A stretch of DNA of 44,868 bases from Candidatus Onthousia faecipullorum (GTDB taxonomy: Bacteria > Bacillota_I > Bacilli_A > RF39 > UBA660): positions 1 through 44,868 of the forward strand of contig DVKQ01000002.1 in NCBI GenBank assembly GCA_018715925.1. The letters run 5' to 3'. Shown piece after piece: positions 1-44,868 of this stretch; positions within the stretch are counted from its first letter, which is position 1, and each line of letters starts with the position of its first letter. The notes under the pieces were generated by a model that was given only the letters and a program-made list of their open reading frames with translations, did no database searches and was not told the DNA's origin. A program made the position numbers and the translations under genes.

Positions 1-650
1 ATTTACAAAATAAAGATAAATCTATTGAAGATTTTAAATTCTCATTTAAGAAGATGCCTATAGGTGGAACTTTATTTGATATGGAGAAGTTAAATAATAT
101 TTGTAGAACTTATTTTTCAAGAGTTAGTGCCGATACTATTTATAATGATGCCCTAGACTATTATAAAAAGTATGATAAAGAGTTTTATGATTTAATGGTA
201 AAAGATAAAGATAAGTTAGTTGCTTTCTTAAACATAGAGCGTGATAGTAAAAGACCAAGAAAGGATATTGCAACATATAAAGACATTAAAACAGAAAGTG
301 CCTATATATTTAACGATTTATTCTATAAAGATAGAAACGAAACTTATAAAGATATAGATGAGAAAATCGATTATGATGTTATTAATAAATATATAGAAAT
401 ATATCAAAACTTTGATAGTGAAGATGAGTGGTATAATCAGGTTAAAGTACTTGCCGAAGAAATGGGTTATGCTCCTAGTGTTAAAATGTATAAAGAAGAT
501 TCAACTCTATATAAAGGACATATAGGAGATGTATGTGAAATGATTAGACATCTACTTACTGGTAGAGTTAAGACTCCTAATTTATATCAATTATTAAAAA
601 TTATTGGAATTGATGAATTTAAAAATAGAGTAGAGTTTTATAAGAATTAA
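1..650 (+). CDS. gltX: glutamate--tRNA ligase, C-terminal part (5' end lies outside the window)
   Basis: Frame 3 is open from the window edge into ORF 54..650. The segment FSFKKMPIGGTLFDMEKLNNI resembles the conserved GluRS 'sgaiFD.eKL.w.N' segment and is followed by an anticodon-binding-type tail. Confidence 0.7.
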   Translation, partial: LQNKDKSIEDFKFSFKKMPIGGTLFDMEKLNNICRTYFSRVSADTIYNDALDYYKKYDKEFYDLMVKDKDKLVAFLNIERDSKRPRKDIATYKDIKTESAYIFNDLFYKDRNETYKDIDEKIDYDVINKYIEIYQNFDSEDEWYNQVKVLAEEMGYAPSVKMYKEDSTLYKGHIGDVCEMIRHLLTGRVKTPNLYQLLKIIGIDEFKNRVEFYKN

Positions 651-659
651 AGAGTTAGT

Positions 660-1496
660 TTATTTAAAAATGCTAACTCTTTTTTCATGTTCTTTAAACA
701 TATTTATCCGACTATTAAATTTAGTAATTATTTCATTCTTTAAGTTATTGTCTATTATAAAATCATTTTCTCTTTCAGTTTCTTCTATTATCTTTTCTAT
801 ACCTATAGAGTCTAGTGTATTAAGATAACTATAGAATTTCTCTTTATAAGCAGTATCAGAGTTTTCTATAAATTTATCTAATTTATCTAAATCACTTTTT
901 AAATAATCATCTTCATCTACGCCTAAAGCTGTACTTTTATCAGCTAGTATACTTGATGTATCATATAAAGGAGCGAGTGTTACGGTATTATAACTTTCTA
1001 TTATTTCTATATTTCTTAAAGTTCTATCAGATTCTCCTACTAATAGATCAAACATAAATATATTAGTAATGCCATCCATAAGATTTTTAACAATATTTTT
1101 ATCTTCATATCTATCTTCTAGAGCAAACCAAATATCTTCTAAATTATTTAAACTAGCTAGCTTTCTATAGTCTAATAGCTCATCATCATTGTTTTCGTAA
1201 AAGTAGTTTTGCATTAAGTTATGCAAATTATAACTTTTATCATCATCTTTTAAATAACTTTTATTAAGTAGTCCATATTTATCGTTTAAAATAGCAATAG
1301 ATTCTTTAAGATAAAGTATTCCTAAAAGGAAGGCAATAGTTTTAGAAATCATTTCCATTACTAGTTCTCTATTAGGTACTTCTTTAAAGTAATAAGTATC
1401 ATTATCCATTTTAAAATTGTATATAGTATGGCTTCCTTTAAAATTAGGAATTAAATTATCTTTGTTAATTATTTTATCTAAATTGACCATCTTCAT
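660..1496 (-). CDS. HipA-like (HipA_C kinase-fold) protein, degenerate motif
   Basis: FDLLVGESDRTLRNIEII...LAPLYDTSS resembles the HipA C-terminal motif (GN.DdH.kN ... LaP.YD), but the His is replaced by Thr. No HipB-like partner lies adjacent. Confidence 0.4.
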   Translation of the reverse strand: MKMVNLDKIINKDNLIPNFKGSHTIYNFKMDNDTYYFKEVPNRELVMEMISKTIAFLLGILYLKESIAILNDKYGLLNKSYLKDDDKSYNLHNLMQNYFYENNDDELLDYRKLASLNNLEDIWFALEDRYEDKNIVKNLMDGITNIFMFDLLVGESDRTLRNIEIIESYNTVTLAPLYDTSSILADKSTALGVDEDDYLKSDLDKLDKFIENSDTAYKEKFYSYLNTLDSIGIEKIIEETERENDFIIDNNLKNEIITKFNSRINMFKEHEKRVSIFK

Positions 1497-1590
1497 ATAA
1501 TCACCTATAAATATTTTATCATTAAATTTGTCATGTTAAAAGTGTATTAAAACCATTATAATAGATATACTATTAAAGGATGGTGATAAT

Positions 1591-2901
1591 ATGGAAATTA
1601 AAAGAGAAATACTTGAAGAAATAAGTAATAACTATATACAAGGTATTGAAAATAAAACAGTGAGATGTGCCCTTGTAAACAACAATATAAGAGATATTAT
1701 GAGAAATAAAGAAAGAGAAGGACAACTACTATTTAATTTTTCTATTAACCTTGACACTTTAAAGGCTGTAAATCAAAAAAATGCTAATAATTCTTTTATA
1801 TATGCAGGGTGTAATGTATTAAGAGAGTCTATATGTAAAAAATATGATTTAGAAAATTTTGAAATTTCTCAAAGTTATATATCTTTTTATGATAAATTAG
1901 AAAAATGTAATTATATAATGGAAAGTTTAGCCCAACTTAAAGATAAAGATGCAGATGATAGAGAAAGATACTTTTTATTAATAAAAGGTATAGAGGACGG
2001 TGGAGTTTGGGATTTCTTTTCTAATATTATTAACAAATATGGTTTTGTTCCTAAAACTGCAATGAGTGATACGTATCAAAGTCTTAATCCAGATGAAATG
2101 AATCATCTACTTAACAGAAAATTAAGGCAATTTAATGCAAGATTACTTACTAGTAATGAGAATTTAGATTATTTAAAAAGTTTATATTTAGATGATATTT
2201 ATAGAATACTAGCTTGTTGTTATGGTGTTCCACCAAAAAAGTTTGATTTTGAATATACTGATAAAGATAAAAAATATCATATCATTAAGGGGATTACTCC
2301 TTTAGATTTTTATCATGAATATACTGATATAAACATAAATAACTATGTATGTATTGCTAATGTACCAACAAAAGATAAAACTTTTAATAGAACTTATAGT
2401 GTTAAGTATTTACAAAATGTTATAGAAGGTAAAACACCTATATTTCTTAATCTTCCTATTGAAGAGTTAAAAAAACTTGTAATTAAGCAATTACAAGCCA
2501 AAGAAGTAGTTTGGTTAGGTTGTGATTTTAAAAAAACAATAGATAAAAAAGATGGAGTATTTGATGATATGAGTTTTAATTATTATGATACATTTAAAAC
2601 TGATTTCTTTATGACTAAAGAAGAGGCACTTGATAATTATGAAAGTTCAATGAATCATGCTATGGTAGTTACTGGAGTAAATTTAGAAGATAATAAATCA
2701 ACTAAATGGAAACTTGAGAATAGTTGGGGTGAAGATGTAGGTAATAAAGGATATTTTGTCGCTAGTGATTCTTGGTTTGAAAAGTATGTATATCAAGTAG
2801 TTATTAATAAGAAATATTTAACTCAAGAACAATTAGATGAAATGTCATATGAACCAGTAGAGTTAAAACCATGGGATCCTTTAGGAATGCTTGCTAGATA
2901 A
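1591..2901 (+). CDS. pepC: aminopeptidase C / bleomycin-hydrolase family (C1B) protein with Ser at the catalytic Cys position
   Basis: It aligns end-to-end with PepC as I remember it: NQK....., FE.SQ.Y..F.DK.EK.N, HAMV..GV, WK.ENSWG, GYFVASD.W and a C-terminal PWDP.G.LA. SGRCW is replaced by ANNSF. Confidence 0.8.
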   Translation: MEIKREILEEISNNYIQGIENKTVRCALVNNNIRDIMRNKEREGQLLFNFSINLDTLKAVNQKNANNSFIYAGCNVLRESICKKYDLENFEISQSYISFYDKLEKCNYIMESLAQLKDKDADDRERYFLLIKGIEDGGVWDFFSNIINKYGFVPKTAMSDTYQSLNPDEMNHLLNRKLRQFNARLLTSNENLDYLKSLYLDDIYRILACCYGVPPKKFDFEYTDKDKKYHIIKGITPLDFYHEYTDININNYVCIANVPTKDKTFNRTYSVKYLQNVIEGKTPIFLNLPIEELKKLVIKQLQAKEVVWLGCDFKKTIDKKDGVFDDMSFNYYDTFKTDFFMTKEEALDNYESSMNHAMVVTGVNLEDNKSTKWKLENSWGEDVGNKGYFVASDSWFEKYVYQVVINKKYLTQEQLDEMSYEPVELKPWDPLGMLAR

Positions 2902-2969
2902 TAAACTTTTTGTTGTGATTATTAATAAGTTGATATAAAATAAAAATATAGATAATATGAAACTTTTTG

Positions 2970-2998
2970 TTGACACTAGAATACTTGTTCGTTATAAT
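2970..2998 (+). promoter_or_regulatory. consensus sigma-A promoter with a LexA (Cheo-type) box in the spacer
   Basis: TTGACA (2970-2975), a 17-nt spacer, then TATAAT (2993-2998). The spacer contains aGAATACTTGTTCg (2979-2990), which is one core mismatch from GAAC-N4-GTTC. Confidence 0.55.
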
Positions 2999-3187
2999 AT
3001 ATAACAAAACAAATCATATTATCGAAGATTGGAGGTGCTTCTTTATGGCTTTTTTACTAAAATAAGGAGAGAAGCAACACCTAGTAAAGATAAAGATGAT
3101 ACGATTATACCAATTAAATGGTCTAAAAAAGTTCTTACTAAAAAGAAAAAAGCTATAGTAAATAAAATGGATGTGTAGGTGATTAAT

Positions 3188-3445
3188 ATGTGCAAAGTTG
3201 GTGATGTTATAGTAATAGACAAATATATTAGTGATGATGGGACAGTGTTATCACGTCATTTCTTTGTCGTAATTGATGATAATATTGATGAAATTAAAGG
3301 TTTAAAATATGATTTTGTTGCTAATGTTATGTCAAGTTTTAAAGATGAAAAACATAAACATAGAAAATTAAAGTATAAAGAAAATGTTGGAGTCACTAGC
3401 GATGATATAATTTCAGATAATAAAAATATTGAAGCTATTGTATAA
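3188..3445 (+). CDS. hypothetical protein; weak resemblance to the N-terminal part of long PemK/MazF-like proteins, apparently truncated
   Basis: The ATG at 3188 sits 4 nt after AGGTGAT. KVGDVIVIDKY..DG..LSRHFFVVIDD resembles the SH3-like start of MazF/PemK-fold proteins, and the ORF ends after 85 aa. Confidence 0.3.
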   Translation: MCKVGDVIVIDKYISDDGTVLSRHFFVVIDDNIDEIKGLKYDFVANVMSSFKDEKHKHRKLKYKENVGVTSDDIISDNKNIEAIV

Positions 3446-3477
3446 TGCTTTAAACAATACAGAAAGAAGGAAGTAAT

Positions 3478-4101
3478 ATGAGAGATGAATTAATGTACCC
3501 TAGAGCTTTTGCTCTAATGCCTGTACCTGTAGAAATGGCTTATAATAAAGCGGATTTTAAAGTTTATGACGGTGTATACTGCTATGTTGTATCTCCTTGC
3601 TATATTGTTAGAAGATGTACAGACTATATGCAAGATGAATATGGTATTGAAAATGATGGCTTTGAAGTCGTTTTCCCACGAAAATATTTAGGCGAACAAT
3701 TTGAGTTTAATAAAAGGACAATACCTGGAAAAAAATTAGATATAGTTCCTGAATTGTATCCTTCTGTTTCATATATTAATAGGAGAAAAAAATATAAAAA
3801 TACTATTTTTCTTGATTATAATCAGTTAACAGAAGATTATGAAGAAGCTATAAAAATACGTGATAGAGAAAATCATAAGTTAGTAATGAAACACATAATA
3901 AATCACGATTGTTTGTGTATTGATAGAAGTTGTGTAGACGATGATGCCTATAAAGATGCAATTAATGATAAGGCGACTGAAAAAATTGCTATATATAATG
4001 AAGAAGTAAATAAATATCAAGAAGAATTAAACAAATTAGAACCTAAAGAACAAGTAAATAAAACAGGTCTTATAGTGAAAAAATATATAATAAGGAAGTA
4101 G
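3478..4101 (+). CDS. hypothetical protein, paralog A of a tandem pair
   Basis: SD is GAAGGAAG. It shares MRDEL.YP.AFAL, VSPCY, YEEAIK.RD and KYQ..LN..EPKEQV blocks with ORF 4109..4615. Confidence 0.6.
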   Translation: MRDELMYPRAFALMPVPVEMAYNKADFKVYDGVYCYVVSPCYIVRRCTDYMQDEYGIENDGFEVVFPRKYLGEQFEFNKRTIPGKKLDIVPELYPSVSYINRRKKYKNTIFLDYNQLTEDYEEAIKIRDRENHKLVMKHIINHDCLCIDRSCVDDDAYKDAINDKATEKIAIYNEEVNKYQEELNKLEPKEQVNKTGLIVKKYIIRK

Positions 4102-4108
4102 AATTAAT

Positions 4109-4615
4109 ATGAGAGATGAATTAAAGTATCCTAAAGCCTTTGCTCTTCAGAAAATGGTAAAAAAAGCATGTATAAAATATAATAGTTTTGATGAAATATT
4201 AGGTTATATAGTTTCTCCATGCTATTTAATAGAAGAAAATTTATTATATGATAAAGATGGTAATAGTCGTAAAGAATATAAGGTTGTATTTCCTAGGAGT
4301 GTAGATAGTATATACTATGATTATATTGATAGAGATTATAAACCAGATATTAATATTTATGGAGAATGTAAAAATGCAGTTACAGTTGACTTTATAACAT
4401 ATGATTATGAAGAAGCGATTAAATTAAGAGATGAAAAGATAAGAGATAGGGTATTTAATGGAACAAATTTACTTTTACCAATAGAACCTATTGAAACTTA
4501 TAATGATAGATGTACTGAATATATGGAGAAAATTGAAAAATATCAACAAAGGCTTAATGAAGCTGAACCTAAAGAACAAGTGAAGAGAAAAATAAAAACA
4601 CCTGCAAAGTTGTAG
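4109..4615 (+). CDS. hypothetical protein, paralog B of a tandem pair
   Basis: Same conserved blocks as ORF 3478..4101. It starts 7 nt after the stop of paralog A. Confidence 0.6.
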   Translation: MRDELKYPKAFALQKMVKKACIKYNSFDEILGYIVSPCYLIEENLLYDKDGNSRKEYKVVFPRSVDSIYYDYIDRDYKPDINIYGECKNAVTVDFITYDYEEAIKLRDEKIRDRVFNGTNLLLPIEPIETYNDRCTEYMEKIEKYQQRLNEAEPKEQVKRKIKTPAKL

Positions 4616-4620
4616 GTGTT
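4597..4620 (-). terminator. rho-independent terminator of the native tRNA locus (minus strand)
   Basis: Hairpin AACACCT/AGGTGTT, followed on the minus strand by TTTTTATTTT. It lies 11 nt from the displaced tRNA 3' end copy. Confidence 0.55.
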
Positions 4621-4631
4621 AAATACTTTAT

Positions 4632-4646
4632 TGGTAGCCTGTACGG
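4632..4646. repeat. attL core (duplicated tRNA 3' end)
   Basis: TGGTAGCCTGTACGG is identical to 39234..39248. It is the reverse complement of the last 15 nt (CCGTACAGGCTACCA) of the tRNA. Confidence 0.8.
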
Positions 4647-4684
4647 CAATTTGCGACTATTGAAAAATAAGGGATTATAATACA

Positions 4685-4698
4685 TTTTGTGGTAAACC
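4685..4698. repeat. arm-type repeat TTTTGTGGTAAACC (copy 1)
   Basis: The same 14-mer recurs at 39135..39148. Both copies lie just inside the prophage ends, so they are candidate integrase arm-binding sites. Confidence 0.4.
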
Positions 4699-4732
4699 AG
4701 TGATTTTTTACCTCTTTTTTTGCCGATTTTTA

Positions 4733-5728
4733 CTAAATTTTATTAACTTCTCTGGTTAGTTCTTCTATCAATTTATGAGTATAAACTCGCTTAGTTAGAT
4801 CGGATATCCTATGTCCCATTATTAACTTGATAGAGTGTTCATCTGCTTTAACTCTAGCCATAAGTGTAGCGAATGTATGACGACAATCATAAGGGGTATG
4901 ATTACTCATGTCTAGTTCTTTTAGCTCACGTTTCCAAATTTGATAGAGACTATCTTGGCTACTATATCTTTCAAATCTTCTATTATTTATCAAGTCGTGA
5001 AAAATATCTTTAATTTTGTCGTTAAGAGGAACAACTCTATTTTTCCCTGACTCAGTCTTTAAACCTGTTACAAAATAATCTTCGTGTACTTCACTAATTA
5101 CAAGTAATTCTCCAGGTCTTACCCCAGTATAAATATCAACTAATATTTCATCAACGACATCATTTCTATTATTCCATAATTTTTCTATTTCTTCATCAGT
5201 AAATGGTTTGTGCTTATCAGATTCTACTTTTTTAGGCAATATTACCAATAAAGAGGCTTTATTTTTTAACTTTATATTAATACCTTTAGCATATTCGTAC
5301 ATTTGATTATACATATTTATTATCTTGCCACAATATTCTGAAGTGCAGTTAGCATTATCTACTATATCCTGTAAATCTCTACTGGTAATATCTTCAAATG
5401 CTTTATTTTCTAGGTGTTTATAATGTTTATAATAATTTTTATAAAGTTTTAATGTATTTTCAGCCATACCAGCTTTTTCTTTATATTTGTACCATAAATT
5501 AAATAAGTACTCAAATGAAACACCAACTAGATCTAGATCAAATAATTCATCGTGATATCTTGCTAGCATTTGTTTACCTTCAGCTCTTGTTCTAGCATAT
5601 CCTATCGTTTTCTTTATAGGTTTACCTTCGTCAGTCCAGTCAACAAATACTTGAACACGATAAGGTTTTCTTCTTCTTGATTTTCTATCAATTATAGATA
5701 CTGTTCCATATCCATTAGGATTTTTCAT
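4733..5728 (-). CDS. int: tyrosine recombinase / phage integrase
   Basis: RPGELL, HTPYDCRHTFATLM and GHRISDLTKRVYTH give the R...HxxR...H..Y catalytic pattern. An N-terminal SAM-like region is present, and the gene is adjacent to attL. Confidence 0.9.
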   Translation of the reverse strand: MKNPNGYGTVSIIDRKSRRRKPYRVQVFVDWTDEGKPIKKTIGYARTRAEGKQMLARYHDELFDLDLVGVSFEYLFNLWYKYKEKAGMAENTLKLYKNYYKHYKHLENKAFEDITSRDLQDIVDNANCTSEYCGKIINMYNQMYEYAKGINIKLKNKASLLVILPKKVESDKHKPFTDEEIEKLWNNRNDVVDEILVDIYTGVRPGELLVISEVHEDYFVTGLKTESGKNRVVPLNDKIKDIFHDLINNRRFERYSSQDSLYQIWKRELKELDMSNHTPYDCRHTFATLMARVKADEHSIKLIMGHRISDLTKRVYTHKLIEELTREVNKI

Positions 5729-5763
5729 ATTCCACCTCCCTGTATAAAAAAAGAGCTATGCTC

Positions 5764-6012
5764 TTATACTTGCCAAGTATTTCCACAATCTTGACACACA
5801 TACATCTTTTTTGTAACGTTTTTAATTTTCTTTCTTTTACCAATAAATATCGCAGCAAATAGGGCAGGGATAGTTAAGAATAACCACTTAATTGGTATCC
5901 ACAACCAACCAATACATATCCACCAAATTATACTATGATGTTTTGTAACTAATTGTCCTTCATTTACTACTTGTATATTTACATTTTCACTACCGCATTT
6001 TTTACACTTCAT
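5764..6012 (-). CDS. small membrane protein with split zinc ribbon (CxxC...TM-TM...CxxC)
   Basis: KCKKCGS at the N-terminus, two hydrophobic helices, and CQDCGN at the C-terminus. It sits in the lysogeny module, a common moron or exclusion position. Confidence 0.5.
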   Translation of the reverse strand: MKCKKCGSENVNIQVVNEGQLVTKHHSIIWWICIGWLWIPIKWLFLTIPALFAAIFIGKRKKIKNVTKKMYVCQDCGNTWQV

Positions 6013-6015
6013 TTT

Positions 6016-6336
6016 TTACTCCTTTTCTAATAAAAAATTAACATATCTATCTGCTTCATCTTCTAAACCCTCAATTTTATATTCGAATACTTCTTTATCC
6101 CAGTGTTTAAGTTCAAAGTGGGCTAGTTCATGCAGAATAGTCTTTTTCTTTTTATAATTTGATAGGCTTTTATTTATTGCAATAAGAAATACATCTTTAT
6201 GCTTATAAATAAGACCATAAACATAGCTAGGGAGACTAACATACCTTAATTCTATATTGTTAAGATACATATACTCATTTTGGTCTATTTCTCCCTCTAA
6301 TAAAGCTAATAACACTACATATCCATCTCCCTCCAT
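6016..6336 (-). CDS. ImmA/IrrE-family zinc metallopeptidase (anti-repressor protease)
   Basis: HELAHFELKH is an HExxH motif. The ORF is small and lies immediately downstream of the XRE repressor, the same layout as ImmR-ImmA pairs. Confidence 0.7.
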   Translation of the reverse strand: MEGDGYVVLLALLEGEIDQNEYMYLNNIELRYVSLPSYVYGLIYKHKDVFLIAINKSLSNYKKKKTILHELAHFELKHWDKEVFEYKIEGLEDEADRYVNFLLEKE

Positions 6337-6378
6337 ATCTTTTGAATTTTATATAAAAAGCACGGATACTGCATTGTG

Positions 6379-6756
6379 CTAATTATCTCTATTATCTACA
6401 TCATTAATAAAAGCTTCAATTACTTTAAGGACTGCTTCTTTATCTCTATCGTTTTTTAGCTCAGAAGCTTTGCTGTAAAGAGCTTTATTTAATGGGTCAG
6501 TTAAGCCAGTTGCAAGCGATTGTACTAGTTCTTTATTTTTTTCCTCAACTTTAATATCTTTGAGGTCATTACCAAGTAAGTAATCAATAGAAACATTTAA
6601 TTTCTCTGCAATAGTAACTAAAGTATCATAGTCGGGTTGAGTAACATTGTTACACCAACGATTTATAGCTGGGGGCGTAAGCCCTAACTCTTTAGCAAAT
6701 TGCATTTGAGAAATGTTTTTGCTTTCTAAGATTTTTTTTAATCTTTCTCCAAACAT
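6379..6756 (-). CDS. XRE-family phage repressor (CI/ImmR-like)
   Basis: N-terminal HTH: LKKILESKNISQMQFAKELGLTPPAINRWCNN...LVTIAEKLNVSIDYLLG. It is divergent from a cro-like gene. Confidence 0.85.
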   Translation of the reverse strand: MFGERLKKILESKNISQMQFAKELGLTPPAINRWCNNVTQPDYDTLVTIAEKLNVSIDYLLGNDLKDIKVEEKNKELVQSLATGLTDPLNKALYSKASELKNDRDKEAVLKVIEAFINDVDNRDN

Positions 6757-6783
6757 TTTTTTCCCTCACTTTCTTACATTCTA

Positions 6784-6864
6784 TAACAAATTGTTAAAAA
6801 AATGAATATAAATTAAATAAAATGCAATTTTTATATTGACATTAACAAAATGTTATAGTATTAT
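6784..6864. promoter_or_regulatory. lysis-lysogeny switch: two palindromic operators and a rightward promoter
   Basis: TAACAAATTGTTA (6784-6796) and TAACAAAATGTTA (6843-6855) share TAACA/TGTTA half-sites. The second lies in the 17-nt spacer of TTGACA (6836) ... TATTAT (6859). Confidence 0.5.
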
Positions 6865-7233
6865 TAAATTGTAATCAAGAAGAAATGCAATTAAAAGATT
6901 ACAAAAAAGAAATCAAGCCCAGTCGCCAAACTAACTTGATTTCCAAAACAACTTATCCAAAAAAGGACTGTGGGGAAGATAAGCTTAAATAAAGCCTTAT
7001 TTATTAATATCATTTGAAACATTAATAGTTACATTATAAACATTAACAGTTATTAATGAACTAGTAATGATTTCTAATAGCTTTAGCAAAACTTTCCTCT
7101 TTATTCCACCTCCTTTCTGCAAAATAGAGATGGAACCCACAAGAGTTAATATATGCCTTTGGCATTCCTCCTTTCCTTTTTGGATATAAAAATTATATAA
7201 CTTTTTGTTTTAAAAATCAAGGGAGGTGAAAGA

Positions 7234-7425
7234 TTGAAAAGAAGAGATTGGCTAATTAAAAAACGTGAAGAAAAAGGAATGTCACAGTCAGAGGTTGCTA
7301 GATTAGTAAACATCACTTCTCCAATGTATAACTACATTGAAAGCGGTAAACGAAGACCTAAACCAGAATTAGCCAAGAAAATAGCAGATATTTTAAATTT
7401 TAGCTGGACTAGGTTTTATGAGTAA
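7234..7425 (+). CDS. Cro-like XRE-family HTH regulator
   Basis: TTG start 4 nt after GGGAGGTGA. HTH: MSQSEVARLVNITSPMYNYIESGKRRP. Confidence 0.75.
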   Translation: MKRRDWLIKKREEKGMSQSEVARLVNITSPMYNYIESGKRRPKPELAKKIADILNFSWTRFYE

Positions 7426-7438
7426 AGGAGGTGAGAAC

Positions 7439-7660
7439 GTGAATATTACAGTAAAAGAAGCAGCTAAGCTTATGGGTGTGTCTCCACAGTTCGTAAGAAT
7501 TCAAATGCAAAGGAATTTATTACCAATAGGAAGTGTTAAAAAGAACCCACAGGGTAAGTGTAGATATTACATAAGTCCAAAGCTTTTCGAAGAGTACACA
7601 GGAATTAAAGTAACAAAAAAAGAGAATATCGAAGCTACCAACTCTGAAAATTCTCTTTAA
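7439..7660 (+). CDS. HTH DNA-binding protein (excisionase/MerR-like fold)
   Basis: The GTG at 7439 is preceded by AAGGAGGTGAGAAC, which is a better site than the ATG at 7418. ITVKEAAKLMGVSPQFVRIQMQRNLLP is typical of Xis/AlpA-type HTH proteins. Confidence 0.5.
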   Translation: MNITVKEAAKLMGVSPQFVRIQMQRNLLPIGSVKKNPQGKCRYYISPKLFEEYTGIKVTKKENIEATNSENSL

Positions 7661-7740
7661 AATGAAAAATCTTATTAAGTTTTTTCGGCTTTATTATAAC
7701 ATTTTATCGAACAAAAATCAATAAAAAGGAGGAATTTTAA

Positions 7741-7932
7741 ATGACAGAAAGTCAAAAAATGTTAGAGATATTACATGAAAATAAAAGAAGAGTAAGAGAA
7801 GAAAATTTAAACAAGAAAAAGGAAAGTAAAATAGATACAATTTTATCTTATATCGTTCTATTTGGTGGAGCTACTATATTTTCTTTAGGTATTATGACTT
7901 TAATCTCTGTAATTGAGAATTTACCACTATAA
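7741..7932 (+). CDS. small membrane protein, unknown function
   Basis: SD is AAAGGAGGA. A C-terminal hydrophobic helix is present (ILSYIVLFGGATIFSLGIMTLISVI). Confidence 0.5.
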   Translation: MTESQKMLEILHENKRRVREENLNKKKESKIDTILSYIVLFGGATIFSLGIMTLISVIENLPL

Positions 7933-7943
7933 GAGGTGCATAT

Positions 7944-8633
7944 ATGGAACACTCATTTAATGTAGAAATAGCAAAAGAATATGGAATAGTAGAAGCTATA
8001 TTATTGAAACACATTTATTACTGGATATTAAAAAACAAAGCAAATAATAAATACTTTTATGATGATAATTATTGGACTTATAACAGTACCAAAGCATTTG
8101 CTGAATTATTCCCATATTTGTCAAAAAGGCAAATAGAATACTCTTTAAAAAAATTAATAGATAAAGGTCTTATAGTTAAAGGAAATTATAACAAAGTTAC
8201 TTACGATAGAACATCTTGGTATGCTATCACAAAATTGGGGTATTCCATTTTACAAAATTGTGAAATCGAAATGACAAATTTGTCCAATCGAAATGACGAA
8301 AATGTGAAACCTATACCAAATATAAATACAAATATAAATACAGATATAAATAATAATAACCCTATAATCCCTTCTTCTTATTTTGATAATGAAGAATTGG
8401 ATGCTTTATTTAAAGATTTCTTATCAATGAGAAAGAAGATAAAAGCAGTTAATAGTGATAGAGCTATAACTTTACTAATTAACAAATTATCTAAGTATGA
8501 TGATAAGACTAAAATTAAGATGATAGAAAATAGCATAGAGAACTCGTGGAAAGGTATTTATGAACTGAAAGAAGAAAAGAAGAAACCAGTTTATAGCGAC
8601 ACTTTTAGTACTGAGGGTAGGAGAATATTCTGA
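7944..8633 (+). CDS. replication initiator / replisome organizer (winged-helix N-terminal domain, DnaD-like C-terminal domain)
   Basis: It lies directly upstream of, and overlaps, the DnaB-like helicase gene. The C-terminal IENSIENSWKGIY resembles the DnaD-domain ..I..W.. motif, and tandem 12-mers lie inside the gene. Confidence 0.5.
   Translation: MEHSFNVEIAKEYGIVEAILLKHIYYWILKNKANNKYFYDDNYWTYNSTKAFAELFPYLSKRQIEYSLKKLIDKGLIVKGNYNKVTYDRTSWYAITKLGYSILQNCEIEMTNLSNRNDENVKPIPNINTNINTDINNNNPIIPSSYFDNEELDALFKDFLSMRKKIKAVNSDRAITLLINKLSKYDDKTKIKMIENSIENSWKGIYELKEEKKKPVYSDTFSTEGRRIF
8319..8354. repeat. three tandem 12-bp repeats (AATATAAATACA x2 plus GATATAAATAAT), candidate origin iterons
   Basis: Read directly from the sequence. 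They lie in the linker (PNINTNINTDINNNN) of the initiator gene, comparable to lambda ori lying inside gene O. Confidence 0.4.
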
Positions 8634-9871
8634 TGTTAGAAATATCTGAAAATAATAGAGATGAGATAGAAAGAGAATTAGTAGCATTAGTTCTTAATAA
8701 AAACGAGGTAATAGATTGTTTATCAATAAAGCCTAAATATTTAAGAGATAAGGACTTAGCAAAGATGTTAGCTTATGCAATAGAGTCTTATCAAAAAGAA
8801 AAAGTAGTATCTCCTGCATTTATGCAAAAACAACACGAAGACTTTGATACTTTACTTTATGTAGAATTATTAACTCATACTTTTTACTATGATAAAGCTT
8901 GGAGAGAACAACTGAATCTAGCAGAAGAGAGTATTATCAAATATTTAAAAGAAGATATTATCAAAGTTAAAAATAAAGAACTCAGAGAAAAAAAGATAGA
9001 CTATGACAGTTTTATGCAACAAATGAAAAAGTTAGATGAAATAAGAATAACTAAAAATAGTAACGTTCTAACTGTTAAGGAATTAGCAGAAAATATAGTT
9101 GAACAAAAGCAGATTAAATTTAACAAATTTAAGAAGATGAGTAAGATACTCAAACTATCTCAGAACGATTTACTAGTAATAGGCTCTATGACCGGAACTG
9201 GTAAAACAGGTTTCATGCTTAATTTAATGAGTGATTTAATGACTGATTATCAATGTATTTACTTCAATATGGAAATGTCTAAACCATCTATTTATAGACG
9301 TCTAATAGCCATAAATAGCAATATACCAGTAGATAATGTTAATAATCCAGTTACTGGTTATCAAGTAGATTTAGTAAGAGAGACTATAAAGTCTATAGCT
9401 GATAAAGGTGTAATTATAGAACATCAAGTAAACAACTTGTCTGATGTTAGAGCAGTTGTTAGCAAAAAGAAAGATAGCTCAAGACATACAGTTATATTTA
9501 TTGACCATTTAGGTTTAGTAAGAATAAATGGTAAGACTTCTCTTTATGAACAGATGACAGAGATAATGAAGAACTTAAGACTGATATGTTTAGAATACGA
9601 TTGTACAATAATTGGAGCTAGCCAGTTAAATAGAAGTGCTTACAACAGCGAAGAATTAAGCTTATCAATGCTTAAAGACTCAGGAGAGTTAGAAAATAGT
9701 GCTAGAAAGATAATACTACTATATCGTGATAAGAATTCTAGTAAAGAAGATTTAAGACCACTAATGAATGTTGATATTTGTAAAAACGACAGTGGTGCTA
9801 CTGGAATATTAAAAATGCAATATGACAAAGTTAAGCAAATATTTGAGGAGGTATCAGATTATGGAAGATAG
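8633..9871 (+). CDS. DnaB-like replicative helicase
   Basis: Walker A GSMTGTGKTGFMLNL, Walker B VIFIDHLGL, SQLNR and LKDSGELENSA motifs of the DnaB C-terminal domain. Confidence 0.8.
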   Translation: MLEISENNRDEIERELVALVLNKNEVIDCLSIKPKYLRDKDLAKMLAYAIESYQKEKVVSPAFMQKQHEDFDTLLYVELLTHTFYYDKAWREQLNLAEESIIKYLKEDIIKVKNKELREKKIDYDSFMQQMKKLDEIRITKNSNVLTVKELAENIVEQKQIKFNKFKKMSKILKLSQNDLLVIGSMTGTGKTGFMLNLMSDLMTDYQCIYFNMEMSKPSIYRRLIAINSNIPVDNVNNPVTGYQVDLVRETIKSIADKGVIIEHQVNNLSDVRAVVSKKKDSSRHTVIFIDHLGLVRINGKTSLYEQMTEIMKNLRLICLEYDCTIIGASQLNRSAYNSEELSLSMLKDSGELENSARKIILLYRDKNSSKEDLRPLMNVDICKNDSGATGILKMQYDKVKQIFEEVSDYGR

Positions 9872-9998
9872 ATTAAGAATAGCTTTAGCAGACGCATTAC
9901 TTTATTACAAAAAAGTGTATGCAAAAACTAAATTAGAAAGTTATAAAAATCAAATTGATTATATAGAGGAGAAATTAAATGTTAAAGAAGAAAATTAA
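9861..9998 (+). CDS. hypothetical 45-aa protein (not in the ORF track)
   Basis: ATG lies 9 nt after GAGGAGG. It overlaps the helicase stop, and it overlaps the next ORF by 20 nt. Confidence 0.35.
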   Translation: MEDRLRIALADALLYYKKVYAKTKLESYKNQIDYIEEKLNVKEEN

Positions 9999-10179
9999 AA
10001 AAAACACATTAGAGCTTAAGTATGAGTCTTTAAAAGATGAAAGGGTAGATTTACTAGCCAAAGTAGTAAAACTACAAGATGACAAAATAGCACTACTTGA
10101 GAAGTTAGATTCACAAAAAGACGAGTTACTTGAGTATCGTAGAAAGAAAATTGAAAAAATGAAAAAGGAGATGAAGTAA
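9979..10179 (+). CDS. hypothetical coiled-coil protein
   Basis: SD is AGAGGAGAA. The sequence is heptad-rich and charged. Confidence 0.5.
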   Translation: MLKKKIKKNTLELKYESLKDERVDLLAKVVKLQDDKIALLEKLDSQKDELLEYRRKKIEKMKKEMK

Positions 10180-10461
10180 ATGTTAAATCAACTTACTTTA
10201 CTAGGAAGAATAACTGAAATTAATACAGAAGATAGTACTGTCACATTAGCAGTACCACGTTCTTTCAAAAATATTAATGGAGAATATGAAACAGATATTA
10301 TTAAATGTAAATTGTTTGAACACAAAGCTAGTGTAGTTAATGACTGTTGTGAAAATGGTGACTTAATAGCAATTAGAGGTAGAGTTCAAAATAACGAAGG
10401 AAATTTAGAAATAGTAGCCGAAAAAGTTACATTTCTTCAAAGTAAAAAGAAAGGAGAATAA
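10180..10461 (+). CDS. short OB-fold SSB-like protein lacking the acidic C-terminal tail
   Basis: LTLLGRIT....V.LAVPRSFKN.NGEYETDIIKC.LF...A.....C.NGDLIAIRGRVQ follows the SSB OB-fold pattern. Confidence 0.6.
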   Translation: MLNQLTLLGRITEINTEDSTVTLAVPRSFKNINGEYETDIIKCKLFEHKASVVNDCCENGDLIAIRGRVQNNEGNLEIVAEKVTFLQSKKKGE

Positions 10462-10463
10462 TA

Positions 10464-10712
10464 ATGGTAAGAATTGATAAAAAAATATTTTATGACGTTA
10501 CAAAAATAGTAGGTAGTTGTGATGTAGCAACTAGTAATGAAGATAATGTTTATCTTGAAGATGAATATGTTGAAAGCTTATTTGAAGACTTAGTATCAGA
10601 ATATCACGTATTAGAAGAAAAGTTAGAGGACGAAATAGAACAAAGAGAAGAGTTCTACAAGCCATTAAGTCCTTATGAGTATTTAGGTGTCAATGAGAGG
10701 GATTTTGTTTAG
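10464..10712 (+). CDS. hypothetical acidic protein
   Basis: SD is GAAAGGAGAA. No domain recognised. Confidence 0.5.
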   Translation: MVRIDKKIFYDVTKIVGSCDVATSNEDNVYLEDEYVESLFEDLVSEYHVLEEKLEDEIEQREEFYKPLSPYEYLGVNERDFV

Positions 10713-10723
10713 GAGGTTAGATT

Positions 10724-11527
10724 ATGGAAGAAGTTAAAGTTAGTTATAGTCAAATAGAAAAAGCAAATAGTGAAATAAAAACTATGAAAATAGGTACTGG
10801 AGATTATGCAAAAGTAAGTGAAAGAGTTAAGGCATTTAGAAAGGTTTATCCTATGGGTGAAATAATTACAGATATAGAAGAAATAAATGACACTTCTGTA
10901 AGAATAAAAGCAACTATAAAGGATGAAGAAAGTAATGTCCTTTCAACTGCTAGGGCTACTGAAGAGAAAAAAGCAAAAGGCAAAATGACTGTTAATTTAA
11001 CTGATATGATAGAAAATTGTGAAACATCTGCTGTAGGTAGAGCTTTGGGTTTTGCAGGGTTTGGTATTGATAAAGAAGTAGCAAGTGCAGAAGATGTAAC
11101 AAGAAACAAAGAGAGAGCAAAGCAATATGAAGTCTTTACTAATATGTTTATCCCAGATAATGATGCTAAGAAGATAGTTAAGCTATCTATTGGAGAATTG
11201 ATGAGAAAAATGGGTGTAGTTAAAGCCCATTTGGGAGAGCTAGTGTCAGAGCAACTATGGACTACTTTAGAAGAAATGAGTACTAATCAATTAATCAAAT
11301 TAGAAAGTAAGTTAAGAACTATTAATCTTGAAAATGATGAGTGGCACGAACTTTATGCAGAAAATAGCAAAATAAAAGAAGTTGTACCAGTTAATCAAGA
11401 AGTTGTTTATGAAAGTTCTCATTATAAGTTTGGTCGTTTAGCTTTAGAAATGGCTGGAACTGATAGTGAGTTACAAAATGAAATAATTGATTTCTACTTA
11501 AATGCAGGAATTGATTTAAGTAAATAG
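10724..11527 (+). CDS. putative Rad52/Sak-like single-strand annealing protein
   Basis: The motif ENCETSAVGRALGFAGFGID resembles the Rad52-type SSAP signature (..sdAlKrAa..lGiG..). It sits in the recombination module next to SSB. Confidence 0.45.
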   Translation: MEEVKVSYSQIEKANSEIKTMKIGTGDYAKVSERVKAFRKVYPMGEIITDIEEINDTSVRIKATIKDEESNVLSTARATEEKKAKGKMTVNLTDMIENCETSAVGRALGFAGFGIDKEVASAEDVTRNKERAKQYEVFTNMFIPDNDAKKIVKLSIGELMRKMGVVKAHLGELVSEQLWTTLEEMSTNQLIKLESKLRTINLENDEWHELYAENSKIKEVVPVNQEVVYESSHYKFGRLALEMAGTDSELQNEIIDFYLNAGIDLSK

Positions 11528-11535
11528 AGGTGCTT

Positions 11536-11697
11536 ATGTCAAATGATTTTGAAGATGTAATATACGAATTAACTAAACTTAAGATAAAGGCTCATGTAGA
11601 AGGGCCACAAGTTAAGTATATTTACACAAAAGAACAGTTGATAGATTTATGTATTAAGATGATTAAATTAATTGAAAGAGAGGCAAAGAAAGAGTGA
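11536..11697 (+). CDS. hypothetical 53-aa protein (not in the ORF track)
   Basis: ATG follows AGAGGTG. The stop overlaps the GTG start of the HNH gene (GTGA). Confidence 0.4.
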   Translation: MSNDFEDVIYELTKLKIKAHVEGPQVKYIYTKEQLIDLCIKMIKLIEREAKKE

Positions 11698-12233
11698 GAG
11701 AAGAATGGCGACCAGTTAAGGACTATGAAGGCCTTTATGAAGTCAGTAATTTTGGGAGAGTTAAAAGTTTAAGAAAAAATATTATTTTAAAGCCTGAATC
11801 AGATGGAGTAGGGAAAGGATATTTATGTATTAATTTAGGACGAGGAAATCATAAAAAGATACACAGACTAGTAGCAGAAGCATTTATTCCTAAAATAAAG
11901 GATAAAAATGAAGTTAATCACATAGACGGTAATACTAAAAATAACAAAGTTACTAATTTAGAGTGGGTCAGTCATCAAGAAAACTGTTTACATTATACAT
12001 ATAATTTAGCTCAACATAAAAGACAATTTAAAATGAAAAAAGTAGATATGATAGGAATAAATAACACTTTGATAAAAGAATTTCCTAGCATAGCTTCTGC
12101 TGTTAGATGGCTAAAGAATAATACAGATTTTAGTAGAGCTAATTCTACTAATATTAGTCAAGCTTGTATGAATCGTAGAAATTATAGTTATGGCTTTAAA
12201 TGGAAATATAGAAAGGATGAGTGCGATGAATAA
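11694..12233 (+). CDS. HNH homing endonuclease (NUMOD4 plus HNH_3 type)
   Basis: EEWRPVKDYEGLYEVSNFGRVKS (NUMOD4), HRLVAEAF and NHIDGNTKNNKVTNLEW (HNH). It is inserted between the annealase and SSB genes. Confidence 0.85.
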   Translation: MREEWRPVKDYEGLYEVSNFGRVKSLRKNIILKPESDGVGKGYLCINLGRGNHKKIHRLVAEAFIPKIKDKNEVNHIDGNTKNNKVTNLEWVSHQENCLHYTYNLAQHKRQFKMKKVDMIGINNTLIKEFPSIASAVRWLKNNTDFSRANSTNISQACMNRRNYSYGFKWKYRKDECDE

Positions 12234-12693
12234 AATTATTTTAGTGGGTAATGTTTGTAATGAAATTGAAATCAGATATACATCCAATAACACACCAGTT
12301 GCAAGTTTTACTATAGCAGTTAATCGTAATCATACAAAAGAGGATGGCACTAAAGATACAGATTTTATAAACATAGTAGCTTGGAATAAGAAAGCAGAAT
12401 TAATTCATCAGTATCTCAAAAAAGGCGATAGAGTTGGAATAAGTGGCCGTTTACAAGTAAGAAAGTATCAGAACGAACGTGGCGAGAATAGATATGTTAC
12501 TGAAGTAGTTGCAGATGAAGTTGAGTTCTTAAATAGCAAAAAGTCCGGTTTAGATGAAAAAAGTCCGGTTAAGTCTGAAGATAACCGGACGTTAGAAGAA
12601 AAAGTTAATAGTAATAAGCCTTATGAGGAATTCGCTAGAGACCATCAAGAAGAGTTTAACTATGTTGACGATGGAGAGGAATATCCATTTTGA
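12226..12693 (+). CDS. ssb: single-stranded DNA-binding protein
   Basis: MNKIILVGNV...FTIAVNR....TDFINIVAWNKKAE is a canonical OB fold. The acidic tail ends DDGEEYPF. The ATG at 12226 has a better SD (AAAGGA) than the ATG at 12190. Confidence 0.9.
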   Translation: MNKIILVGNVCNEIEIRYTSNNTPVASFTIAVNRNHTKEDGTKDTDFINIVAWNKKAELIHQYLKKGDRVGISGRLQVRKYQNERGENRYVTEVVADEVEFLNSKKSGLDEKSPVKSEDNRTLEEKVNSNKPYEEFARDHQEEFNYVDDGEEYPF

Positions 12694-13493
12694 AACCTAT
12701 AAAGATAGAATTATTTAACGACCACTTTCAAAATTATAAAAGGTATCAAATACCAAAGGCGCAACTAGTAATAGCAGATATACCTTACAATTTGGCAAAT
12801 AATGCTTATGCTAGTAGCCCTCAGTGGTACATAGATGGTGATAACAAAAATGGAGAAAGTAAGCTAGCAAATTCATCGTTCTTTGATACTGATAGTGACT
12901 TTAGAATAGCCGAGTACATGCACTTTTGTTCTCGTATGTTAATAAAAGAGCCTAAAGAGAAAGGCAAGAGCCCTGCAATGATAGTGTTTTGTGCATTTGA
13001 ACAATTACAAATGGTAATAGACTATGGTAAGAGATATGGATTTAATCACTACATACCATTAGTGTTTATAAAGAATTATTCCTCTCAGGTTTTAAAAGCT
13101 AATATGAAAATAGTAGGAGCAACTGAGTATGGTTTAGTTCTTTATAGAGATAAGTTACCAAAGTTCAATAATGATGGCAAGATGATATTTAATTGGTTTA
13201 ATTGGGAAAAAGATAGCAATTATCCTAAGATACACCCAACACAGAAACCTATTAACTTACTTAAAAGACTAATTGAAATATTTACAGACGAAGGAGATGT
13301 AGTAATAGACCCGGTGGCAGGTAGTGGCAGTACTCTAAGAGCTTGTCAAGAACTAAACAGGAGCTGTTATGGATTCGAGATAAAGAAGAACTTTTATAGG
13401 GGAGCAAAAGAAAAAATGATAATGAGTGATGAGAATTTTAAAAATCATAGTGATGCAGTAGATGGTCAAATATCATTATTTGAGGTGATTTAA
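12690..13493 (+). CDS. orphan DNA methyltransferase (N6_N4_Mtase family, beta class)
   Basis: Motif IV-like ADIPYN lies upstream of motif I VIDPVAGSGSTLRAC, and HPTQKP is present. No cognate endonuclease is nearby. Confidence 0.85.
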   Translation: MKPIKIELFNDHFQNYKRYQIPKAQLVIADIPYNLANNAYASSPQWYIDGDNKNGESKLANSSFFDTDSDFRIAEYMHFCSRMLIKEPKEKGKSPAMIVFCAFEQLQMVIDYGKRYGFNHYIPLVFIKNYSSQVLKANMKIVGATEYGLVLYRDKLPKFNNDGKMIFNWFNWEKDSNYPKIHPTQKPINLLKRLIEIFTDEGDVVIDPVAGSGSTLRACQELNRSCYGFEIKKNFYRGAKEKMIMSDENFKNHSDAVDGQISLFEVI

Positions 13494-13940
13494 ATGATAG
13501 GAAACAGTAAAAAGATTATCTTTTGGCTTAAAGGTCAAGATGATAGTAAGAAATTTGAAATTAAAGAATATCATCCAAAGAGGTCGTTAAATAGCAATTC
13601 ATATTGCTGGGAATTATGTACCAAGATAGCCGAGAAGATTAACTCTAGTAAGGAGCAAGTCTATTATCAAATGCTTAAAGAGTATGGTCAGTCTATGCTT
13701 ATTCCAGTAACACCTGGCACTTGCTTAGAAGGCTTTAGCAAGTACTATGAGTTCTACGAAAGGGGCAAACTAAATGGTAAAGACTGTGACTGGTATAAGG
13801 TCTATAAAGGTAGTAGTAACTATGACTCTAAAGAAATGTGGATATTTTTAGAGGGAATAGTTTATGAGGCTAAAGAGTTAGACATACCAACTTTAGAAGA
13901 TTATAAAATTGAAAAATTAGCAGAGGAGTGGGGTAAATAA
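13494..13940 (+). CDS. NinB/Orf-like recombination mediator
   Basis: KRSLNSNSYCWELCTKIAE resembles lambda NinB RSLDQNRKLWA. It lies in a recombination context. Confidence 0.45.
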   Translation: MIGNSKKIIFWLKGQDDSKKFEIKEYHPKRSLNSNSYCWELCTKIAEKINSSKEQVYYQMLKEYGQSMLIPVTPGTCLEGFSKYYEFYERGKLNGKDCDWYKVYKGSSNYDSKEMWIFLEGIVYEAKELDIPTLEDYKIEKLAEEWGK

Positions 13941-14218
13941 TGAAATCTATAATACAAGAAAAGAAAGAATGTTTCTTTTGCAGTAGAAAAGATGACTTAC
14001 ACCTTCACCACGTCTTTGAGGGGCGAAACAGAGGTAATAGTGATAAGTATGGCTTAACTATTTACCTCTGCTCTTATCATCATAATATGAGTGATGAGAG
14101 TGTACATTTTGACCCTATTTATGACAAATTAATGAAGATAATAGGTCAACTTTATTTTGAAAAAACATATGAAGATGACTTCATAAAAATATTTAGAAGA
14201 AATTATAAGGAGGATTAG
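13940..14218 (+). CDS. small Cys/His-rich (HNH/NinG-like) protein
   Basis: CFFC....LHLHHV...RN......GL...LC.YHHN pattern, in a nin-region position after the NinB-like gene. Confidence 0.3.
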   Translation: MKSIIQEKKECFFCSRKDDLHLHHVFEGRNRGNSDKYGLTIYLCSYHHNMSDESVHFDPIYDKLMKIIGQLYFEKTYEDDFIKIFRRNYKED

Positions 14219-14521
14219 ATGAAAAAAATAATAGATAATAAAATTTATGATACTGATAATTGTGATTTACTATTTAGTTATTTTACTATAGTAGAACATC
14301 CATTAATGTTTTTTCCTTCGTCTTATGTTGAACATGAAGCAAAAATATTTAAAACAAAAAAGGGTACTTATTTAAGATATATTGGTAGAGCTAAAGATAC
14401 TGGTTGGGAAGATAAAAACGAATTAACAATTATCAGTAAAGATAAATTTAAAGAGATATTAATTGATTTAAACGAAATCGAAGTTTATGAAAAAGAATTT
14501 GGAAAATTGGAGGAAGGTTAA
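14219..14521 (+). CDS. hypothetical protein
   Basis: SD is AAGGAGGA. It is tightly packed in the early operon. Confidence 0.5.
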   Translation: MKKIIDNKIYDTDNCDLLFSYFTIVEHPLMFFPSSYVEHEAKIFKTKKGTYLRYIGRAKDTGWEDKNELTIISKDKFKEILIDLNEIEVYEKEFGKLEEG

Positions 14522-14719
14522 ATGACAAACAGAATGGAATGCTGGAGAATAGCATTACTTAGTGTAATTATTACAATAGCAGTATTAATATTATTAGCAT
14601 TTATAATAGCTATTATTCAAACGGGAACAGCAGAAGTTATTAAAGACTCGTTAATAGATGAATATTGTAGCAATATATCTATTACAGAAGCTAGAGAATT
14701 GGAGGTTTGCAATGAGTAA
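14522..14719 (+). CDS. small membrane protein
   Basis: SD is GGAGGAAGG. TM helix: IALLSVIITIAVLILLAFIIAII. Confidence 0.5.
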   Translation: MTNRMECWRIALLSVIITIAVLILLAFIIAIIQTGTAEVIKDSLIDEYCSNISITEARELEVCNE

Positions 14720-14957
14720 AGAAGATTATTCAAAATATTATATTCAAGGTTCGGACCATTACTTAATCCCAAAAGATATATTTAATGAGTTATTTAATGA
14801 AATGGAGAACTGGAAGAAAGAAGCTCATCAATACAAAAAAGTAATTGATAAGTTAAGTAAAACTATTTATGAAATAGATGAATTAAGAAAAACAACGGGT
14901 GGTTATCCTAGCGATTATATAGATTATTCATTAGAAATATTAAGAGAGGTGGAATAA
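14712..14957 (+). CDS. hypothetical protein
   Basis: The ATG at 14712 lies behind GGAGG, so I prefer it to the track start at 14658. Confidence 0.5.
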   Translation: MSKEDYSKYYIQGSDHYLIPKDIFNELFNEMENWKKEAHQYKKVIDKLSKTIYEIDELRKTTGGYPSDYIDYSLEILREVE

Positions 14958-15185
14958 GTGAACAAAGATATTATTGAATTCTATGAGGAACAAAAAACAA
15001 AAATTCAAAAAGAAATCGACGAACTTTGGGAGGTTGGAAAAAAATCTCCGGCCAGAATCAAAAGATTAGTAGAAATAGAATATATCTTAGATGGATTAAA
15101 TGCTGATAATGAAAATATGCTCTTAAGAAATGAAATTAGAGATTTAAAACTAAGATTAAAACAAGAGGGTATAGAGGTGGAATAA
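14958..15185 (+). CDS. hypothetical protein
   Basis: The GTG start lies directly after GGTGGA-ATAA. Confidence 0.5.
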   Translation: MNKDIIEFYEEQKTKIQKEIDELWEVGKKSPARIKRLVEIEYILDGLNADNENMLLRNEIRDLKLRLKQEGIEVE

Positions 15186-15446
15186 ATGACAATAAAAGGT
15201 TTTGAAAATGAAGATATAAAAGTATCAGAATTTGGAGAGTGGGTAGGAAACGATTATATAGATTATAAATCAGATTATAAAGAGCATCAAAAAATAATTA
15301 ATGATTTACTTAAGCAAAGACAAGAACTAATAGAGTATTTAAAAGAACAATTAAACGAATGTAAATTATCAGGTAATGATGAGGATTATGTTAGAGCAGA
15401 TGTTTATGAAGAAATATTATCAAAAATAGAAAAGAGTGATAAGTAA
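15186..15446 (+). CDS. hypothetical protein
   Basis: The ATG lies directly after GGTGGA-ATAA. Confidence 0.5.
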   Translation: MTIKGFENEDIKVSEFGEWVGNDYIDYKSDYKEHQKIINDLLKQRQELIEYLKEQLNECKLSGNDEDYVRADVYEEILSKIEKSDK

Positions 15447-15790
15447 TGAATGAAGAATTAGCATATAGGACAATAGCATATTTAATTGGTTGTTATAAAA
15501 ATAACGACGAAACAACAATAAACCAAGAGGAAATAGATGCGATAAATTTTATTTTGAATGAAAACCAACAACTAAAAGAACAATTAAATAAAAAATATGA
15601 AAATGTCGGAACATTAACAAGCGAGATATTGTATGAAGAAAATACAAAATTAATTAATCAACAAAAAGAGTTTATAAATTACTTAGAAAGTGAAAGTAAG
15701 GAATTAATAAGGGATGCCGGCTATCATCAAAGAATATGCCTAGAAATATTAGAAAAATATAAAAAAATAATAGGAGGTAAACATGAATAG
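15446..15790 (+). CDS. hypothetical protein
   Basis: TAATG overlap with the upstream gene. Confidence 0.5.
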   Translation: MNEELAYRTIAYLIGCYKNNDETTINQEEIDAINFILNENQQLKEQLNKKYENVGTLTSEILYEENTKLINQQKEFINYLESESKELIRDAGYHQRICLEILEKYKKIIGGKHE

Positions 15791-15989
15791 AGAAATAAAG
15801 TATAGAGATTGTATAGTATCACAAGCTAGTAATAATCATGTGATGATATGTAAAGATAGCGAAATGGTATTTCATGCAGAAGTTGATAAAAAGTTGACAG
15901 ATAATGAGTTAAAAAAGCAAGTTGATTTCTATTTAGATATATTATTACCAAGTGTGAATGAAAGTGAGGTAGAAGATAATGCCAAGTGA
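15783..15989 (+). CDS. hypothetical protein
   Basis: SD is TAGGAGGT. Confidence 0.5.
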   Translation: MNREIKYRDCIVSQASNNHVMICKDSEMVFHAEVDKKLTDNELKKQVDFYLDILLPSVNESEVEDNAK

Positions 15990-16221
15990 TTATGAAAAAT
16001 TAAGAGAAGAACAACTAGAATTTTTAGATAAATGGAATCAATCGTTTGTTATTCCAGCAAGAAAGCAAGCCAAACACGACCATTTTAGAGTTGAATTAAA
16101 AGAAATATATGCTCTAAGAATTGATGATATAACTTTTTTTGCGGATCAAAATAAAATGACATTTGAATATGATGATGTTATGGGAAGTGCAATTATTTTT
16201 AAAGATATAAAATGGAGGTAA
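15979..16221 (+). CDS. hypothetical protein
   Basis: SD is GTGAGGT. Confidence 0.5.
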   Translation: MPSDYEKLREEQLEFLDKWNQSFVIPARKQAKHDHFRVELKEIYALRIDDITFFADQNKMTFEYDDVMGSAIIFKDIKWR

Positions 16222-16224
16222 CAA

Positions 16225-16395
16225 ATGAATAAAGAATATGCACTATATAAAGGCGATGAATTGTTAGATATGGGTACACTAGATTATTTATCTAAAAAGT
16301 TCAATATAAAGCGAAAATCACTGTTGTTTTATCAGTCGCCAACTTACAGAAAAAGAACAAGCGAGAGAAAAGGAAGAAGGTTAGTTAGATGTTAA
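16225..16395 (+). CDS. hypothetical 56-aa basic protein (not in the ORF track)
   Basis: ATG follows ATGGAGGT. It fills an otherwise unexplained gap and overlaps the next start. Confidence 0.45.
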   Translation: MNKEYALYKGDELLDMGTLDYLSKKFNIKRKSLLFYQSPTYRKRTSERKGRRLVRC

Positions 16396-16577
16396 ATAAA
16401 TTAAAGGATATATTAAATACTTATACTGATGAAGAACTAAAAGAGCTAGATTTATGGATTAATTCTAGTTATGAAGTAAAGCAGATAATAGTTGATGACT
16501 ATAATATAGACTTAATTACAAATAATGCTGAAGTTAAGATTAATGATTTTATTTCTAAGGAGGCAGATAAGCAATGA
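16389..16577 (+). CDS. hypothetical protein
   Basis: SD is AAGGAAGAAGG. Confidence 0.5.
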   Translation: MLNKLKDILNTYTDEELKELDLWINSSYEVKQIIVDDYNIDLITNNAEVKINDFISKEADKQ

Positions 16578-16921
16578 TAGATAATATAAAAATAGTTTTT
16601 GGTACTATAGCAGGTATTGTACTTATAGGTTTATTAGTATTTGTAGTTTCAATAGGTTATCAGAATGAAGAGACTATTGAATGTACTATTGAAGATAAAT
16701 GGGTTAAAAGAAAAGACAAATCTGATATGTATTTAGTTCAATGCGATAATGAAGTTTATCAAATTACTGATTTATTGTTTAAAGGTAAATTTAATAGTTC
16801 TGATATTTACGCTAATTTAAAAGTTGGCAATACCTATGAGATTACAACAACAGGATATAGATTTGAACTCTTGAGTATGTATAAGAATATTAATGAGTAT
16901 GAGAAAGTGGAGGATAAGTAA
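16574..16921 (+). CDS. N-terminally membrane-anchored protein
   Basis: SD is TAAGGAGG. TM helix: IVFGTIAGIVLIGLLVFVVSIGY. Confidence 0.5.
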   Translation: MIDNIKIVFGTIAGIVLIGLLVFVVSIGYQNEETIECTIEDKWVKRKDKSDMYLVQCDNEVYQITDLLFKGKFNSSDIYANLKVGNTYEITTTGYRFELLSMYKNINEYEKVEDK

Positions 16922-17289
16922 TGGAACTAAAAGAAGGTATGTATGTTAGATTTAATTATCATAGAGTAACAGTTCCAATTCAAATAGCAAAAATAAAAGA
17001 AAAGTATTATGACGAAATGGAAAAATACTACTATTATTTGACTGATAACGGATTAATCATTAGTGAAGAAAACATAATAAAGCCAAGCGAAAACATACTA
17101 GATTTAATAGAAGTAGGAGATTATGTTAATGGTAAAAGAGTATATAATATTTCGATAGTTGATGGTTTAAAATACCTAGATGTTGAGGTAGAAGATTATT
17201 TGTCTGATATGCCTTTTATAAATGCTGACCAAATAACATCAATAGTAACAAAAGAGCAGTTTAGTTCTATGAAATATGAGGTGAAATAA
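16921..17289 (+). CDS. hypothetical protein
   Basis: SD is GTGGAGGA, with a TAATG overlap. Confidence 0.5.
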   Translation: MELKEGMYVRFNYHRVTVPIQIAKIKEKYYDEMEKYYYYLTDNGLIISEENIIKPSENILDLIEVGDYVNGKRVYNISIVDGLKYLDVEVEDYLSDMPFINADQITSIVTKEQFSSMKYEVK

Positions 17290-17507
17290 TGAGTTTTAAA
17301 ATTAATAAAAAATTTATACCACCAATTATTAGAATTTGTTCTAAATGTGGAGAAATAGATATCTATTGTGTAATTAAAAATGATAAATATATTTATGAAC
17401 TATGCCCTAGATGTGGATATGAATACAAAATAGGATTATTTAATAGACATACTCTTAAAAGTCTAGGTTATGAAATAATTACTAAAGGAGCAATGAATGA
17501 AATATAG
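17289..17507 (+). CDS. small zinc-ribbon protein
   Basis: CSKCGE ... CPRCG. Confidence 0.5.
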   Translation: MSFKINKKFIPPIIRICSKCGEIDIYCVIKNDKYIYELCPRCGYEYKIGLFNRHTLKSLGYEIITKGAMNEI

Positions 17508-17766
17508 ATTATATGTATCGGGTACCAACGGTTATTACAATTTAGGTACTTATGAACCTGATGAAACGATATTTTGCTTAGACTGGCTCTTGCTAGAACA
17601 AAAGACTAAAGAAAAAGTAATGGCAATAGAGGTTAATGAAGAAGATAATATAGAGTTTCCAGCATTCTTATATTTAGGCAACTTAGCAGATTATGAAGAT
17701 TTTAAGAGATACTTAAATAATCAAGATGAAGTTAGAATAACGAAACAATTTAAAAAGAGGAGATGA
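17497..17766 (+). CDS. hypothetical protein
   Basis: SD is AAAGGAG. Confidence 0.5.
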   Translation: MKYRLYVSGTNGYYNLGTYEPDETIFCLDWLLLEQKTKEKVMAIEVNEEDNIEFPAFLYLGNLADYEDFKRYLNNQDEVRITKQFKKRR

Positions 17767-17772
17767 TAATAG

Positions 17773-18147
17773 ATGACAGGAATAGAACTATTACAAATGA
17801 TTAAAAATTATGAAATAAAAGAAGGTGCAGAAATTAATGTATTAAGAGTTAATGAAGACTATTGCTGTTTTGATGTAGTAGCAAAACTTAAATACAGTGA
17901 TAATGATTTACATTGGTCTCCAGGAACATTTAGAAGTTTTATGCTATGGGATAATGACTATTTTTTTGAAATAATTGAAAGCCTTGAAATGCCAGATAAA
18001 ATAGAAGAACTTAAAATAAAAGAGATAAAAAATGTTTCTGGTAGGGATGTTTATTATTACTATGGTAGCGAAAATAAGGAAGTTAATAAAATCAATGAAT
18101 TAATAAAAGCAGTTAATTATTTACTAGATACACACAATAAAGGTTGA
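17773..18147 (+). CDS. hypothetical protein
   Basis: SD is AAGAGGAGA. Confidence 0.5.
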   Translation: MTGIELLQMIKNYEIKEGAEINVLRVNEDYCCFDVVAKLKYSDNDLHWSPGTFRSFMLWDNDYFFEIIESLEMPDKIEELKIKEIKNVSGRDVYYYYGSENKEVNKINELIKAVNYLLDTHNKG

Positions 18148-18247
18148 TAGTAGTCGTAATATGATATGAAGTACTCAACTATATTTACAAATTAGGAACG
18201 GTTGATATAAATTCTCTTAAAAAGTGGAAGAAGTTTAGGGAGGATAT

Positions 18248-18697
18248 ATGACATTAAAAGAGGCAAATAAGAAATTAGAAGAGTTAAATAATGATTATAA
18301 TTATTGGTTAACAGAAAAAGAAATAGCACAAAGTGTTGTCAGGCCTAAATCAGCTGATTTGACTCTTGAAAAAGTTGATGGTGGTACTAGAGTAGATAAA
18401 ATGTTAAAATACACTGAAATTCTAGAAGATAAACAAATCAATGAAACTCTAGATTATATTTTTAAGCGAAGGAAAAATATCATGAACTGGATAGATAATG
18501 AGTTAAAGAAGATGAAAAAATATGGAGAAGTAGTGGAACTAATCGTACAACTTAAAGAAAATACTACAATAATAGATAAAGCTACACACGAAGAGAGGTT
18601 TCTTACTTGGAAAGAAATTGCTAAGAGATCGCATTTCGCACCTGATTATTGTAGACAGGTATACAGACTTTATAAAAAAACTAGAGATATTGATTAA
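18248..18697 (+). CDS. putative late-gene transcriptional activator (ArpU/RinA or sigma region-4-like)
   Basis: It is the last gene before the packaging module. The C-terminal LTWKEIAKRSHFAPDYCRQVYRLYKK looks like an HTH. The call rests on position and motif only. Confidence 0.35.
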   Translation: MTLKEANKKLEELNNDYNYWLTEKEIAQSVVRPKSADLTLEKVDGGTRVDKMLKYTEILEDKQINETLDYIFKRRKNIMNWIDNELKKMKKYGEVVELIVQLKENTTIIDKATHEERFLTWKEIAKRSHFAPDYCRQVYRLYKKTRDID

Positions 18698-18788
18698 CTT
18701 CTCCACTTATCTCCGCTTTAGATGTGCTATTATTGTATTATGAAGAATTATAAAAGTTCTTCACACCAAATACCCTTTTTATTCTTTG

Positions 18789-18811
18789 AGAGCTAGAAAT
18801 AGCTCTTTTTT
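18789..18811 (+). terminator. rho-independent terminator separating the early/middle and late operons
   Basis: AGAGCTA-GAAA-TAGCTCT followed by TTTTTT. Confidence 0.75.
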
Positions 18812-18829
18812 GTGTTGGGAGAAGATGAT

Positions 18830-18910
18830 ATGGAACCGCAAGATTTAGCTTTAATATTTTCATTTATTCTGTTAATCATCATACTAACTTTTTGGGCTAG
18901 GGGTAAATAA
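18830..18910 (+). CDS. possible 26-aa hydrophobic peptide (MEPQDLALIFSFILLIIILTFWARGK)
   Basis: ATG lies 8 nt after GGGAG. It has a single TM-like segment with a basic C-terminus, and it lies between the terminator and the tRNA-like element. Confidence 0.25.
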   Translation: MEPQDLALIFSFILLIIILTFWARGK

Positions 18911-18913
18911 TAT

Positions 18914-18987
18914 CGCAGATGTAGTGTAGTAGTAGCACACGAGTCTCTTTAGCTCGTAGGGTGGTGCAATTCCAACATCTGCAACCA
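18914..18987 (+). tRNA. non-canonical tRNA-like gene, anticodon CUU, with initiator-tRNA-type acceptor end (C1xA72, G2:C71, C3:G70, A73, encoded CCA)
   Basis: Manual fold:
- acceptor C|GCAGAT / ATCTGC|A, followed by ACCA
- D stem GTGT/GCAC
- anticodon stem CGAGT/GCTCG with loop CTCTTTA
- T stem GGTGG/CCAAC (one mismatch) with loop TGCAATT
The connector, variable loop and T-loop are atypical. Confidence 0.4.
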
Positions 18988-19014
18988 AGAAAGCAGTTAA
19001 GGAGGTGGTATCGA

Positions 19015-19398
19015 AAGGAAGAGAAGAAGAAAATAGGCAGACCTTTAAAATTTCAAAGTGTCGAGGTCTTGCAAAAGAAAATAGATGCTTATTTTGATGA
19101 TGAAAACAATAAACCCTATACTGTTTGTGATTTGTGTGTATGGTTAGATTGTGATAGACAGACTCTATTAAATTATCAAGAAAAAGAAGAGTTTTTTGAC
19201 ACTATAAAAAGAGCTAAAACAAAAATTGAAGCTAGTATAGAAAAGGGAGCCTTATTGGGTGTCTTTAATCCTACATTTTCTATTTTTAATATGAAAAACA
19301 ACTTTGGTTGGCAAGATAAACAAGAAATAGATACCACTTCTTCAAATAGAATAGAAATTATAAACGATTTGCCAAGTGATATAGATGAAGATAAGTAG
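19015..19398 (+). CDS. terS: terminase small subunit; start codon uncertain (proposed AAG at 19015; the track start GTG at 18961 has no SD)
   Basis: ..KKKIGRPLKFQSVEVLQKKIDAYF....KPYTV.DLCVWLDCDRQTLLNY is a typical TerS HTH N-terminus. TAAGGAGGTGGT (18998-19009) is followed after 5 nt by an in-frame AAG. Confidence 0.7.
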   Translation, partial: KEEKKKIGRPLKFQSVEVLQKKIDAYFDDENNKPYTVCDLCVWLDCDRQTLLNYQEKEEFFDTIKRAKTKIEASIEKGALLGVFNPTFSIFNMKNNFGWQDKQEIDTTSSNRIEIINDLPSDIDEDK

Positions 19399-20749
19399 TC
19401 AGATAGCACCATCATTTAATAGAACTTTTAATAGCTATAAAACTCATCAAATCTATAATGGTGGTCGTGGTTCAACAAAAACATCTATGATTAGTTTAAA
19501 GATAGTTTATAACTGTCTAAACGAGAATAACTGTTCTGTAGTAGTTTTGAGAAAACATCAAAATCAGTTAAGAAAATCAGTATATAAAGAAATCAAAAGA
19601 GCATGTACTAGATTAGGATTGGTTGAAAACACTCATTACATAAGTACCGTATCGCCTATGGAAATAAAATTTCTACAAAACGGTAATGTTATTTATTTTG
19701 CTGGTGGAGATGATTTTGAAACTGTTAAAGGAACCATTGATGAAAATAAGCTAATTAAAATAGTATGGTTTGAAGAATTGACTGGTTGGGATAATTCAGA
19801 AGATATAGACCAAATAGTTGCTACATTTACCCGTGGTAATAATGATTGGTTTATGGCTTTATATTCGTATAATCCGCCTAAAAATAAATTTGCATGGATA
19901 AATAAGTGGTGCAATTCTATGAAATTAAGAGATGACTGCCTAGTTTCTGAAACAGATTACAGAACGGTACCAGAAGAATGGTTAGGCAAGCTGTTTATTG
20001 ATGAAGCTAAGAGAATGGAAAAATTTGATAACAAACGTTATCGTTGGATTTATTTAGGTGAAGTAATCGGAATGGAAGGTCTTATTTATAACCCTCAAAT
20101 GTTTGAGTATGTAGACAAGGATTACATAGAGCAAAACAAGTTAAGAATTCTTTATTTAGATTTTTCTGTTGATGGCGGACATCAAACAAGTGCTACTACT
20201 TGTGGGTGCTATGGACTAGCAAGTGATGGCTATTGGTATCTATTGGATACTTACTATTATAGTCCTAATGAAAAGCCTAAAAAGAAAGCACCTAGTGAGT
20301 TATCGAGAGATATCTTTAACTTTGAAATAGCCATGATTAAAATGTGGAAATGTGGCGAAGACAAAGAAACTATAGATAGTGCAGAAGGGGCCTTAAGAAA
20401 TCAGTTATATACTGACTATGGCAAAAGATTTCATCCAGTTAATAAAGGTAAGAATAAAGAAGAATTAATTGATTATTCACAGGCTTTTCTAGCAAAAGGA
20501 AAGTTTAGAGTATTAGATAATGACAATAATAAAATTTTCAAAAAAGAAAATGAAAATTATATGTGGAAAGAAGGAACTGTTGAAAAAGGCAAGCCTGAGC
20601 CTGATAAGACGGAAAAAGAATTTATTGGCGAAGAGCCTTATTACAATAGTTGGTCTAATGACTATAGTTATTACTATGCAGATCATACACAAGATGTTTT
20701 CCAATACTGGGTAAAAGATAATTTAAGCAAATTAGGAATAAAGGAGTAG
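19385..20749 (+). CDS. terL: terminase large subunit (PBSX/Terminase_3-like)
   Basis: Walker A-like NGGRGSTKTS, a C-terminal nuclease-type region, and overlap with terS. Confidence 0.85.
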   Translation: MKISSQIAPSFNRTFNSYKTHQIYNGGRGSTKTSMISLKIVYNCLNENNCSVVVLRKHQNQLRKSVYKEIKRACTRLGLVENTHYISTVSPMEIKFLQNGNVIYFAGGDDFETVKGTIDENKLIKIVWFEELTGWDNSEDIDQIVATFTRGNNDWFMALYSYNPPKNKFAWINKWCNSMKLRDDCLVSETDYRTVPEEWLGKLFIDEAKRMEKFDNKRYRWIYLGEVIGMEGLIYNPQMFEYVDKDYIEQNKLRILYLDFSVDGGHQTSATTCGCYGLASDGYWYLLDTYYYSPNEKPKKKAPSELSRDIFNFEIAMIKMWKCGEDKETIDSAEGALRNQLYTDYGKRFHPVNKGKNKEELIDYSQAFLAKGKFRVLDNDNNKIFKKENENYMWKEGTVEKGKPEPDKTEKEFIGEEPYYNSWSNDYSYYYADHTQDVFQYWVKDNLSKLGIKE

Positions 20750-20752
20750 ATT

Positions 20753-21139
20753 ATGAGAAAAAAAGAATTAATAGAGTTTCAAAAAGAATTAATGAAAAAA
20801 TTCGAAGAAAAATGCGACAAATGTATTTCTTTAGAAGAAACAATAACAAAACTAAATGATATAAATAAAGAAATTAATTTAAAATATATGGTATTACTTG
20901 CAAAATATAATAAACTATTAAAATCCACGTTAGATAATGAAACAAAAAATATTACTTATAATGGCAAATTGTATAAAATTAATGAAGTTAATCATTATCA
21001 AAAAACTGGAGAAATTGAAAGCATAGTAATAACTGCACATAATATTCCAGAAAAAGAGGGTTTAGTTAACTCTATGGGTAAAGTTTTTAAAGAAGCTTAT
21101 GATAGTATTAATGAAACGTTGTTTGGAAATAAAAAGTAG
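20753..21139 (+). CDS. hypothetical protein between terL and portal
   Basis: SD is AAAGGAG. The N-terminus is coiled-coil-like. Confidence 0.5.
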   Translation: MRKKELIEFQKELMKKFEEKCDKCISLEETITKLNDINKEINLKYMVLLAKYNKLLKSTLDNETKNITYNGKLYKINEVNHYQKTGEIESIVITAHNIPEKEGLVNSMGKVFKEAYDSINETLFGNKK

Positions 21140-21148
21140 GTGATTTAA

Positions 21149-22627
21149 AAGGGATTATATCAAGACATACAAAATAAATTAAGTAAAAAAGGAATTAACC
21201 TTGTTGTTGGAGATATTTACGACATGATGGCAATATGGAAGTCGTGGTATCGTGGCAACGTTAATGACTTCCACTACTTCACTATGAAAATGGCAGATGG
21301 AACTACGAAACAGTGCGAAAGATTAACAATGAATATGCCGAAAAAAGTATGTGAAGACTTTGCAAAATTATTATGGTCAGAAAAAGTACAAATAAAGCTT
21401 GATAAGAAGAAAAACACGGAAAGACTATTAGAAGTATTAGACAGTAAAGAAAACAACTTTAAAGTCAACTTTCCTAACTTTCTAGAACGTGTTTTTGCTT
21501 TAGGTACAGGAGTTACTGTAGAATATCGAAAAGATGATAAGACTTTAATCGATTATATAGATGGCGATATAGTTATTCCTTATAAATATACCAACAGTTA
21601 TATAAATGGCTTAATAACTGTTAGTAGATTTACAAAAGGAGCCGATAAAGATAAAAAATATTTTACTCATATAACTTACCATGAGTTTAAAGATAGTAAA
21701 TATACAAAACTAAACGAATTATATGAGTCAAACAATGAAACAACTTTAGGAGAAGAAATCAACTTTAACGAAAAGTTTCCTGATGTATTGGAATTTGAAG
21801 AGTTCGATACAGACAATCCTCACTTTCAAGTATGGGAGCCAGTTGTTGCTAATAACTTCGACACAGATAGCCCTATGGGTATATCTATATTTGCTAATCA
21901 GATAGATAAATTTAAGGCTATAGATACAGAGTATGATAGTTTTAATCGTGAATTTAGAACTGGTAAGAAAAGAGTTCTAATTAGTAGAGAGGCAGTAAAG
22001 AAACATTATGTACCAGATCCAGAAGAAGAAGGAAAAGTTAATTTAGTTAGTTATTTTGATAATAATGATGAGGTATATGTTGCTATTGCAGGAATGGAAG
22101 ACCAGCCTGTTAAAGAAATCGATTTTAATTTAAGATACCAAGAGCATATTAGTTCAATAAATGCACAGTTAAATTACATTAGTGCCGGTGTTGGCTTAGG
22201 CCAGAACTATTATAACTTTGATGGTCAAGGTGTTAAAACTGCTACTGAAGTTGTATCTGAAAATAGTGATACATATAGAACTAAGAAACATCACGAGTTA
22301 ATGGTTAATGACTGCTTATATGATTTAGTCAAAGCAATATGTGAGCTTGAAGATATTCCTTATAAATCAATTAATATAGTCTTTGATGACTCTATTATCG
22401 AAGATGAAAATGCACTAATTCAAAGAGGATTAGAACTATATCAAAGTAAGACTATTTCGCTAGAAAAGTTTATGAAGAAATATCTACACTATGAAGATAG
22501 TGAAATTCAAGAAGAAATAGCAAAAATTCAAAGTGAAAATAAGTTAGTTCAACCAGAAGGTATGGACTTTTTTGGAATGGAACAAGAAACAGAAGTCCAA
22601 GATGAAGAAGTAGTAGAGGAGGGATAG
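21149..22627 (+). CDS. portal protein (SPP1 Gp6-like family); proposed AAG start at 21149, first ATG at 21224
   Basis: AIWKSWYRGNVNDFHYF and overall length and acidic C-terminus fit this portal family. The frame is open from the AAG that follows AGGTGAT-TTAA. Confidence 0.8.
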   Translation, partial: KGLYQDIQNKLSKKGINLVVGDIYDMMAIWKSWYRGNVNDFHYFTMKMADGTTKQCERLTMNMPKKVCEDFAKLLWSEKVQIKLDKKKNTERLLEVLDSKENNFKVNFPNFLERVFALGTGVTVEYRKDDKTLIDYIDGDIVIPYKYTNSYINGLITVSRFTKGADKDKKYFTHITYHEFKDSKYTKLNELYESNNETTLGEEINFNEKFPDVLEFEEFDTDNPHFQVWEPVVANNFDTDSPMGISIFANQIDKFKAIDTEYDSFNREFRTGKKRVLISREAVKKHYVPDPEEEGKVNLVSYFDNNDEVYVAIAGMEDQPVKEIDFNLRYQEHISSINAQLNYISAGVGLGQNYYNFDGQGVKTATEVVSENSDTYRTKKHHELMVNDCLYDLVKAICELEDIPYKSINIVFDDSIIEDENALIQRGLELYQSKTISLEKFMKKYLHYEDSEIQEEIAKIQSENKLVQPEGMDFFGMEQETEVQDEEVVEEG

Positions 22628-22628
22628 A

Positions 22629-22841
22629 ATGAATTATAAGATAAGAATGTTAGATGAATTGCTCTATATTAGCAATAAAATTACTCGCTTGAATTGTTAT
22701 TTAGAAAACCGAATTATCAAAGAAAATGAGGGAAAAGAAGATTTAATGACAGAACAATTAAAGCATATGGAAGCATATAGAGAAATTCTTCAAGAGAGAT
22801 TAAGAAATGAATTAGTAGATATTTGTAGTGCATCTAATTAA
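22629..22841 (+). CDS. hypothetical protein
   Basis: SD is GAGGAGGGA. Confidence 0.5.
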   Translation: MNYKIRMLDELLYISNKITRLNCYLENRIIKENEGKEDLMTEQLKHMEAYREILQERLRNELVDICSASN

Positions 22842-22854
22842 GGAGTTGATATAA

Positions 22855-24606
22855 ATGTCTTTAAACGATTTAGAAGAACAAGTTGAGAGAATTTATATCG
22901 ATATGGAAAATGAATTGCTTTTGAATATTGCCAAAAAACTGTCTGCTGGTAAGCCTATGGAAGTAGACAAATGGGACGAAGTAAATCAGCAACCGTTAGT
23001 AGGCAGTGGCGAAGTAAATGAATGGCAATTACAGAGATTAAAAGAACTTAATGGTTTAAACGAAGAAAATGCAAAGATAATTGCCAAATATTCTGGTAAG
23101 ACCGTTGAAGAGGTAAATAAAGTCTTTGATAGAGCTAAAGAAATAGGTGTGACAAGAGATGAAACACTTATTCAAGAGGGAATTAAATTAGGAATACTTA
23201 ATGCAGTGGAGCCTGATACTGAAGAGTTGCTAGTTCGAAGCATTCTATCAAATGCAGTAGAAGAAATATTGACTACATTTAATAAGCAGAATAATAGCCT
23301 TTTAGCAAGTGCTGGAGATGAGTATAGGGATATAGTCAATAAAGTATCTTCCCAAGTTCTAGCAGGTACTAAAACCACTAATAAGGCCATGCAAGAAGCA
23401 GTAAGTCAGTTGGCAGAAAAAGGCTTAACTGGTTTTACTGCTAGAAATGGAGCAAGATGGAATCCAGAGGGGTATACAAAGATGGTTATTCGTACAAATA
23501 CACAGAATACTATTAACCGTATTCAAGACGAGAGAATACAAGCCTGTGGTGGCGATTTCATAGAAATTAGTTCGCATATAGGTGCTAGACCTTTGTGCGC
23601 TCAAGACCAAGGGCAAATATTTTCTTTGAGTGGTTATTCAGGATACATAGAAGATTTGGACGGTGGAAGAGTTAAAGTTAGACCGTGGAGTTCTTCAACT
23701 TATGGAAAACCTGCAGGAATACTTGGAATCAACTGTCGTCATTCAAGATATATGTTTGTTCCTGGACTGTCTAAAAAAAGAGAAATGGACTTTACCAAAA
23801 AAGAAAATGATAAAATTTATGCAGAAAGTCAAAGGCAACGTCAATACGAAAGAACGATTCGAAATAAAAAAAGAGAAATAGCAATGCTTAAACAAACTGG
23901 AGCAGAGCCTAGTTACATAAAGAGAAAACAAAATAGTTTAAGCAATACTAGAAAAGAATACCTGGAATTTTTAGATAAAACTGGTAGAACTAGAATAACA
24001 GCGAACGAATGGATAGGTAACACATCGTCAAGTCAGAAATCAAAAGTAATTAAGAAAAAAACAATTAAACAAAACAAAAATGAATATAAAAAATTAACTG
24101 TTACAGAGATAGAAAGAAGACAATCTTCAAGCGATGATGCATATAAAAAGTTCACTCTCTCAGAGAAGGAAGCTATTGATGAGTATTCAATGGGAGCTTA
24201 TCAAGATGTCAACGATTATTTAAATGGTAAATATCCAGATTATAAAATTGGAAAAGAAATCACAAAAGATATAGATAGTGCTATTTCAAAATACACACTA
24301 ACAGATAATATAGTTACATACAGAGGAACTGAGAAAAAATATTATGAAGGATTAACAATAGGAGATAAATTTTCTTTAAAAATGTATAGTAGTACTTCTT
24401 TAAATGAAAATATCGCAAAAACCTTTATGGAAGATAAAGAAAATGCTATAATGTTAGAAATTAGAGTTCCCAAAGGGACACCAAGTCTATATGTCGGTGA
24501 TAATAGTGCGTATGAATTTGAAGCAGAATTTCTTTTGGGAAGAGACTTGAGTTTTAAAGTTATTGATATTATTGATGATAGATTAATTGTGGAGGTTGTT
24601 AAATGA
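22855..24606 (+). CDS. MuF/SPP1-gp7-like minor head protein fused to a C-terminal mono-ADP-ribosyltransferase toxin domain
   Basis: The N-terminal two-thirds is head-morphogenesis-like (NTQNTINRIQDE, GARPLCAQDQGQIFS, INCRH). The C-terminus carries the R-S-E ART triad: VTYRGT, YSSTSL and EFEAEFLL (ExE). Confidence 0.8.
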   Translation: MSLNDLEEQVERIYIDMENELLLNIAKKLSAGKPMEVDKWDEVNQQPLVGSGEVNEWQLQRLKELNGLNEENAKIIAKYSGKTVEEVNKVFDRAKEIGVTRDETLIQEGIKLGILNAVEPDTEELLVRSILSNAVEEILTTFNKQNNSLLASAGDEYRDIVNKVSSQVLAGTKTTNKAMQEAVSQLAEKGLTGFTARNGARWNPEGYTKMVIRTNTQNTINRIQDERIQACGGDFIEISSHIGARPLCAQDQGQIFSLSGYSGYIEDLDGGRVKVRPWSSSTYGKPAGILGINCRHSRYMFVPGLSKKREMDFTKKENDKIYAESQRQRQYERTIRNKKREIAMLKQTGAEPSYIKRKQNSLSNTRKEYLEFLDKTGRTRITANEWIGNTSSSQKSKVIKKKTIKQNKNEYKKLTVTEIERRQSSSDDAYKKFTLSEKEAIDEYSMGAYQDVNDYLNGKYPDYKIGKEITKDIDSAISKYTLTDNIVTYRGTEKKYYEGLTIGDKFSLKMYSSTSLNENIAKTFMEDKENAIMLEIRVPKGTPSLYVGDNSAYEFEAEFLLGRDLSFKVIDIIDDRLIVEVVK

Positions 24607-24740
24607 TAAAATTAACAAAAAAGCAAAAAGAAATAAGAGACAATTATAAGAAAAAAACGGGAAAGGAAATGCCTCCGCCAAGAAAACTTAAAGACAGATG
24701 GGAAAAAGAAGAAATGATTATTATAAAAAAACAAAAATAG
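24603..24740 (+). CDS. 45-aa lysine-rich ORF coupled to the MuF-ART gene (possible immunity or accessory protein)
   Basis: ATGA overlap with the toxin stop, a strong SD (GGAGGTTGTTAA-ATG), and a terminator immediately after. It is not in the ORF track. Confidence 0.4.
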   Translation: MIKLTKKQKEIRDNYKKKTGKEMPPPRKLKDRWEKEEMIIIKKQK

Positions 24741-24741
24741 C

Positions 24742-24767
24742 AAGCACCAAATAAGGTGCTTTTATTA
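24742..24767 (+). terminator. rho-independent terminator
   Basis: AAGCACC-AAATAA-GGTGCTT followed by TTATT. Confidence 0.6.
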
Positions 24768-24851
24768 TGCACTACTTTATAGGTAGTGTGAAGAGTATTA
24801 TTCAGGGATATGAGGGCTGGATACTTTCCACAGTGCTTATAAAGCACTTGG

Positions 24852-24877
24852 GAACGTAGAAATACGTTCTTTTATTA
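24852..24877 (+). terminator. rho-independent terminator-like hairpin
   Basis: GAACGTA-GAAA-TACGTTC followed by TTTTATT. Confidence 0.55.
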
Positions 24878-24943
24878 TGTCCAACATAAAGACAATAAAG
24901 AATGGTTAAGTCCAACTTAATGACTTAAAAGAAGGGAGAATTT

Positions 24944-25471
24944 ATGGAACAAGAAAATGTTCAAAATGTTACAGAAGAAAAAGTAACTGAAAATACAGAA
25001 ACACAGACTGCAGAAGAAAAAGTGGAGAAAGCTTTTGCTACTCAAGAAGAATTTAATGAAGCTTTAAAAAAGGAAGTAGCTAGAAAAACTAGAAACGTAC
25101 CTAGTAAAGAAGAGTTAAAAGCTTTTAATGAGTGGAAAGAAAGTAAAAAAACTGAGACAGAGAAGTCTTTAGAAAAAGATAAGAGAATAGAAACTTTAGA
25201 AAAACAACTTGCTTATGCAGAGAACAAGTCGGTAGTGGCCAATGCTGGTGTTGATTCTAAATTTCAAAAGTTCGTTTTGTCAGAAGTTTCTGAGATTGAG
25301 GGAGACTTTGAAGATAATTTAAAAGATTATTTAAAAGAAAATCCTCAATACTTAGTTAGTAAAGTTGAAACACCTAAAACAAATGGTGTAGCAACTAAGA
25401 AAATTAGTAATGATGCCGAAGACGGGGTTACTGCTATTTTAAAAGCAAAACACCCTGATATTGATTTTTAG
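24944..25471 (+). CDS. scaffolding protein
   Basis: Acidic, helical and Glu/Lys-rich, and located immediately upstream of the capsid gene. Confidence 0.65.
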   Translation: MEQENVQNVTEEKVTENTETQTAEEKVEKAFATQEEFNEALKKEVARKTRNVPSKEELKAFNEWKESKKTETEKSLEKDKRIETLEKQLAYAENKSVVANAGVDSKFQKFVLSEVSEIEGDFEDNLKDYLKENPQYLVSKVETPKTNGVATKKISNDAEDGVTAILKAKHPDIDF

Positions 25472-25487
25472 AAGGAGAGTGATTTAA

Positions 25488-26624
25488 AAGGCAAATACTA
25501 TTAATACAAATGGTACTCATGAAAGACAAGAAAGATATGCTAGTCAAATCGTTAAATTAATGAGACCATACTTCAGAATTAGAAGTACATTTTCAAGAGA
25601 TTACGAAGGTAATCCAACAGCTGGAGCAGTTAAAGTCCCAGTAAGAAACATGGACGTAAATGTTCGTGATTACGATATTAAAAATGGTTTAGCATTAGAA
25701 CAAAGTGCTACAAACTATCTAAATATCCCTATCAATTTTAATAAAGGTATTAATGAGTTAATTGATGGATATGAAGCAGCAGCAGTTCCTGATAACTTAA
25801 TGGCTCAAAGAATGGAGAGCGCAGCTTATTCTTTAGCTAAAACATTTGAGGAAGATGCTATTAACGCATTAGTAAGTAATTCTACAGTATCTACTCAACC
25901 AGATGGAACTGTAGATAATATTTATATGAATATCGTTAAAGATATTGCTCAATTAGCTAAACGTGGTGTAGATAAGAATAGAATGTATGTTGCTGTATCT
26001 TACGCAACTGAAGCTTTATTACTTGCTAACCCAGTATATGCTAATACTTCATCACAAATTGGTGCAGAATTAGCTAGAAATGGTATTGTTAACAGAATAA
26101 ACGGTGTTAACATCATTACTCAAGACTTGGGAGAGACAGAAGACGGACAAGCAATTGAATATATTGTTTACGGTATTGACTGGACTCAAGCTATTGACGA
26201 GTGGATGGTTAACCCTGTTGTTGTTGACTTAACTACCGGTTCAAGCGAATATATTGGTGCTAGTGCATTAAAAGGACGTATGGTTTATGCTGATGCTGTA
26301 ACTGATAAAAACGCAGTTATTGTTAAGGCTAAAGTTGGTGTATCTGCAGTAGAAATTACACCAGTTGCTGGTTTATCTGGAACTTTAGCAGATTCTACTA
26401 AAGTAGCAGATTTAGCAAGTGTTGGTGGTAGTGGAACTGTAACTTATGCATTGCCTACTGGTGTAGCTGACAACGATAAATTTGAAATTAGTACTAACAC
26501 AGTAGTAACTAAAGACGGAACTACTGGAGCAGGTACTTATACTATCGTAGTTAATGCTACTGATACAGCTGATAATGAAGCTTCAGCAACTGCAACTATT
26601 AACGTAGCAGAAGCTAGTGAATAA
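25488..26624 (+). CDS. major capsid protein with C-terminal Ig-like decoration domain; proposed AAG start at 25488, first ATG at 25560
   Basis: Position after the scaffold, size and composition fit a capsid protein. The C-terminal ~90 aa (VTYALPTGV..FEISTNTVVTK..AGTYTIVVNATD) is Ig-like. The frame is open from the AAG after GAAGGAGAGTGAT-TTAA. Confidence 0.75.
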   Translation, partial: KANTINTNGTHERQERYASQIVKLMRPYFRIRSTFSRDYEGNPTAGAVKVPVRNMDVNVRDYDIKNGLALEQSATNYLNIPINFNKGINELIDGYEAAAVPDNLMAQRMESAAYSLAKTFEEDAINALVSNSTVSTQPDGTVDNIYMNIVKDIAQLAKRGVDKNRMYVAVSYATEALLLANPVYANTSSQIGAELARNGIVNRINGVNIITQDLGETEDGQAIEYIVYGIDWTQAIDEWMVNPVVVDLTTGSSEYIGASALKGRMVYADAVTDKNAVIVKAKVGVSAVEITPVAGLSGTLADSTKVADLASVGGSGTVTYALPTGVADNDKFEISTNTVVTKDGTTGAGTYTIVVNATDTADNEASATATINVAEASE

Positions 26625-26644
26625 GGTTAGAAAGGAGTTAGATT

Positions 26645-27007
26645 ATGGTTACAAAGGAAGAATATGAAGAATACTTTGGGCAGTCTGCTCCTTCTAATTT
26701 TTCAAGATTAGAATTTATTAGTTTGAATACAATTAAATCTATAATTACAAGACCTGTTCCTAAAGAGTCTTGTCCTTTTTATGAAGACTTTAAAAAGGCT
26801 ATTTTGGAACAAATTAATTATTATGATTTAAATTCAGACTTGATTACTAGTTCATCTTCTGGAAGTTATACGTTAGGTAGCTATTCAGAGGGCGGAAGTA
26901 GTGAAATAGAAACATCTAAAAGCATATCTAGGTTAAGTCCAGTTGCTTATGAAATATTACTAAATTGTGGACTTTTACAAAGTCAAATAGGAGGTTGTTG
27001 CTTATGA
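26645..27007 (+). CDS. putative head-tail connector protein
   Basis: Called from position in the neck module. SD is GAAAGGAG. Confidence 0.35.
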   Translation: MVTKEEYEEYFGQSAPSNFSRLEFISLNTIKSIITRPVPKESCPFYEDFKKAILEQINYYDLNSDLITSSSSGSYTLGSYSEGGSSEIETSKSISRLSPVAYEILLNCGLLQSQIGGCCL

Positions 27008-27162
27008 CAAAGTATAAAATGGGAGCAATTGTTAAAAATGTTCCAAAAGGCTCAGAAAAATGGTATAAACTTGCTGGTTGGAAGAAAATAGATTCTAAAA
27101 AGCAAGAAGCAAAGGAAGCTAAAGATGATAAAACCGATTCCGAAAAGACTACTACCACATAA
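27004..27162 (+). CDS. small basic/acidic 52-aa protein
   Basis: The ATG at 27004 lies behind AGGAGGTTG with an ATGA overlap. The track start at 26965 has no SD. Confidence 0.45.
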   Translation: MTKYKMGAIVKNVPKGSEKWYKLAGWKKIDSKKQEAKEAKDDKTDSEKTTTT

Positions 27163-27460
27163 TTGCACTTATAAAGAGTATTTAGGCAATACTGGAGAGG
27201 GTGATGAGTGGGGAGCAGATACTCCACTTAAATTTGTTAAAGTTGAAGAAAAAACACAGTTAAAAGTTACTTCAAACGGTCGTGAAATCGTTGGTAATGC
27301 TCGTTTATTTTACGATTTAACTAATTCTAGTGGTTTGTCTGATAAACCAGTTCAAAATAGCAAGATTATCTTTAAAGATAGAGAATATCGAGTAGTAGAT
27401 ACTGATGTTCTTTGTGGTGAAGAAGATAATCCTCATCACTACGAGGTAATGCTTAAGTGA
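27125..27460 (+). CDS. head-closure / minor capsid-type neck protein
   Basis: Position and size fit, and the C-terminal ..HHYEV.L is typical of head-tail adaptor families. Confidence 0.45.
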   Translation: MIKPIPKRLLPHNCTYKEYLGNTGEGDEWGADTPLKFVKVEEKTQLKVTSNGREIVGNARLFYDLTNSSGLSDKPVQNSKIIFKDREYRVVDTDVLCGEEDNPHHYEVMLK

Positions 27461-27807
27461 AAAAATTTAAAAATGCTAAAGATGCTTTTGAGTGGGCTAA
27501 AGAAGTTATCGAAAATGGTTGTGTAACAGCAGAAGAAGTAATTGCTGAAGAAATCTACAAAGATTCAAATGAGTTCACATATCGAGATACTGGAGATATG
27601 TATAAATCAGGAGAAATGCATAGTAGATTTAAAGAAGGCATAATTACTGAACGAACACCTTATGTAAGAAGAAGATATTACGAGGGTGGTAAAGCTGGAG
27701 CAGGAAATAGAAAAGCACAACCTAGATGGTTTGAAAAAACTGTTGCTAAAAATAAAGATAAATATTCTAAACAAGCTCAAAAAGTAATCGATATGCAGAA
27801 AGGATAA
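27457..27807 (+). CDS. neck / tail-completion protein
   Basis: GTG start follows GAGGT. Called from position in the neck module. Confidence 0.4.
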   Translation: MKKFKNAKDAFEWAKEVIENGCVTAEEVIAEEIYKDSNEFTYRDTGDMYKSGEMHSRFKEGIITERTPYVRRRYYEGGKAGAGNRKAQPRWFEKTVAKNKDKYSKQAQKVIDMQKG

Positions 27808-27808
27808 T

Positions 27809-28195
27809 ATGAATACAGAAAGTTTAATTACATTATTAAGAAATGAAATTGAAAAGACTGGTTATAAATGTTATTCGCCAGACTTACCTCAAAATCTTGA
27901 AAAAATAGTTGCTATTTCGTTAGGAGAAGGTACTAATGAACGTTCTTTAAATAAAGATATTCTATACTCTAGAATACCTTTTTATTTGCTTATTAGAGGC
28001 ACTTCTAATGATACAGAGACCAGAGGTATTGCTGATACTATTTTCAAGCAATTAGACCATAAAACAGACCTAGAAAATGACAATTTAAGAGTAATTTTAA
28101 TAAGTTGCAATATGCCAAACTATGCTTTTAGAGATGAAAATCAAAGAATACATTACAACATTAATTGTAATATTCAAGTCGAGTGGAAGGAGTGA
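27809..28195 (+). CDS. neck / tail-terminator-type protein
   Basis: Lies directly before the major tail gene. Confidence 0.4.
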   Translation: MNTESLITLLRNEIEKTGYKCYSPDLPQNLEKIVAISLGEGTNERSLNKDILYSRIPFYLLIRGTSNDTETRGIADTIFKQLDHKTDLENDNLRVILISCNMPNYAFRDENQRIHYNINCNIQVEWKE

Positions 28196-28200
28196 TTTAA

Positions 28201-28650
28201 AAGGCACAATACGAAAGTTCAGTTAAACAATTTAAAGTTCAATTTGATATTTCAGAGGAAGAACCAGCTGATTATCAAGATTTAATCGCTTTAACAATGT
28301 CATACGATCAAGGAGAAACCCTTGATACTTGGCAAGATTTATATAATTTCTTATCTAATAACGTAAAAACTGGATTAGACCCAACATGGTCAGTATCTGT
28401 TAAATTAGATAAATCAAGTCCAGTTTGTCAGTTTATTTTAGCTAAGGAATTTGCAGTAGGAGCAGAAGCAACTGCTAAATGTAAAATTATCAATTTACTT
28501 AAAGGTACAAGTGGTAAGCAAATAGACTTCACTGCTACTTTAAGTTCAATTACATACGAAGCTACTGCCGAAGAAGTATTACAAGTAGACTTTGACCTTA
28601 AAGTTTACGATAATTCTACATTTGAAGAAACAGACTATACAACAGGGTAG
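28201..28650 (+). CDS. major tail protein; proposed AAG start at 28201, first ATG at 28297
   Basis: It precedes the chaperone and tape-measure genes and has a strong downstream hairpin. The frame is open from the AAG after GGAAGGAGTGAT-TTAA. The ATG at 28297 has no SD and would give a truncated 117-aa product. Confidence 0.7.
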   Translation, partial: KAQYESSVKQFKVQFDISEEEPADYQDLIALTMSYDQGETLDTWQDLYNFLSNNVKTGLDPTWSVSVKLDKSSPVCQFILAKEFAVGAEATAKCKIINLLKGTSGKQIDFTATLSSITYEATAEEVLQVDFDLKVYDNSTFEETDYTTG

Positions 28651-28676
28651 GCTTTTAGTCTGCCCTTTATTTTTTT
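28645..28676 (+). terminator. terminator/attenuator hairpin after the major tail gene
   Basis: GGGTAGGC-TTTTA-GTCTGCCC (two G.U pairs) followed by TTTATTTTTTT. Confidence 0.55.
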
Positions 28677-28687
28677 AGGAGGATTAA

Positions 28688-29128
28688 ATGTTAAAAATTA
28701 CAAAAAATAAATATGAAATCGAAGAAACAATTCAAATTACAGAAAATAAAGAAGGAAAAGAAGAAGTTTTGCTAGAAATACCCATGCAAATAACATCTGA
28801 TGAATTATTAAAATTAAAAGAAATTTTATTTGGTTATACAAACAAAAATATATCAAAATATCAAAATTCAACTGATGAAGAAAAAAAACAACTAGAAAAT
28901 AATGCAGAAAAAGAAATAAATAATCATAATGAAGAAATAGCAGATATCTGTTTCAAAGATAATAAAGAAAAAATCAAAGAAATAGCTGGAGAATACAAGT
29001 ATGAAGAACTTCTTGGTGATATTAAGGGTTTTTTATTAGATTTTTTTATCAAAAAACAGATACAACCAATGAGTACAACGATTACAGACCTTACGAAGAT
29101 TATGAGCAACTTTCGTGCGTTGAAATAA
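28688..29128 (+). CDS. tail assembly chaperone (gpG-like, zero-frame product)
   Basis: Lies between the major tail and tape-measure genes. It is acidic and contains a slippery site near the 3' end. Confidence 0.65.
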   Translation: MLKITKNKYEIEETIQITENKEGKEEVLLEIPMQITSDELLKLKEILFGYTNKNISKYQNSTDEEKKQLENNAEKEINNHNEEIADICFKDNKEKIKEIAGEYKYEELLGDIKGFLLDFFIKKQIQPMSTTITDLTKIMSNFRALK

Positions 29129-29655
29129 ATGGCAAACAGTACAAATTAGATTTATCTTTTAGAAATGTTCTTAAAATTTTTAGATTATTTGAAAATAATT
29201 CGCCTTTCAAATTAGAAAAAACAGCAGAAATTCTAGGAATAAAACAATCAAATGCTTATGTGATAAATGAAATTGCTAATTATTTATTTGGAAAGAAAAA
29301 AGGTAATAGTCATAAAAAAGAAAAAGTATTTGATGTAAATTTAGACTATAAATACTATTATGCTGATTTTTATAAATTAGGTATTGACTTAAATAAAGCA
29401 GATATAGACTGGTGGACCTTTAATTCATTGCTTGAATCTATCATAATAGATGAAAATTCTACTATGTATAAAGTGATATCTTATCGCACTTATGAAAAAC
29501 CATCAAAAAATATAAAAGTTCAAGAAGAAAAAGAACATAAATTTAGAATGTCTATGAAAAGGAAATATGCTTTGCCAAATAGAATAACCCCAGATAAAGC
29601 ATTAGAAAAGCTATGGAACTATGTTGAAAAAAAGGCAGGTGAGAATAAAGAATGA
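28688..29655 (+). CDS. tail assembly chaperone -1 frameshift fusion (gpGT-like; Gp15-type C-terminal part)
   Basis: The -1 frame is open from 29026 to 29655 with no start codon before the GTG at 29260. VEINGKQYKLDLSFRNVLKI is coding-like. Slippery T_TTT_TTA lies at 29029 and T_TTT_TTT at 29041. Confidence 0.6.
29029..29035 (+). promoter_or_regulatory. candidate -1 programmed ribosomal frameshift heptamer (T TTT TTA)
   Basis: It has X_XXY_YYZ geometry in the zero frame of ORF 28688. The -1 frame opens at 29026. Confidence 0.5.
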
Positions 29656-31678
29656 TTACTTAAAACTTGATATTCAAATGTTTGCAGATGGCGAAATTTC
29701 TTACAAGATAACTCTTGATAGTAATGGTGCTATAAAGAGTATGGAAAAATTAGATAAAAATGCTGAAAAAATTGATAAGCAAAGTAATAAATTGAGTGGA
29801 ACTTTTTCAAAAGTAGGAAGTGTTGGTGCTAAAGCTTTTAGAAGTACTGCAATTGCTGTTGGAGGAGTAGCCTCTGCATTAGCCGGATTAATAGGTTATG
29901 GTGCTAAATTTAATGCAGAAATAGAGCAGTATCAAACATCGTTTGAAGTAATGACGGGTTCAGCTGAAGAAGCTTCTAAACTTGTTGAAGATTTAAAGAA
30001 AATGGGAGCAGAAACTCCTTTTGAATTGTCAGATTTAGCACAGACTACTCAACTATTGATGAACTATGGTTTTACAGCAGAAGAAGCCAAAAATAGATTG
30101 AAAATGTTAGGAGACATTTCTCAAGGCTCTGCTGATAAAATGAATAGAATTGCTATGGCTTACGGGCAAATGTCGTCAGCTGGTAAAGTTTCATTAGAGG
30201 ATGTTAAACAAATGATTGAAGCTGGATTTAATCCACTTCAAGAAATAAGTGAAACAACAGGTGAGTCTATGTCTAGCCTTTATGATAGAATTTCAAAAGG
30301 CACTTTGTCTATTGACGAAATTACTGCTTCAATGCAAAGGTCTACAGCAGAAGGTGGAAAGTACTTCCAGTCAATGGAAAAACAGTCACAAACTGTTAGT
30401 GGACAAATATCTACTTTGCAAGATAACTTTAAAAGTTTAGCGGGTACTTTGTCTAATGGATTTAGTGATTCACTAGCTACTGAAATATTACCCAAAATTA
30501 ACAATGTACTTCAAGAATTAAATACAACGTTTGAAGAAAATGGAATTGAAGGGTTTGTAGATAAACTTGGAGAAGAACTAGCAAATGGAATTACATCCAT
30601 AGCTAATAAAGCGCCTGATTTTGTAAATGTAGGTATTAAAGTAATTGATTCGCTAGTTAATGGTTTAGTCGATAATATGCCTGTTATTGCGAACGGGTTA
30701 GCAAAAGTAGCAGTAGAATTAGTGAATGGCATAATTAAAATAATGCCTACAATTGCTCAAGGGGTAATTACAGGTATACAAACACTATTGACTTCATTAA
30801 CACCACAGATACCAATTATAGTACAAAATCTGCTAGATGGAATTGTTCAAATAGCAACTTCTGTAGCTCAAGCATTCCCTACATTATTTCCTATGATTAT
30901 AGAAGCGATATTAGGGCTTATACCTGTTTTATTAGAGAATTTACCTCAATTTATACAAGCAGGAATTCAAATGACCATAGGTTTAATGAATGGTCTTATA
31001 AATGCAATCCCTACTTTACTAAATTCTTTGCCAGAAATAATAAGTGCTATAATTTCAGGTTTAATGGGTGCTATACCTCAGCTTATTATGTTAGGTCCAC
31101 AATTAGTTATTGGTTTGATTCAAGGATTATTAAATGCTCTTCCTAGTTTAATAACATTAGGACCTAAGTTAGTGTTAGGAATAGTAGATGGAATCATTGA
31201 TGGAATTTCTAATATGATTAATGTTGGTAAAGATTTAATTAAAGGATTATGGGATGGTATTACTGGCAGTCTTGACTGGATAAAGAAGAAAATTAAAGGT
31301 TGGGTTGGCAACGTCTTAGACTTTATTAAAGGTCTATTCGGTATACACTCTCCATCAACAGAATTTGCATACTTTGGTCGTATGAACGTCTTAGGTTTAG
31401 AAGAAGGCATGGAAGATAATATTCCTGATTTGAACAAGACTATTGATAGAACTATTGCTTATGAAGCAACAGGCTTAGATTATTTAGCAAACGGATTTGA
31501 TAACTATTCGGGAACCATTTCTAATGGTGTATTAGCAAATGCTAACTTTAATCAACCGATTTATGTAACAGTAAATGCTGATTTGGACGTTAATAAATTT
31601 GGTAAAGCATTTGTAAGAGATATCAAGACATTTAGTGGTGGAGCTAAAAATGCTTATAACTATGGTGGTGGTAAATAA
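29648..31678 (+). CDS. tape measure protein; start uncertain (ATG 29621 / GTG 29639 / AAG 29648 / ATG 29678)
   Basis: Long, helical and Gly/Ala/Ile-rich, with LDIQMFADG near the N-terminus. AGGTGAG-AATA-AAG at 29637-29650 has the same geometry as the other AAG sites. Confidence 0.75.
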   Translation, partial: KNDYLKLDIQMFADGEISYKITLDSNGAIKSMEKLDKNAEKIDKQSNKLSGTFSKVGSVGAKAFRSTAIAVGGVASALAGLIGYGAKFNAEIEQYQTSFEVMTGSAEEASKLVEDLKKMGAETPFELSDLAQTTQLLMNYGFTAEEAKNRLKMLGDISQGSADKMNRIAMAYGQMSSAGKVSLEDVKQMIEAGFNPLQEISETTGESMSSLYDRISKGTLSIDEITASMQRSTAEGGKYFQSMEKQSQTVSGQISTLQDNFKSLAGTLSNGFSDSLATEILPKINNVLQELNTTFEENGIEGFVDKLGEELANGITSIANKAPDFVNVGIKVIDSLVNGLVDNMPVIANGLAKVAVELVNGIIKIMPTIAQGVITGIQTLLTSLTPQIPIIVQNLLDGIVQIATSVAQAFPTLFPMIIEAILGLIPVLLENLPQFIQAGIQMTIGLMNGLINAIPTLLNSLPEIISAIISGLMGAIPQLIMLGPQLVIGLIQGLLNALPSLITLGPKLVLGIVDGIIDGISNMINVGKDLIKGLWDGITGSLDWIKKKIKGWVGNVLDFIKGLFGIHSPSTEFAYFGRMNVLGLEEGMEDNIPDLNKTIDRTIAYEATGLDYLANGFDNYSGTISNGVLANANFNQPIYVTVNADLDVNKFGKAFVRDIKTFSGGAKNAYNYGGGK

Positions 31679-33162
31679 TGTTTCAAATTTTTATCGATGA
31701 TGAAGAAGTTGTTTGCGATTCTAACTTCACTATAGAAGAAGAGTTTATGAATCCTTCTTCTATAGAATTAAGCCACGTTTACCCTAAGAGCTGGAAAGGG
31801 ACCAATAAACTATTAGAAGAGTATTATTTTCCAGAAGATTATTCTAAATGTAAGATTTTAAAAGATGGAGAACTATATTTTACTGGTATTGTAAAGAACA
31901 CTGCAGATATGGAATTAAATCCGTATAAGCCCCATTACTGTAGTGTTCAAATACTTGATCCTAGCACTTTATTAAGTGAAGGAACTACTCTTGATTATGT
32001 CATTGCAGATAAAACTGTCAGAGAGGCTATTACACAAGTAATTAGTAGTATCTCTGACTATGGTTTCGTTGAGGGCAATATAAATATACCAGATAGCGAA
32101 AATTCAGTCATAGGAGCCTATTCTACACTTGATAAGGCACCTTATGATGTATTCCAGTATTTATCACAGATAAGTGGTACTCGGTGGGGTACTCATATGG
32201 TTGATGAGAATACTACTGCAATTGATTTTTATAGTCCTGAATTATTAGAAAATTTGGGTACAATAGAAGTCACTAAAGAATATTGTACAACTAATAAGAT
32301 AGATGATATTACTTACGATTATTCAACTACTGATTATCGTAATAAGCAAATTATAACTTCAGACCAAGTATTTGCTAATATTTCCACTACTAATACAGTA
32401 ATTGCAAATGGTTATGACACTTCATTTGTGTTAGAGCAGTTGATAGGTAAAATAAATTCAACTGAAGTAGACGGTGTATCAAAAACTTTTGCTACTAAAG
32501 ATGAAAAAGAAATCGGTATAACAGCCGATTTTTATTATGAAGTAGCAAGTAATCAGTTAGAGTCTAACGATACTTATTCTGCAGGCTCTGAGATAACTAT
32601 TAACTATACTGCCATAGTTCAAGGTAGAGAAATCACTTATAATACTCCAGAAATTCAGAGAATTCAGAATAACTTAGGAAGAAATGGTACTATTTCACGT
32701 TATGAAAATAGAACTGATGTAACTAGTTCAAGCGAACTTCAGTCAGTTGGTAAAACCTATATTAAGTATAACGGTAATGCAGAATTAACTATAAACATTA
32801 CTGCTAGTACTGATTTCCTTAAATTAGGTGGCAAGTATCAGTTTAGTTCTCCTGTTACACACATAAATGGAGAGTATTTAGTTAAAACAAAAAATACTAA
32901 TGTTCTTCAAGCTGGCGATTTTATTCAAACAAGATATGAGTATGAATTAAGCAATAACTTCGATACAGAAAATGAGCTTAACTATTTCGATAACCAAAGA
33001 GCTAAAGCCAATGGTAACATCTCACAAGGCGAATATATAGCTCGTAATGTAGATATAGAAAATACAGCTAATATTATCTTTAGTAACTTGCAAATAACAG
33101 AGCTAGAGATAACTGGTAATAATACATTAGAAGCAGGCTTAGAAATGCCTTTAATAAGTTAG
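31678..33162 (+). CDS. distal tail protein (Dit-like) with extension domains
   Basis: Immediately follows the tape-measure gene with an ATGA-type overlap, and the size fits. Confidence 0.45.
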   Translation: MFQIFIDDEEVVCDSNFTIEEEFMNPSSIELSHVYPKSWKGTNKLLEEYYFPEDYSKCKILKDGELYFTGIVKNTADMELNPYKPHYCSVQILDPSTLLSEGTTLDYVIADKTVREAITQVISSISDYGFVEGNINIPDSENSVIGAYSTLDKAPYDVFQYLSQISGTRWGTHMVDENTTAIDFYSPELLENLGTIEVTKEYCTTNKIDDITYDYSTTDYRNKQIITSDQVFANISTTNTVIANGYDTSFVLEQLIGKINSTEVDGVSKTFATKDEKEIGITADFYYEVASNQLESNDTYSAGSEITINYTAIVQGREITYNTPEIQRIQNNLGRNGTISRYENRTDVTSSSELQSVGKTYIKYNGNAELTINITASTDFLKLGGKYQFSSPVTHINGEYLVKTKNTNVLQAGDFIQTRYEYELSNNFDTENELNYFDNQRAKANGNISQGEYIARNVDIENTANIIFSNLQITELEITGNNTLEAGLEMPLIS

Positions 33163-33172
33163 GAGGGTAACT

Positions 33173-35149
33173 ATGACAGATGAATTTAAACAAACTTTAT
33201 TTGACTACTTAATAGGTAAGTTACCTAACGAGCAAGGTGCTACTGAAGAGATATTTAAAGAGATTAATGAGATTTCTAGAGATGAGTGGGTTGATTTCTT
33301 GCCTAATGGTGGAACGTGGTCTGCTATGAGAATAGAAGGGCTAATAGTTCCTAGCGAAAACACAAACAATTTGACGGTAATTTATGGTGGTTATAGAGTC
33401 GATAATAATTCTAATGGATTTATTATACTTTTAGATAATAATTTTGTTCCAATAAAAAAATTTGAAGCATTTAATACTGGTACAAATTTGAGATATATTC
33501 AAAAAATGGAGATATCTGAAGATGGAACATTTTATGCAATAGATGATAATGTATACACTTATGATAACAGCGAGAACTCATATAATAGTCAAAAAAGATT
33601 TATTATGTTAAATAATTTTACTCAATTTTCAACAACTTTAAATGATTATGCATTATCATTACAACGTTCATATATACTACCAAGCAATTGTTTAAACTTT
33701 TATTGCAAATATATGACTAAAAATCCGAATTCTGCTCATTATTTCTTAGCAGGTTCATCTTCTAGTAACTATGATGGCAGTTGGGACTATGATGGAAGTA
33801 GATATATAGAATTAAAAATAAACGTTGGCAGTGAAAACGAATGGAAAACCGAAGCTACAAATGCAAGTACAGGACTTGTTATGCAATTTTCTGGTGTTTT
33901 TGCTATATTTAACGAGGATGATAAGGTTTCTTTCCGTTTCTTAACAACAAACGGTGGTGTTACTGGTGTATTGTATTCTCTTTTTAAAGATTTTGATTCT
34001 AATAGTTGGTCGAGTGAAAGAATTATTGAATTTAATATAGCATATTATGGTATTTCAAATTTCATAAATAAACAAGTTTGTTTTTTAAACATTGATGAAG
34101 TTTATTTTGTTTGTTCGAATTTGCAATTTTCAACAAATGTTTCTGGTGATTACAATAAAAATAAAGTAATTGGTATACATCATTATACTTTCTCAACAAA
34201 ACAACTTTCTACAATTCATCAAGAAGATTTTGGCCTAATAACATCTCCTGCATTAAAAAGAGGGATTAATTTAACTACTCTTAATAATGATTTATATATT
34301 CTTTATATAACAGATGATGATATGGATAACATAGCAGATTATTATTTATTTAGATATAAAGGTAATTGGTCTCCTAAATTAATAGCACAAGATAAGCCTT
34401 TTTGGTGGACTTATGCTGACATATTTATAAAAATAAATTTCAACTTATTACAAATGTTTGTTTATCAGTCTACATTATCAAGTAGTTATTGGAATCAAAT
34501 ACTTATTAAAGAGAATTATAATTCTTCAAACTATAACGGAGAACCCTATGTAAATACTAATGCACTAATACCAAACAGTGCAGAAATTTATTCAAATGAC
34601 AGTCTAGTGTTTGCTAGAAATCTCTATAATAAGACGATAAATAACAATACTACGGTATCTACAGTAGAAGTACCTAACACATATTTAAATAACATTGATT
34701 TAACTAGCAAAAACCTATTATCTGAGACTAACTTAACAATGGTAGCAGATACAAACGTTACTCAAAAGAACATCTATGAAACAATGTTCTTAAACTTCAT
34801 AAACGTACTGCAAGTAGCTGGCAGAAATAATGTTACTCAAGTATTAAACCAAGAGGCTAGTACTTATCTAAATAGCGCTATCAACACAGATGATAGTTAT
34901 GACAATGCTAAGTTATATAATAAAGTAATAATCAATTATCAAGATGGTAGTAGTAAAGAAAGCTCTTACAGTCTTGAAAACACTACAGAAACGTCTACTG
35001 TTATAGCTTTTGGTTTATACATAGATAAGTTAATAAATAATGCAGAAATAGTCTCTAATGACAAGACTATTACATATCAAACAATAGATTTATCAAGTCT
35101 AGAATTAAATAAATATTATGCAATTAGACAAAAAATGGAGGTGGTTTAA
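33173..35149 (+). CDS. large baseplate / tail-tip structural protein (Tal or receptor-binding candidate)
   Basis: Called from its position after Dit. It is Asn/Tyr-rich and beta-rich, and I recognise no lytic domain. Confidence 0.35.
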   Translation: MTDEFKQTLFDYLIGKLPNEQGATEEIFKEINEISRDEWVDFLPNGGTWSAMRIEGLIVPSENTNNLTVIYGGYRVDNNSNGFIILLDNNFVPIKKFEAFNTGTNLRYIQKMEISEDGTFYAIDDNVYTYDNSENSYNSQKRFIMLNNFTQFSTTLNDYALSLQRSYILPSNCLNFYCKYMTKNPNSAHYFLAGSSSSNYDGSWDYDGSRYIELKINVGSENEWKTEATNASTGLVMQFSGVFAIFNEDDKVSFRFLTTNGGVTGVLYSLFKDFDSNSWSSERIIEFNIAYYGISNFINKQVCFLNIDEVYFVCSNLQFSTNVSGDYNKNKVIGIHHYTFSTKQLSTIHQEDFGLITSPALKRGINLTTLNNDLYILYITDDDMDNIADYYLFRYKGNWSPKLIAQDKPFWWTYADIFIKINFNLLQMFVYQSTLSSSYWNQILIKENYNSSNYNGEPYVNTNALIPNSAEIYSNDSLVFARNLYNKTINNNTTVSTVEVPNTYLNNIDLTSKNLLSETNLTMVADTNVTQKNIYETMFLNFINVLQVAGRNNVTQVLNQEASTYLNSAINTDDSYDNAKLYNKVIINYQDGSSKESSYSLENTTETSTVIAFGLYIDKLINNAEIVSNDKTITYQTIDLSSLELNKYYAIRQKMEVV

Positions 35150-35323
35150 TTGATAGAAATTTATAATGAAAAAGAAAATTTTCAAACAGACCCTAATATC
35201 CCTGAAGTAAATAAAGTAACTGATGATGATATGAACCAATTAAGGGAAGCAGTCATACAAGGTGTCTATCAAGGTACTTGTACAGACGAAGAATTAGAAC
35301 AAGCGATAGCAGAAAGTGATTAA
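35150..35323 (+). CDS. 57-aa tail-associated protein (not in the ORF track)
   Basis: The TTG start lies directly after GGAGGTGGT-TTAA. Translation: IEIYNEKENFQTDPNIPEVNKVTDDDMNQLREAV... Confidence 0.45.
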   Translation: MIEIYNEKENFQTDPNIPEVNKVTDDDMNQLREAVIQGVYQGTCTDEELEQAIAESD

Positions 35324-35341
35324 GAAAGGAAAGTGATAATA

Positions 35342-35422
35342 ATGAATAAAGTTTACAATATGTTACATGGGGGGGGGGGAGCTTACTGCTTAACTCCTCT
35401 TACGAAAGGAGGGAGAGGCTAG
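35342..35422 (+). CDS. 26-aa leader ORF containing a G11 tract
   Basis: ATG follows GAAAGTGAT-AATA. It reads MNKVYNMLHGGGGAYCLTPLTKGGRG in the 11-G phase; other tract lengths change the stop position. Confidence 0.3.
   Translation: MNKVYNMLHGGGGAYCLTPLTKGGRG
35369..35379. repeat. homopolymeric G11 tract
   Basis: Counted directly (g35369..g35379). It is highly atypical for this AT-rich sequence. Confidence 0.9.
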
Positions 35423-35425
35423 TAA

Positions 35426-35438
35426 TTAATTCTCTCTC
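35426..35438. repeat. 13-bp inverted repeat, left copy (TTAATTCTCTCTC, continuing into (TC)5)
   Basis: Perfect reverse complement of 36235..36247. Confidence 0.8.
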
Positions 35439-35455
35439 TCAAAAGAGGTGGGACT

Positions 35456-35797
35456 ATGAGTAATAGTGTGCTTAAAGATAAAGACGAGAAAATATTGAAC
35501 CCAAAAATTCCAAGATATGAAAAATTTAAAAGACAGTTTGAAAGTGGAGAAATATTAACTAATCAAATGACCGATGGACAAATTGGAGGTATAACAGGAG
35601 CTTACTATAATTTGACATTTAAAAAAAGTTACAATACTGTACCTAAGATTCTTTTAGAGCCTAAAACTAAAGTTGATAATATGGGGTTTGTTCAAACACT
35701 TGTTGAAAATTTAAGCACAACAGGGTGCAGAATATGGATAAATTCTCAACCACACTCAAATAATTATAGTGTTATGTATTTCATATTCGAAGAATGA
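35456..35797 (+). CDS. fibre/receptor-binding-like cassette 1 (113 aa)
   Basis: SD is AAGAGGTGGG. The N-terminus MSNSVLKDKDEKILNPKIPRYE is shared with the two downstream ORFs, while the C-terminus is unrelated. Confidence 0.55.
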   Translation: MSNSVLKDKDEKILNPKIPRYEKFKRQFESGEILTNQMTDGQIGGITGAYYNLTFKKSYNTVPKILLEPKTKVDNMGFVQTLVENLSTTGCRIWINSQPHSNNYSVMYFIFEE

Positions 35798-35831
35798 GTA
35801 TAACTCATAGTTAAGCTAAAAAGCGAAATAT

Positions 35832-36236
35832 GTGAATGAAGTATTGAAAGATAAAAACGGAAATATATTGAACCCTAAAATTCCAAGATACGAATACAAT
35901 TTATATACAAATGAAGAACCTATTAAAACAGGACGCAAAATAAATGGCAAAAATGAATATGTAAAAAGGGTATCTATTCCTCAATTACCAAATAATGGTA
36001 GTTTAGAAATAGGCACTGGTTTGAACATTAACGAAATAAAAGTAATTGATTTAAAAGGTTTAGCTTATAGAAGTTCAGACAACACATATATTCCGCTACC
36101 ATTTATTAGCATGGCTGGAATAAATATTGGTCTTAACACAAAAGTGATAGATAATATATTGAACATATTAATTGAAACTAGTAGTGATAGGACTAATTTT
36201 ACTGGTTGGGCAGAAGTTAGTTTTATATATAATTGA
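35832..36236 (+). CDS. fibre/receptor-binding-like cassette 2 (134 aa)
   Basis: GTG start with no SD. N-terminus NEVLKDKNGNILNPKIPRYE and a divergent C-terminus. Confidence 0.45.
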   Translation: MNEVLKDKNGNILNPKIPRYEYNLYTNEEPIKTGRKINGKNEYVKRVSIPQLPNNGSLEIGTGLNINEIKVIDLKGLAYRSSDNTYIPLPFISMAGINIGLNTKVIDNILNILIETSSDRTNFTGWAEVSFIYN

Positions 36237-36247
36237 GAGAGAATTAA
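36235..36247. repeat. 13-bp inverted repeat, right copy (GAGAGAGAATTAA)
   Basis: Perfect reverse complement of 35426..35438. Confidence 0.8.
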
Positions 36248-36259
36248 ATAGCCGTTTAT

Positions 36260-36667
36260 ATGGCAAATAATGTATTAAAAGATAAAGATAATAATATATT
36301 AAATCCTAAAATTCCACGATACGAAAATCTTAAAAATTATTCAGAGGAAGAGCAACTTGTTGGTAATTATCTTAGTAGACCATTATATAGAAAAGTTGTA
36401 GAATTTGGTGCTTTTCCGAGTAACGGCCAAAGAACAGTAAATCATAATATATCAGATTTAGATGACATAATGTGGTTTAATTACTGTTGGTTTGATACTT
36501 CTGACCATAAATGGTTTAGTGGACCAAGAGTTGATAGCTCTTCTGTTATTTGTAAAGTTGCAGTTAATGACACATCGTTAATTATTGAAGGTTTAGGTAA
36601 TGTTGCCTGGGCTGATAGAACAATTAAAGGAAAATGTACAATTTATTATCATAAAACGACAGATTAA
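36260..36667 (+). CDS. fibre/receptor-binding-like cassette 3 (135 aa)
   Basis: ATG with no SD. N-terminus MANNVLKDKDNNILNPKIPRYE and a divergent C-terminus. Confidence 0.45.
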   Translation: MANNVLKDKDNNILNPKIPRYENLKNYSEEEQLVGNYLSRPLYRKVVEFGAFPSNGQRTVNHNISDLDDIMWFNYCWFDTSDHKWFSGPRVDSSSVICKVAVNDTSLIIEGLGNVAWADRTIKGKCTIYYHKTTD

Positions 36668-36679
36668 AAAGGAGGAACA

Positions 36680-37288
36680 ATGGATGAAATAATTAATTTA
36701 GCAAAGGAGATAGGACAGTTTATAGCATTTATTATAGTGTCTTTATTCTTTTGCAAACAATATCTAAATCAATATTTCAAGAAGACAAATGTAGGTAAAA
36801 TGTTACCTAAACAGAATAAATTAGATTTAGAAATACTTAACAAGCTAGAGTATGTAAAAGAGATACTTAATGCTGATAGGATTCATGTTTACGAGTTTCA
36901 TAATGGAGAACATTATTCTGATTATAGATCTGCCTATAAGTTCTCTTGTACATATGAAGTTTTTAAAGCAGGAAATCAGCCTGTTCAACAGAAGTGTATA
37001 AATTTGCCTACAAACTGTATGCCACAATTCGTTCATCGAATTACTGAAGATGGTAAGTTTATCTGTAAAGATTTAGAAGAACTTAAAACATCTATGCCTA
37101 GCACATATAACTTCAAAAAGAGTATAAATGTAGGTTCTTTCTATGATATAGCAATTCACAATAAAGAAGGCAATATAATAGGTTTTATCGCTATTCATTG
37201 GTTAGATAAAAATAATATGAAAGTAAATAAAGATGCGATTAATCAACTTGTATGGTATGTTGAGGAGCATCTTATTAATTCAAAGTAA
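36680..37288 (+). CDS. N-terminally membrane-anchored protein of unknown function
   Basis: SD is AAAGGAGGAA. TM helix IGQFIAFIIVSLFF followed by a ~160-aa soluble domain. It lies between the fibre cassettes and the holin. Confidence 0.5.
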   Translation: MDEIINLAKEIGQFIAFIIVSLFFCKQYLNQYFKKTNVGKMLPKQNKLDLEILNKLEYVKEILNADRIHVYEFHNGEHYSDYRSAYKFSCTYEVFKAGNQPVQQKCINLPTNCMPQFVHRITEDGKFICKDLEELKTSMPSTYNFKKSINVGSFYDIAIHNKEGNIIGFIAIHWLDKNNMKVNKDAINQLVWYVEEHLINSK

Positions 37289-37304
37289 GAAAGGAGATGA
37301 AACT

Positions 37305-37553
37305 ATGGAAATAACTTATGTAGTGATCATAGCAATAGTAGCTTATATTTTAGGTGCTATCACAAAAATATTTATCGATAATGTACCTAATAAATATATT
37401 CCTATACAGAATGTTTTAGTAGGTATAATTAGTGCCTTAATATGCTATTTTACAGGTATTGAGTCAAGTTTACTACAAGCATTAGTGTTATGCTTAGTAG
37501 CAACAATGGGAGCCGGTGGAATAGCTGATTTAATTAATATTAAAAATAAGTAG
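37305..37553 (+). CDS. holin
   Basis: The ATG at 37305 lies behind AAAGGAGA. The protein is 82 aa with several TM helices and a charged C-terminus (NIKNK), upstream of the endolysin. Confidence 0.75.
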   Translation: MEITYVVIIAIVAYILGAITKIFIDNVPNKYIPIQNVLVGIISALICYFTGIESSLLQALVLCLVATMGAGGIADLINIKNK

Positions 37554-37571
37554 AGAAAGGAAAGTGAAAAT

Positions 37572-37844
37572 ATGATTAATGATAAAATGTTAGATTTATG
37601 CAAAGAAGTAGTAGTTAATTATTTCAATGACAATGTTGATAAAACTGATGGATTAAAAATAAATAAGGATAATGTCTTTATTGTATGGTTTAGTAAAACA
37701 TTACAAAACTTTAAAGCATTAGTAAGTACTACTGTCTCAGACGGTATGTATTATGAACTAACTTACAATGGAGATAAGAAAGAACTATACTTAGATGCTT
37801 ATAAAAAATGGGAAAATAAGTGTATTAAAGTAGAGGAGGAATAA
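37572..37844 (+). CDS. hypothetical protein in the lysis cassette
   Basis: SD is GAAAGGAAAGTGA. Confidence 0.5.
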
Positions 37845-37846
37845 TT

Positions 37847-38833
37847 ATGACTAAAGTATTTGGTATAGATATATCAGTTTGGCAAAAAGATATGAACTTA
37901 GAAACTGCTAAAAATGAAGGTGTTAAATTTGCAATAATTAGAGGCATGTATGGTAATGCAAAAGATGTTGCTTTTGAAAGCAATTATACTAAGGCCAAAA
38001 ATGCAGGTTTAGATGTTGGTGTTTATCAATGGAGCAGAGCTGCTAATGTTGCTCAAGCAAGGGAGGAAGCTCAATTATTGATTGAACATTGTTTAAAAGG
38101 TAAAAAGTTTGAGTACCCTATTTATATAGATGTGGAAGATAGAATATTAATTAATTTATCAGTACAAGAGCTAACAGATTTAATTACAGCATGGTGTGAA
38201 ACATTAGAAAATGCAGGTTATTTTACTGGTGTTTATATGAACCAATCTTGTTTTAATAACGAAATTAAAGGACAAGAAATAGCCGAGAAATATTCTCAAT
38301 GGAGAGCATATTGGACTACGGAAAATAAGAAACCTAATTGTCAGATGTGGCAATTTGGTGGTGAAACTAACTGTGTTAGAACTAACAAAGTAGCTGGTGT
38401 TGTTTGTGATCAAGATTATGCGTACGAAGATTTTCCAAGCGTTATAAAAAATGCGGGTTTAAATGGTTATAGTAAAGATAGTAGTTCATCAAATAGTCAT
38501 CAAATAAACACTGATACAACTAGTGAAGAAACAGTTTATACTGTTGTTAGTGGAGATACCTTAAGCGGTATTGCTAGCAGATATGGAACTACTTATCAAA
38601 GACTAGCAGAATATAATGGAATAAGTAATCCTAACCTTATTTATCCAGGACAACAAATAAGAATACCTGGAAGTAGTCAAAGTTCTAATCCTATTTATTA
38701 CACTGTTGTAACTGGTGATAATCTTACTAAAATAGCAAATAGGTATGGTACTACAGTTAATCGATTGGTTGCTTGGAATAATATATCTAATCCTAATCTA
38801 ATATATCCAGGACAAAAGTTAAGAGTTAAATAA
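37847..38833 (+). CDS. endolysin: GH25 muramidase plus two LysM repeats
   Basis: FGIDISVWQ...IIRG...YIDVE are GH25 hallmarks. Two copies of YTVV.GD.L..IA.RYGTT...L...[13 protein letters not shown] are present. Confidence 0.9.
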
Positions 38834-38836
38834 CAA

Positions 38837-38870
38837 AGGTAGAGTCTTAACTGGCTCTACCTGTTTTTTG
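38837..38870 (+). terminator. rho-independent terminator after the endolysin gene
   Basis: GGTAGAG ... CTCTACC followed by TGTTTTTTG. Confidence 0.7.
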
Positions 38871-38900
38871 TTGGAAAAATGTCTATTAAAACATTTCTTA

Positions 38901-38965
38901 TAATCTGATAAAATCGTGCATAATCTAATATAATCTGATATAATATGTTAAAAAGTGTTAAAAAG
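38901..38965. repeat. cluster of short direct repeats near attR (candidate Int/Xis arm sites)
   Basis: TAATCTGATA (38901), TAATCTAATA (38921), TAATCTGATA (38931), and a tandem GTTAAAAAGT x2 (38946-38965). Confidence 0.4.
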
Positions 38966-39134
38966 TGATACAGTGCTACATTTGTTCTTTTAATTCTATG
39001 TCATTAGATGGTAGTGTAGCGAGTTGTATTTATCCAATATTATAAAAATTGACAGAGCCATAGAAATATGGCTCGCCCCCTAAAAAAGCAACTAGGTTAA
39101 TAGCCTAGTTTTCTTTATATAATTTGTGTGGTTT

Positions 39135-39148
39135 TTTTGTGGTAAACC
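39135..39148. repeat. arm-type repeat TTTTGTGGTAAACC (copy 2)
   Basis: Identical to 4685..4698. Confidence 0.4.
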
Positions 39149-39193
39149 TCAAATGTTTTTAGTTGTTTCTAACTATTAGTACCTCTCAAACAT

Positions 39194-39220
39194 AAGAAAA
39201 ACAACCATTTCTGGTTGTTT
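39194..39220 (-). terminator. terminator downstream of the tRNA (phage-supplied, minus strand)
   Basis: AAACAACCA-GAAA-TGGTTGTTT followed by TTTTCT on the minus strand. Confidence 0.55.
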
Positions 39221-39233
39221 GAAAAATCATCCG

Positions 39234-39248
39234 TGGTAGCCTGTACGG
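39234..39248. repeat. attR core
   Basis: TGGTAGCCTGTACGG is identical to 4632..4646 and forms the 3' end of the tRNA. Confidence 0.8.
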
Positions 39249-39310
39249 GTTTTGAACCCGTGAATACGAGCTTGAGAGGCGCGCGTGTTAAACCACTTCA
39301 CCAACAGGCC
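39234..39310 (-). tRNA. tRNA, folded by hand as tRNA-Glu (anticodon CUC)
   Basis: Minus-strand sequence: GGCCTGT TG GTG.AAGTGGTTTAA.CAC G CGCGC CTCTCAA GCTCG TATTC ACGGG TTCAAAA CCCGT ACAGGCT A CCA. It closely resembles B. subtilis tRNA-Glu in architecture, with one C/T mismatch in the anticodon stem. Confidence 0.7.
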
Positions 39311-39419
39311 ATAACAAGTTACTAATAAATTTTAGCACACTTTTTTTAAACATGCAATACTTGCAGTGAATAAAAATATATGATATAATACTCTTCCTAT
39401 GGGAAAGGCAGTGATTTAA

Positions 39420-40247
39420 ATGATAAGCTTACCATTAATGATAAATGATGTAATATTAAAAGTTACAATTAATTTTAAGAATGTGGAAATAAAAAAAGAT
39501 AGATTAGATTCAGGGGCAAAAGATGTAAAAGAAAGTGATATCGTTATTGGTAAAACTCATCTTAAACCTTATGAAGATAGTAAGAAGCCTATTACAGATC
39601 CTAAAGCTATTACAGATTTTATTAGGAGAAATATTAATTATGGTGGTAAAAATGTTAATTATATTGAAGTAAATACTAAAAAATATAAAGATAAGGATTT
39701 TTATGATACCTATATAATTCCTATTCCTAATTATAAACCTAATGAAATTAATGATTATATATATGGTATGCTTGTTAATAATATTAGACTTAGTAGTCCA
39801 GATAGAATAAAGAAAACAAATATATCGCTAGCTGATATTGGTTTTGATGAATTATTTAATGGAGAATTTTATAATAAAATTGCAAGTGTTAAAGGCAACA
39901 ATCCTAACTCACTTTATATAAGAAATAGTTTAATGAATGCTGGCTGCGAAAAACAATTAGAAATATTGGATTTTTTTAATAATTTAGATTATGAAATTAG
40001 TAAAAACAGTGATGTTATATTAACTGATGAACTAGATACTGTAAATTCTTTCTTTAAAGATTCTAATAAGATAAATAATTTCTTAACTAATTATAAAAAC
40101 ATTGCTATAAGTAATTATGATAGTTACATGTATCTAGCTGCTTTAAATACCATAGTAAATGGAAGAAATTTAGAGTGGCCAGTACTTTCAGAAGAACAAC
40201 AAAAAATACTTATCAAAAAGTTAAATTCTAATAGTAGGGCTGCTTAG
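39420..40247 (+). CDS. hypothetical protein
   Basis: ATG follows AGTGAT-TTAA. It appears to form an operon with tcdA (2-nt gap). Confidence 0.55.
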   Translation: MISLPLMINDVILKVTINFKNVEIKKDRLDSGAKDVKESDIVIGKTHLKPYEDSKKPITDPKAITDFIRRNINYGGKNVNYIEVNTKKYKDKDFYDTYIIPIPNYKPNEINDYIYGMLVNNIRLSSPDRIKKTNISLADIGFDELFNGEFYNKIASVKGNNPNSLYIRNSLMNAGCEKQLEILDFFNNLDYEISKNSDVILTDELDTVNSFFKDSNKINNFLTNYKNIAISNYDSYMYLAALNTIVNGRNLEWPVLSEEQQKILIKKLNSNSRAA

Positions 40248-40249
40248 TT

Positions 40250-40933
40250 ATGAAGTTTAATAGATTAGAGAACTTAATAGGAGCTTTATCTTTAGAGAAG
40301 TTAAAGAACTCTACTATTCTAGTTATTGGACTTGGTGGAGTAGGGGGATATGTTGTAGAAGCTCTTGCTAGAAGTGGTATTGGTAATTTAATATTAGTAG
40401 ATTATGATATAGTTGATATTACTAATTTTAATAGACAAATAGTCGCTATTAATGATAATATTGGCAAATATAAAGTAGATTGTTTTAAGGAAAGAATAGA
40501 AAGTATTAATGAAGAGTGTAATGTTACTATTTATAACTTAAAAATAGATAATGATAATATAAAAGATATTTTTAATGCTAAAATAGATTTTGTAATAGAT
40601 TCAGTTGATGATATTAGGGCAAAGGTATCTATAATTAATTATTGTCTAGAACATAATATAGACTTTATTAGTTCTATGGGCACTGGTAATAGATTAGATC
40701 CAAGTAAATTAACTATTACAACGTTAAATAAAACTTACAATGATCCACTAGCAAGAATTATACGTTCTAAATTTGATAAAAATATACAGAAAAAAATAAC
40801 AGTTTGTCTATCTTTAGAACTTCCTTTAAAAGTTACTGATAAAACTGTTATTGGCTCAAATGCTTTTGTACCTAGTAGTGCAGGGCTTTTAATAGCAAGT
40901 CATATTATTAGAAAGATAAACGAGACTAAGTAA
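40250..40933 (+). CDS. tcdA: ThiF/MoeB-family tRNA threonylcarbamoyladenosine dehydratase
   Basis: LKNSTILVIGLGGVGGYVVEALARSGIGNLILVDYD.V..TN.NRQ is a Rossmann E1-like motif, and the ~230-aa length is typical of TcdA/CsdL. Confidence 0.75.
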   Translation: MKFNRLENLIGALSLEKLKNSTILVIGLGGVGGYVVEALARSGIGNLILVDYDIVDITNFNRQIVAINDNIGKYKVDCFKERIESINEECNVTIYNLKIDNDNIKDIFNAKIDFVIDSVDDIRAKVSIINYCLEHNIDFISSMGTGNRLDPSKLTITTLNKTYNDPLARIIRSKFDKNIQKKITVCLSLELPLKVTDKTVIGSNAFVPSSAGLLIASHIIRKINETK

Positions 40934-40945
40934 TTTAGCCTCGTT

Positions 40946-41563
40946 TTAAAATTTTCTATATAGTCCTACAACTTTACCTAGTATTGTAACTTCATCTAGT
41001 ATTATAGGGTCCATTGTATCATTTTCTGGTTGTAATCTAAAGTGTCCATTTTCTTTATAAAAAGTTTTAACAGTCGCTTCATTATTATTATTCATGGCAA
41101 CTACTGTATCACCGTTTTTAGCAGTACTTTGTCTTTCTACTATTAAGATATCTCCATCATATATACCTACATTAATCATAGATTCACCACTAACTTTTAA
41201 AGTAAATATCTCTTTTTGATTACCAAAAAGTTCTGTAGGTAAAGAAAATGTTTCATCAGGTCGTTCTATCGCTTCAATTGGAGTACCTGCAGTTACTTTA
41301 CCAAGAAGAGGAACCCTTACTATTTCATCATCATTATCTAAGTATTCATTGTCAACTAATACTTCAATAGTTCTATTAGTACCAGCACCTTTCTTAATAT
41401 AACCTTTCTTTACTAGTTGTTTAATATGAAAATGAATAGTAGCAGGGCTAGATAGTTTCGCTTCATCTCCTATTTCTCTAACAGTAGGTGGATACCCATT
41501 TTTAGCGATTAATTTCTTAATAATCTGTAATATATCATACTGTCTCTCAGTTAGTTTTTCCAT
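40946..41563 (-). CDS. lexA: LexA repressor
   Basis: MEKLTERQYDILQIIKK...GYPPTVREIG (wHTH), the Ala-Gly cleavage site in VTAGTP, and the S24 motifs GESM and K in VKTF. The start at 41563 lies behind AGGAGGAAG. Confidence 0.9.
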   Translation of the reverse strand: MEKLTERQYDILQIIKKLIAKNGYPPTVREIGDEAKLSSPATIHFHIKQLVKKGYIKKGAGTNRTIEVLVDNEYLDNDDEIVRVPLLGKVTAGTPIEAIERPDETFSLPTELFGNQKEIFTLKVSGESMINVGIYDGDILIVERQSTAKNGDTVVAMNNNNEATVKTFYKENGHFRLQPENDTMDPIILDEVTILGKVVGLYRKF

Positions 41564-41615
41564 TTTACACACTTCCTCCTTTATTTGTATATAGTTTAGC
41601 ATAGTAAGTGTAAAA

Positions 41616-41669
41616 TGTCAAACAAATCTTCGCAAATATATTGACATAAACAACTGTTCGATATAAAAT
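41616..41669. promoter_or_regulatory. divergent SOS-regulated promoters with two LexA boxes
   Basis: Minus strand: GAAGATTTGTTT (41620-41631) overlaps the -35 TTGACA of lexA. Plus strand: TTGACA (41641), a 17-nt spacer containing AAACAACTGTTC (41648-41659), then TAAAAT. Confidence 0.55.
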
Positions 41670-41695
41670 GATATCAGAAAGAAGGAGTGATAGAT

Positions 41696-41854
41696 ATGTT
41701 AAATTTAAAAAATATTTTAAAAACTGCTTTAGGAGTATGCCTAATCTATATAATGGCTGTTGTTCTTACTTTGTTTATGTGTGATAGAGTTAATGAGTTA
41801 GAAAGTAGTGAGGAGGAGTTAATAAATAGTAATGTTGTATTATCATTAAAATAG
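41696..41854 (+). CDS. 52-aa single-pass membrane protein divergent from lexA (candidate SOS cell-division inhibitor analogue)
   Basis: SD is GAAGGAG. Sequence: MLNLKNILKTALGVCLIYIMAVVLTLFMCDRVNELESSEEELINSNVVLSLK. Its promoter has a LexA box in the spacer. It is not in the ORF track. Confidence 0.45.
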   Translation: MLNLKNILKTALGVCLIYIMAVVLTLFMCDRVNELESSEEELINSNVVLSLK

Positions 41855-41909
41855 TTTTAAAAAAAACTAGCAGTGTGGTACAATAAATAAAGAAAGAGTG
41901 GTTAGTAAG

Positions 41910-44540
41910 ATGAAAAAAATAATATTAGTTGATGGAAATAATCTTTTATTTAGAAGTTATTATGCTACTAGTTATAGTGGAGTAATTATGAGAAATTCTA
42001 AAGGTTTTCCTACTAATGGTTTATATGGTTTTATTAATATGATGAATAAAATTATTGAAGAAGAAAAACCAAGTTACATTATGGTAGCTTTCGATAAAGG
42101 TAAGACCTTTAGACATGAGAAATATGATGAATATAAAGCAGGAAGAAGGGAAATGCCAGATGATTTAAGGCTCCAATTTCCTAAAGCTAAAGAAGTTCTT
42201 GATGCTTTAGGTATTAAACATTTTGAAATAGATAATTATGAAGCGGATGATATCATTGGTACTATTGCTAAAGAAGTAGATGAAGAAGATGAATTTATCG
42301 CTACAATTATCTCTAGTGATAAAGACTTACTTCAATTAATTAGTGATGAAGTAGATGTAAAACTATTAAAGACTAAAGGCTTTGTTAGATTTAATAGAGA
42401 AGTATTTAGGGAAACATATAAAGTAGAACCTATTAATATGATTGATCTTAAAGCATTAATGGGAGATATGTCTGATCATATACCAGGTGTTAAAGGTATT
42501 GGTGAGAAAACTGCTATTAATCTTTTAGAAAAATATAAGACTTTAAATAATTTATATAATCATCTTGATGAGTTAACTCCTAAGACTAGAGAAAAATTAG
42601 AAAGTGATAAAGAAAATGCTTATATGAGTTATGATCTTGCAACTATATATAGAGATGTAGATATTCCATTTAGTTTAGAAGATTGTAAATATAAGGGATT
42701 TAATAGAAAAGAATATATAGAGATTCTAGAAGAATTGGAGTTTAAATCTTTACTTAAAAAAGTTAATAGTATAGATTCAAATAGTATAGAAGATAATGAT
42801 ACTAATGATGGTGATAAAAAAATAGAAGTAAAAGAGATAGATATTAAAGACTTTGATAGTAGTAAAGAATATTCCTTTTATATAGAAATGGATGCTTATA
42901 ACTATAATGAATCAGTTATTATAGGAGTTAGTTTTACAAATGATAGTGGTACTTGTTTTATAAAAGGAGAAGAGGTTGTTAACTATAAAGCATTATTTGA
43001 AAATGATACTCCTAAATCTACTTATGATGTTAAGAAGTGTTACATTCTATTAAATAAACTAGGTATAAAATTAAATAACTGTAACTATGATGCCATGATT
43101 GCATCATACCTTTTAGACTATAAAATGAATGATGATATTACTACTTTAATGAAAGATTTAAATGTAGAGATTAAGTCTTTTGAAGATACTTATGGAACTT
43201 TAAAAAGAAGAAAGAAAGTAGAGTTAGAAGAAACAATAAATCAGTGTAATTTAAAGAGTAGTTTTATCTATAATACTAAAAGTGATTTCTTACTTAAAAT
43301 AGATGAGTATGGTGAGACTAAATTATTTAGTGAAATAGAAATGCCTCTAGCATATGTTCTTACTGATATGGAGTTAACGGGTATTAGAGTAGATAAATAT
43401 TATTTATTAAAACTTAAAGATGAATTAGAAGTTAAAATAAAAGATATGGAAAAAGACATATATAATGATGTTGGTTGTACTTTTAATATAAGTTCTCCTA
43501 AACAATTAGGTGAAGTGTTATTTGAAAAGTTAGAATTACCTTATCCTAAAAAGAGAAAGAAAGATGAAAAAGGTTACTCTACTGGTAGAGATATTTTAGA
43601 TAAGGTAAGTCCATATCATCCTGTTGTAAATAAAGTATTAGAATATAGAATGTTAACAAAACTTTATGCTAACTATGTAGTTGGTCTTTTAGATAAGATA
43701 AAAGAAGATGGTAAAGTCCATACAATCTTTAATCAATGTTTAACTAGAACAGGAAGACTTTCATCAACTGAACCTAATTTACAAAATATCCCTATTAGAA
43801 GTGATTATACAAGATTAATTAGAAAAGCATTTATACCAGAAGATAACTCTATTATTATGAGTTCTGATTATTCACAAATAGAGCTTAGAGTCTTTGCTTC
43901 ACTATCTAAAGCGACTAACTTAATACAAGCCTTTAAAGAAGATAAAGACATTCACTCTAAGACTGCTAGTGATATTTTTAAAGTAGATATTAAAGATGTA
44001 GATAAATCTATGAGAAGGACTGCTAAAGCCGTTAATTTTGGTATTCTTTATGGTATTAGTAGTTTTGGTCTATCAGAAGATTTAAAGATAGATGTAGGTA
44101 GTGCTAAGAAGTTTATGGATAACTATTTAGAGACTTATCCAGGTATTAGTGAATATATGGATAAAGAAAAAAGAGAAGCTTATAAAAATGGTTATGTTAC
44201 TACTATTATGAATAGAAGAAGAATTATTGATGAGTTAAAGAGTAGTAACTATATGGTAAGAAGTGGAGGAGAGAGAATGGCTCTTAATACTCCAATTCAA
44301 GGAAGTGCTGCCGATATACTTAAAAAAGCGATGGTAGATTTACATAGAGAAATGACTAAAAGAGATTTAAAAAGTAAAATTCTTATTCAAGTACACGATG
44401 AACTTGTCTTAAACGTTTATAAAGATGAGTTAGATGAAGTTAAAGAATTAGTAAGAGATAAGATGGAAAATGTTATTAAGTTAGATGTACCTTTAAAAGT
44501 AGATATTGAAACAGGTAATGATTGGTATGAAGCTAAGTAG
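41910..44540 (+). CDS. polA: DNA polymerase I
   Basis: 5'-nuclease N-terminus (ILVDGNNLLFRSYYA, GVKGIGEKTA) and pol motifs DYSQIELRV, RRTAKAVNFGILYG and QVHDELV. I prefer the ATG at 41910 to the GTG at 41898. Confidence 0.95.
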   Translation: MKKIILVDGNNLLFRSYYATSYSGVIMRNSKGFPTNGLYGFINMMNKIIEEEKPSYIMVAFDKGKTFRHEKYDEYKAGRREMPDDLRLQFPKAKEVLDALGIKHFEIDNYEADDIIGTIAKEVDEEDEFIATIISSDKDLLQLISDEVDVKLLKTKGFVRFNREVFRETYKVEPINMIDLKALMGDMSDHIPGVKGIGEKTAINLLEKYKTLNNLYNHLDELTPKTREKLESDKENAYMSYDLATIYRDVDIPFSLEDCKYKGFNRKEYIEILEELEFKSLLKKVNSIDSNSIEDNDTNDGDKKIEVKEIDIKDFDSSKEYSFYIEMDAYNYNESVIIGVSFTNDSGTCFIKGEEVVNYKALFENDTPKSTYDVKKCYILLNKLGIKLNNCNYDAMIASYLLDYKMNDDITTLMKDLNVEIKSFEDTYGTLKRRKKVELEETINQCNLKSSFIYNTKSDFLLKIDEYGETKLFSEIEMPLAYVLTDMELTGIRVDKYYLLKLKDELEVKIKDMEKDIYNDVGCTFNISSPKQLGEVLFEKLELPYPKKRKKDEKGYSTGRDILDKVSPYHPVVNKVLEYRMLTKLYANYVVGLLDKIKEDGKVHTIFNQCLTRTGRLSSTEPNLQNIPIRSDYTRLIRKAFIPEDNSIIMSSDYSQIELRVFASLSKATNLIQAFKEDKDIHSKTASDIFKVDIKDVDKSMRRTAKAVNFGILYGISSFGLSEDLKIDVGSAKKFMDNYLETYPGISEYMDKEKREAYKNGYVTTIMNRRRIIDELKSSNYMVRSGGERMALNTPIQGSAADILKKAMVDLHREMTKRDLKSKILIQVHDELVLNVYKDELDEVKELVRDKMENVIKLDVPLKVDIETGNDWYEAK

Positions 44541-44548
44541 GTGGAAAA

Positions 44549-44868
44549 ATGAAAGAACAAAATATTTATGATAATAATGAATTTTTTGAGAACTATCAAA
44601 AGCTAAGACAAAATAAAGGATTAACTGCAAATGATTTGATAGAAACACCTCAGCTCTTTGAATTAATTGGTGATGTTAAAGATAAAGAGATACTTGATTT
44701 AGGTTGTGGTGCAGGTAATAATGATAGAAAATTAATTGAAAAAGGTGCTAAAAGTGTATTAGGTATTGATTTATCAAAAAAAATGATAGAAGTAGCTAAT
44801 AAAGAGAATGATTTGGATAATATTGAATATAAAGTTATGTCAATGAATGATATTGATAAAATTAATAG
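44549..44868 (+). CDS. class I SAM-dependent methyltransferase (3' end lies outside the window)
   Basis: ATG follows AGGTGGA. Motif I is ILDLGCGAGNN. The ORF is open to the window edge and is not in the ORF track. Confidence 0.65.
   Translation, partial: MKEQNIYDNNEFFENYQKLRQNKGLTANDLIETPQLFELIGDVKDKEILDLGCGAGNNDRKLIEKGAKSVLGIDLSKKMIEVANKENDLDNIEYKVMSMNDIDKIN

What the first reader, a model, noticed from the sequence alone, without database searches (positions are those of the whole stretch)
18914..29650. Candidate new system: a phage-encoded initiator-like tRNA(CUU) paired with late structural genes that appear to initiate at AAG
Four hallmark virion genes (terS, portal, major capsid, major tail), and possibly the tape measure, have no ATG, GTG or TTG where their Shine-Dalgarno sequence requires one.

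Geometry of the sites:
- In each gene an extended SD (..GGAG(A)GTGAT or AAGGAGGTGGT) is followed by a 4-5 nt spacer and then an in-frame AAG.
- Three genes share the identical 13-mer GTGATTTAAAAGG, at 21140, 25479 and 28192.
- From each AAG the frame stays open for 24-32 codons down to the first ATG.
- The same geometry is used with canonical starts elsewhere in this window: GGTGAT-TTAA-ATG (13494), GGTGGA-ATAA-GTG (14958), GGTGGA-ATAA-ATG (15186), GGTGGT-TTAA-TTG (35150) and AGTGAT-TTAA-ATG (host gene at 39420).
- So the AAG occupies exactly the start-codon slot.

The tRNA-like element:
- At the head of this late operon (18914-18987) lies a cloverleaf-capable 74-nt sequence.
- Its anticodon loop CUCUUUA differs from the tRNAfMet loop CUCAUAA at positions 35 and 37. 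The position-35 change turns the anticodon CAU into CUU, the complement of AAG.
- Its ends, 5'-CGC...GCAACCA-3', reproduce C1xA72, G2:C71, C3:G70 and A73 of bacterial initiator tRNA, which are the formyltransferase determinants.

Hypothesis: the prophage makes translation of its key virion proteins dependent on its own AAG-reading initiator tRNA. That would act as a translational gate on lytic development, comparable in logic to stop-codon recoding in other phages. I know of no described natural system of this kind.
Basis: partly seen in the sequence, partly recalled or inferred. Interest (0 to 1): 0.92.

Follow-up and report, generated by a model that had tools for sequence, protein, structure and literature searches.

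The report
Phage initiator tRNA reading AAG starts
This prophage carries a tRNA built like the bacterial start tRNA but with its anticodon changed to read AAG, and five of its key virus-particle genes begin with AAG instead of ATG. Related phages show the same matched pairs with AGG and ATA, so this looks like a natural private start-codon system.

Summary

- **The tRNA.** Window 18914-18987 is a real tRNA(CUU). Across 16 distinct homologues the cloverleaf covaries. The initiator-type acceptor end (C1xA72 mismatch, G2:C71, C3:G70, A73, CCA) is invariant.
- **The genes.** Five late genes have AAG in the Shine-Dalgarno-defined start slot: terS, portal, major capsid, major tail and probably tape measure. 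Any canonical start codon in those frames has only a weak SD.
- **Covariation in relatives (TerL search).**
  - Loci with a CUU tRNA have AAG in 58 of 58 slots.
  - The one locus with a CCU tRNA has AGG in 5 of 5.
  - Loci with a CAU tRNA have canonical starts in 11 of 11, and loci with no such tRNA in 57 of 58.
- **Other lineages.** Unrelated phage lineages pair tRNA(UAU) with ATA starts and tRNA(CCU) with AGG starts, mostly on packaging and head genes.
- **Codon identity.** The slot is never AAA, although AAA makes up 70-78% of lysine codons here.

Best explanation: a phage-encoded initiator tRNA with a changed anticodon starts translation of these genes at a private start codon. The amino acid it carries, its formylation state and its biological role are inferred, not shown. 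The leading idea for the role is a lock or threshold on virion production.

I know of no natural precedent, only engineered ones. The literature search tool failed, so novelty rests mainly on my own knowledge.

The parts
18788..18807 (+). Intrinsic-terminator-like hairpin plus T-run upstream of the tRNA. It marks the end of the early/regulatory module.
   Evidence: In many relatives a hairpin plus T-run sits immediately before 'ATAT' and C1 of the tRNA.
18914..18987 (+). Initiator-like tRNA with anticodon CUU (18947-18949). It has a C1xA72 mismatch, G2:C71, C3:G70, A73 and an encoded CCA. The anticodon loop is CUCUUUA.
   Evidence: ARAGORN. Rfam 41 bits. Covariation across 16 homologues: 96.9% of cells paired, 10 pairs with compensatory change, 0/500 shuffles reach the observed value. 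A covariance model built from these homologues finds it in every AAG/AGG relative whose locus includes the region upstream of TerL.
18999..19398 (+). Small terminase (terS) with its Shine-Dalgarno AAGGAGGTGGT (18999-19009). The start slot is AAG 19015-19017, 27 nt after the tRNA's CCA.
   Evidence: SD -17.8. Pfam GP3_package from residue 8. AAG in every CUU relative in which terS was aligned, AGG in L027, GTG in tRNA-less L044.
21149..22627 (+). Portal protein (SPP1 Gp6-like). AAG start at 21149, directly after an in-frame TAA. The SD is GTAGGTGAT.
   Evidence: SD -12.9. In relatives the slot is AAG, AGG or GTG according to the tRNA.
25488..26624 (+). Major capsid protein. AAG start at 25488. 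The next codons, GCA AAT, align with ATG-GCA-AAT in relatives that use canonical starts.
   Evidence: (SD -16.4). PHROG 267, major head protein.
28201..28650 (+). Putative major tail protein, assigned by position only (no family match). AAG start at 28201.
   Evidence: (SD -15.6). No Pfam or PHROG hit. It lies between the connector genes and the tail chaperone.
29648..31678 (+). Tape measure protein. Probable AAG start at 29648. In-frame ATG 29621 and GTG 29639 lie upstream but are poorly placed relative to an SD.
   Evidence: AAG SD -14.3 against ATG -3.3. Pfam TMP_3. The slot is AGG in L027 and AAG in CUU relatives.

Best explanation
**Proposed mechanism**
- The prophage (about 4.7-39.2 kb of the window) encodes, as the first element of its packaging and morphogenesis operon, a tRNA descended from bacterial initiator tRNAfMet. 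Its anticodon has changed from CAU to CUU.
- Five genes of that operon carry AAG in the exact position where a strong Shine-Dalgarno sequence places the start codon: terS, portal, major capsid, major tail and probably tape measure.
- The tRNA is released from the operon transcript. It is most likely charged with lysine by the host LysRS, because U35 and A73 are the main LysRS identity elements.
- The conserved C1xA72 mismatch keeps it out of elongation.
- It is then used in the ribosomal P site to start translation at AAG by full codon-anticodon pairing, as engineered anticodon-mutant initiator tRNAs do in E. coli.
- Sister phages use the same design with CCU/AGG and UAU/ATA.

**Shown here**
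- A real, conserved tRNA with initiator-type ends.
- Start slots occupied by AAG.
- Strict covariation of anticodon and slot codon across many loci.

**Inferred**
- P-site use.
- Lysine as the charged amino acid, and its formylation state.
- The biological role.

**Likely role (about 40% of the probability I give to the mechanism).** It acts as a lock or threshold on virion production. Output of the five nucleating or major virion proteins then depends on both the mRNA and the tRNA made from the same late transcript. Low-level read-through in a lysogen would therefore yield almost nothing.
For: **1. The tRNA is real and under selection**
- ARAGORN and Rfam both call it.
- Sixteen distinct homologues keep the cloverleaf: 96.9% of cells paired, 10 pairs with compensatory changes, and 0/500 shuffles reach the observed value.

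**2. It has initiator-type features**
- C1 and A72 are invariant and mismatched, while positions 4:69 and 6:67 covary.
- G2:C71, C3:G70, A73 and CCA are invariant.
- Relatives such as L037 are 77-nt canonical cloverleaves with the GAGC/GCTC D stem (A11:U24).

**3. The start slots are not canonical**
- Five late-gene ORFs in the window have AAG as the best SD-placed codon, and canonical codons in those frames have weak SDs.

**4. Anticodon and slot codon covary**

| tRNA in the locus | Slot codon in the five genes |
|---|---|
| CUU | AAG in 58/58 |
| CCU (L027) | AGG in 5/5 |
| CAU | canonical in 11/11 |
| none | canonical in 57/58 |

- TerL, minor capsid 2 and scaffold keep ATG in all groups.
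- L044 (75.7% TerL identity) has no tRNA by regex or by covariance model, and uses GTG/ATG.

**5. An unbiased tally in tRNA-anchored loci from IMG/VR and metagenomes agrees**
- CUU loci give AAG 64 times (the next codon 4 times).
- CCU loci give AGG 14 times (next 2).
- UAU loci give ATA 10 of 10.
- CAU loci show no enrichment. Metagenome loci repeat the result.

**6. Unrelated lineages use it mostly on the same gene classes**
- In L087 (UAU) the ATA-start genes are terS, portal and major head protein.

**7. The slot is not an ordinary lysine codon**
- It is never AAA, although AAG is only 22-30% of lysine codons here. AAG is not enriched in the late genes.

**8. Host machinery alone would be too weak**
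- In E. coli the native machinery starts at codons that are not near-cognates of AUG (the class to which AAG and AGG belong) at about 0.01-1% of the AUG level (bioRxiv 10.1101/063800).
- An initiator tRNA with a changed anticodon (CUA) starts at its matching codon at 50-60% of the AUG level (bioRxiv 10.1101/524249).
Against: - There is no experimental evidence of any kind. The hosts are uncultured gut Bacillota known only from metagenome-assembled genomes.
- The three consecutive G:C pairs of the anticodon stem are not kept. They are regarded as crucial for P-site binding. Here G30:C40 and U31.G39 are invariant, and 29:41 is G:C or A:U.
- The window's own copy is an unusual body type, with an 8-layer acceptor stem, a 4-bp T stem carrying a G.A mismatch, U11:A24, and no G18G19 or T54-Psi55-C56 consensus. 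Its minimum-energy fold on its own is a rod (-26.1 kcal/mol), not the cloverleaf (-19.3). ARAGORN misses this type in several relatives.
- From my own knowledge of work from the RajBhandary laboratory, lysine on an initiator tRNA is a poor substrate for E. coli formyltransferase.
- The gate idea is not compelling as a timer, because the tRNA is co-transcribed with the genes it would control. The other late genes (TerL, scaffold, connectors, lysis) keep ATG.
- The tape measure has upstream in-frame ATG and GTG codons.
Confidence: 0.8

Rival explanations
1. The molecular mechanism is the same (a private initiator tRNA), but its purpose is to escape a host defence or toxin that destroys or blocks the host initiator tRNA, for example VapC-type nucleases acting on the anticodon loop. 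The key virion proteins could then still be made after translation initiation is shut off.
For: Phage tRNAs are known to carry anticodon-loop changes that evade anticodon nucleases, and VapC toxins target tRNAfMet (PMC10264068). All variants here differ from classical tRNAfMet in the anticodon arm: U31.G39 in all of them, U37 in most. Closely related phages differ in their key, AAG or AGG, at more than 90% TerL identity. That kind of diversification is typical of conflict systems.
Against: Most late genes (TerL, scaffold, connectors, baseplate, lysis) still start at ATG. They would remain blocked, so escape would be incomplete. No defence system of this kind was examined in the hosts.
Confidence: 0.15
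2. The tRNA is an ordinary elongator tRNA-Lys(CUU) carried to supplement decoding of AAG. The five genes would start at downstream ATGs, or at AAG through weak near-cognate use of the host initiator tRNA.
For: ARAGORN labels it tRNA-Lys. Phage tRNAs often serve codon supply. Downstream in-frame ATGs exist.
Against: - AAG is not enriched in late genes: 23% of Lys codons, against 22% in host genes.
- The 1:72 position is an invariant mismatch.
- The slot codon follows the anticodon (AAG, AGG or ATA) and is never AAA.
- Downstream ATGs have SD energies of only -1.6 to -6.4.
- The N-terminal residues after the slot align with Met-Ala-Asn... in relatives with canonical starts. The terS domain begins at residue 8.
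- In E. coli, codons that are not near-cognates of AUG, the class AAG belongs to, start translation at 1% or less of the AUG level. That is too little for a major capsid protein.
Confidence: 0.03
3. The tRNA does start translation at AAG, but it carries methionine or another amino acid rather than lysine, or it works unformylated. The proteins would then still begin with Met.
For: The tRNA body derives from tRNAfMet. Nothing computed here bears on aminoacylation.
Against: From established knowledge, MetRS depends on the CAU anticodon, A35 especially. LysRS, ArgRS and IleRS read positions 35 and 36 and A73. All three variant anticodons keep U36 and A73, which fits charging by the matching synthetase.
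Confidence: 0.1
4. The AAG codons at the start positions are sequencing or assembly errors, or the prophage is defective and its start codons have decayed.
For: None beyond how unusual the pattern is.
Against: The same pattern appears in dozens of independent assemblies from different studies and animals: IMG/VR, GTDB genomes, and ENA and JGI metagenomes. AATGG occurs normally elsewhere in the window, for example near 25528. The ORFs are intact, and five identical changes coupled to a matching tRNA are not decay.
Confidence: 0.005

Closest known systems
Bacterial initiator tRNAfMet
   Same: C1xA72 mismatch, G2:C71, C3:G70, A73, CCA. The anticodon loop is CUCNNNA-like. Relatives such as L037 have the same 77-nt architecture, D arm (A11:U24), variable loop AGGTC and T loop as classical tRNAfMet (the comparison with B. 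subtilis tRNAfMet is from memory).
   Different: The anticodon is CUU (CCU or UAU in relatives), not CAU. Only one or two of the three anticodon-stem G:C pairs are present, and U31.G39 is invariant. Most have U37. The window copy has a rearranged acceptor/T architecture. The gene is phage-encoded and sits at the head of the late operon.
Engineered initiator tRNAs with changed anticodons (amber initiator metY-CUA, and Val, Phe, Ile, Lys and Gln variants from the RajBhandary and Schulman laboratories)
   Same: The principle is the same. Change the anticodon of tRNAfMet and it starts translation at the complementary non-AUG codon with the amino acid dictated by the new anticodon. UAG starts reach 50-60% of AUG (bioRxiv 10.1101/524249; the rest is from my own knowledge).
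   Different: Those are laboratory constructs. This one is natural, conserved and diversified (AAG, AGG, ATA), and is wired to a specific set of phage genes.
Stop-codon recoding in phages with phage-encoded suppressor tRNAs
   Same: A phage-encoded tRNA changes the meaning of a codon that is placed preferentially in late or structural genes. The proposed purpose is to coordinate late expression and suppress mis-expression (bioRxiv 10.1101/2021.08.26.457843).
   Different: There the change affects elongation or termination at in-frame stop codons. Here it affects initiation at sense codons. The window's ORFs are open under the standard code and no suppressor tRNA is present.
Phage tRNAs for codon supply or for evading anticodon nucleases
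   Same: The tRNA is phage-borne and has anticodon-loop differences from host tRNAs (PMC10264068).
   Different: Those tRNAs keep their decoding identity and act in elongation. Here the anticodon itself has changed and the matching codon sits in the start slot.
Natural non-AUG starts read by the normal initiator tRNA (GUG, UUG; AUU of infC; AUA and AUU in mitochondria)
   Same: A non-AUG codon in the start slot behind a Shine-Dalgarno sequence.
   Different: Those rely on wobble or near-cognate pairing of the CAU anticodon. AAG and AGG mismatch at the middle position. In E. coli that class of codons starts translation at 1% or less of the AUG level. Here a dedicated cognate tRNA co-occurs.

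Membership tests
Bacterial initiator tRNA (tRNAfMet) | Mismatch at position 1:72 (C1xA72) | tested here: met
   C1 and A72 are invariant in 16 distinct homologues while neighbouring acceptor pairs covary. Other lineages have G1xA72 or A1xA72.
Bacterial initiator tRNA (tRNAfMet) | G2:C71, C3:G70 and A73 (formyltransferase determinants) | tested here: met
   All invariant.
Bacterial initiator tRNA (tRNAfMet) | Three consecutive G:C pairs in the anticodon stem (29:41, 30:40, 31:39) | tested here: not met
   The window has A29:U41, G30:C40 and U31.G39. Across homologues G30:C40 and U31.G39 are invariant, and 29:41 is G:C in 10 and A:U in 6.
Bacterial initiator tRNA (tRNAfMet) | A11:U24 in the D stem | tested here: inconclusive
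   Present in 7 of 16 homologues (L037, L064, L027, L002, L036, L007, L019). The window type has U11:A24 (pair 12-26: UA 9, AU 7).
Bacterial initiator tRNA (tRNAfMet) | CAU anticodon and charging with methionine | tested here: not met
   The anticodon is CUU. Charging cannot be tested with these tools.
Bacterial initiator tRNA (tRNAfMet) | Used in the P site with IF2 to start translation; formylated | not testable with these tools
   Only indirect support: the cognate codon occupies the start slot.
Elongator tRNA-Lys | Watson-Crick 1:72 pair (needed for EF-Tu binding) and a purine (t6A) at position 37 | tested here: not met
   C1xA72 mismatch. U37 in the loop CUCUUUA.
Elongator tRNA-Lys | Anticodon YUU and discriminator A73 (LysRS identity) | tested here: met
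   CUU and A73. This is why lysine is the predicted amino acid.
Phage stop-codon recoding system | In-frame stop codons in late genes plus a suppressor tRNA | tested here: not met
   Late ORFs are open under table 11. The only tRNAs in the window are CUU and a host Glu(CUC).

The most novel reading that the evidence does not exclude
Temperate phages of gut Bacillota have evolved orthogonal translation initiation. They encode initiator tRNAs with anticodons CUU, CCU or UAU (possibly also GUU). With these they begin chosen virion proteins with (formyl-)lysine, arginine or isoleucine at private start codons AAG, AGG or ATA. Closely related phages hold different key and lock pairs. The system would work both as a lock on virion production and as a barrier to functional gene exchange between phages with different keys. 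It would be the first natural case of start-codon reassignment by a dedicated initiator tRNA, and of routine non-methionine initiation.
Probability: 0.55. Interest if true: 0.97.

Novelty: categorically new. Interest (0 to 1): 0.93.

Why it matters
**For biology**
- All known cellular and viral translation systems start with an initiator tRNA whose anticodon is CAU. A natural initiator tRNA with a different anticodon, matched by start codons in specific genes, would be a new way of regulating or privatising gene expression.
- It would also be a natural counterpart to the synthetic 'orthogonal initiation' systems built in E. coli.

**For annotation**
- Gene callers truncate terS, portal, capsid, tail and tape measure genes in these phages, or miss their N-termini.
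- tRNA finders label the tRNA as an ordinary tRNA-Lys or tRNA-Arg, or miss it altogether.

**For testing and use**
- The parts are small (a 74-77 nt tRNA plus an SD-AAG junction), so the idea can be tested directly with reporters.
- The natural variants would provide ready-made orthogonal initiator and start-codon pairs for synthetic biology.

**For evolution**
- Phage-borne copies of tRNA(CAU) are common.
- Each variant anticodon is one mutation away from CAU, and each start codon is one mutation away from ATG.

Tried and rejected
**Literature**
- Ten attempts were made with the paper search. Nine failed or timed out. One, for 'phage-encoded initiator tRNA', returned 0 papers. Novelty therefore could not be checked properly.
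- Four papers were read for comparison. Several look-ups by id failed.

**Searches that gave nothing useful**
- Megablast of 18800-29700 against GenBank phages found no match.
- The exact 17-mer of the anticodon arm in IMG/VR mostly hit an unrelated coding sequence (L033-L035).
- The sigma-70 promoter scan around the tRNA gave nothing above background.
- Pfam and PHROGs searches of early and neighbouring genes found no phage-encoded formyltransferase, synthetase or initiation factor.

- ARAGORN alone is not reliable here. It missed the window-type tRNA in L001, L038-L042, L045 and L061. A regex and a covariance model were needed.
- My first start-slot heuristic was off by one codon for many canonical genes. 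I replaced it with a rule that counts a slot as canonical if any ATG, GTG or TTG lies 4-13 nt from the SD anchor.
- I read L100 on the wrong strand and did not repeat it.

**Ideas considered and rejected**
- Initiation at the in-frame GTG of GTG-ATT-TAA-AAG with stop read-through. The GTG is out of frame in terS, and the spacer varies in relatives.
- A systematic AATGG-to-AAAGG sequencing error. AATGG occurs elsewhere in the window.
- Frameshifting. This applies only to the tail chaperone pair.
- Codon supplementation by the tRNA.

Full report
**What is in the window**

The window has 29% G+C. It holds a prophage of about 34 kb between a 14-nt direct repeat, TTTTGTGGTAAACC, at 4685 and 39135. 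The prophage has an integrase (4733-5728, minus strand), a DnaB-like helicase, an HNH endonuclease and a DNA methylase in its early region. A packaging, head and tail operon begins near 18.9 kb. Host genes flank it, including polA at 41.9-44.5 kb.

**Check of the observation**

- *The tRNA.* ARAGORN reports tRNA-Lys(CTT) at 18914-18987. Rfam's tRNA model scores 41 bits against a gathering score of 29.
- *Portal, capsid and major tail.* In each, AAG is the first codon of the open frame, directly after an in-frame TAA. The first ATG lies 24-32 codons downstream.
- *terS.* The only canonical codons upstream of AAG 19015 lie inside the tRNA gene. The GP3_package domain begins at residue 8 counted from the AAG.
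- *Whole-window scan.* I scored every in-frame codon near the start of every ORF of at least 60 codons for pairing of its upstream region to the 16S anti-SD.
  - Five late-gene ORFs have AAG as the best-placed codon: 19015, 21149, 25488, 28201 and 29648 (-12.9 to -17.8 kcal/mol).
  - The best canonical candidate in those frames scores -1.8 to -6.4.
  - In host polA, AAG 41907 ties with the adjacent ATG 41910 for the same SD, so I do not count it.
  - These SDs are stronger than those of 47 canonical phage genes (p = 0.0017).
- *Tape measure.* It is therefore a fifth case, but a weaker one, because in-frame ATG 29621 and GTG 29639 exist upstream.

**Relatives**

The large terminase recovered 31 IMG/VR loci and 31 loci from GTDB genomes. 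The close relatives (72-98% TerL identity) come from metagenome-assembled genomes of uncultured gut Bacillota. These are labelled Bacilli, 'Tenericutes' or Candidatus Coprosoma.

All but one (L044) of these relatives whose contig includes the region upstream of TerL carry a tRNA about 435-475 nt before TerL, immediately before terS. It begins CGC[AG]G and ends GCAACCA. A covariance model built from 16 distinct copies finds it at 78-95 bits in these loci only. ARAGORN misses about half of them.

**Is the tRNA real, and what kind is it**

- On the alignment of 16 distinct sequences, the shared cloverleaf pairs are 96.9% paired. Ten pairs show compensatory changes, and none of 500 shuffles reaches the observed values. 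Sliding the partners by 1-3 columns destroys the signal.
- Invariant features are C1, A72 (mismatched), G2:C71, C3:G70, A73, CCA, G30:C40 and U31.G39.
- There are two body types.
  - One is a textbook 75-77 nt tRNAfMet-like cloverleaf. L037 is an example, and its minimum-energy fold is the cloverleaf with C1 unpaired.
  - The other is the window's type. It has an extra base in the 5' acceptor strand and a shortened variable and T region. This explains why ARAGORN and Infernal place it in different registers.
- Both types keep identical ends, so the register with C1xA72 is the conserved one.
- The three G:C pairs of classical initiator tRNAs are not kept.

**The decisive test: anticodon against start-slot codon**

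| tRNA in the locus | Loci | Slot codon in terS, portal, capsid, tail, tape measure |
|---|---|---|
| CUU | 17 | AAG in 58 of 58 slots |
| CCU (L027, 92.7% TerL identity) | 1 | AGG in 5 of 5 |
| CAU | 4 | canonical in 11 of 11 |
| none | 29 | canonical in 57 of 58 |

- L062, whose tRNA region is not on the contig, has AGG at portal and capsid.
- L044 (75.7% TerL identity) has no tRNA by regex or by covariance model. It has GTG, GTG, ATG and ATG at terS, portal, capsid and tail.
- TerL, minor capsid protein 2 and scaffold keep ATG everywhere.
- The spacer before the slot varies between relatives (ttaa, taca, atta, atga, ctaa), but the slot codon does not.
- The codons after the slot align with Met-Ala-Asn... 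in relatives with canonical starts.
- The slot is never AAA, although AAG is only 22-30% of lysine codons in the window. AAG is not enriched in late genes.

**Generality**

The anticodons found were CAT 94, CCT 14, CTT 7, TAT 4 and one chance match.

- Restricting the pattern gave 29 contigs with position 35 not A, and 6 contigs with a DAT anticodon.
- A metagenome scan gave 45 stretches, about 16 CUU and 19 CCU.
- An unbiased tally of non-canonical SD-placed codons in these loci gave the following.
  - CUU loci: AAG 64 times, the next codon 4 times.
  - CCU loci: AGG 14 times, the next 2.
  - UAU loci: ATA 10 of 10.
  - CAU loci: nothing enriched.
  - The metagenome loci repeat this: AAG 15 of 20 for CUU, and AGG the top codon for CCU.
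- In L087 (tRNA UAU, G1xA72) the ATA-start genes are terS, a portal of a different family, a major head protein of a different family, and a 169-aa protein in a PHROG family of unknown function.
- AGG starts fall on portals in L139 and L182 and on TerL in L136.
- So unrelated morphogenesis modules use the same device, mostly on packaging and head genes.

**Mechanism**

- All three variant anticodons are one mutation from CAU, and their codons are one mutation from AUG. All keep U36:A1.
- Phage-borne tRNA(CAU) copies with the same ends are common. They occupy the equivalent place in the sister Clostridia phages. This offers a simple route: a redundant phage copy changes its anticodon, and then start codons convert one by one.
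- In E. coli the native machinery starts at codons that are not near-cognates of AUG (the class that includes AAG and AGG) at about 0.01-1% of the AUG level (10.1101/063800). An initiator tRNA with a changed anticodon starts at its cognate codon at 50-60% of the AUG level (10.1101/524249).
- I therefore conclude, with about 0.8 confidence, that this tRNA is a dedicated initiator for the AAG-start genes.
- Not shown: lysine as the first residue (inferred from U35 and A73), formylation, and P-site use.

**Role**

- The tRNA lies just after a terminator (18788-18807). In many relatives the hairpin and T-run abut 'ATAT' and C1. The tRNA lies 27 nt before terS, so it is probably the first product of late transcription.
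- A plausible role is a lock or threshold. Output of the five nucleating or major virion proteins would depend on both the mRNA and the tRNA from the same transcript, which would suppress leaky expression in lysogens. This parallels what has been proposed for stop-codon recoding (10.1101/2021.08.26.457843).
- Alternative roles are escape from toxins that target the initiator tRNA (PMC10264068) and a barrier to functional gene exchange between phages with different keys.
- None of these roles is tested here.

**Novelty**

I know of no natural initiator tRNA with a non-CAU anticodon paired with matching start codons. The closest things are laboratory constructs and phage suppressor tRNAs. The literature search tool failed nearly every time, so this judgement rests mainly on my own knowledge.

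Noticed in passing
window 4685-4709 and 39135-39159: A direct repeat with the 14-nt core TTTTGTGGTAAACC brackets the integrase end and the lysis end of the prophage. These are likely attL and attR. A host tRNA-Glu(CUC) (39234-39310, minus strand) lies about 75 nt outside the right repeat.
   Followed up: partly
window 18830-18910: A 26-codon hydrophobic mini-ORF (MEPQDLALIFSFILLIIILTFWARGK) lies between the terminator and the tRNA and ends 3 nt before C1. L001, L038 and L040 have a similar mini-ORF. Other relatives have a terminator directly abutting the tRNA instead.
   Followed up: no
window 35456-36667: Three tandem paralogous small ORFs (113-135 aa) share a 60-nt N-terminal repeat at 80-82% identity. 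Two of them have almost no Shine-Dalgarno sequence.
   Followed up: no
window 22855-24606: Minor capsid protein 2 (Phage_min_cap2) is fused to a C-terminal ADP-ribosyltransferase exoenzyme domain. This suggests a toxin-like enzyme packaged in the virion.
   Followed up: no
window 28688-29655: The tail assembly chaperone pair: ORF 28688-29128 is overlapped by a -1 frame that is open from 29026 to 29655 and has no start of its own. A slippery T_TTT_TTA lies at 29029-29035. This is the usual programmed frameshift, not an AAG start.
   Followed up: partly
L005, L009, L013, L022, L054, L063 (about 650-1900 nt upstream of TerL): Sister Clostridia phages (62-70% TerL identity) carry, in the equivalent place, a tRNA(CAU) with U1:A72, A73, loop CUCAUAA and U31.G39 in most (L013 differs). 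Their late genes use ATG. This may be the ancestral state of the system.
   Followed up: partly
L193, L198, L246, L250 (IMG/VR); L197; L225: Other tRNAs with C1xA72 and GCAACCA ends have anticodons GUU, ACU or GCA. The GUU one is followed 38 nt later by an SD plus AAC that opens a 333-codon ORF whose first Met codon lies about 30 codons in. This may be a fourth key (AAC).
   Followed up: partly
L001, L038-L042, L045, L061: ARAGORN fails to call the window-type ('type I') tRNA in these relatives, although a covariance model scores them at 92-95 bits. Standard annotation would therefore miss the tRNA as well as the gene starts.
   Followed up: yes
anticodon loops of the CUU, CCU and UAU tRNAs (alignment A1; L067-L298): Most variants have U at position 37 (CUCUUUA, CUCCUUA, CUUAUUA), where almost all tRNAs have a purine. 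A minority keep A37. U31.G39 is invariant in the TerL-clade tRNAs (alignment A1); in the pattern-derived loci it was imposed by the search pattern, and the CAU copies in the sister phages mostly share it.
   Followed up: no
L027 and L062 compared with the window: Phages with more than 90% TerL identity differ in their key (AGG or AAG) at every aligned slot (five in L027, two in L062), and L027 also differs in tRNA body type. That implies replacement of the tRNA plus coordinated change of the start codons.
   Followed up: partly

What the first reader, a model, noticed from the sequence alone, without database searches (positions are those of the whole stretch)
18914..18987. Non-canonical tRNA-like gene with a CUU anticodon and initiator-type acceptor end, hidden inside the predicted terS 5' extension
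Manual fold:
- position 1 is C18914, opposite A18983 (a mismatch)
- stem 2-7 is GCAGAT, paired with ATCTGC
- A73 is followed by an encoded CCA (18984-18987)
- D stem GTGT/GCAC with a 7-nt loop
- A26
- anticodon stem CGAGU/GCUCG with the 7-nt loop C-U-CUU-U-A
- 3-nt variable region
- T stem GGUGG/CCAAC (one G/A mismatch) with loop UGCAAUU

Features against a standard tRNA: a 3-nt connector between the acceptor and D stems (or an 8/4 acceptor/T arrangement), U37, G55, no G18G19, and no three consecutive G:C pairs in the anticodon stem. It could therefore be a degenerate tRNA or a pseudogene. The exact match of both termini to tRNAfMet is the striking part.
Basis: partly seen in the sequence, partly recalled or inferred. 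Interest (0 to 1): 0.8.

Follow-up and report, generated by a model that had tools for sequence, protein, structure and literature searches.

The report
Phage initiator tRNA reading AAG starts
A prophage carries a tRNA derived from the bacterial initiator tRNA but with anticodon CUU instead of CAU, and four of its main virion genes begin with AAG instead of ATG, so the phage appears to have its own private start codon, something I could not find described for any natural system.

Summary
ARAGORN calls a tRNA (anticodon CTT) at exactly 18914-18987, and Rfam's tRNA model scores 41 bits against a threshold of 29. It is not a pseudogene. Ten distinct relatives keep the cloverleaf through six compensatory pair changes. 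They also keep an unpaired C1xA72, G2:C71, C3:G70, A73, an encoded CCA and G30:C40, which are hallmarks of bacterial initiator tRNA. A close relative is 87% identical to genuine CAU initiators.

Four late genes in the window lack a usable ATG/GTG/TTG start: terS (19015), portal (21149), major head (25488) and a putative major tail gene (28201). Each opens with AAG 7-9 nt after a strong Shine-Dalgarno site, and three of them directly after a TAA stop. In a sister phage whose tRNA has anticodon CCU, all four first codons are AGG. Other phages pair CGU with ACG. No mismatched combination was found. The ATG of a cultured Bacillus phage portal aligns with the window's AAG.

Best reading: a phage-encoded initiator tRNA that starts translation of virion genes at a private start codon. 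The evidence is comparative only. Charging, formylation and N-termini are untested.

The parts
18914..18987 (+). Initiator-derived tRNA gene with anticodon CUU (C1xA72, G2:C71, C3:G70, A73, encoded CCA; 8+4 acceptor/T arrangement)
   Evidence: ARAGORN; Rfam 41 bits; six pairs with compensatory changes in 10 relatives; relatives 87% identical to CAU initiators
18947..18949 (+). Anticodon CTT (reads AAG), in the loop C-U-CUU-U-A
   Evidence: The anticodon covaries with the first codon of late genes across phages
18999..19007 (+). Shine-Dalgarno AAGGAGGTG of terS, starting 12 nt after the tRNA 3' end
   Evidence: Conserved as GGAGGTGGTAT in relatives
19015..19398 (+). terS (GP3_package), proposed start AAG 19015-19017, aligned spacing 9 nt from the SD
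   Evidence: Pfam PF16677 1e-25. No in-frame ATG/GTG/TTG between the SD and the conserved GRPLKF motif. L002 has TGA directly before AAG. The sister phage has AGG. tRNA-less relatives have SD+ATG
21138..21144 (+). Shine-Dalgarno AGGTGAT of the portal gene, followed by in-frame TAA 21146-21148
21149..22627 (+). Portal gene (SPP1_portal), proposed start AAG 21149; the first ATG is 25 codons downstream
   Evidence: The 25-aa N-terminus is conserved in 16 loci. First codon is AAG in 15 CUU phages and AGG in the CCU phage. Met1 of the Bacillus phage PfNC7401 portal aligns with this AAG
25472..25477 (+). Shine-Dalgarno AAGGAG of the major head gene, followed by TAA 25485-25487
25488..26624 (+). Major head protein gene, proposed start AAG 25488; the first ATG is 24 codons downstream
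   Evidence: phrog_267 major head protein. TAA|AAG in the window, L285, L286, L172, L199, L236 and L152. AGG in sister phage L287
28187..28192 (+). Shine-Dalgarno AAGGAG of the putative major tail gene, followed by TAA 28198-28200
28201..28650 (+). Putative major tail protein gene (assigned by position only), proposed start AAG 28201; the first ATG is 32 codons downstream
   Evidence: Sister phage L287 has AGG at the same position, and the internal Met is not conserved there. No family match

Best explanation
The gene at 18914-18987 is a functional, phage-encoded tRNA that descends from bacterial initiator tRNA(fMet). Its anticodon changed at the middle base, CAU to CUU. It serves as a dedicated initiator for a set of late virion genes whose start codon is AAG: terS 19015, portal 21149, major head 25488 and putative major tail 28201.

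Shown by comparison of sequences:
(1) It is a conserved tRNA with initiator acceptor-end determinants.
(2) The four genes have strong Shine-Dalgarno sites at the right spacing, no usable canonical start, and AAG as the first codon of the open frame.
(3) Across phages the first codon of these genes changes in step with the tRNA anticodon: CUU/AAG, CCU/AGG, CGU/ACG.

Inferred from established knowledge of initiation:
- Late transcription makes the tRNA, and RNase P and 3' trimming release it with its encoded CCA.
- LysRS charges it, because U35, U36 and A73 are lysine identity elements.
- The host formyltransferase accepts it, because of the 1:72 mismatch with G2:C71 and C3:G70.
- IF2 delivers it to the 30S P site, and G30:C40 lets it pass IF3 on the fully complementary AAG.
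- The host tRNAfMet cannot use AAG and the phage tRNA cannot use AUG, because a mismatch at the middle codon position is not tolerated. Synthesis of the main virion proteins is therefore locked to expression of the phage tRNA.
For: tRNA status:
- ARAGORN and Rfam at 41 bits against a threshold of 29.
- Alignment A2 has 95% of cells paired and 6 pairs with changes on both sides. The slid controls show 0-1 such pairs. 1:72 is never paired in 10 of 10 members.

Initiator ancestry:
- G2:C71, C3:G70 and G30:C40 are present in 40 of 40 variant tRNAs, and 1:72 is mismatched in 39 of 40.
- The L010-type member (83% identical to the window tRNA through L145) is 87% identical to a genuine CAU initiator and at most 71% identical to any other tRNA in the data.
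- Scans that were unbiased for the anticodon found only CAU, CUU, CCU and CGU among tRNAs with this 3' end.

Start codons in the window:
- Four open frames begin with AAG 7-9 nt after SDs of 6-9 nt. Three follow TAA directly. The next canonical codon is 18-32 codons downstream and has no detectable SD of 5 nt or more.

Covariation:
- Sister phage L287 (tRNA CCU) has AGG at the first codon of all four homologous genes.
- None of 38 internal AAG codons in the window is AGG in L287, and L287 has only one internal AGG in these genes.
- The portal first codon is AAG in 15 CUU loci and AGG in the CCU locus, with a conserved 25-aa N-terminus.
- For unique initiation regions, CUU loci give AAG 18, AGG 0, ACG 0; CCU loci give AGG 4; CGU loci give ACG 2.
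- tRNA-adjacent genes: about 22 CUU/AAG cases; CCU/AGG in L001, L176, L223 and L279; CGU/ACG in L016. The homologous small ORF starts with ATG in L191.

Anchoring to real starts:
- Met1 of the annotated portal of cultured Bacillus phage PfNC7401 aligns with AAG 21149.
- terS relatives without the tRNA start with SD+ATG.

Plausibility from the literature:
- Engineered initiator tRNA anticodon mutants start translation at their cognate non-AUG codons, and the middle codon-anticodon pair must be cognate (PMC11744186).
- G30:C40 alone can suffice among the three GC pairs (PMC5389676).
- Non-canonical codons give only 0.01-1% of AUG with the host initiator in E. coli (bioRxiv 10.1101/063800). That is too little for a major capsid protein.
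Against: - There are no expression, aminoacylation, formylation or N-terminal protein data. Everything is comparative.
- Only one of the three canonical GC pairs is present (A29:U41, G30:C40, U31.G39).
- The window tRNA has U11:A24 instead of the initiator-typical A11:U24.
- U37 is unusual.
- The predicted minimum-energy fold is not a cloverleaf.
- From my memory of RajBhandary-lab work, not checked here, Lys-tRNA is a poor substrate for E. coli formyltransferase.
- In the window the terS frame stays open back into the tRNA, so sequence alone does not exclude GTG 18961.
- The portal's downstream ATG 21224 has a weak GGAG about 10 nt upstream.
- Some family members (the L192, L214 and L231 groups) are followed by a terminator and an ATG-start terS, and no cognate-start gene was seen in the short flanks available.
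- The loci are phylogenetically related, so the counts overstate the number of independent events.
Confidence: 0.8

Rival explanations
1. It is an ordinary elongator tRNA-Lys(CUU) that the phage carries to supplement decoding of AAG codons in an AT-rich host with a reduced tRNA set.
For: - ARAGORN labels it tRNA-Lys.
- The host is AT-rich (window GC 29%). The closest MAG hosts are labelled uncultured Bacilli or Tenericutes, groups that often lack C34 isoacceptors (general knowledge).
- All three variant anticodons are C34 types.
Against: - AAG makes up 0.22 of Lys codons in late phage genes and 0.22 in the host flanks, so there is no extra demand.
- In the sister phage the cognate AGG is nearly absent inside the five aligned late genes (1 codon) yet is the first codon of four genes.
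- The unpaired 1:72 with G2:C71 and C3:G70 is conserved in the whole family. In bacteria that disfavours EF-Tu use (general knowledge).
- Sequence similarity is to initiators, not to Lys tRNAs.
- This rival does not explain the missing canonical starts or the anticodon/first-codon covariation.
- A minor additional elongator role cannot be excluded.
Confidence: 0.07
2. The AAG codons are not start codons. The genes start at the downstream ATG/GTG/TTG found by ORF callers, and the tRNA is unrelated to them.
For: - ORF listing gives canonical starts at 18961, 21224, 25560 and 28297.
- A weak GGAG lies about 10 nt before ATG 21224.
Against: - The regions between AAG and the downstream ATGs are conserved as protein with synonymous changes.
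- PfNC7401 portal Met1 aligns with AAG 21149.
- The internal Met of the tail gene is not conserved in L287. L279 lacks the internal ATG of the small ORF.
- L002 terS has TGA directly before AAG and no canonical start for 49 codons.
- L241 has no canonical start for 184 codons.
- The strong SDs sit in front of AAG, not in front of the ATGs.
- This rival offers no reason for four AAG-to-AGG switches that track the anticodon.
Confidence: 0.05
3. It is a decaying tRNA pseudogene or a leftover integration-site fragment with no function.
For: - It shows several departures from the standard tRNA consensus (no G18G19, G55, U37, a shortened T stem).
- Its Rfam score is lower than that of the host tRNA in the same window (41 against 53.7 bits).
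Against: - It is conserved at the same position in many phages with compensatory pair changes and invariant functional positions.
- The same D-loop and T-loop variants occur in genuine CAU initiators.
- It is full length with an encoded CCA.
- The prophage att core lies elsewhere (4685 and 39135).
Confidence: 0.03
4. It is a cis-acting tRNA-like processing or structural element. For example, it could be an RNase P/Z punctuation site that frees the terS mRNA, or a decoy for anticodon nucleases, with no decoding role.
For: - It lies directly between a terminator-proximal leader and the terS SD, with 11 nt between the CCA end and the SD.
- Phage tRNAs with altered anticodon loops can evade tRNA-targeting defences (PMC10264068; seen only in the listing, not read).
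Against: - A processing signal or decoy gives no reason for the anticodon to match the first codon of genes 2-9 kb away, or for that match to be kept when the anticodon changes.
- Processing of the tRNA out of the late transcript probably does happen, but as part of the main explanation.
Confidence: 0.04

Closest known systems
Engineered initiator tRNA anticodon mutants / orthogonal translation initiation in E. coli (e.g. tRNAfMet-CUA starting at UAG; 31 anticodon mutants in PMC11744186; i-tRNA-AAC preprints listed)
   Same: An initiator tRNA body carrying a non-CAU anticodon starts translation at the complementary non-AUG codon behind a normal SD. The result is orthogonal to AUG because the codon-anticodon pair must match.
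   Different: Those systems are man-made. Here the pair occurs naturally in phages, with the start codons of several essential virion genes co-evolved with the tRNA. The natural tRNAs also carry extra recurrent changes (U31.G39, U37), and the window subfamily has an 8+4 stem arrangement.
Stop-codon recoding in phages with phage-encoded suppressor tRNAs (late genes carry in-frame stops read by a phage tRNA; from my memory of Borges et al. 2022 and related work, not checked here)
   Same: A phage-encoded tRNA with an altered anticodon makes a set of late or structural genes translatable only once the phage tRNA is present.
   Different: That mechanism acts in elongation on stop codons. This one would act at initiation on sense codons (AAG, AGG, ACG) used as start codons, with an initiator-type tRNA.
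Canonical bacterial initiator tRNA(fMet), including the copies carried by phages and the natural variants with incomplete 3GC pairs in mycoplasmas and rhizobia (PMC5389676)
   Same: 1:72 mismatch, G2:C71, C3:G70, A73, G30:C40, and overall sequence similarity of up to 87% for close relatives.
   Different: The anticodon is CUU, not CAU, so MetRS recognition and AUG reading are lost. The window copy has only the middle GC pair, U37 instead of A37, and U11:A24.
Ordinary phage-encoded elongator tRNAs (codon-usage compensation or escape from tRNA-targeting defence; PMC10264068, seen only in the listing, not read)
   Same: A tRNA gene in a phage genome next to the late genes.
   Different: Its features are those of an initiator, not an elongator. 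There is no codon-usage signal. The link is to first codons, not to internal codons.

Membership tests
tRNA (Rfam RF00005) | Covariance-model score at or above the curated gathering score | tested here: met
   41.0 bits against 29. ARAGORN makes the same call.
tRNA (Rfam RF00005) | Cloverleaf helices maintained by compensatory changes in homologues | tested here: met
   Six pairs changed on both sides, 95% of cells paired, slid controls 36-50%. The D stem shows no two-sided change.
tRNA (Rfam RF00005) | Canonical elbow nucleotides G18 G19 / U55 C56 | tested here: not met
   D loop AGUAGUA, T loop UGCAAUU. The same variant is found in genuine CAU initiators, so it is a lineage trait.
Bacterial initiator tRNA (tRNAfMet) | [quoted passage not shown] | tested here: met
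   C18914 x A18983. Unpaired in 10 of 10 subfamily members and 39 of 40 family members.
Bacterial initiator tRNA (tRNAfMet) | G2:C71 and C3:G70 (formyltransferase determinants) with A73 | tested here: met
   Present in 40 of 40, though the 3' side was partly fixed by the search patterns. Also present in 5 of 5 loci retrieved through terS alone.
Bacterial initiator tRNA (tRNAfMet) | Three consecutive G:C pairs at 29:41, 30:40 and 31:39 | tested here: not met
   The window has A:U, G:C and U.G. Only G30:C40 is kept (40 of 40). PMC5389676 reports that the middle pair can suffice.
Bacterial initiator tRNA (tRNAfMet) | A11:U24 in the D stem | tested here: not met
   The window has U11:A24 (GUGU/GCAC). 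Relatives L001 and L010 have A11:U24.
Bacterial initiator tRNA (tRNAfMet) | Anticodon CAU, charged with Met and formylated | tested here: not met
   The anticodon is CUU. Charging and formylation cannot be tested with these tools. It is therefore not a tRNAfMet in the strict sense but a derivative of one.
Bacterial initiator tRNA (tRNAfMet) | Sequence relatedness to genuine initiators greater than to elongators | tested here: met
   Family member L010 is 87% identical to a CAU initiator and at most 71% to other tRNAs. The window tRNA itself scores 76% against 71%, and is 83% identical to L145.
Elongator tRNA-Lys(CUU) | Anticodon CUU and discriminator A73 | tested here: met
Elongator tRNA-Lys(CUU) | Paired 1:72 and purine 37 (the t6A37 site) as in elongators that read ANN codons | tested here: not met
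   C1xA72 and U37.
Elongator tRNA-Lys(CUU) | Raised use of the cognate codon in phage genes (the codon-compensation rationale) | tested here: not met
   AAG share of Lys codons is 0.22 in late genes and 0.22 in host flanks.
Dedicated initiator for a private start codon (proposed here) | Genes with a strong SD, the cognate codon as first codon, and no usable canonical start | tested here: met
   Four genes in the window and many in related loci.
Dedicated initiator for a private start codon (proposed here) | First codon covaries with the tRNA anticodon between phages | tested here: met
   4 of 4 genes change AAG to AGG in the CCU sister phage. The diagonal table is 18/4/2 with no off-diagonal cases.
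Dedicated initiator for a private start codon (proposed here) | Protein N-termini begin at the AAG codon with Lys or formyl-Lys | not testable with these tools
   Needs N-terminal proteomics or ribosome profiling.

The most novel reading that the evidence does not exclude
Temperate phages of low-GC Bacilli/Mollicutes-like gut bacteria run a natural orthogonal translation-initiation system. An initiator tRNA with a CNU anticodon (CUU, CCU or CGU) defines a private start codon (AAG, AGG or ACG) for terminase, portal, capsid and tail genes. These proteins can then be made only when the phage tRNA is present. This is start-codon recoding, the initiation counterpart of the stop-codon recoding known in other phages.
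Probability: 0.75. Interest if true: 0.95.

Novelty: categorically new. Interest (0 to 1): 0.92.

Why it matters
If confirmed, this would be the first natural case I can find of an initiator tRNA with a non-CAU anticodon matched to recoded start codons.

- **Start-codon flexibility.** The identity of the bacterial start codon would be evolutionarily flexible when tRNA and genes change together.
- **A new regulatory layer.** Phages would have a translational lock that ties virion production to one small RNA.
- **Annotation.** Terminase, portal and capsid genes in many metagenomic phages are probably annotated with wrong starts or spurious 5' extensions.
- **Engineering parts.** It would supply naturally optimised parts for orthogonal initiation, including candidate compensatory features such as U31.G39 and U37.
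- **A testable link to initiation fidelity.** The middle-base change fits what is known about IF3 proofreading, which makes questions about initiation fidelity directly testable.

Tried and rejected
- **blastn against cultured phage genomes.** The 351-nt region found nothing. An exact 36-nt search of IMG/VR also found nothing. Relatives were reached through the terS protein and degenerate tRNA patterns instead.
- **L284 as a possible counter-example.** Its head gene starts with AAG and no tRNA is present. It proved not to be a whole phage. It holds a Cas9-size ORF, a CRISPR array and only a phage fragment, so it is uninformative.
- **Codon-supplementation hypothesis.** Rejected on codon usage and on the near absence of internal AGG in the sister phage.
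- **An ATC/ATA/GTG near-cognate start for terS.** ATC 19010 is out of frame and hits a stop after 8 codons. GTG 18961 and 18964 lie in the T arm without an SD.
- **Thermodynamic folding.** It does not recover the cloverleaf, so it was not used as support.
- **The automated scan for stops between the tRNA and the start codon.** It was noisy because it sometimes picked the AGG inside the SD. Only the clear cases are used: L002, L010, L016, L152, L223 and L279.
- **Six literature searches.** They found no natural precedent. The library lacks most subscription journals, so a prior report cannot be excluded.

Full report
**1. The observation**

- ARAGORN independently reports tRNA-Lys(ctt) at 18914..18987.
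- Rfam's tRNA model matches 18915-18983 with 41.0 bits against a gathering score of 29, and E=2e-5 for the whole window on both strands.
- The only other tRNA in the window is tRNA-Glu(CUC) at 39234-39310 on the minus strand. It lies just outside a 14-nt direct repeat (4685 and 39135) that probably marks the ends of a 34.5-kb prophage.
- The window is AT-rich, at 29% GC.
- Around the tRNA the gene order is integrase 4733-5728, early genes, a terminator at 18788-18815, a small ORF, the tRNA, terS, terL, portal, head, tail and lysis genes.

**2. It is a conserved tRNA, and the 8/4 register is the right one**

terS relatives fetched from IMG/VR carry a tRNA at the same place just upstream of terS. 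In L001 it is Arg-CCU at 56 bits. L002, L009 and L010 carry CUU. Pattern scans of viral, genome and metagenome collections added many more.

Ten distinct 74-nt sequences of the window's subfamily align without gaps (A2). Counting pairs on this alignment gave:
- With the '8+4' structure, 95% of cells are paired and six pairs change on both sides: three in the acceptor stem, two in the anticodon stem and one in the T stem. Controls with slid partners give 36-50% pairing and 0-1 such pairs.
- G18921-C18976 pairs in 10 of 10. The alternative pair needed for a 5-bp T stem exists in only 2 of 10.
- C1xA72 is unpaired in all ten.

The nearest-neighbour minimum-energy fold is a rod rather than a cloverleaf. 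I record that as a caveat.

**3. It descends from initiator tRNA**

All members share the ends 5'-NGC...GCAACCA-3'. That means an unpaired 1:72 (C-A in 29, A-A in 5, G-A in 5, and U-A in 1 of 40), G2:C71, C3:G70, A73 and an encoded CCA. G30:C40 is invariant. According to PMC5389676, these are the features that mark bacterial tRNAfMet for the formyltransferase, and G30:C40 is the pair that suffices for passage through IF3.

Canonical-length members look like ordinary initiators apart from the anticodon. L010 is 87% identical to a CAU initiator from a Saccharibacteria MAG and at most 71% identical to any non-initiator tRNA among 267 unique tRNAs in the fetched loci. The window tRNA is 83% identical to L145, which is 95% identical to L010.

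This applies to the D loop AGUAGUA and the T loop UGCAAUU with G55. U37 and U31.G39 are recurrent in the variant family (30 of 40 and 33 of 40). CAU initiators instead have A37 in 52 of 54.

Scans that did not constrain the anticodon found only CAU, CUU, CCU and CGU among tRNAs with this 3' end. Only the middle anticodon base differs from CAU.

**4. terS has no ordinary start codon**

The ORF finder starts terS at GTG 18961, inside the T arm. A 9-nt Shine-Dalgarno site, AAGGAGGTG (18999-19007), lies downstream of that. In the terS frame there is no ATG, GTG or TTG between this SD and the conserved GRPLKF motif. The codon at the correct spacing is AAG, at 19015.
- In L002 a TGA stop directly precedes this AAG, and the next canonical codon is 49 codons away.
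- In L001, whose tRNA has anticodon CCU, the same position reads AGG.
- terS relatives that lack the tRNA (L003-L008) start with SD+ATG.

**5. Three more genes in the window do the same**

A scan of all long open frames found three that open with AAG directly after a TAA stop and 7-9 nt after a strong SD. In each, the first canonical codon is 24-32 codons downstream and has no detectable SD of at least 5 nt:
- portal, at 21149;
- major head protein, at 25488 (phrog_267);
- the gene at the major-tail position, at 28201.

They share the initiation region GGAG(T/G)TGATTTAA|AAG. Other late genes use ATG: terL 19385, minor capsid 22855 and scaffold 24944.

The portal's 25 residues before the first Met are conserved in 16 loci with synonymous differences. 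In the cultured Bacillus phage PfNC7401 the annotated portal start, ATG GGC CTA, aligns codon for codon with the window's AAG GGA TTA.

**6. Anticodon and first codon change together**

Sister phage L287 is the same contig as L001. Its protein identities to the window are terS 90%, terL 93%, portal 79%, head 71% and tail 85%. It carries the CCU tRNA and has AGG at the first codon of all four genes.
- None of the 38 internal AAG codons of the window genes is AGG in L287.
- L287 has a single internal AGG in these five genes.

Across all fetched loci, I counted unique initiation regions in which a non-canonical codon lies within three codons of the upstream stop, behind an SD of at least 6 nt. 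The counts are:
- CUU phages: AAG 18, AGG 0, ACG 0;
- CCU phages: AGG 4, AAG 0, ACG 0;
- CGU phages: ACG 2, AAG 0, AGG 0.

A small 70-codon ORF next to the tRNA begins with ACG in L016 (CGU). It begins with AGG in L176, L223 and L279 (CCU) and with ATG in L191. Less related phages show portal-size and capsid-size frames opening with the cognate codon: L176 and L223 with AGG; L241, L249 and L016 with ACG; L180, L203 and L189 with AGG. These loci are related to each other, so the number of independent switches is smaller than the counts. At least the CUU/CCU switch within the window's lineage and the CGU/CCU/ATG series of the small ORF are separate events.

**7. Mechanism**

Points 2-6 are shown by comparison of sequences. 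The following steps are inferred:
- The tRNA is made with the late transcript and is released by RNase P and 3' processing.
- LysRS charges it, because U35, U36 and A73 are lysine identity elements. This is general knowledge.
- Fmt formylates it through the 1:72, 2:71 and 3:70 determinants.
- It enters the P site on AAG.

The change at the middle base gives two-way orthogonality, because initiation requires a cognate second codon-anticodon pair (PMC11744186). Engineered initiator anticodon mutants do start translation at their cognate codons (same paper). With the host initiator alone, codons outside the AUG/GUG/UUG/AUN/CUG set give 0.01-1% of AUG in E. coli (bioRxiv 10.1101/063800). That is far too little for a major capsid protein.

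The biological benefit is not established. Possibilities include a lock on virion synthesis in the lysogen, timing of late expression, and protection against exploitation.

**8. Rivals**

- Codon supplementation is not supported. AAG makes up 0.22 of Lys codons in both late genes and host flanks.
- A pseudogene is excluded by conservation and covariation.
- A pure processing element or decoy does not explain covariation with codons that lie kilobases away.
- 'The ATGs are the real starts' conflicts with the conserved N-terminal extensions, with the PfNC7401 alignment, and with loci that have no alternative start.

**9. Comparison with what is known, and novelty**

It works like engineered orthogonal initiator tRNAs, and it parallels phage stop-codon recoding by suppressor tRNAs. 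It is not a tRNAfMet in the strict sense, because the anticodon is not CAU, only one of the three GC pairs is present, and the window copy has U11:A24. It is not an elongator tRNA-Lys either.

Six full-text searches found no natural precedent. The library is incomplete, so this is not proof of absence.

**10. Verdict**

The finding leads to what appears to be a new natural mechanism, start-codon recoding by a phage initiator tRNA. It is supported by strong comparative evidence and awaits experimental proof.

Noticed in passing
L284:12820-13060 (IMGVR_UViG_3300029782_000304); also L284:293-5168: There is a CRISPR array with the 36-nt repeat GTTTTAGATCTATGTCATCTTTGATGGTATTAAAAC next to a Cas9-size ORF (1337 aa) and a Cas1-size ORF. 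One spacer, CTACCCCTGCAACCAAAACAATCAAGGAGG, matches the 3' end of the phage initiator-like tRNA plus the terS Shine-Dalgarno site of this phage family. A fragment carrying scaffold and head genes (98% identical to the window) sits between the cas genes and the array.
   Followed up: partly
window 39234-39310 (-), 4685-4698 and 39135-39148: The host tRNA-Glu(CUC) (53.7 bits) lies about 85 nt outside a 14-nt direct repeat, TTTTGTGGTAAACC. The repeat flanks the integrase-to-endolysin block and probably marks the att core of a 34.5-kb prophage.
   Followed up: partly
window 18788-18815 and 18830-18910: An intrinsic-terminator-like hairpin is followed by a 26-codon ORF encoding a hydrophobic peptide (MEPQDLALIFSFILLIIILTFWARGK). 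The ORF ends 3 nt before the tRNA. Its function is unknown.
   Followed up: no
L177 and L189, about 150-200 nt downstream of their CCU tRNAs: The terminase large-subunit gene appears interrupted near the Walker A motif. The sequence reads FGGAAS, then an in-frame TAG, and the motif continues in another frame as VGGGKSW. L177 has an additional TAA. Possible causes are a programmed frameshift, recoding or an assembly error.
   Followed up: no
window 22855-24606: The minor capsid protein (Phage_min_cap2) is fused to a C-terminal ADP-ribosyltransferase exoenzyme domain (PF03496, 1e-22).
   Followed up: no
window 35456-36667: Three consecutive paralogous ORFs (113, 134 and 135 aa) share a 60-nt repeat at their 5' ends (80-82% identity, repeat D1). 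They lie between the tail genes and the lysis genes.
   Followed up: no
Family-wide: anticodon arm of variant and CAU initiators: Variant initiators almost always carry U31.G39 (33 of 40) and U37 (30 of 40). CAU initiators in the same data have mostly G31:C39 and A37 (52 of 54). These could be compensatory adaptations to the new anticodon.
   Followed up: partly
L192/L194/L211/L218/L225/L235 and L214/L231: These initiator-like tRNAs (CCU or CUU, with G1xA72 or A1xA72; L214 and L231 have full GGG/CCC in the anticodon stem) are followed by a terminator and then a terS with a normal SD+ATG. No cognate-start gene was found in the short flanks available, so their target genes, if any, are unknown.
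   Followed up: partly

Follow-up and report, generated by a model that had tools for sequence, protein, structure and literature searches.

The late genes and their start sites

The stretch of DNA analysed here, referred to as the window, comprises 44,868 nucleotides of Candidatus Onthousia faecipullorum and holds a prophage of about 34 kb, flanked by host PepC on the left and by LexA and PolA on the right, with an integrase gene at 4733-5728 on the minus strand. In its late region, a tail terminator gene (27809-28195; PF12691) closes with a TGA at 28193-28195 and is followed by the gene that is our main subject (28201-28650, plus strand), a chaperone pair and a tape-measure gene. Relatives' annotation places Phage_Gp15 and TMP_3 downstream, and there is a -1 frameshift site at 29026. 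By its position, the gene at 28201 is the tail tube gene. Its order with -1 frameshifted chaperones is that of the siphophage tail tubes (lambda gpV N-domain, SPP1 gp17.1, 80alpha, NF5 and Sf11), from which its product differs in that Pfam and PHROGs searches returned no match for it. Megablast of 24900-29200 against GenBank phages likewise found no match. An AF2 model of the 149-residue protein reached a pLDDT of 55, a low confidence that we attribute to the shallow alignment behind it (17 sequences, 93-97% identical), and the top Foldseek matches of this low-confidence model are the tail tubes of Sf11, NF5, lambda, 80alpha and SPP1 (E 0.01-0.05, TM 0.35-0.42).

A preliminary description of this DNA had pointed out that the first ATG of the tube gene, at 28297, has no Shine-Dalgarno (SD) sequence and is preceded by a 32-codon open extension, and both observations hold. 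The ATG follows gatttaatcgctttaaca, which offers no SD, and the 32 codons between it and an AAG at 28201-28203 contain no in-frame ATG, GTG or TTG. The window letters from 28185 to 28206 read GGAAGGAGTGATTTAAAAGGCA, and within them lies the tail start site (28187-28203, plus strand), made up of the SD AAGGAG at 28187-28192, the spacer TGATTTAA and the AAG. This spacer holds both the TGA of the terminator gene, the end of which reads GAG TGG AAG GAG TGA, and a TAA in the tail frame, which runs GTG ATT TAA and then AAG GCA CAA TAC. Counted from the AAG, the gene has 149 codons, with 28201-28296 as part of the protein.

The same kind of start is found at three other late genes. At the capsid start site (25472-25490, plus strand), the SD AAGGAG is followed by the spacer AGTGATTTAA, with an in-frame TAA, and by an AAG at 25488-25490, which opens the major capsid gene (25488-26624, plus strand; phrog_267 major head protein) in the frame GTG ATT TAA, AAG GCA AAT, 24 codons before the ATG at 25560. 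At the portal start site (21138-21151, plus strand), the SD is AGGTGAT, the spacer is TTAA, again with the TAA in frame, and the AAG at 21149-21151 opens the portal gene (21149-22627, plus strand) 25 codons before its first ATG at 21224; the product read from this AAG matches phrog_533 from residue 8. Tail, capsid and portal thus all have a TAA directly 5' of the AAG and open codons from there to the first ATG. The small terminase gene terS (19015-19398, plus strand) has its SD at 18999-19007 on the plus strand (AAGGAGGTG), 7 nt 5' of an AAG at 19015 and 9 nt from that AAG when counted from the end of AAGGAGG. Its product would begin with K or M followed by EEKKKIGRPLKF, its first in-frame canonical start comes only with the TTG at 19069, and the Pfam domain GP3_package spans residues 8-105 of the AAG-start product.

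That tail and capsid share a special start context, as the preliminary description proposed, is borne out by the 16-mer GAGTGATTTAAAAGGC, which occurs in two exact copies at 25477-25492 (capsid) and 28190-28205 (tail), where shuffled sequence gives an expectation of 0.04 and none of 100 shuffles held two matches. The set extends to the portal gene, which is preceded at 21140-21152 by a third copy of the 13-mer core GTGATTTAAAAGG. With up to one mismatch, the motif has four matches against 0.23 expected, a count reached by none of 100 shuffles. The fourth of these, a near-copy at 36046 (one mismatch), was dismissed as a chance occurrence, as it lies inside a coding frame and has no SD. When all prophage ORFs were scanned for ATG, GTG, TTG and AAG codons at SD distance, exactly four genes proved to lack a canonical start, and each of the four has an SD-positioned AAG: terS at 19015, portal at 21149, capsid at 25488 and tail at 28201. 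The remaining prophage genes start with ATG, GTG or TTG. The residues predicted to follow the start are AQYESSVK in the tail protein, ANTINTNGTHER in the capsid protein, GLYQDIQNK in the portal protein and EEK in TerS. The shared motif is a ribosome-binding site with an AAG start, and its in-frame stops are incidental or close upstream frames. In outline, the site would consist of the SD AAGGAG(T)GAT, a spacer of roughly 8 nt that is rich in A and T and incidentally includes stop codons, and the AAG.

Several other ways of producing the tube protein were considered and set aside. A -1 or +1 frameshift on T_TTA_AAA fails because the zero frame that it requires closes within 8 codons, and because the TAA of the tail frame lies downstream of the TGA of the upstream gene. 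A terminator-tube fusion protein is ruled out by the in-frame TAA. ATT, ATC and ATA codons in or before the extension lack conservation and stand at unsuitable distances from the SD.

Comparison with homologs, one of the checks that the preliminary description had proposed, indicates that the tail extension is coding sequence and that the true product is the protein of 149 codons rather than one of 117 residues. The 149-residue query had 548 homologs, and all of the 120 that were listed align over 99-100% of its length, which supports the longer form. The N-termini called for these homologs differ (MILK-, MEGVRLK-, MSTK-, MSK-), and all converge on K-A-Q-Y-E-S-S, while the methionine of ATG 28297 is replaced by leucine or valine in several near-identical relatives. 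Codon changes tell the same story, with six synonymous and no nonsynonymous changes in the tail extension compared to the relative L004, and with 13 synonymous and one nonsynonymous change (against L078) or nine and one (against L072) in the portal extension. Capsid representatives at 33-58% identity begin M-A-N-, with residue 2 aligned to residue 2 of the AAG-start translation. The tail tube gene therefore appears, on these comparisons, to start at AAG 28201 and not at ATG 28297. Starts of this kind, if real, would explain why the capsid, portal, terS and tail genes of these phages are truncated in public annotation or are given spurious GTG or ATG starts inside the SD.

An initiator-like tRNA at the head of the late genes

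One of the two tRNA genes that ARAGORN reports for the window (18914-18987, plus strand) has the anticodon CUU, is labelled 'Lys' CTT by the program and scores 41 bits with the Rfam tRNA model. It lies 27 nt 5' of the terS AAG and 9.3 kb upstream of the tail site. A terminator-like hairpin is present at 18788-18807, and a promoter scan for a sigma-70-like promoter before the tRNA showed nothing convincing. The acceptor end of the tRNA (5' CGC..., 3' ...GCAACCA) combines an unpaired C1xA72 with G2:C71, C3:G70, A73 and an encoded CCA. Together these features form the acceptor signature of bacterial initiator tRNAfMet, which is the main determinant for formylation and disfavours binding by EF-Tu. 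C1 and A72 are invariant in both subfamilies of recoded tRNAs that we aligned (20 recoded copies in all), and G2:C71, C3:G70 and A73 are present in all recoded copies.

The two subfamilies differ in architecture. The window's own, a conserved one with 10 distinct sequences that are all 74 nt long, has U37 and U11:A24, a T stem in which an invariant GxA joins three standard pairs, and a 7-bp acceptor stem with the C.A on top, which amounts to an extra pair. Copies in relatives (L007, L009, L068, L079, L085 and others) closely resemble tRNAfMet, have a length of 77 nt and carry A11:U24, G29:C41 or A:U, and G30:C40. In the anticodon stem of the window tRNA, the pairs are A:U (29:41), G:C (30:40) and U.G (31:39), so the three G:C pairs of initiators are absent, and relatives have G:C or A:U, G:C and U.G at the same three positions. 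A11:U24, another initiator mark, is replaced by U:A in the window subfamily and is found in 12 of 12 relatives with canonical architecture. Given that it lacks these two marks and has U37, the GxA in its T stem and the extra acceptor pair, the window tRNA could be a weak initiator. Helices are 95% paired in the window subfamily, with compensatory changes, and 100% paired in the canonical one, with 10 compensatory pairs, which argues that both subfamilies are maintained as tRNAs.

Likeness to the initiator extends beyond the acceptor stem. Set against the E. coli reference sequences, the relatives' copies align without gaps to tRNAfMet at 61-65 of 77 positions and match tRNALys at 44-51, while the window tRNA scores 51/77 and 39/76, respectively. 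An elongator tRNA-Lys(CUU) would be expected to look different, as C1xA72 is unpaired here, position 37 is a U and not a purine, and the body is not tRNALys-like. A search of viral contigs with the pattern CGCAGRGTRGAGCAGT...CTGCAACCA recovered 50 tRNAs, of which 39 are CAU initiators, five have CUU and six have CCU. Genome contigs with recoded tRNAs of this kind are mostly metagenome-assembled genomes labelled as uncultured Bacilli or Tenericutes, from samples of the animal and human gut. Two ideas were discarded, namely U31.G39 as a hallmark of the recoded tRNAs, since 33 CAU tRNAs in the metagenome scan also carry it, and an extended 4-bp pairing of U37 with the A before the AAG, since changes at position 37 are not matched by changes at the -1 base from locus to locus. 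Initiator-like tRNAs with UAU, CAG and CUG anticodons were also seen in metagenomes, which hints at a broader phenomenon.

Covariation of start codon and anticodon

The start regions of the tail, capsid, portal and terS genes were compared in 18 viral contigs, three ENA contigs, 20 genome contigs and further metagenome contigs. Every relative with a tail identity of about 66% or more has an in-frame AAG 8-10 nt past an SD (AAGGAG, GGAGG or AGGTGAT), with AGG in its place in one relative, L005. The one or two codons before it are free to vary (TAA, TTA, ACA, ATA, CTA, AGA, AAA, GAA), while the AAG itself is fixed; in terS it is kept in 20 of 21 distinct loci, with AGG in L005. In-frame TGA or TAA codons often lie one or two codons upstream, and thus exclude an upstream start, and the one canonical codon in the vicinity, a GTG, belongs to the SD itself and in many loci is missing or lies in another frame. 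More distant relatives show the ordinary pattern. In L019, portal and capsid have an ATG exactly at the AAG position (M-ANPIGENGTH against K-ANAIGTNGTH), and in L018 and L019 the tail ATG lies one codon downstream of that position. These two and L020 have ordinary SD-ATG starts, and in the 6-10 kb upstream they have no initiator-like tRNA with CUU or CCU.

L005 is a close relative (terS 91% and tail 86% identical) that shares with the window all 36 nt preceding the portal start. Its tRNA is found in the same place, is initiator-like and has the anticodon CCU (CCT), and AGG stands in place of the window's AAG in its terS, portal, capsid and tail genes alike. A scan of L005 found SD-positioned AGG at exactly those four genes and AAG starts at none. 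The pattern extends over the distinct tRNA loci, in that a CUU tRNA is followed by an SD-spaced AAG opening the next ORF at 20 of 21 distinct tRNA loci and a CCU tRNA by AGG at six of six, counts in which many related loci share ancestry and the clearly independent CCU lineages number two. The exception, L089, has a CUU tRNA followed by an ATG gene, and its portal gene still has an AAG start. The second CCU lineage (L023, L045, L067, L057, L077, L086 and L087) involves different genes, with AGG as the start of the portal gene (phrog_533), of a minor head gene (phrog_581) and of the gene that follows the tRNA. Further CUU/AAG and CCU/AGG cases from the metagenome scan agree. A change in the middle base of the anticodon that is matched in the middle base of four start codons is what a tRNA that reads these codons in the P site would be expected to show.

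This covariation is predicted by none of the rival explanations, the strongest of which is that the host's own fMet-tRNA(CAU) reads the AAG inefficiently with the help of a strong SD, while the phage tRNA supplements the elongator pool for AAG lysine codons. We regard this as very unlikely. The SDs are indeed strong and optimally spaced, ARAGORN does label the tRNA as Lys, and the window tRNA does lack the three G:C pairs and A11:U24. Against this, a mismatch at the middle position of the codon is not tolerated at initiation (PMC10158994), and the tRNA has C1xA72 and a body like that of tRNAfMet, not tRNALys. A very poor start codon would also be an odd choice for the most abundant virion proteins, and the joint switch to AGG and CCU, like the 20/21 and 6/6 association, would be left without a cause. 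A still less probable proposal, which we consider highly improbable, keeps a canonical or absent start codon by placing initiation at the GTG inside the SD (28192 in the tail gene) or further upstream with readthrough of the TAA, or by invoking reinitiation at the TGA without any start codon. It draws on the in-frame GTG ATT TAA at three sites, on the TGA at 28193-28195 being the terminator gene's stop, and on public gene calls that use such a GTG or ATG where no stop intervenes. Yet a GTG that overlaps or abuts the SD leaves no room for SD spacing of its own, ARAGORN finds no suppressor tRNA in the window, and relatives have TAA, TGA, TGA-TGA or no stop at all in this place, with the intervening codons not conserved; the matched change of AAG or AGG with the anticodon is again unexplained.

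Reinitiation at the TGA is close to the coupled translation that the preliminary description had suggested for the tail gene, and the same observations weigh on both. The TGA of the motif is an upstream stop at the tail site only. Upstream of capsid and portal, the stops are the TAG of the scaffold gene (25469-25471) and the TAG of a 128-aa ORF (21137-21139), neither of which is the motif's TGA, and terS, with the same kind of start, adjoins a tRNA on its upstream side and not a protein gene. Nor is there a canonical start that could abut or overlap an upstream stop, as coupling would ask. Of that earlier account, which had neither named a start codon nor connected the tRNA with the tail site, the coding extension and the 149-residue product stand and the coupling through the TGA does not. 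We find it scarcely credible, finally, that the annotated ATG 28297 is the true start of a 117-residue product with the upstream frame untranslated. It is the first canonical start codon, and the representative of the 50%-identity cluster to which the window's capsid belongs (P0121) is an ATG-start call. Set against these points are the missing SD, the replacement of the methionine by leucine or valine in close relatives, an extension that is conserved with mainly synonymous changes, and distant ATG-start relatives that begin at the AAG position and not at the internal methionine.

A proposed private start codon and its precedents

Our preferred reading, to which we assign a probability of roughly 0.86, is that a phage-encoded initiator tRNA makes AAG a start codon private to terS, portal, capsid and tail. 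In the mechanism that we propose, the strong and extended SD (AAGGAG-TGAT, complementary to the 3' end of 16S rRNA) would position the 30S subunit, and the CUU anticodon of the phage tRNA would then pair with AAG in the ribosomal P site. The tRNA would descend from tRNAfMet, with the initiator acceptor end kept and the anticodon changed from CAU to CUU. Action in the P site at start codons is suggested by the complementary codon at four SD-defined starts, and by its change to AGG when the anticodon is CCU. As the tRNA comes first in the block of packaging and virion genes, efficient synthesis of the four proteins might require the phage's own initiator, and we infer that the tRNA takes part in ribosomal initiation and gates or boosts the synthesis of late proteins.

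As to the amino acid carried, synthetase identity depends in part on the anticodon, with U35/U36 and A73 favouring LysRS, C35 favouring ArgRS, and MetRS needing CAU. By these known rules the predicted amino acid is likely lysine for CUU and arginine for CCU. RajBhandary's laboratory reportedly found that an initiator charged with lysine is poorly formylated in E. coli. What makes a private initiator feasible is that IF3 checks Watson-Crick pairing between codon and anticodon, at positions 1 and 2, and not AUG as such (PMC10158994), and that the best-performing of the pairs tested in E. coli joined an AGG start codon to an engineered initiator tRNA(CCU) (bioRxiv 10.64898/2026.04.16.719103).

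More broadly, we hold it to be probable that a group of temperate siphophages of uncultured gut Bacilli carries its own initiator tRNA, with CUU or CCU in place of CAU as the anticodon, and has moved the terS, portal, capsid and tail starts to AAG or AGG, which would be the first natural start-codon reassignment through a dedicated initiator tRNA and would make late proteins dependent on a phage component. The location of the tRNA ahead of the packaging and virion block makes two speculative roles plausible, one in which late proteins are locked or delayed at translation and one in which the phage gains independence from the host initiator. The lock could keep late genes silent in the lysogen, and the independence could extend to the host initiator pool or to nucleases that target it. 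If the proposal is true, the flexibility of the genetic code extends to initiation, viruses have a new way to control or insulate the synthesis of virion proteins, and synthetic biology gains ready-made orthogonal pairs in AAG/CUU and AGG/CCU.

Few features of bacterial translation vary as little as the reading of start codons by a single initiator tRNA(CAU), and in the natural exceptions of which we know this tRNA itself reads a near-cognate codon. A literature search of incomplete coverage turned up no natural alternative initiator tRNA and no phage AAG or AGG start, only engineered ones. The case for a natural phage initiator tRNA with its own cognate codon is purely comparative.

The proposed system has relatives among known ones. 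With ordinary tRNAfMet, the window tRNA shares C1xA72, G2:C71, C3:G70, A73 and the encoded CCA, and the tRNAs of its relatives also share A11:U24, G29:C41 and G30:C40, at about 80-84% identity to the E. coli tRNA in a gapless alignment. It differs in its CUU (CCU in others) and in the U.G at 31:39, and it is presumably not charged with methionine. Natural non-AUG starts (GUG, UUG, CUG, and AUU as in infC) likewise place a non-AUG codon behind an SD. Those codons are near-cognate and are read by ordinary tRNAfMet through first- or third-position wobble, whereas AAG and AGG differ from AUG in mid-codon and would have a cognate tRNA of their own. The recoding of phage stop codons with phage-encoded suppressor tRNAs, which Borges et al. 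are said to have described in 2022 (Nat Microbiol), is alike in that late or structural genes contain a codon to which a phage tRNA gives a new meaning, so that their translation depends on a phage product. Such recoding acts at elongation and turns a stop into a sense codon, while the system proposed here would act at initiation and turn a sense codon into a start, for which an initiator-type tRNA is needed. The same principle underlies the engineered orthogonal initiators (amber CUA, CCU/AGG and others), in which a tRNAfMet with an altered anticodon is matched to a complementary codon behind an SD; engineered initiator tRNAs also figure in a further report (PMC11744186). These are laboratory constructs, whereas the pair in the window would be a natural one, borne by a phage, serving four essential late genes and present in many prophages.

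Architecture of the CUU tRNA and other initiator-like tRNAs

The initiator-like tRNA of the window (18914-18987, forward strand), whose CUU anticodon is proposed to read the AAG starts of four late genes, belongs to a subfamily with further members at L006, L011, L072-L076, L078, L081, L084, L090 and L091 (L-numbers denote related viral, genome or metagenome contigs or loci used for comparison). The architecture of these tRNAs is unusual: seven acceptor base pairs and a terminal C.A give eight stacked positions, the T stem consists of three pairs plus an invariant GxA, the variable loop is 4 nt long, and position 37 is occupied by a pyrimidine (U). The resulting stacking sum of 8+4 is the same total as the canonical 7+5.

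Besides CUU and CCU, our metagenome scan turned up initiator-like tRNAs with other non-CAU anticodons. The UAU anticodon is found in 26 copies (L118, L120, L127 and 23 further loci), from human-gut contigs and carrying an A1xA72 mismatch, and CAG and CUG are represented by one tRNA each, at L141 (with C1xA72) and L162, respectively. In some relatives, an elongator tRNA of ordinary type, tRNA-Pro(UGG) with C1:G72, is found a short way 5' of the scaffold and capsid genes (L008:3-79, L009:6838-6914 and L013:3951-4028).

Expression and annotation of the late genes

A terminator-like hairpin with a T-run is present at 18788-18807, approximately 100 nt 5' of the window tRNA, and a search between the two found no sigma-70-like promoter. 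Among the public protein calls homologous to window proteins (P0001-P0121), gene callers have given the AAG-start phage genes wrong starts. The tail proteins are called either from a GTG within the SD or from an ATG within the upstream gene (MILK..., MEGV...), and the L001 capsid is called from an internal ATG. P0121, which is 99% identical to the window capsid and represents its 50%-identity cluster, is a truncated 354-aa form with an ATG start.

Prophage ends and host flanks

The prophage has a tyrosine-type integrase at its left end (4733-5728, reverse strand) and a tRNA-Glu(CTC) gene at its right end (39234-39310, reverse strand), which is probably its attachment site. Host genes occupy both flanks, and encode a tRNA synthetase (C-terminal end), PepC, ThiF, LexA and PolA. 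A further host-flank ORF (660-1496, reverse strand) may encode a toxin-like kinase neighbouring the prophage; its match to HipA_C is weak (E 4e-5) and falls below Pfam's threshold.

Frameshifting in the tail-assembly chaperones

The tail-assembly-chaperone pair is encoded by overlapping ORFs at 28688-29128 and 29026-29655. A -1 slippery heptamer of the classic type, G_GGT_TTT, lies at 29026-29032, precisely at the opening of the -1 frame, and is followed by T_TTT_TTA. This slippery site is the usual siphophage G/GT frameshift.
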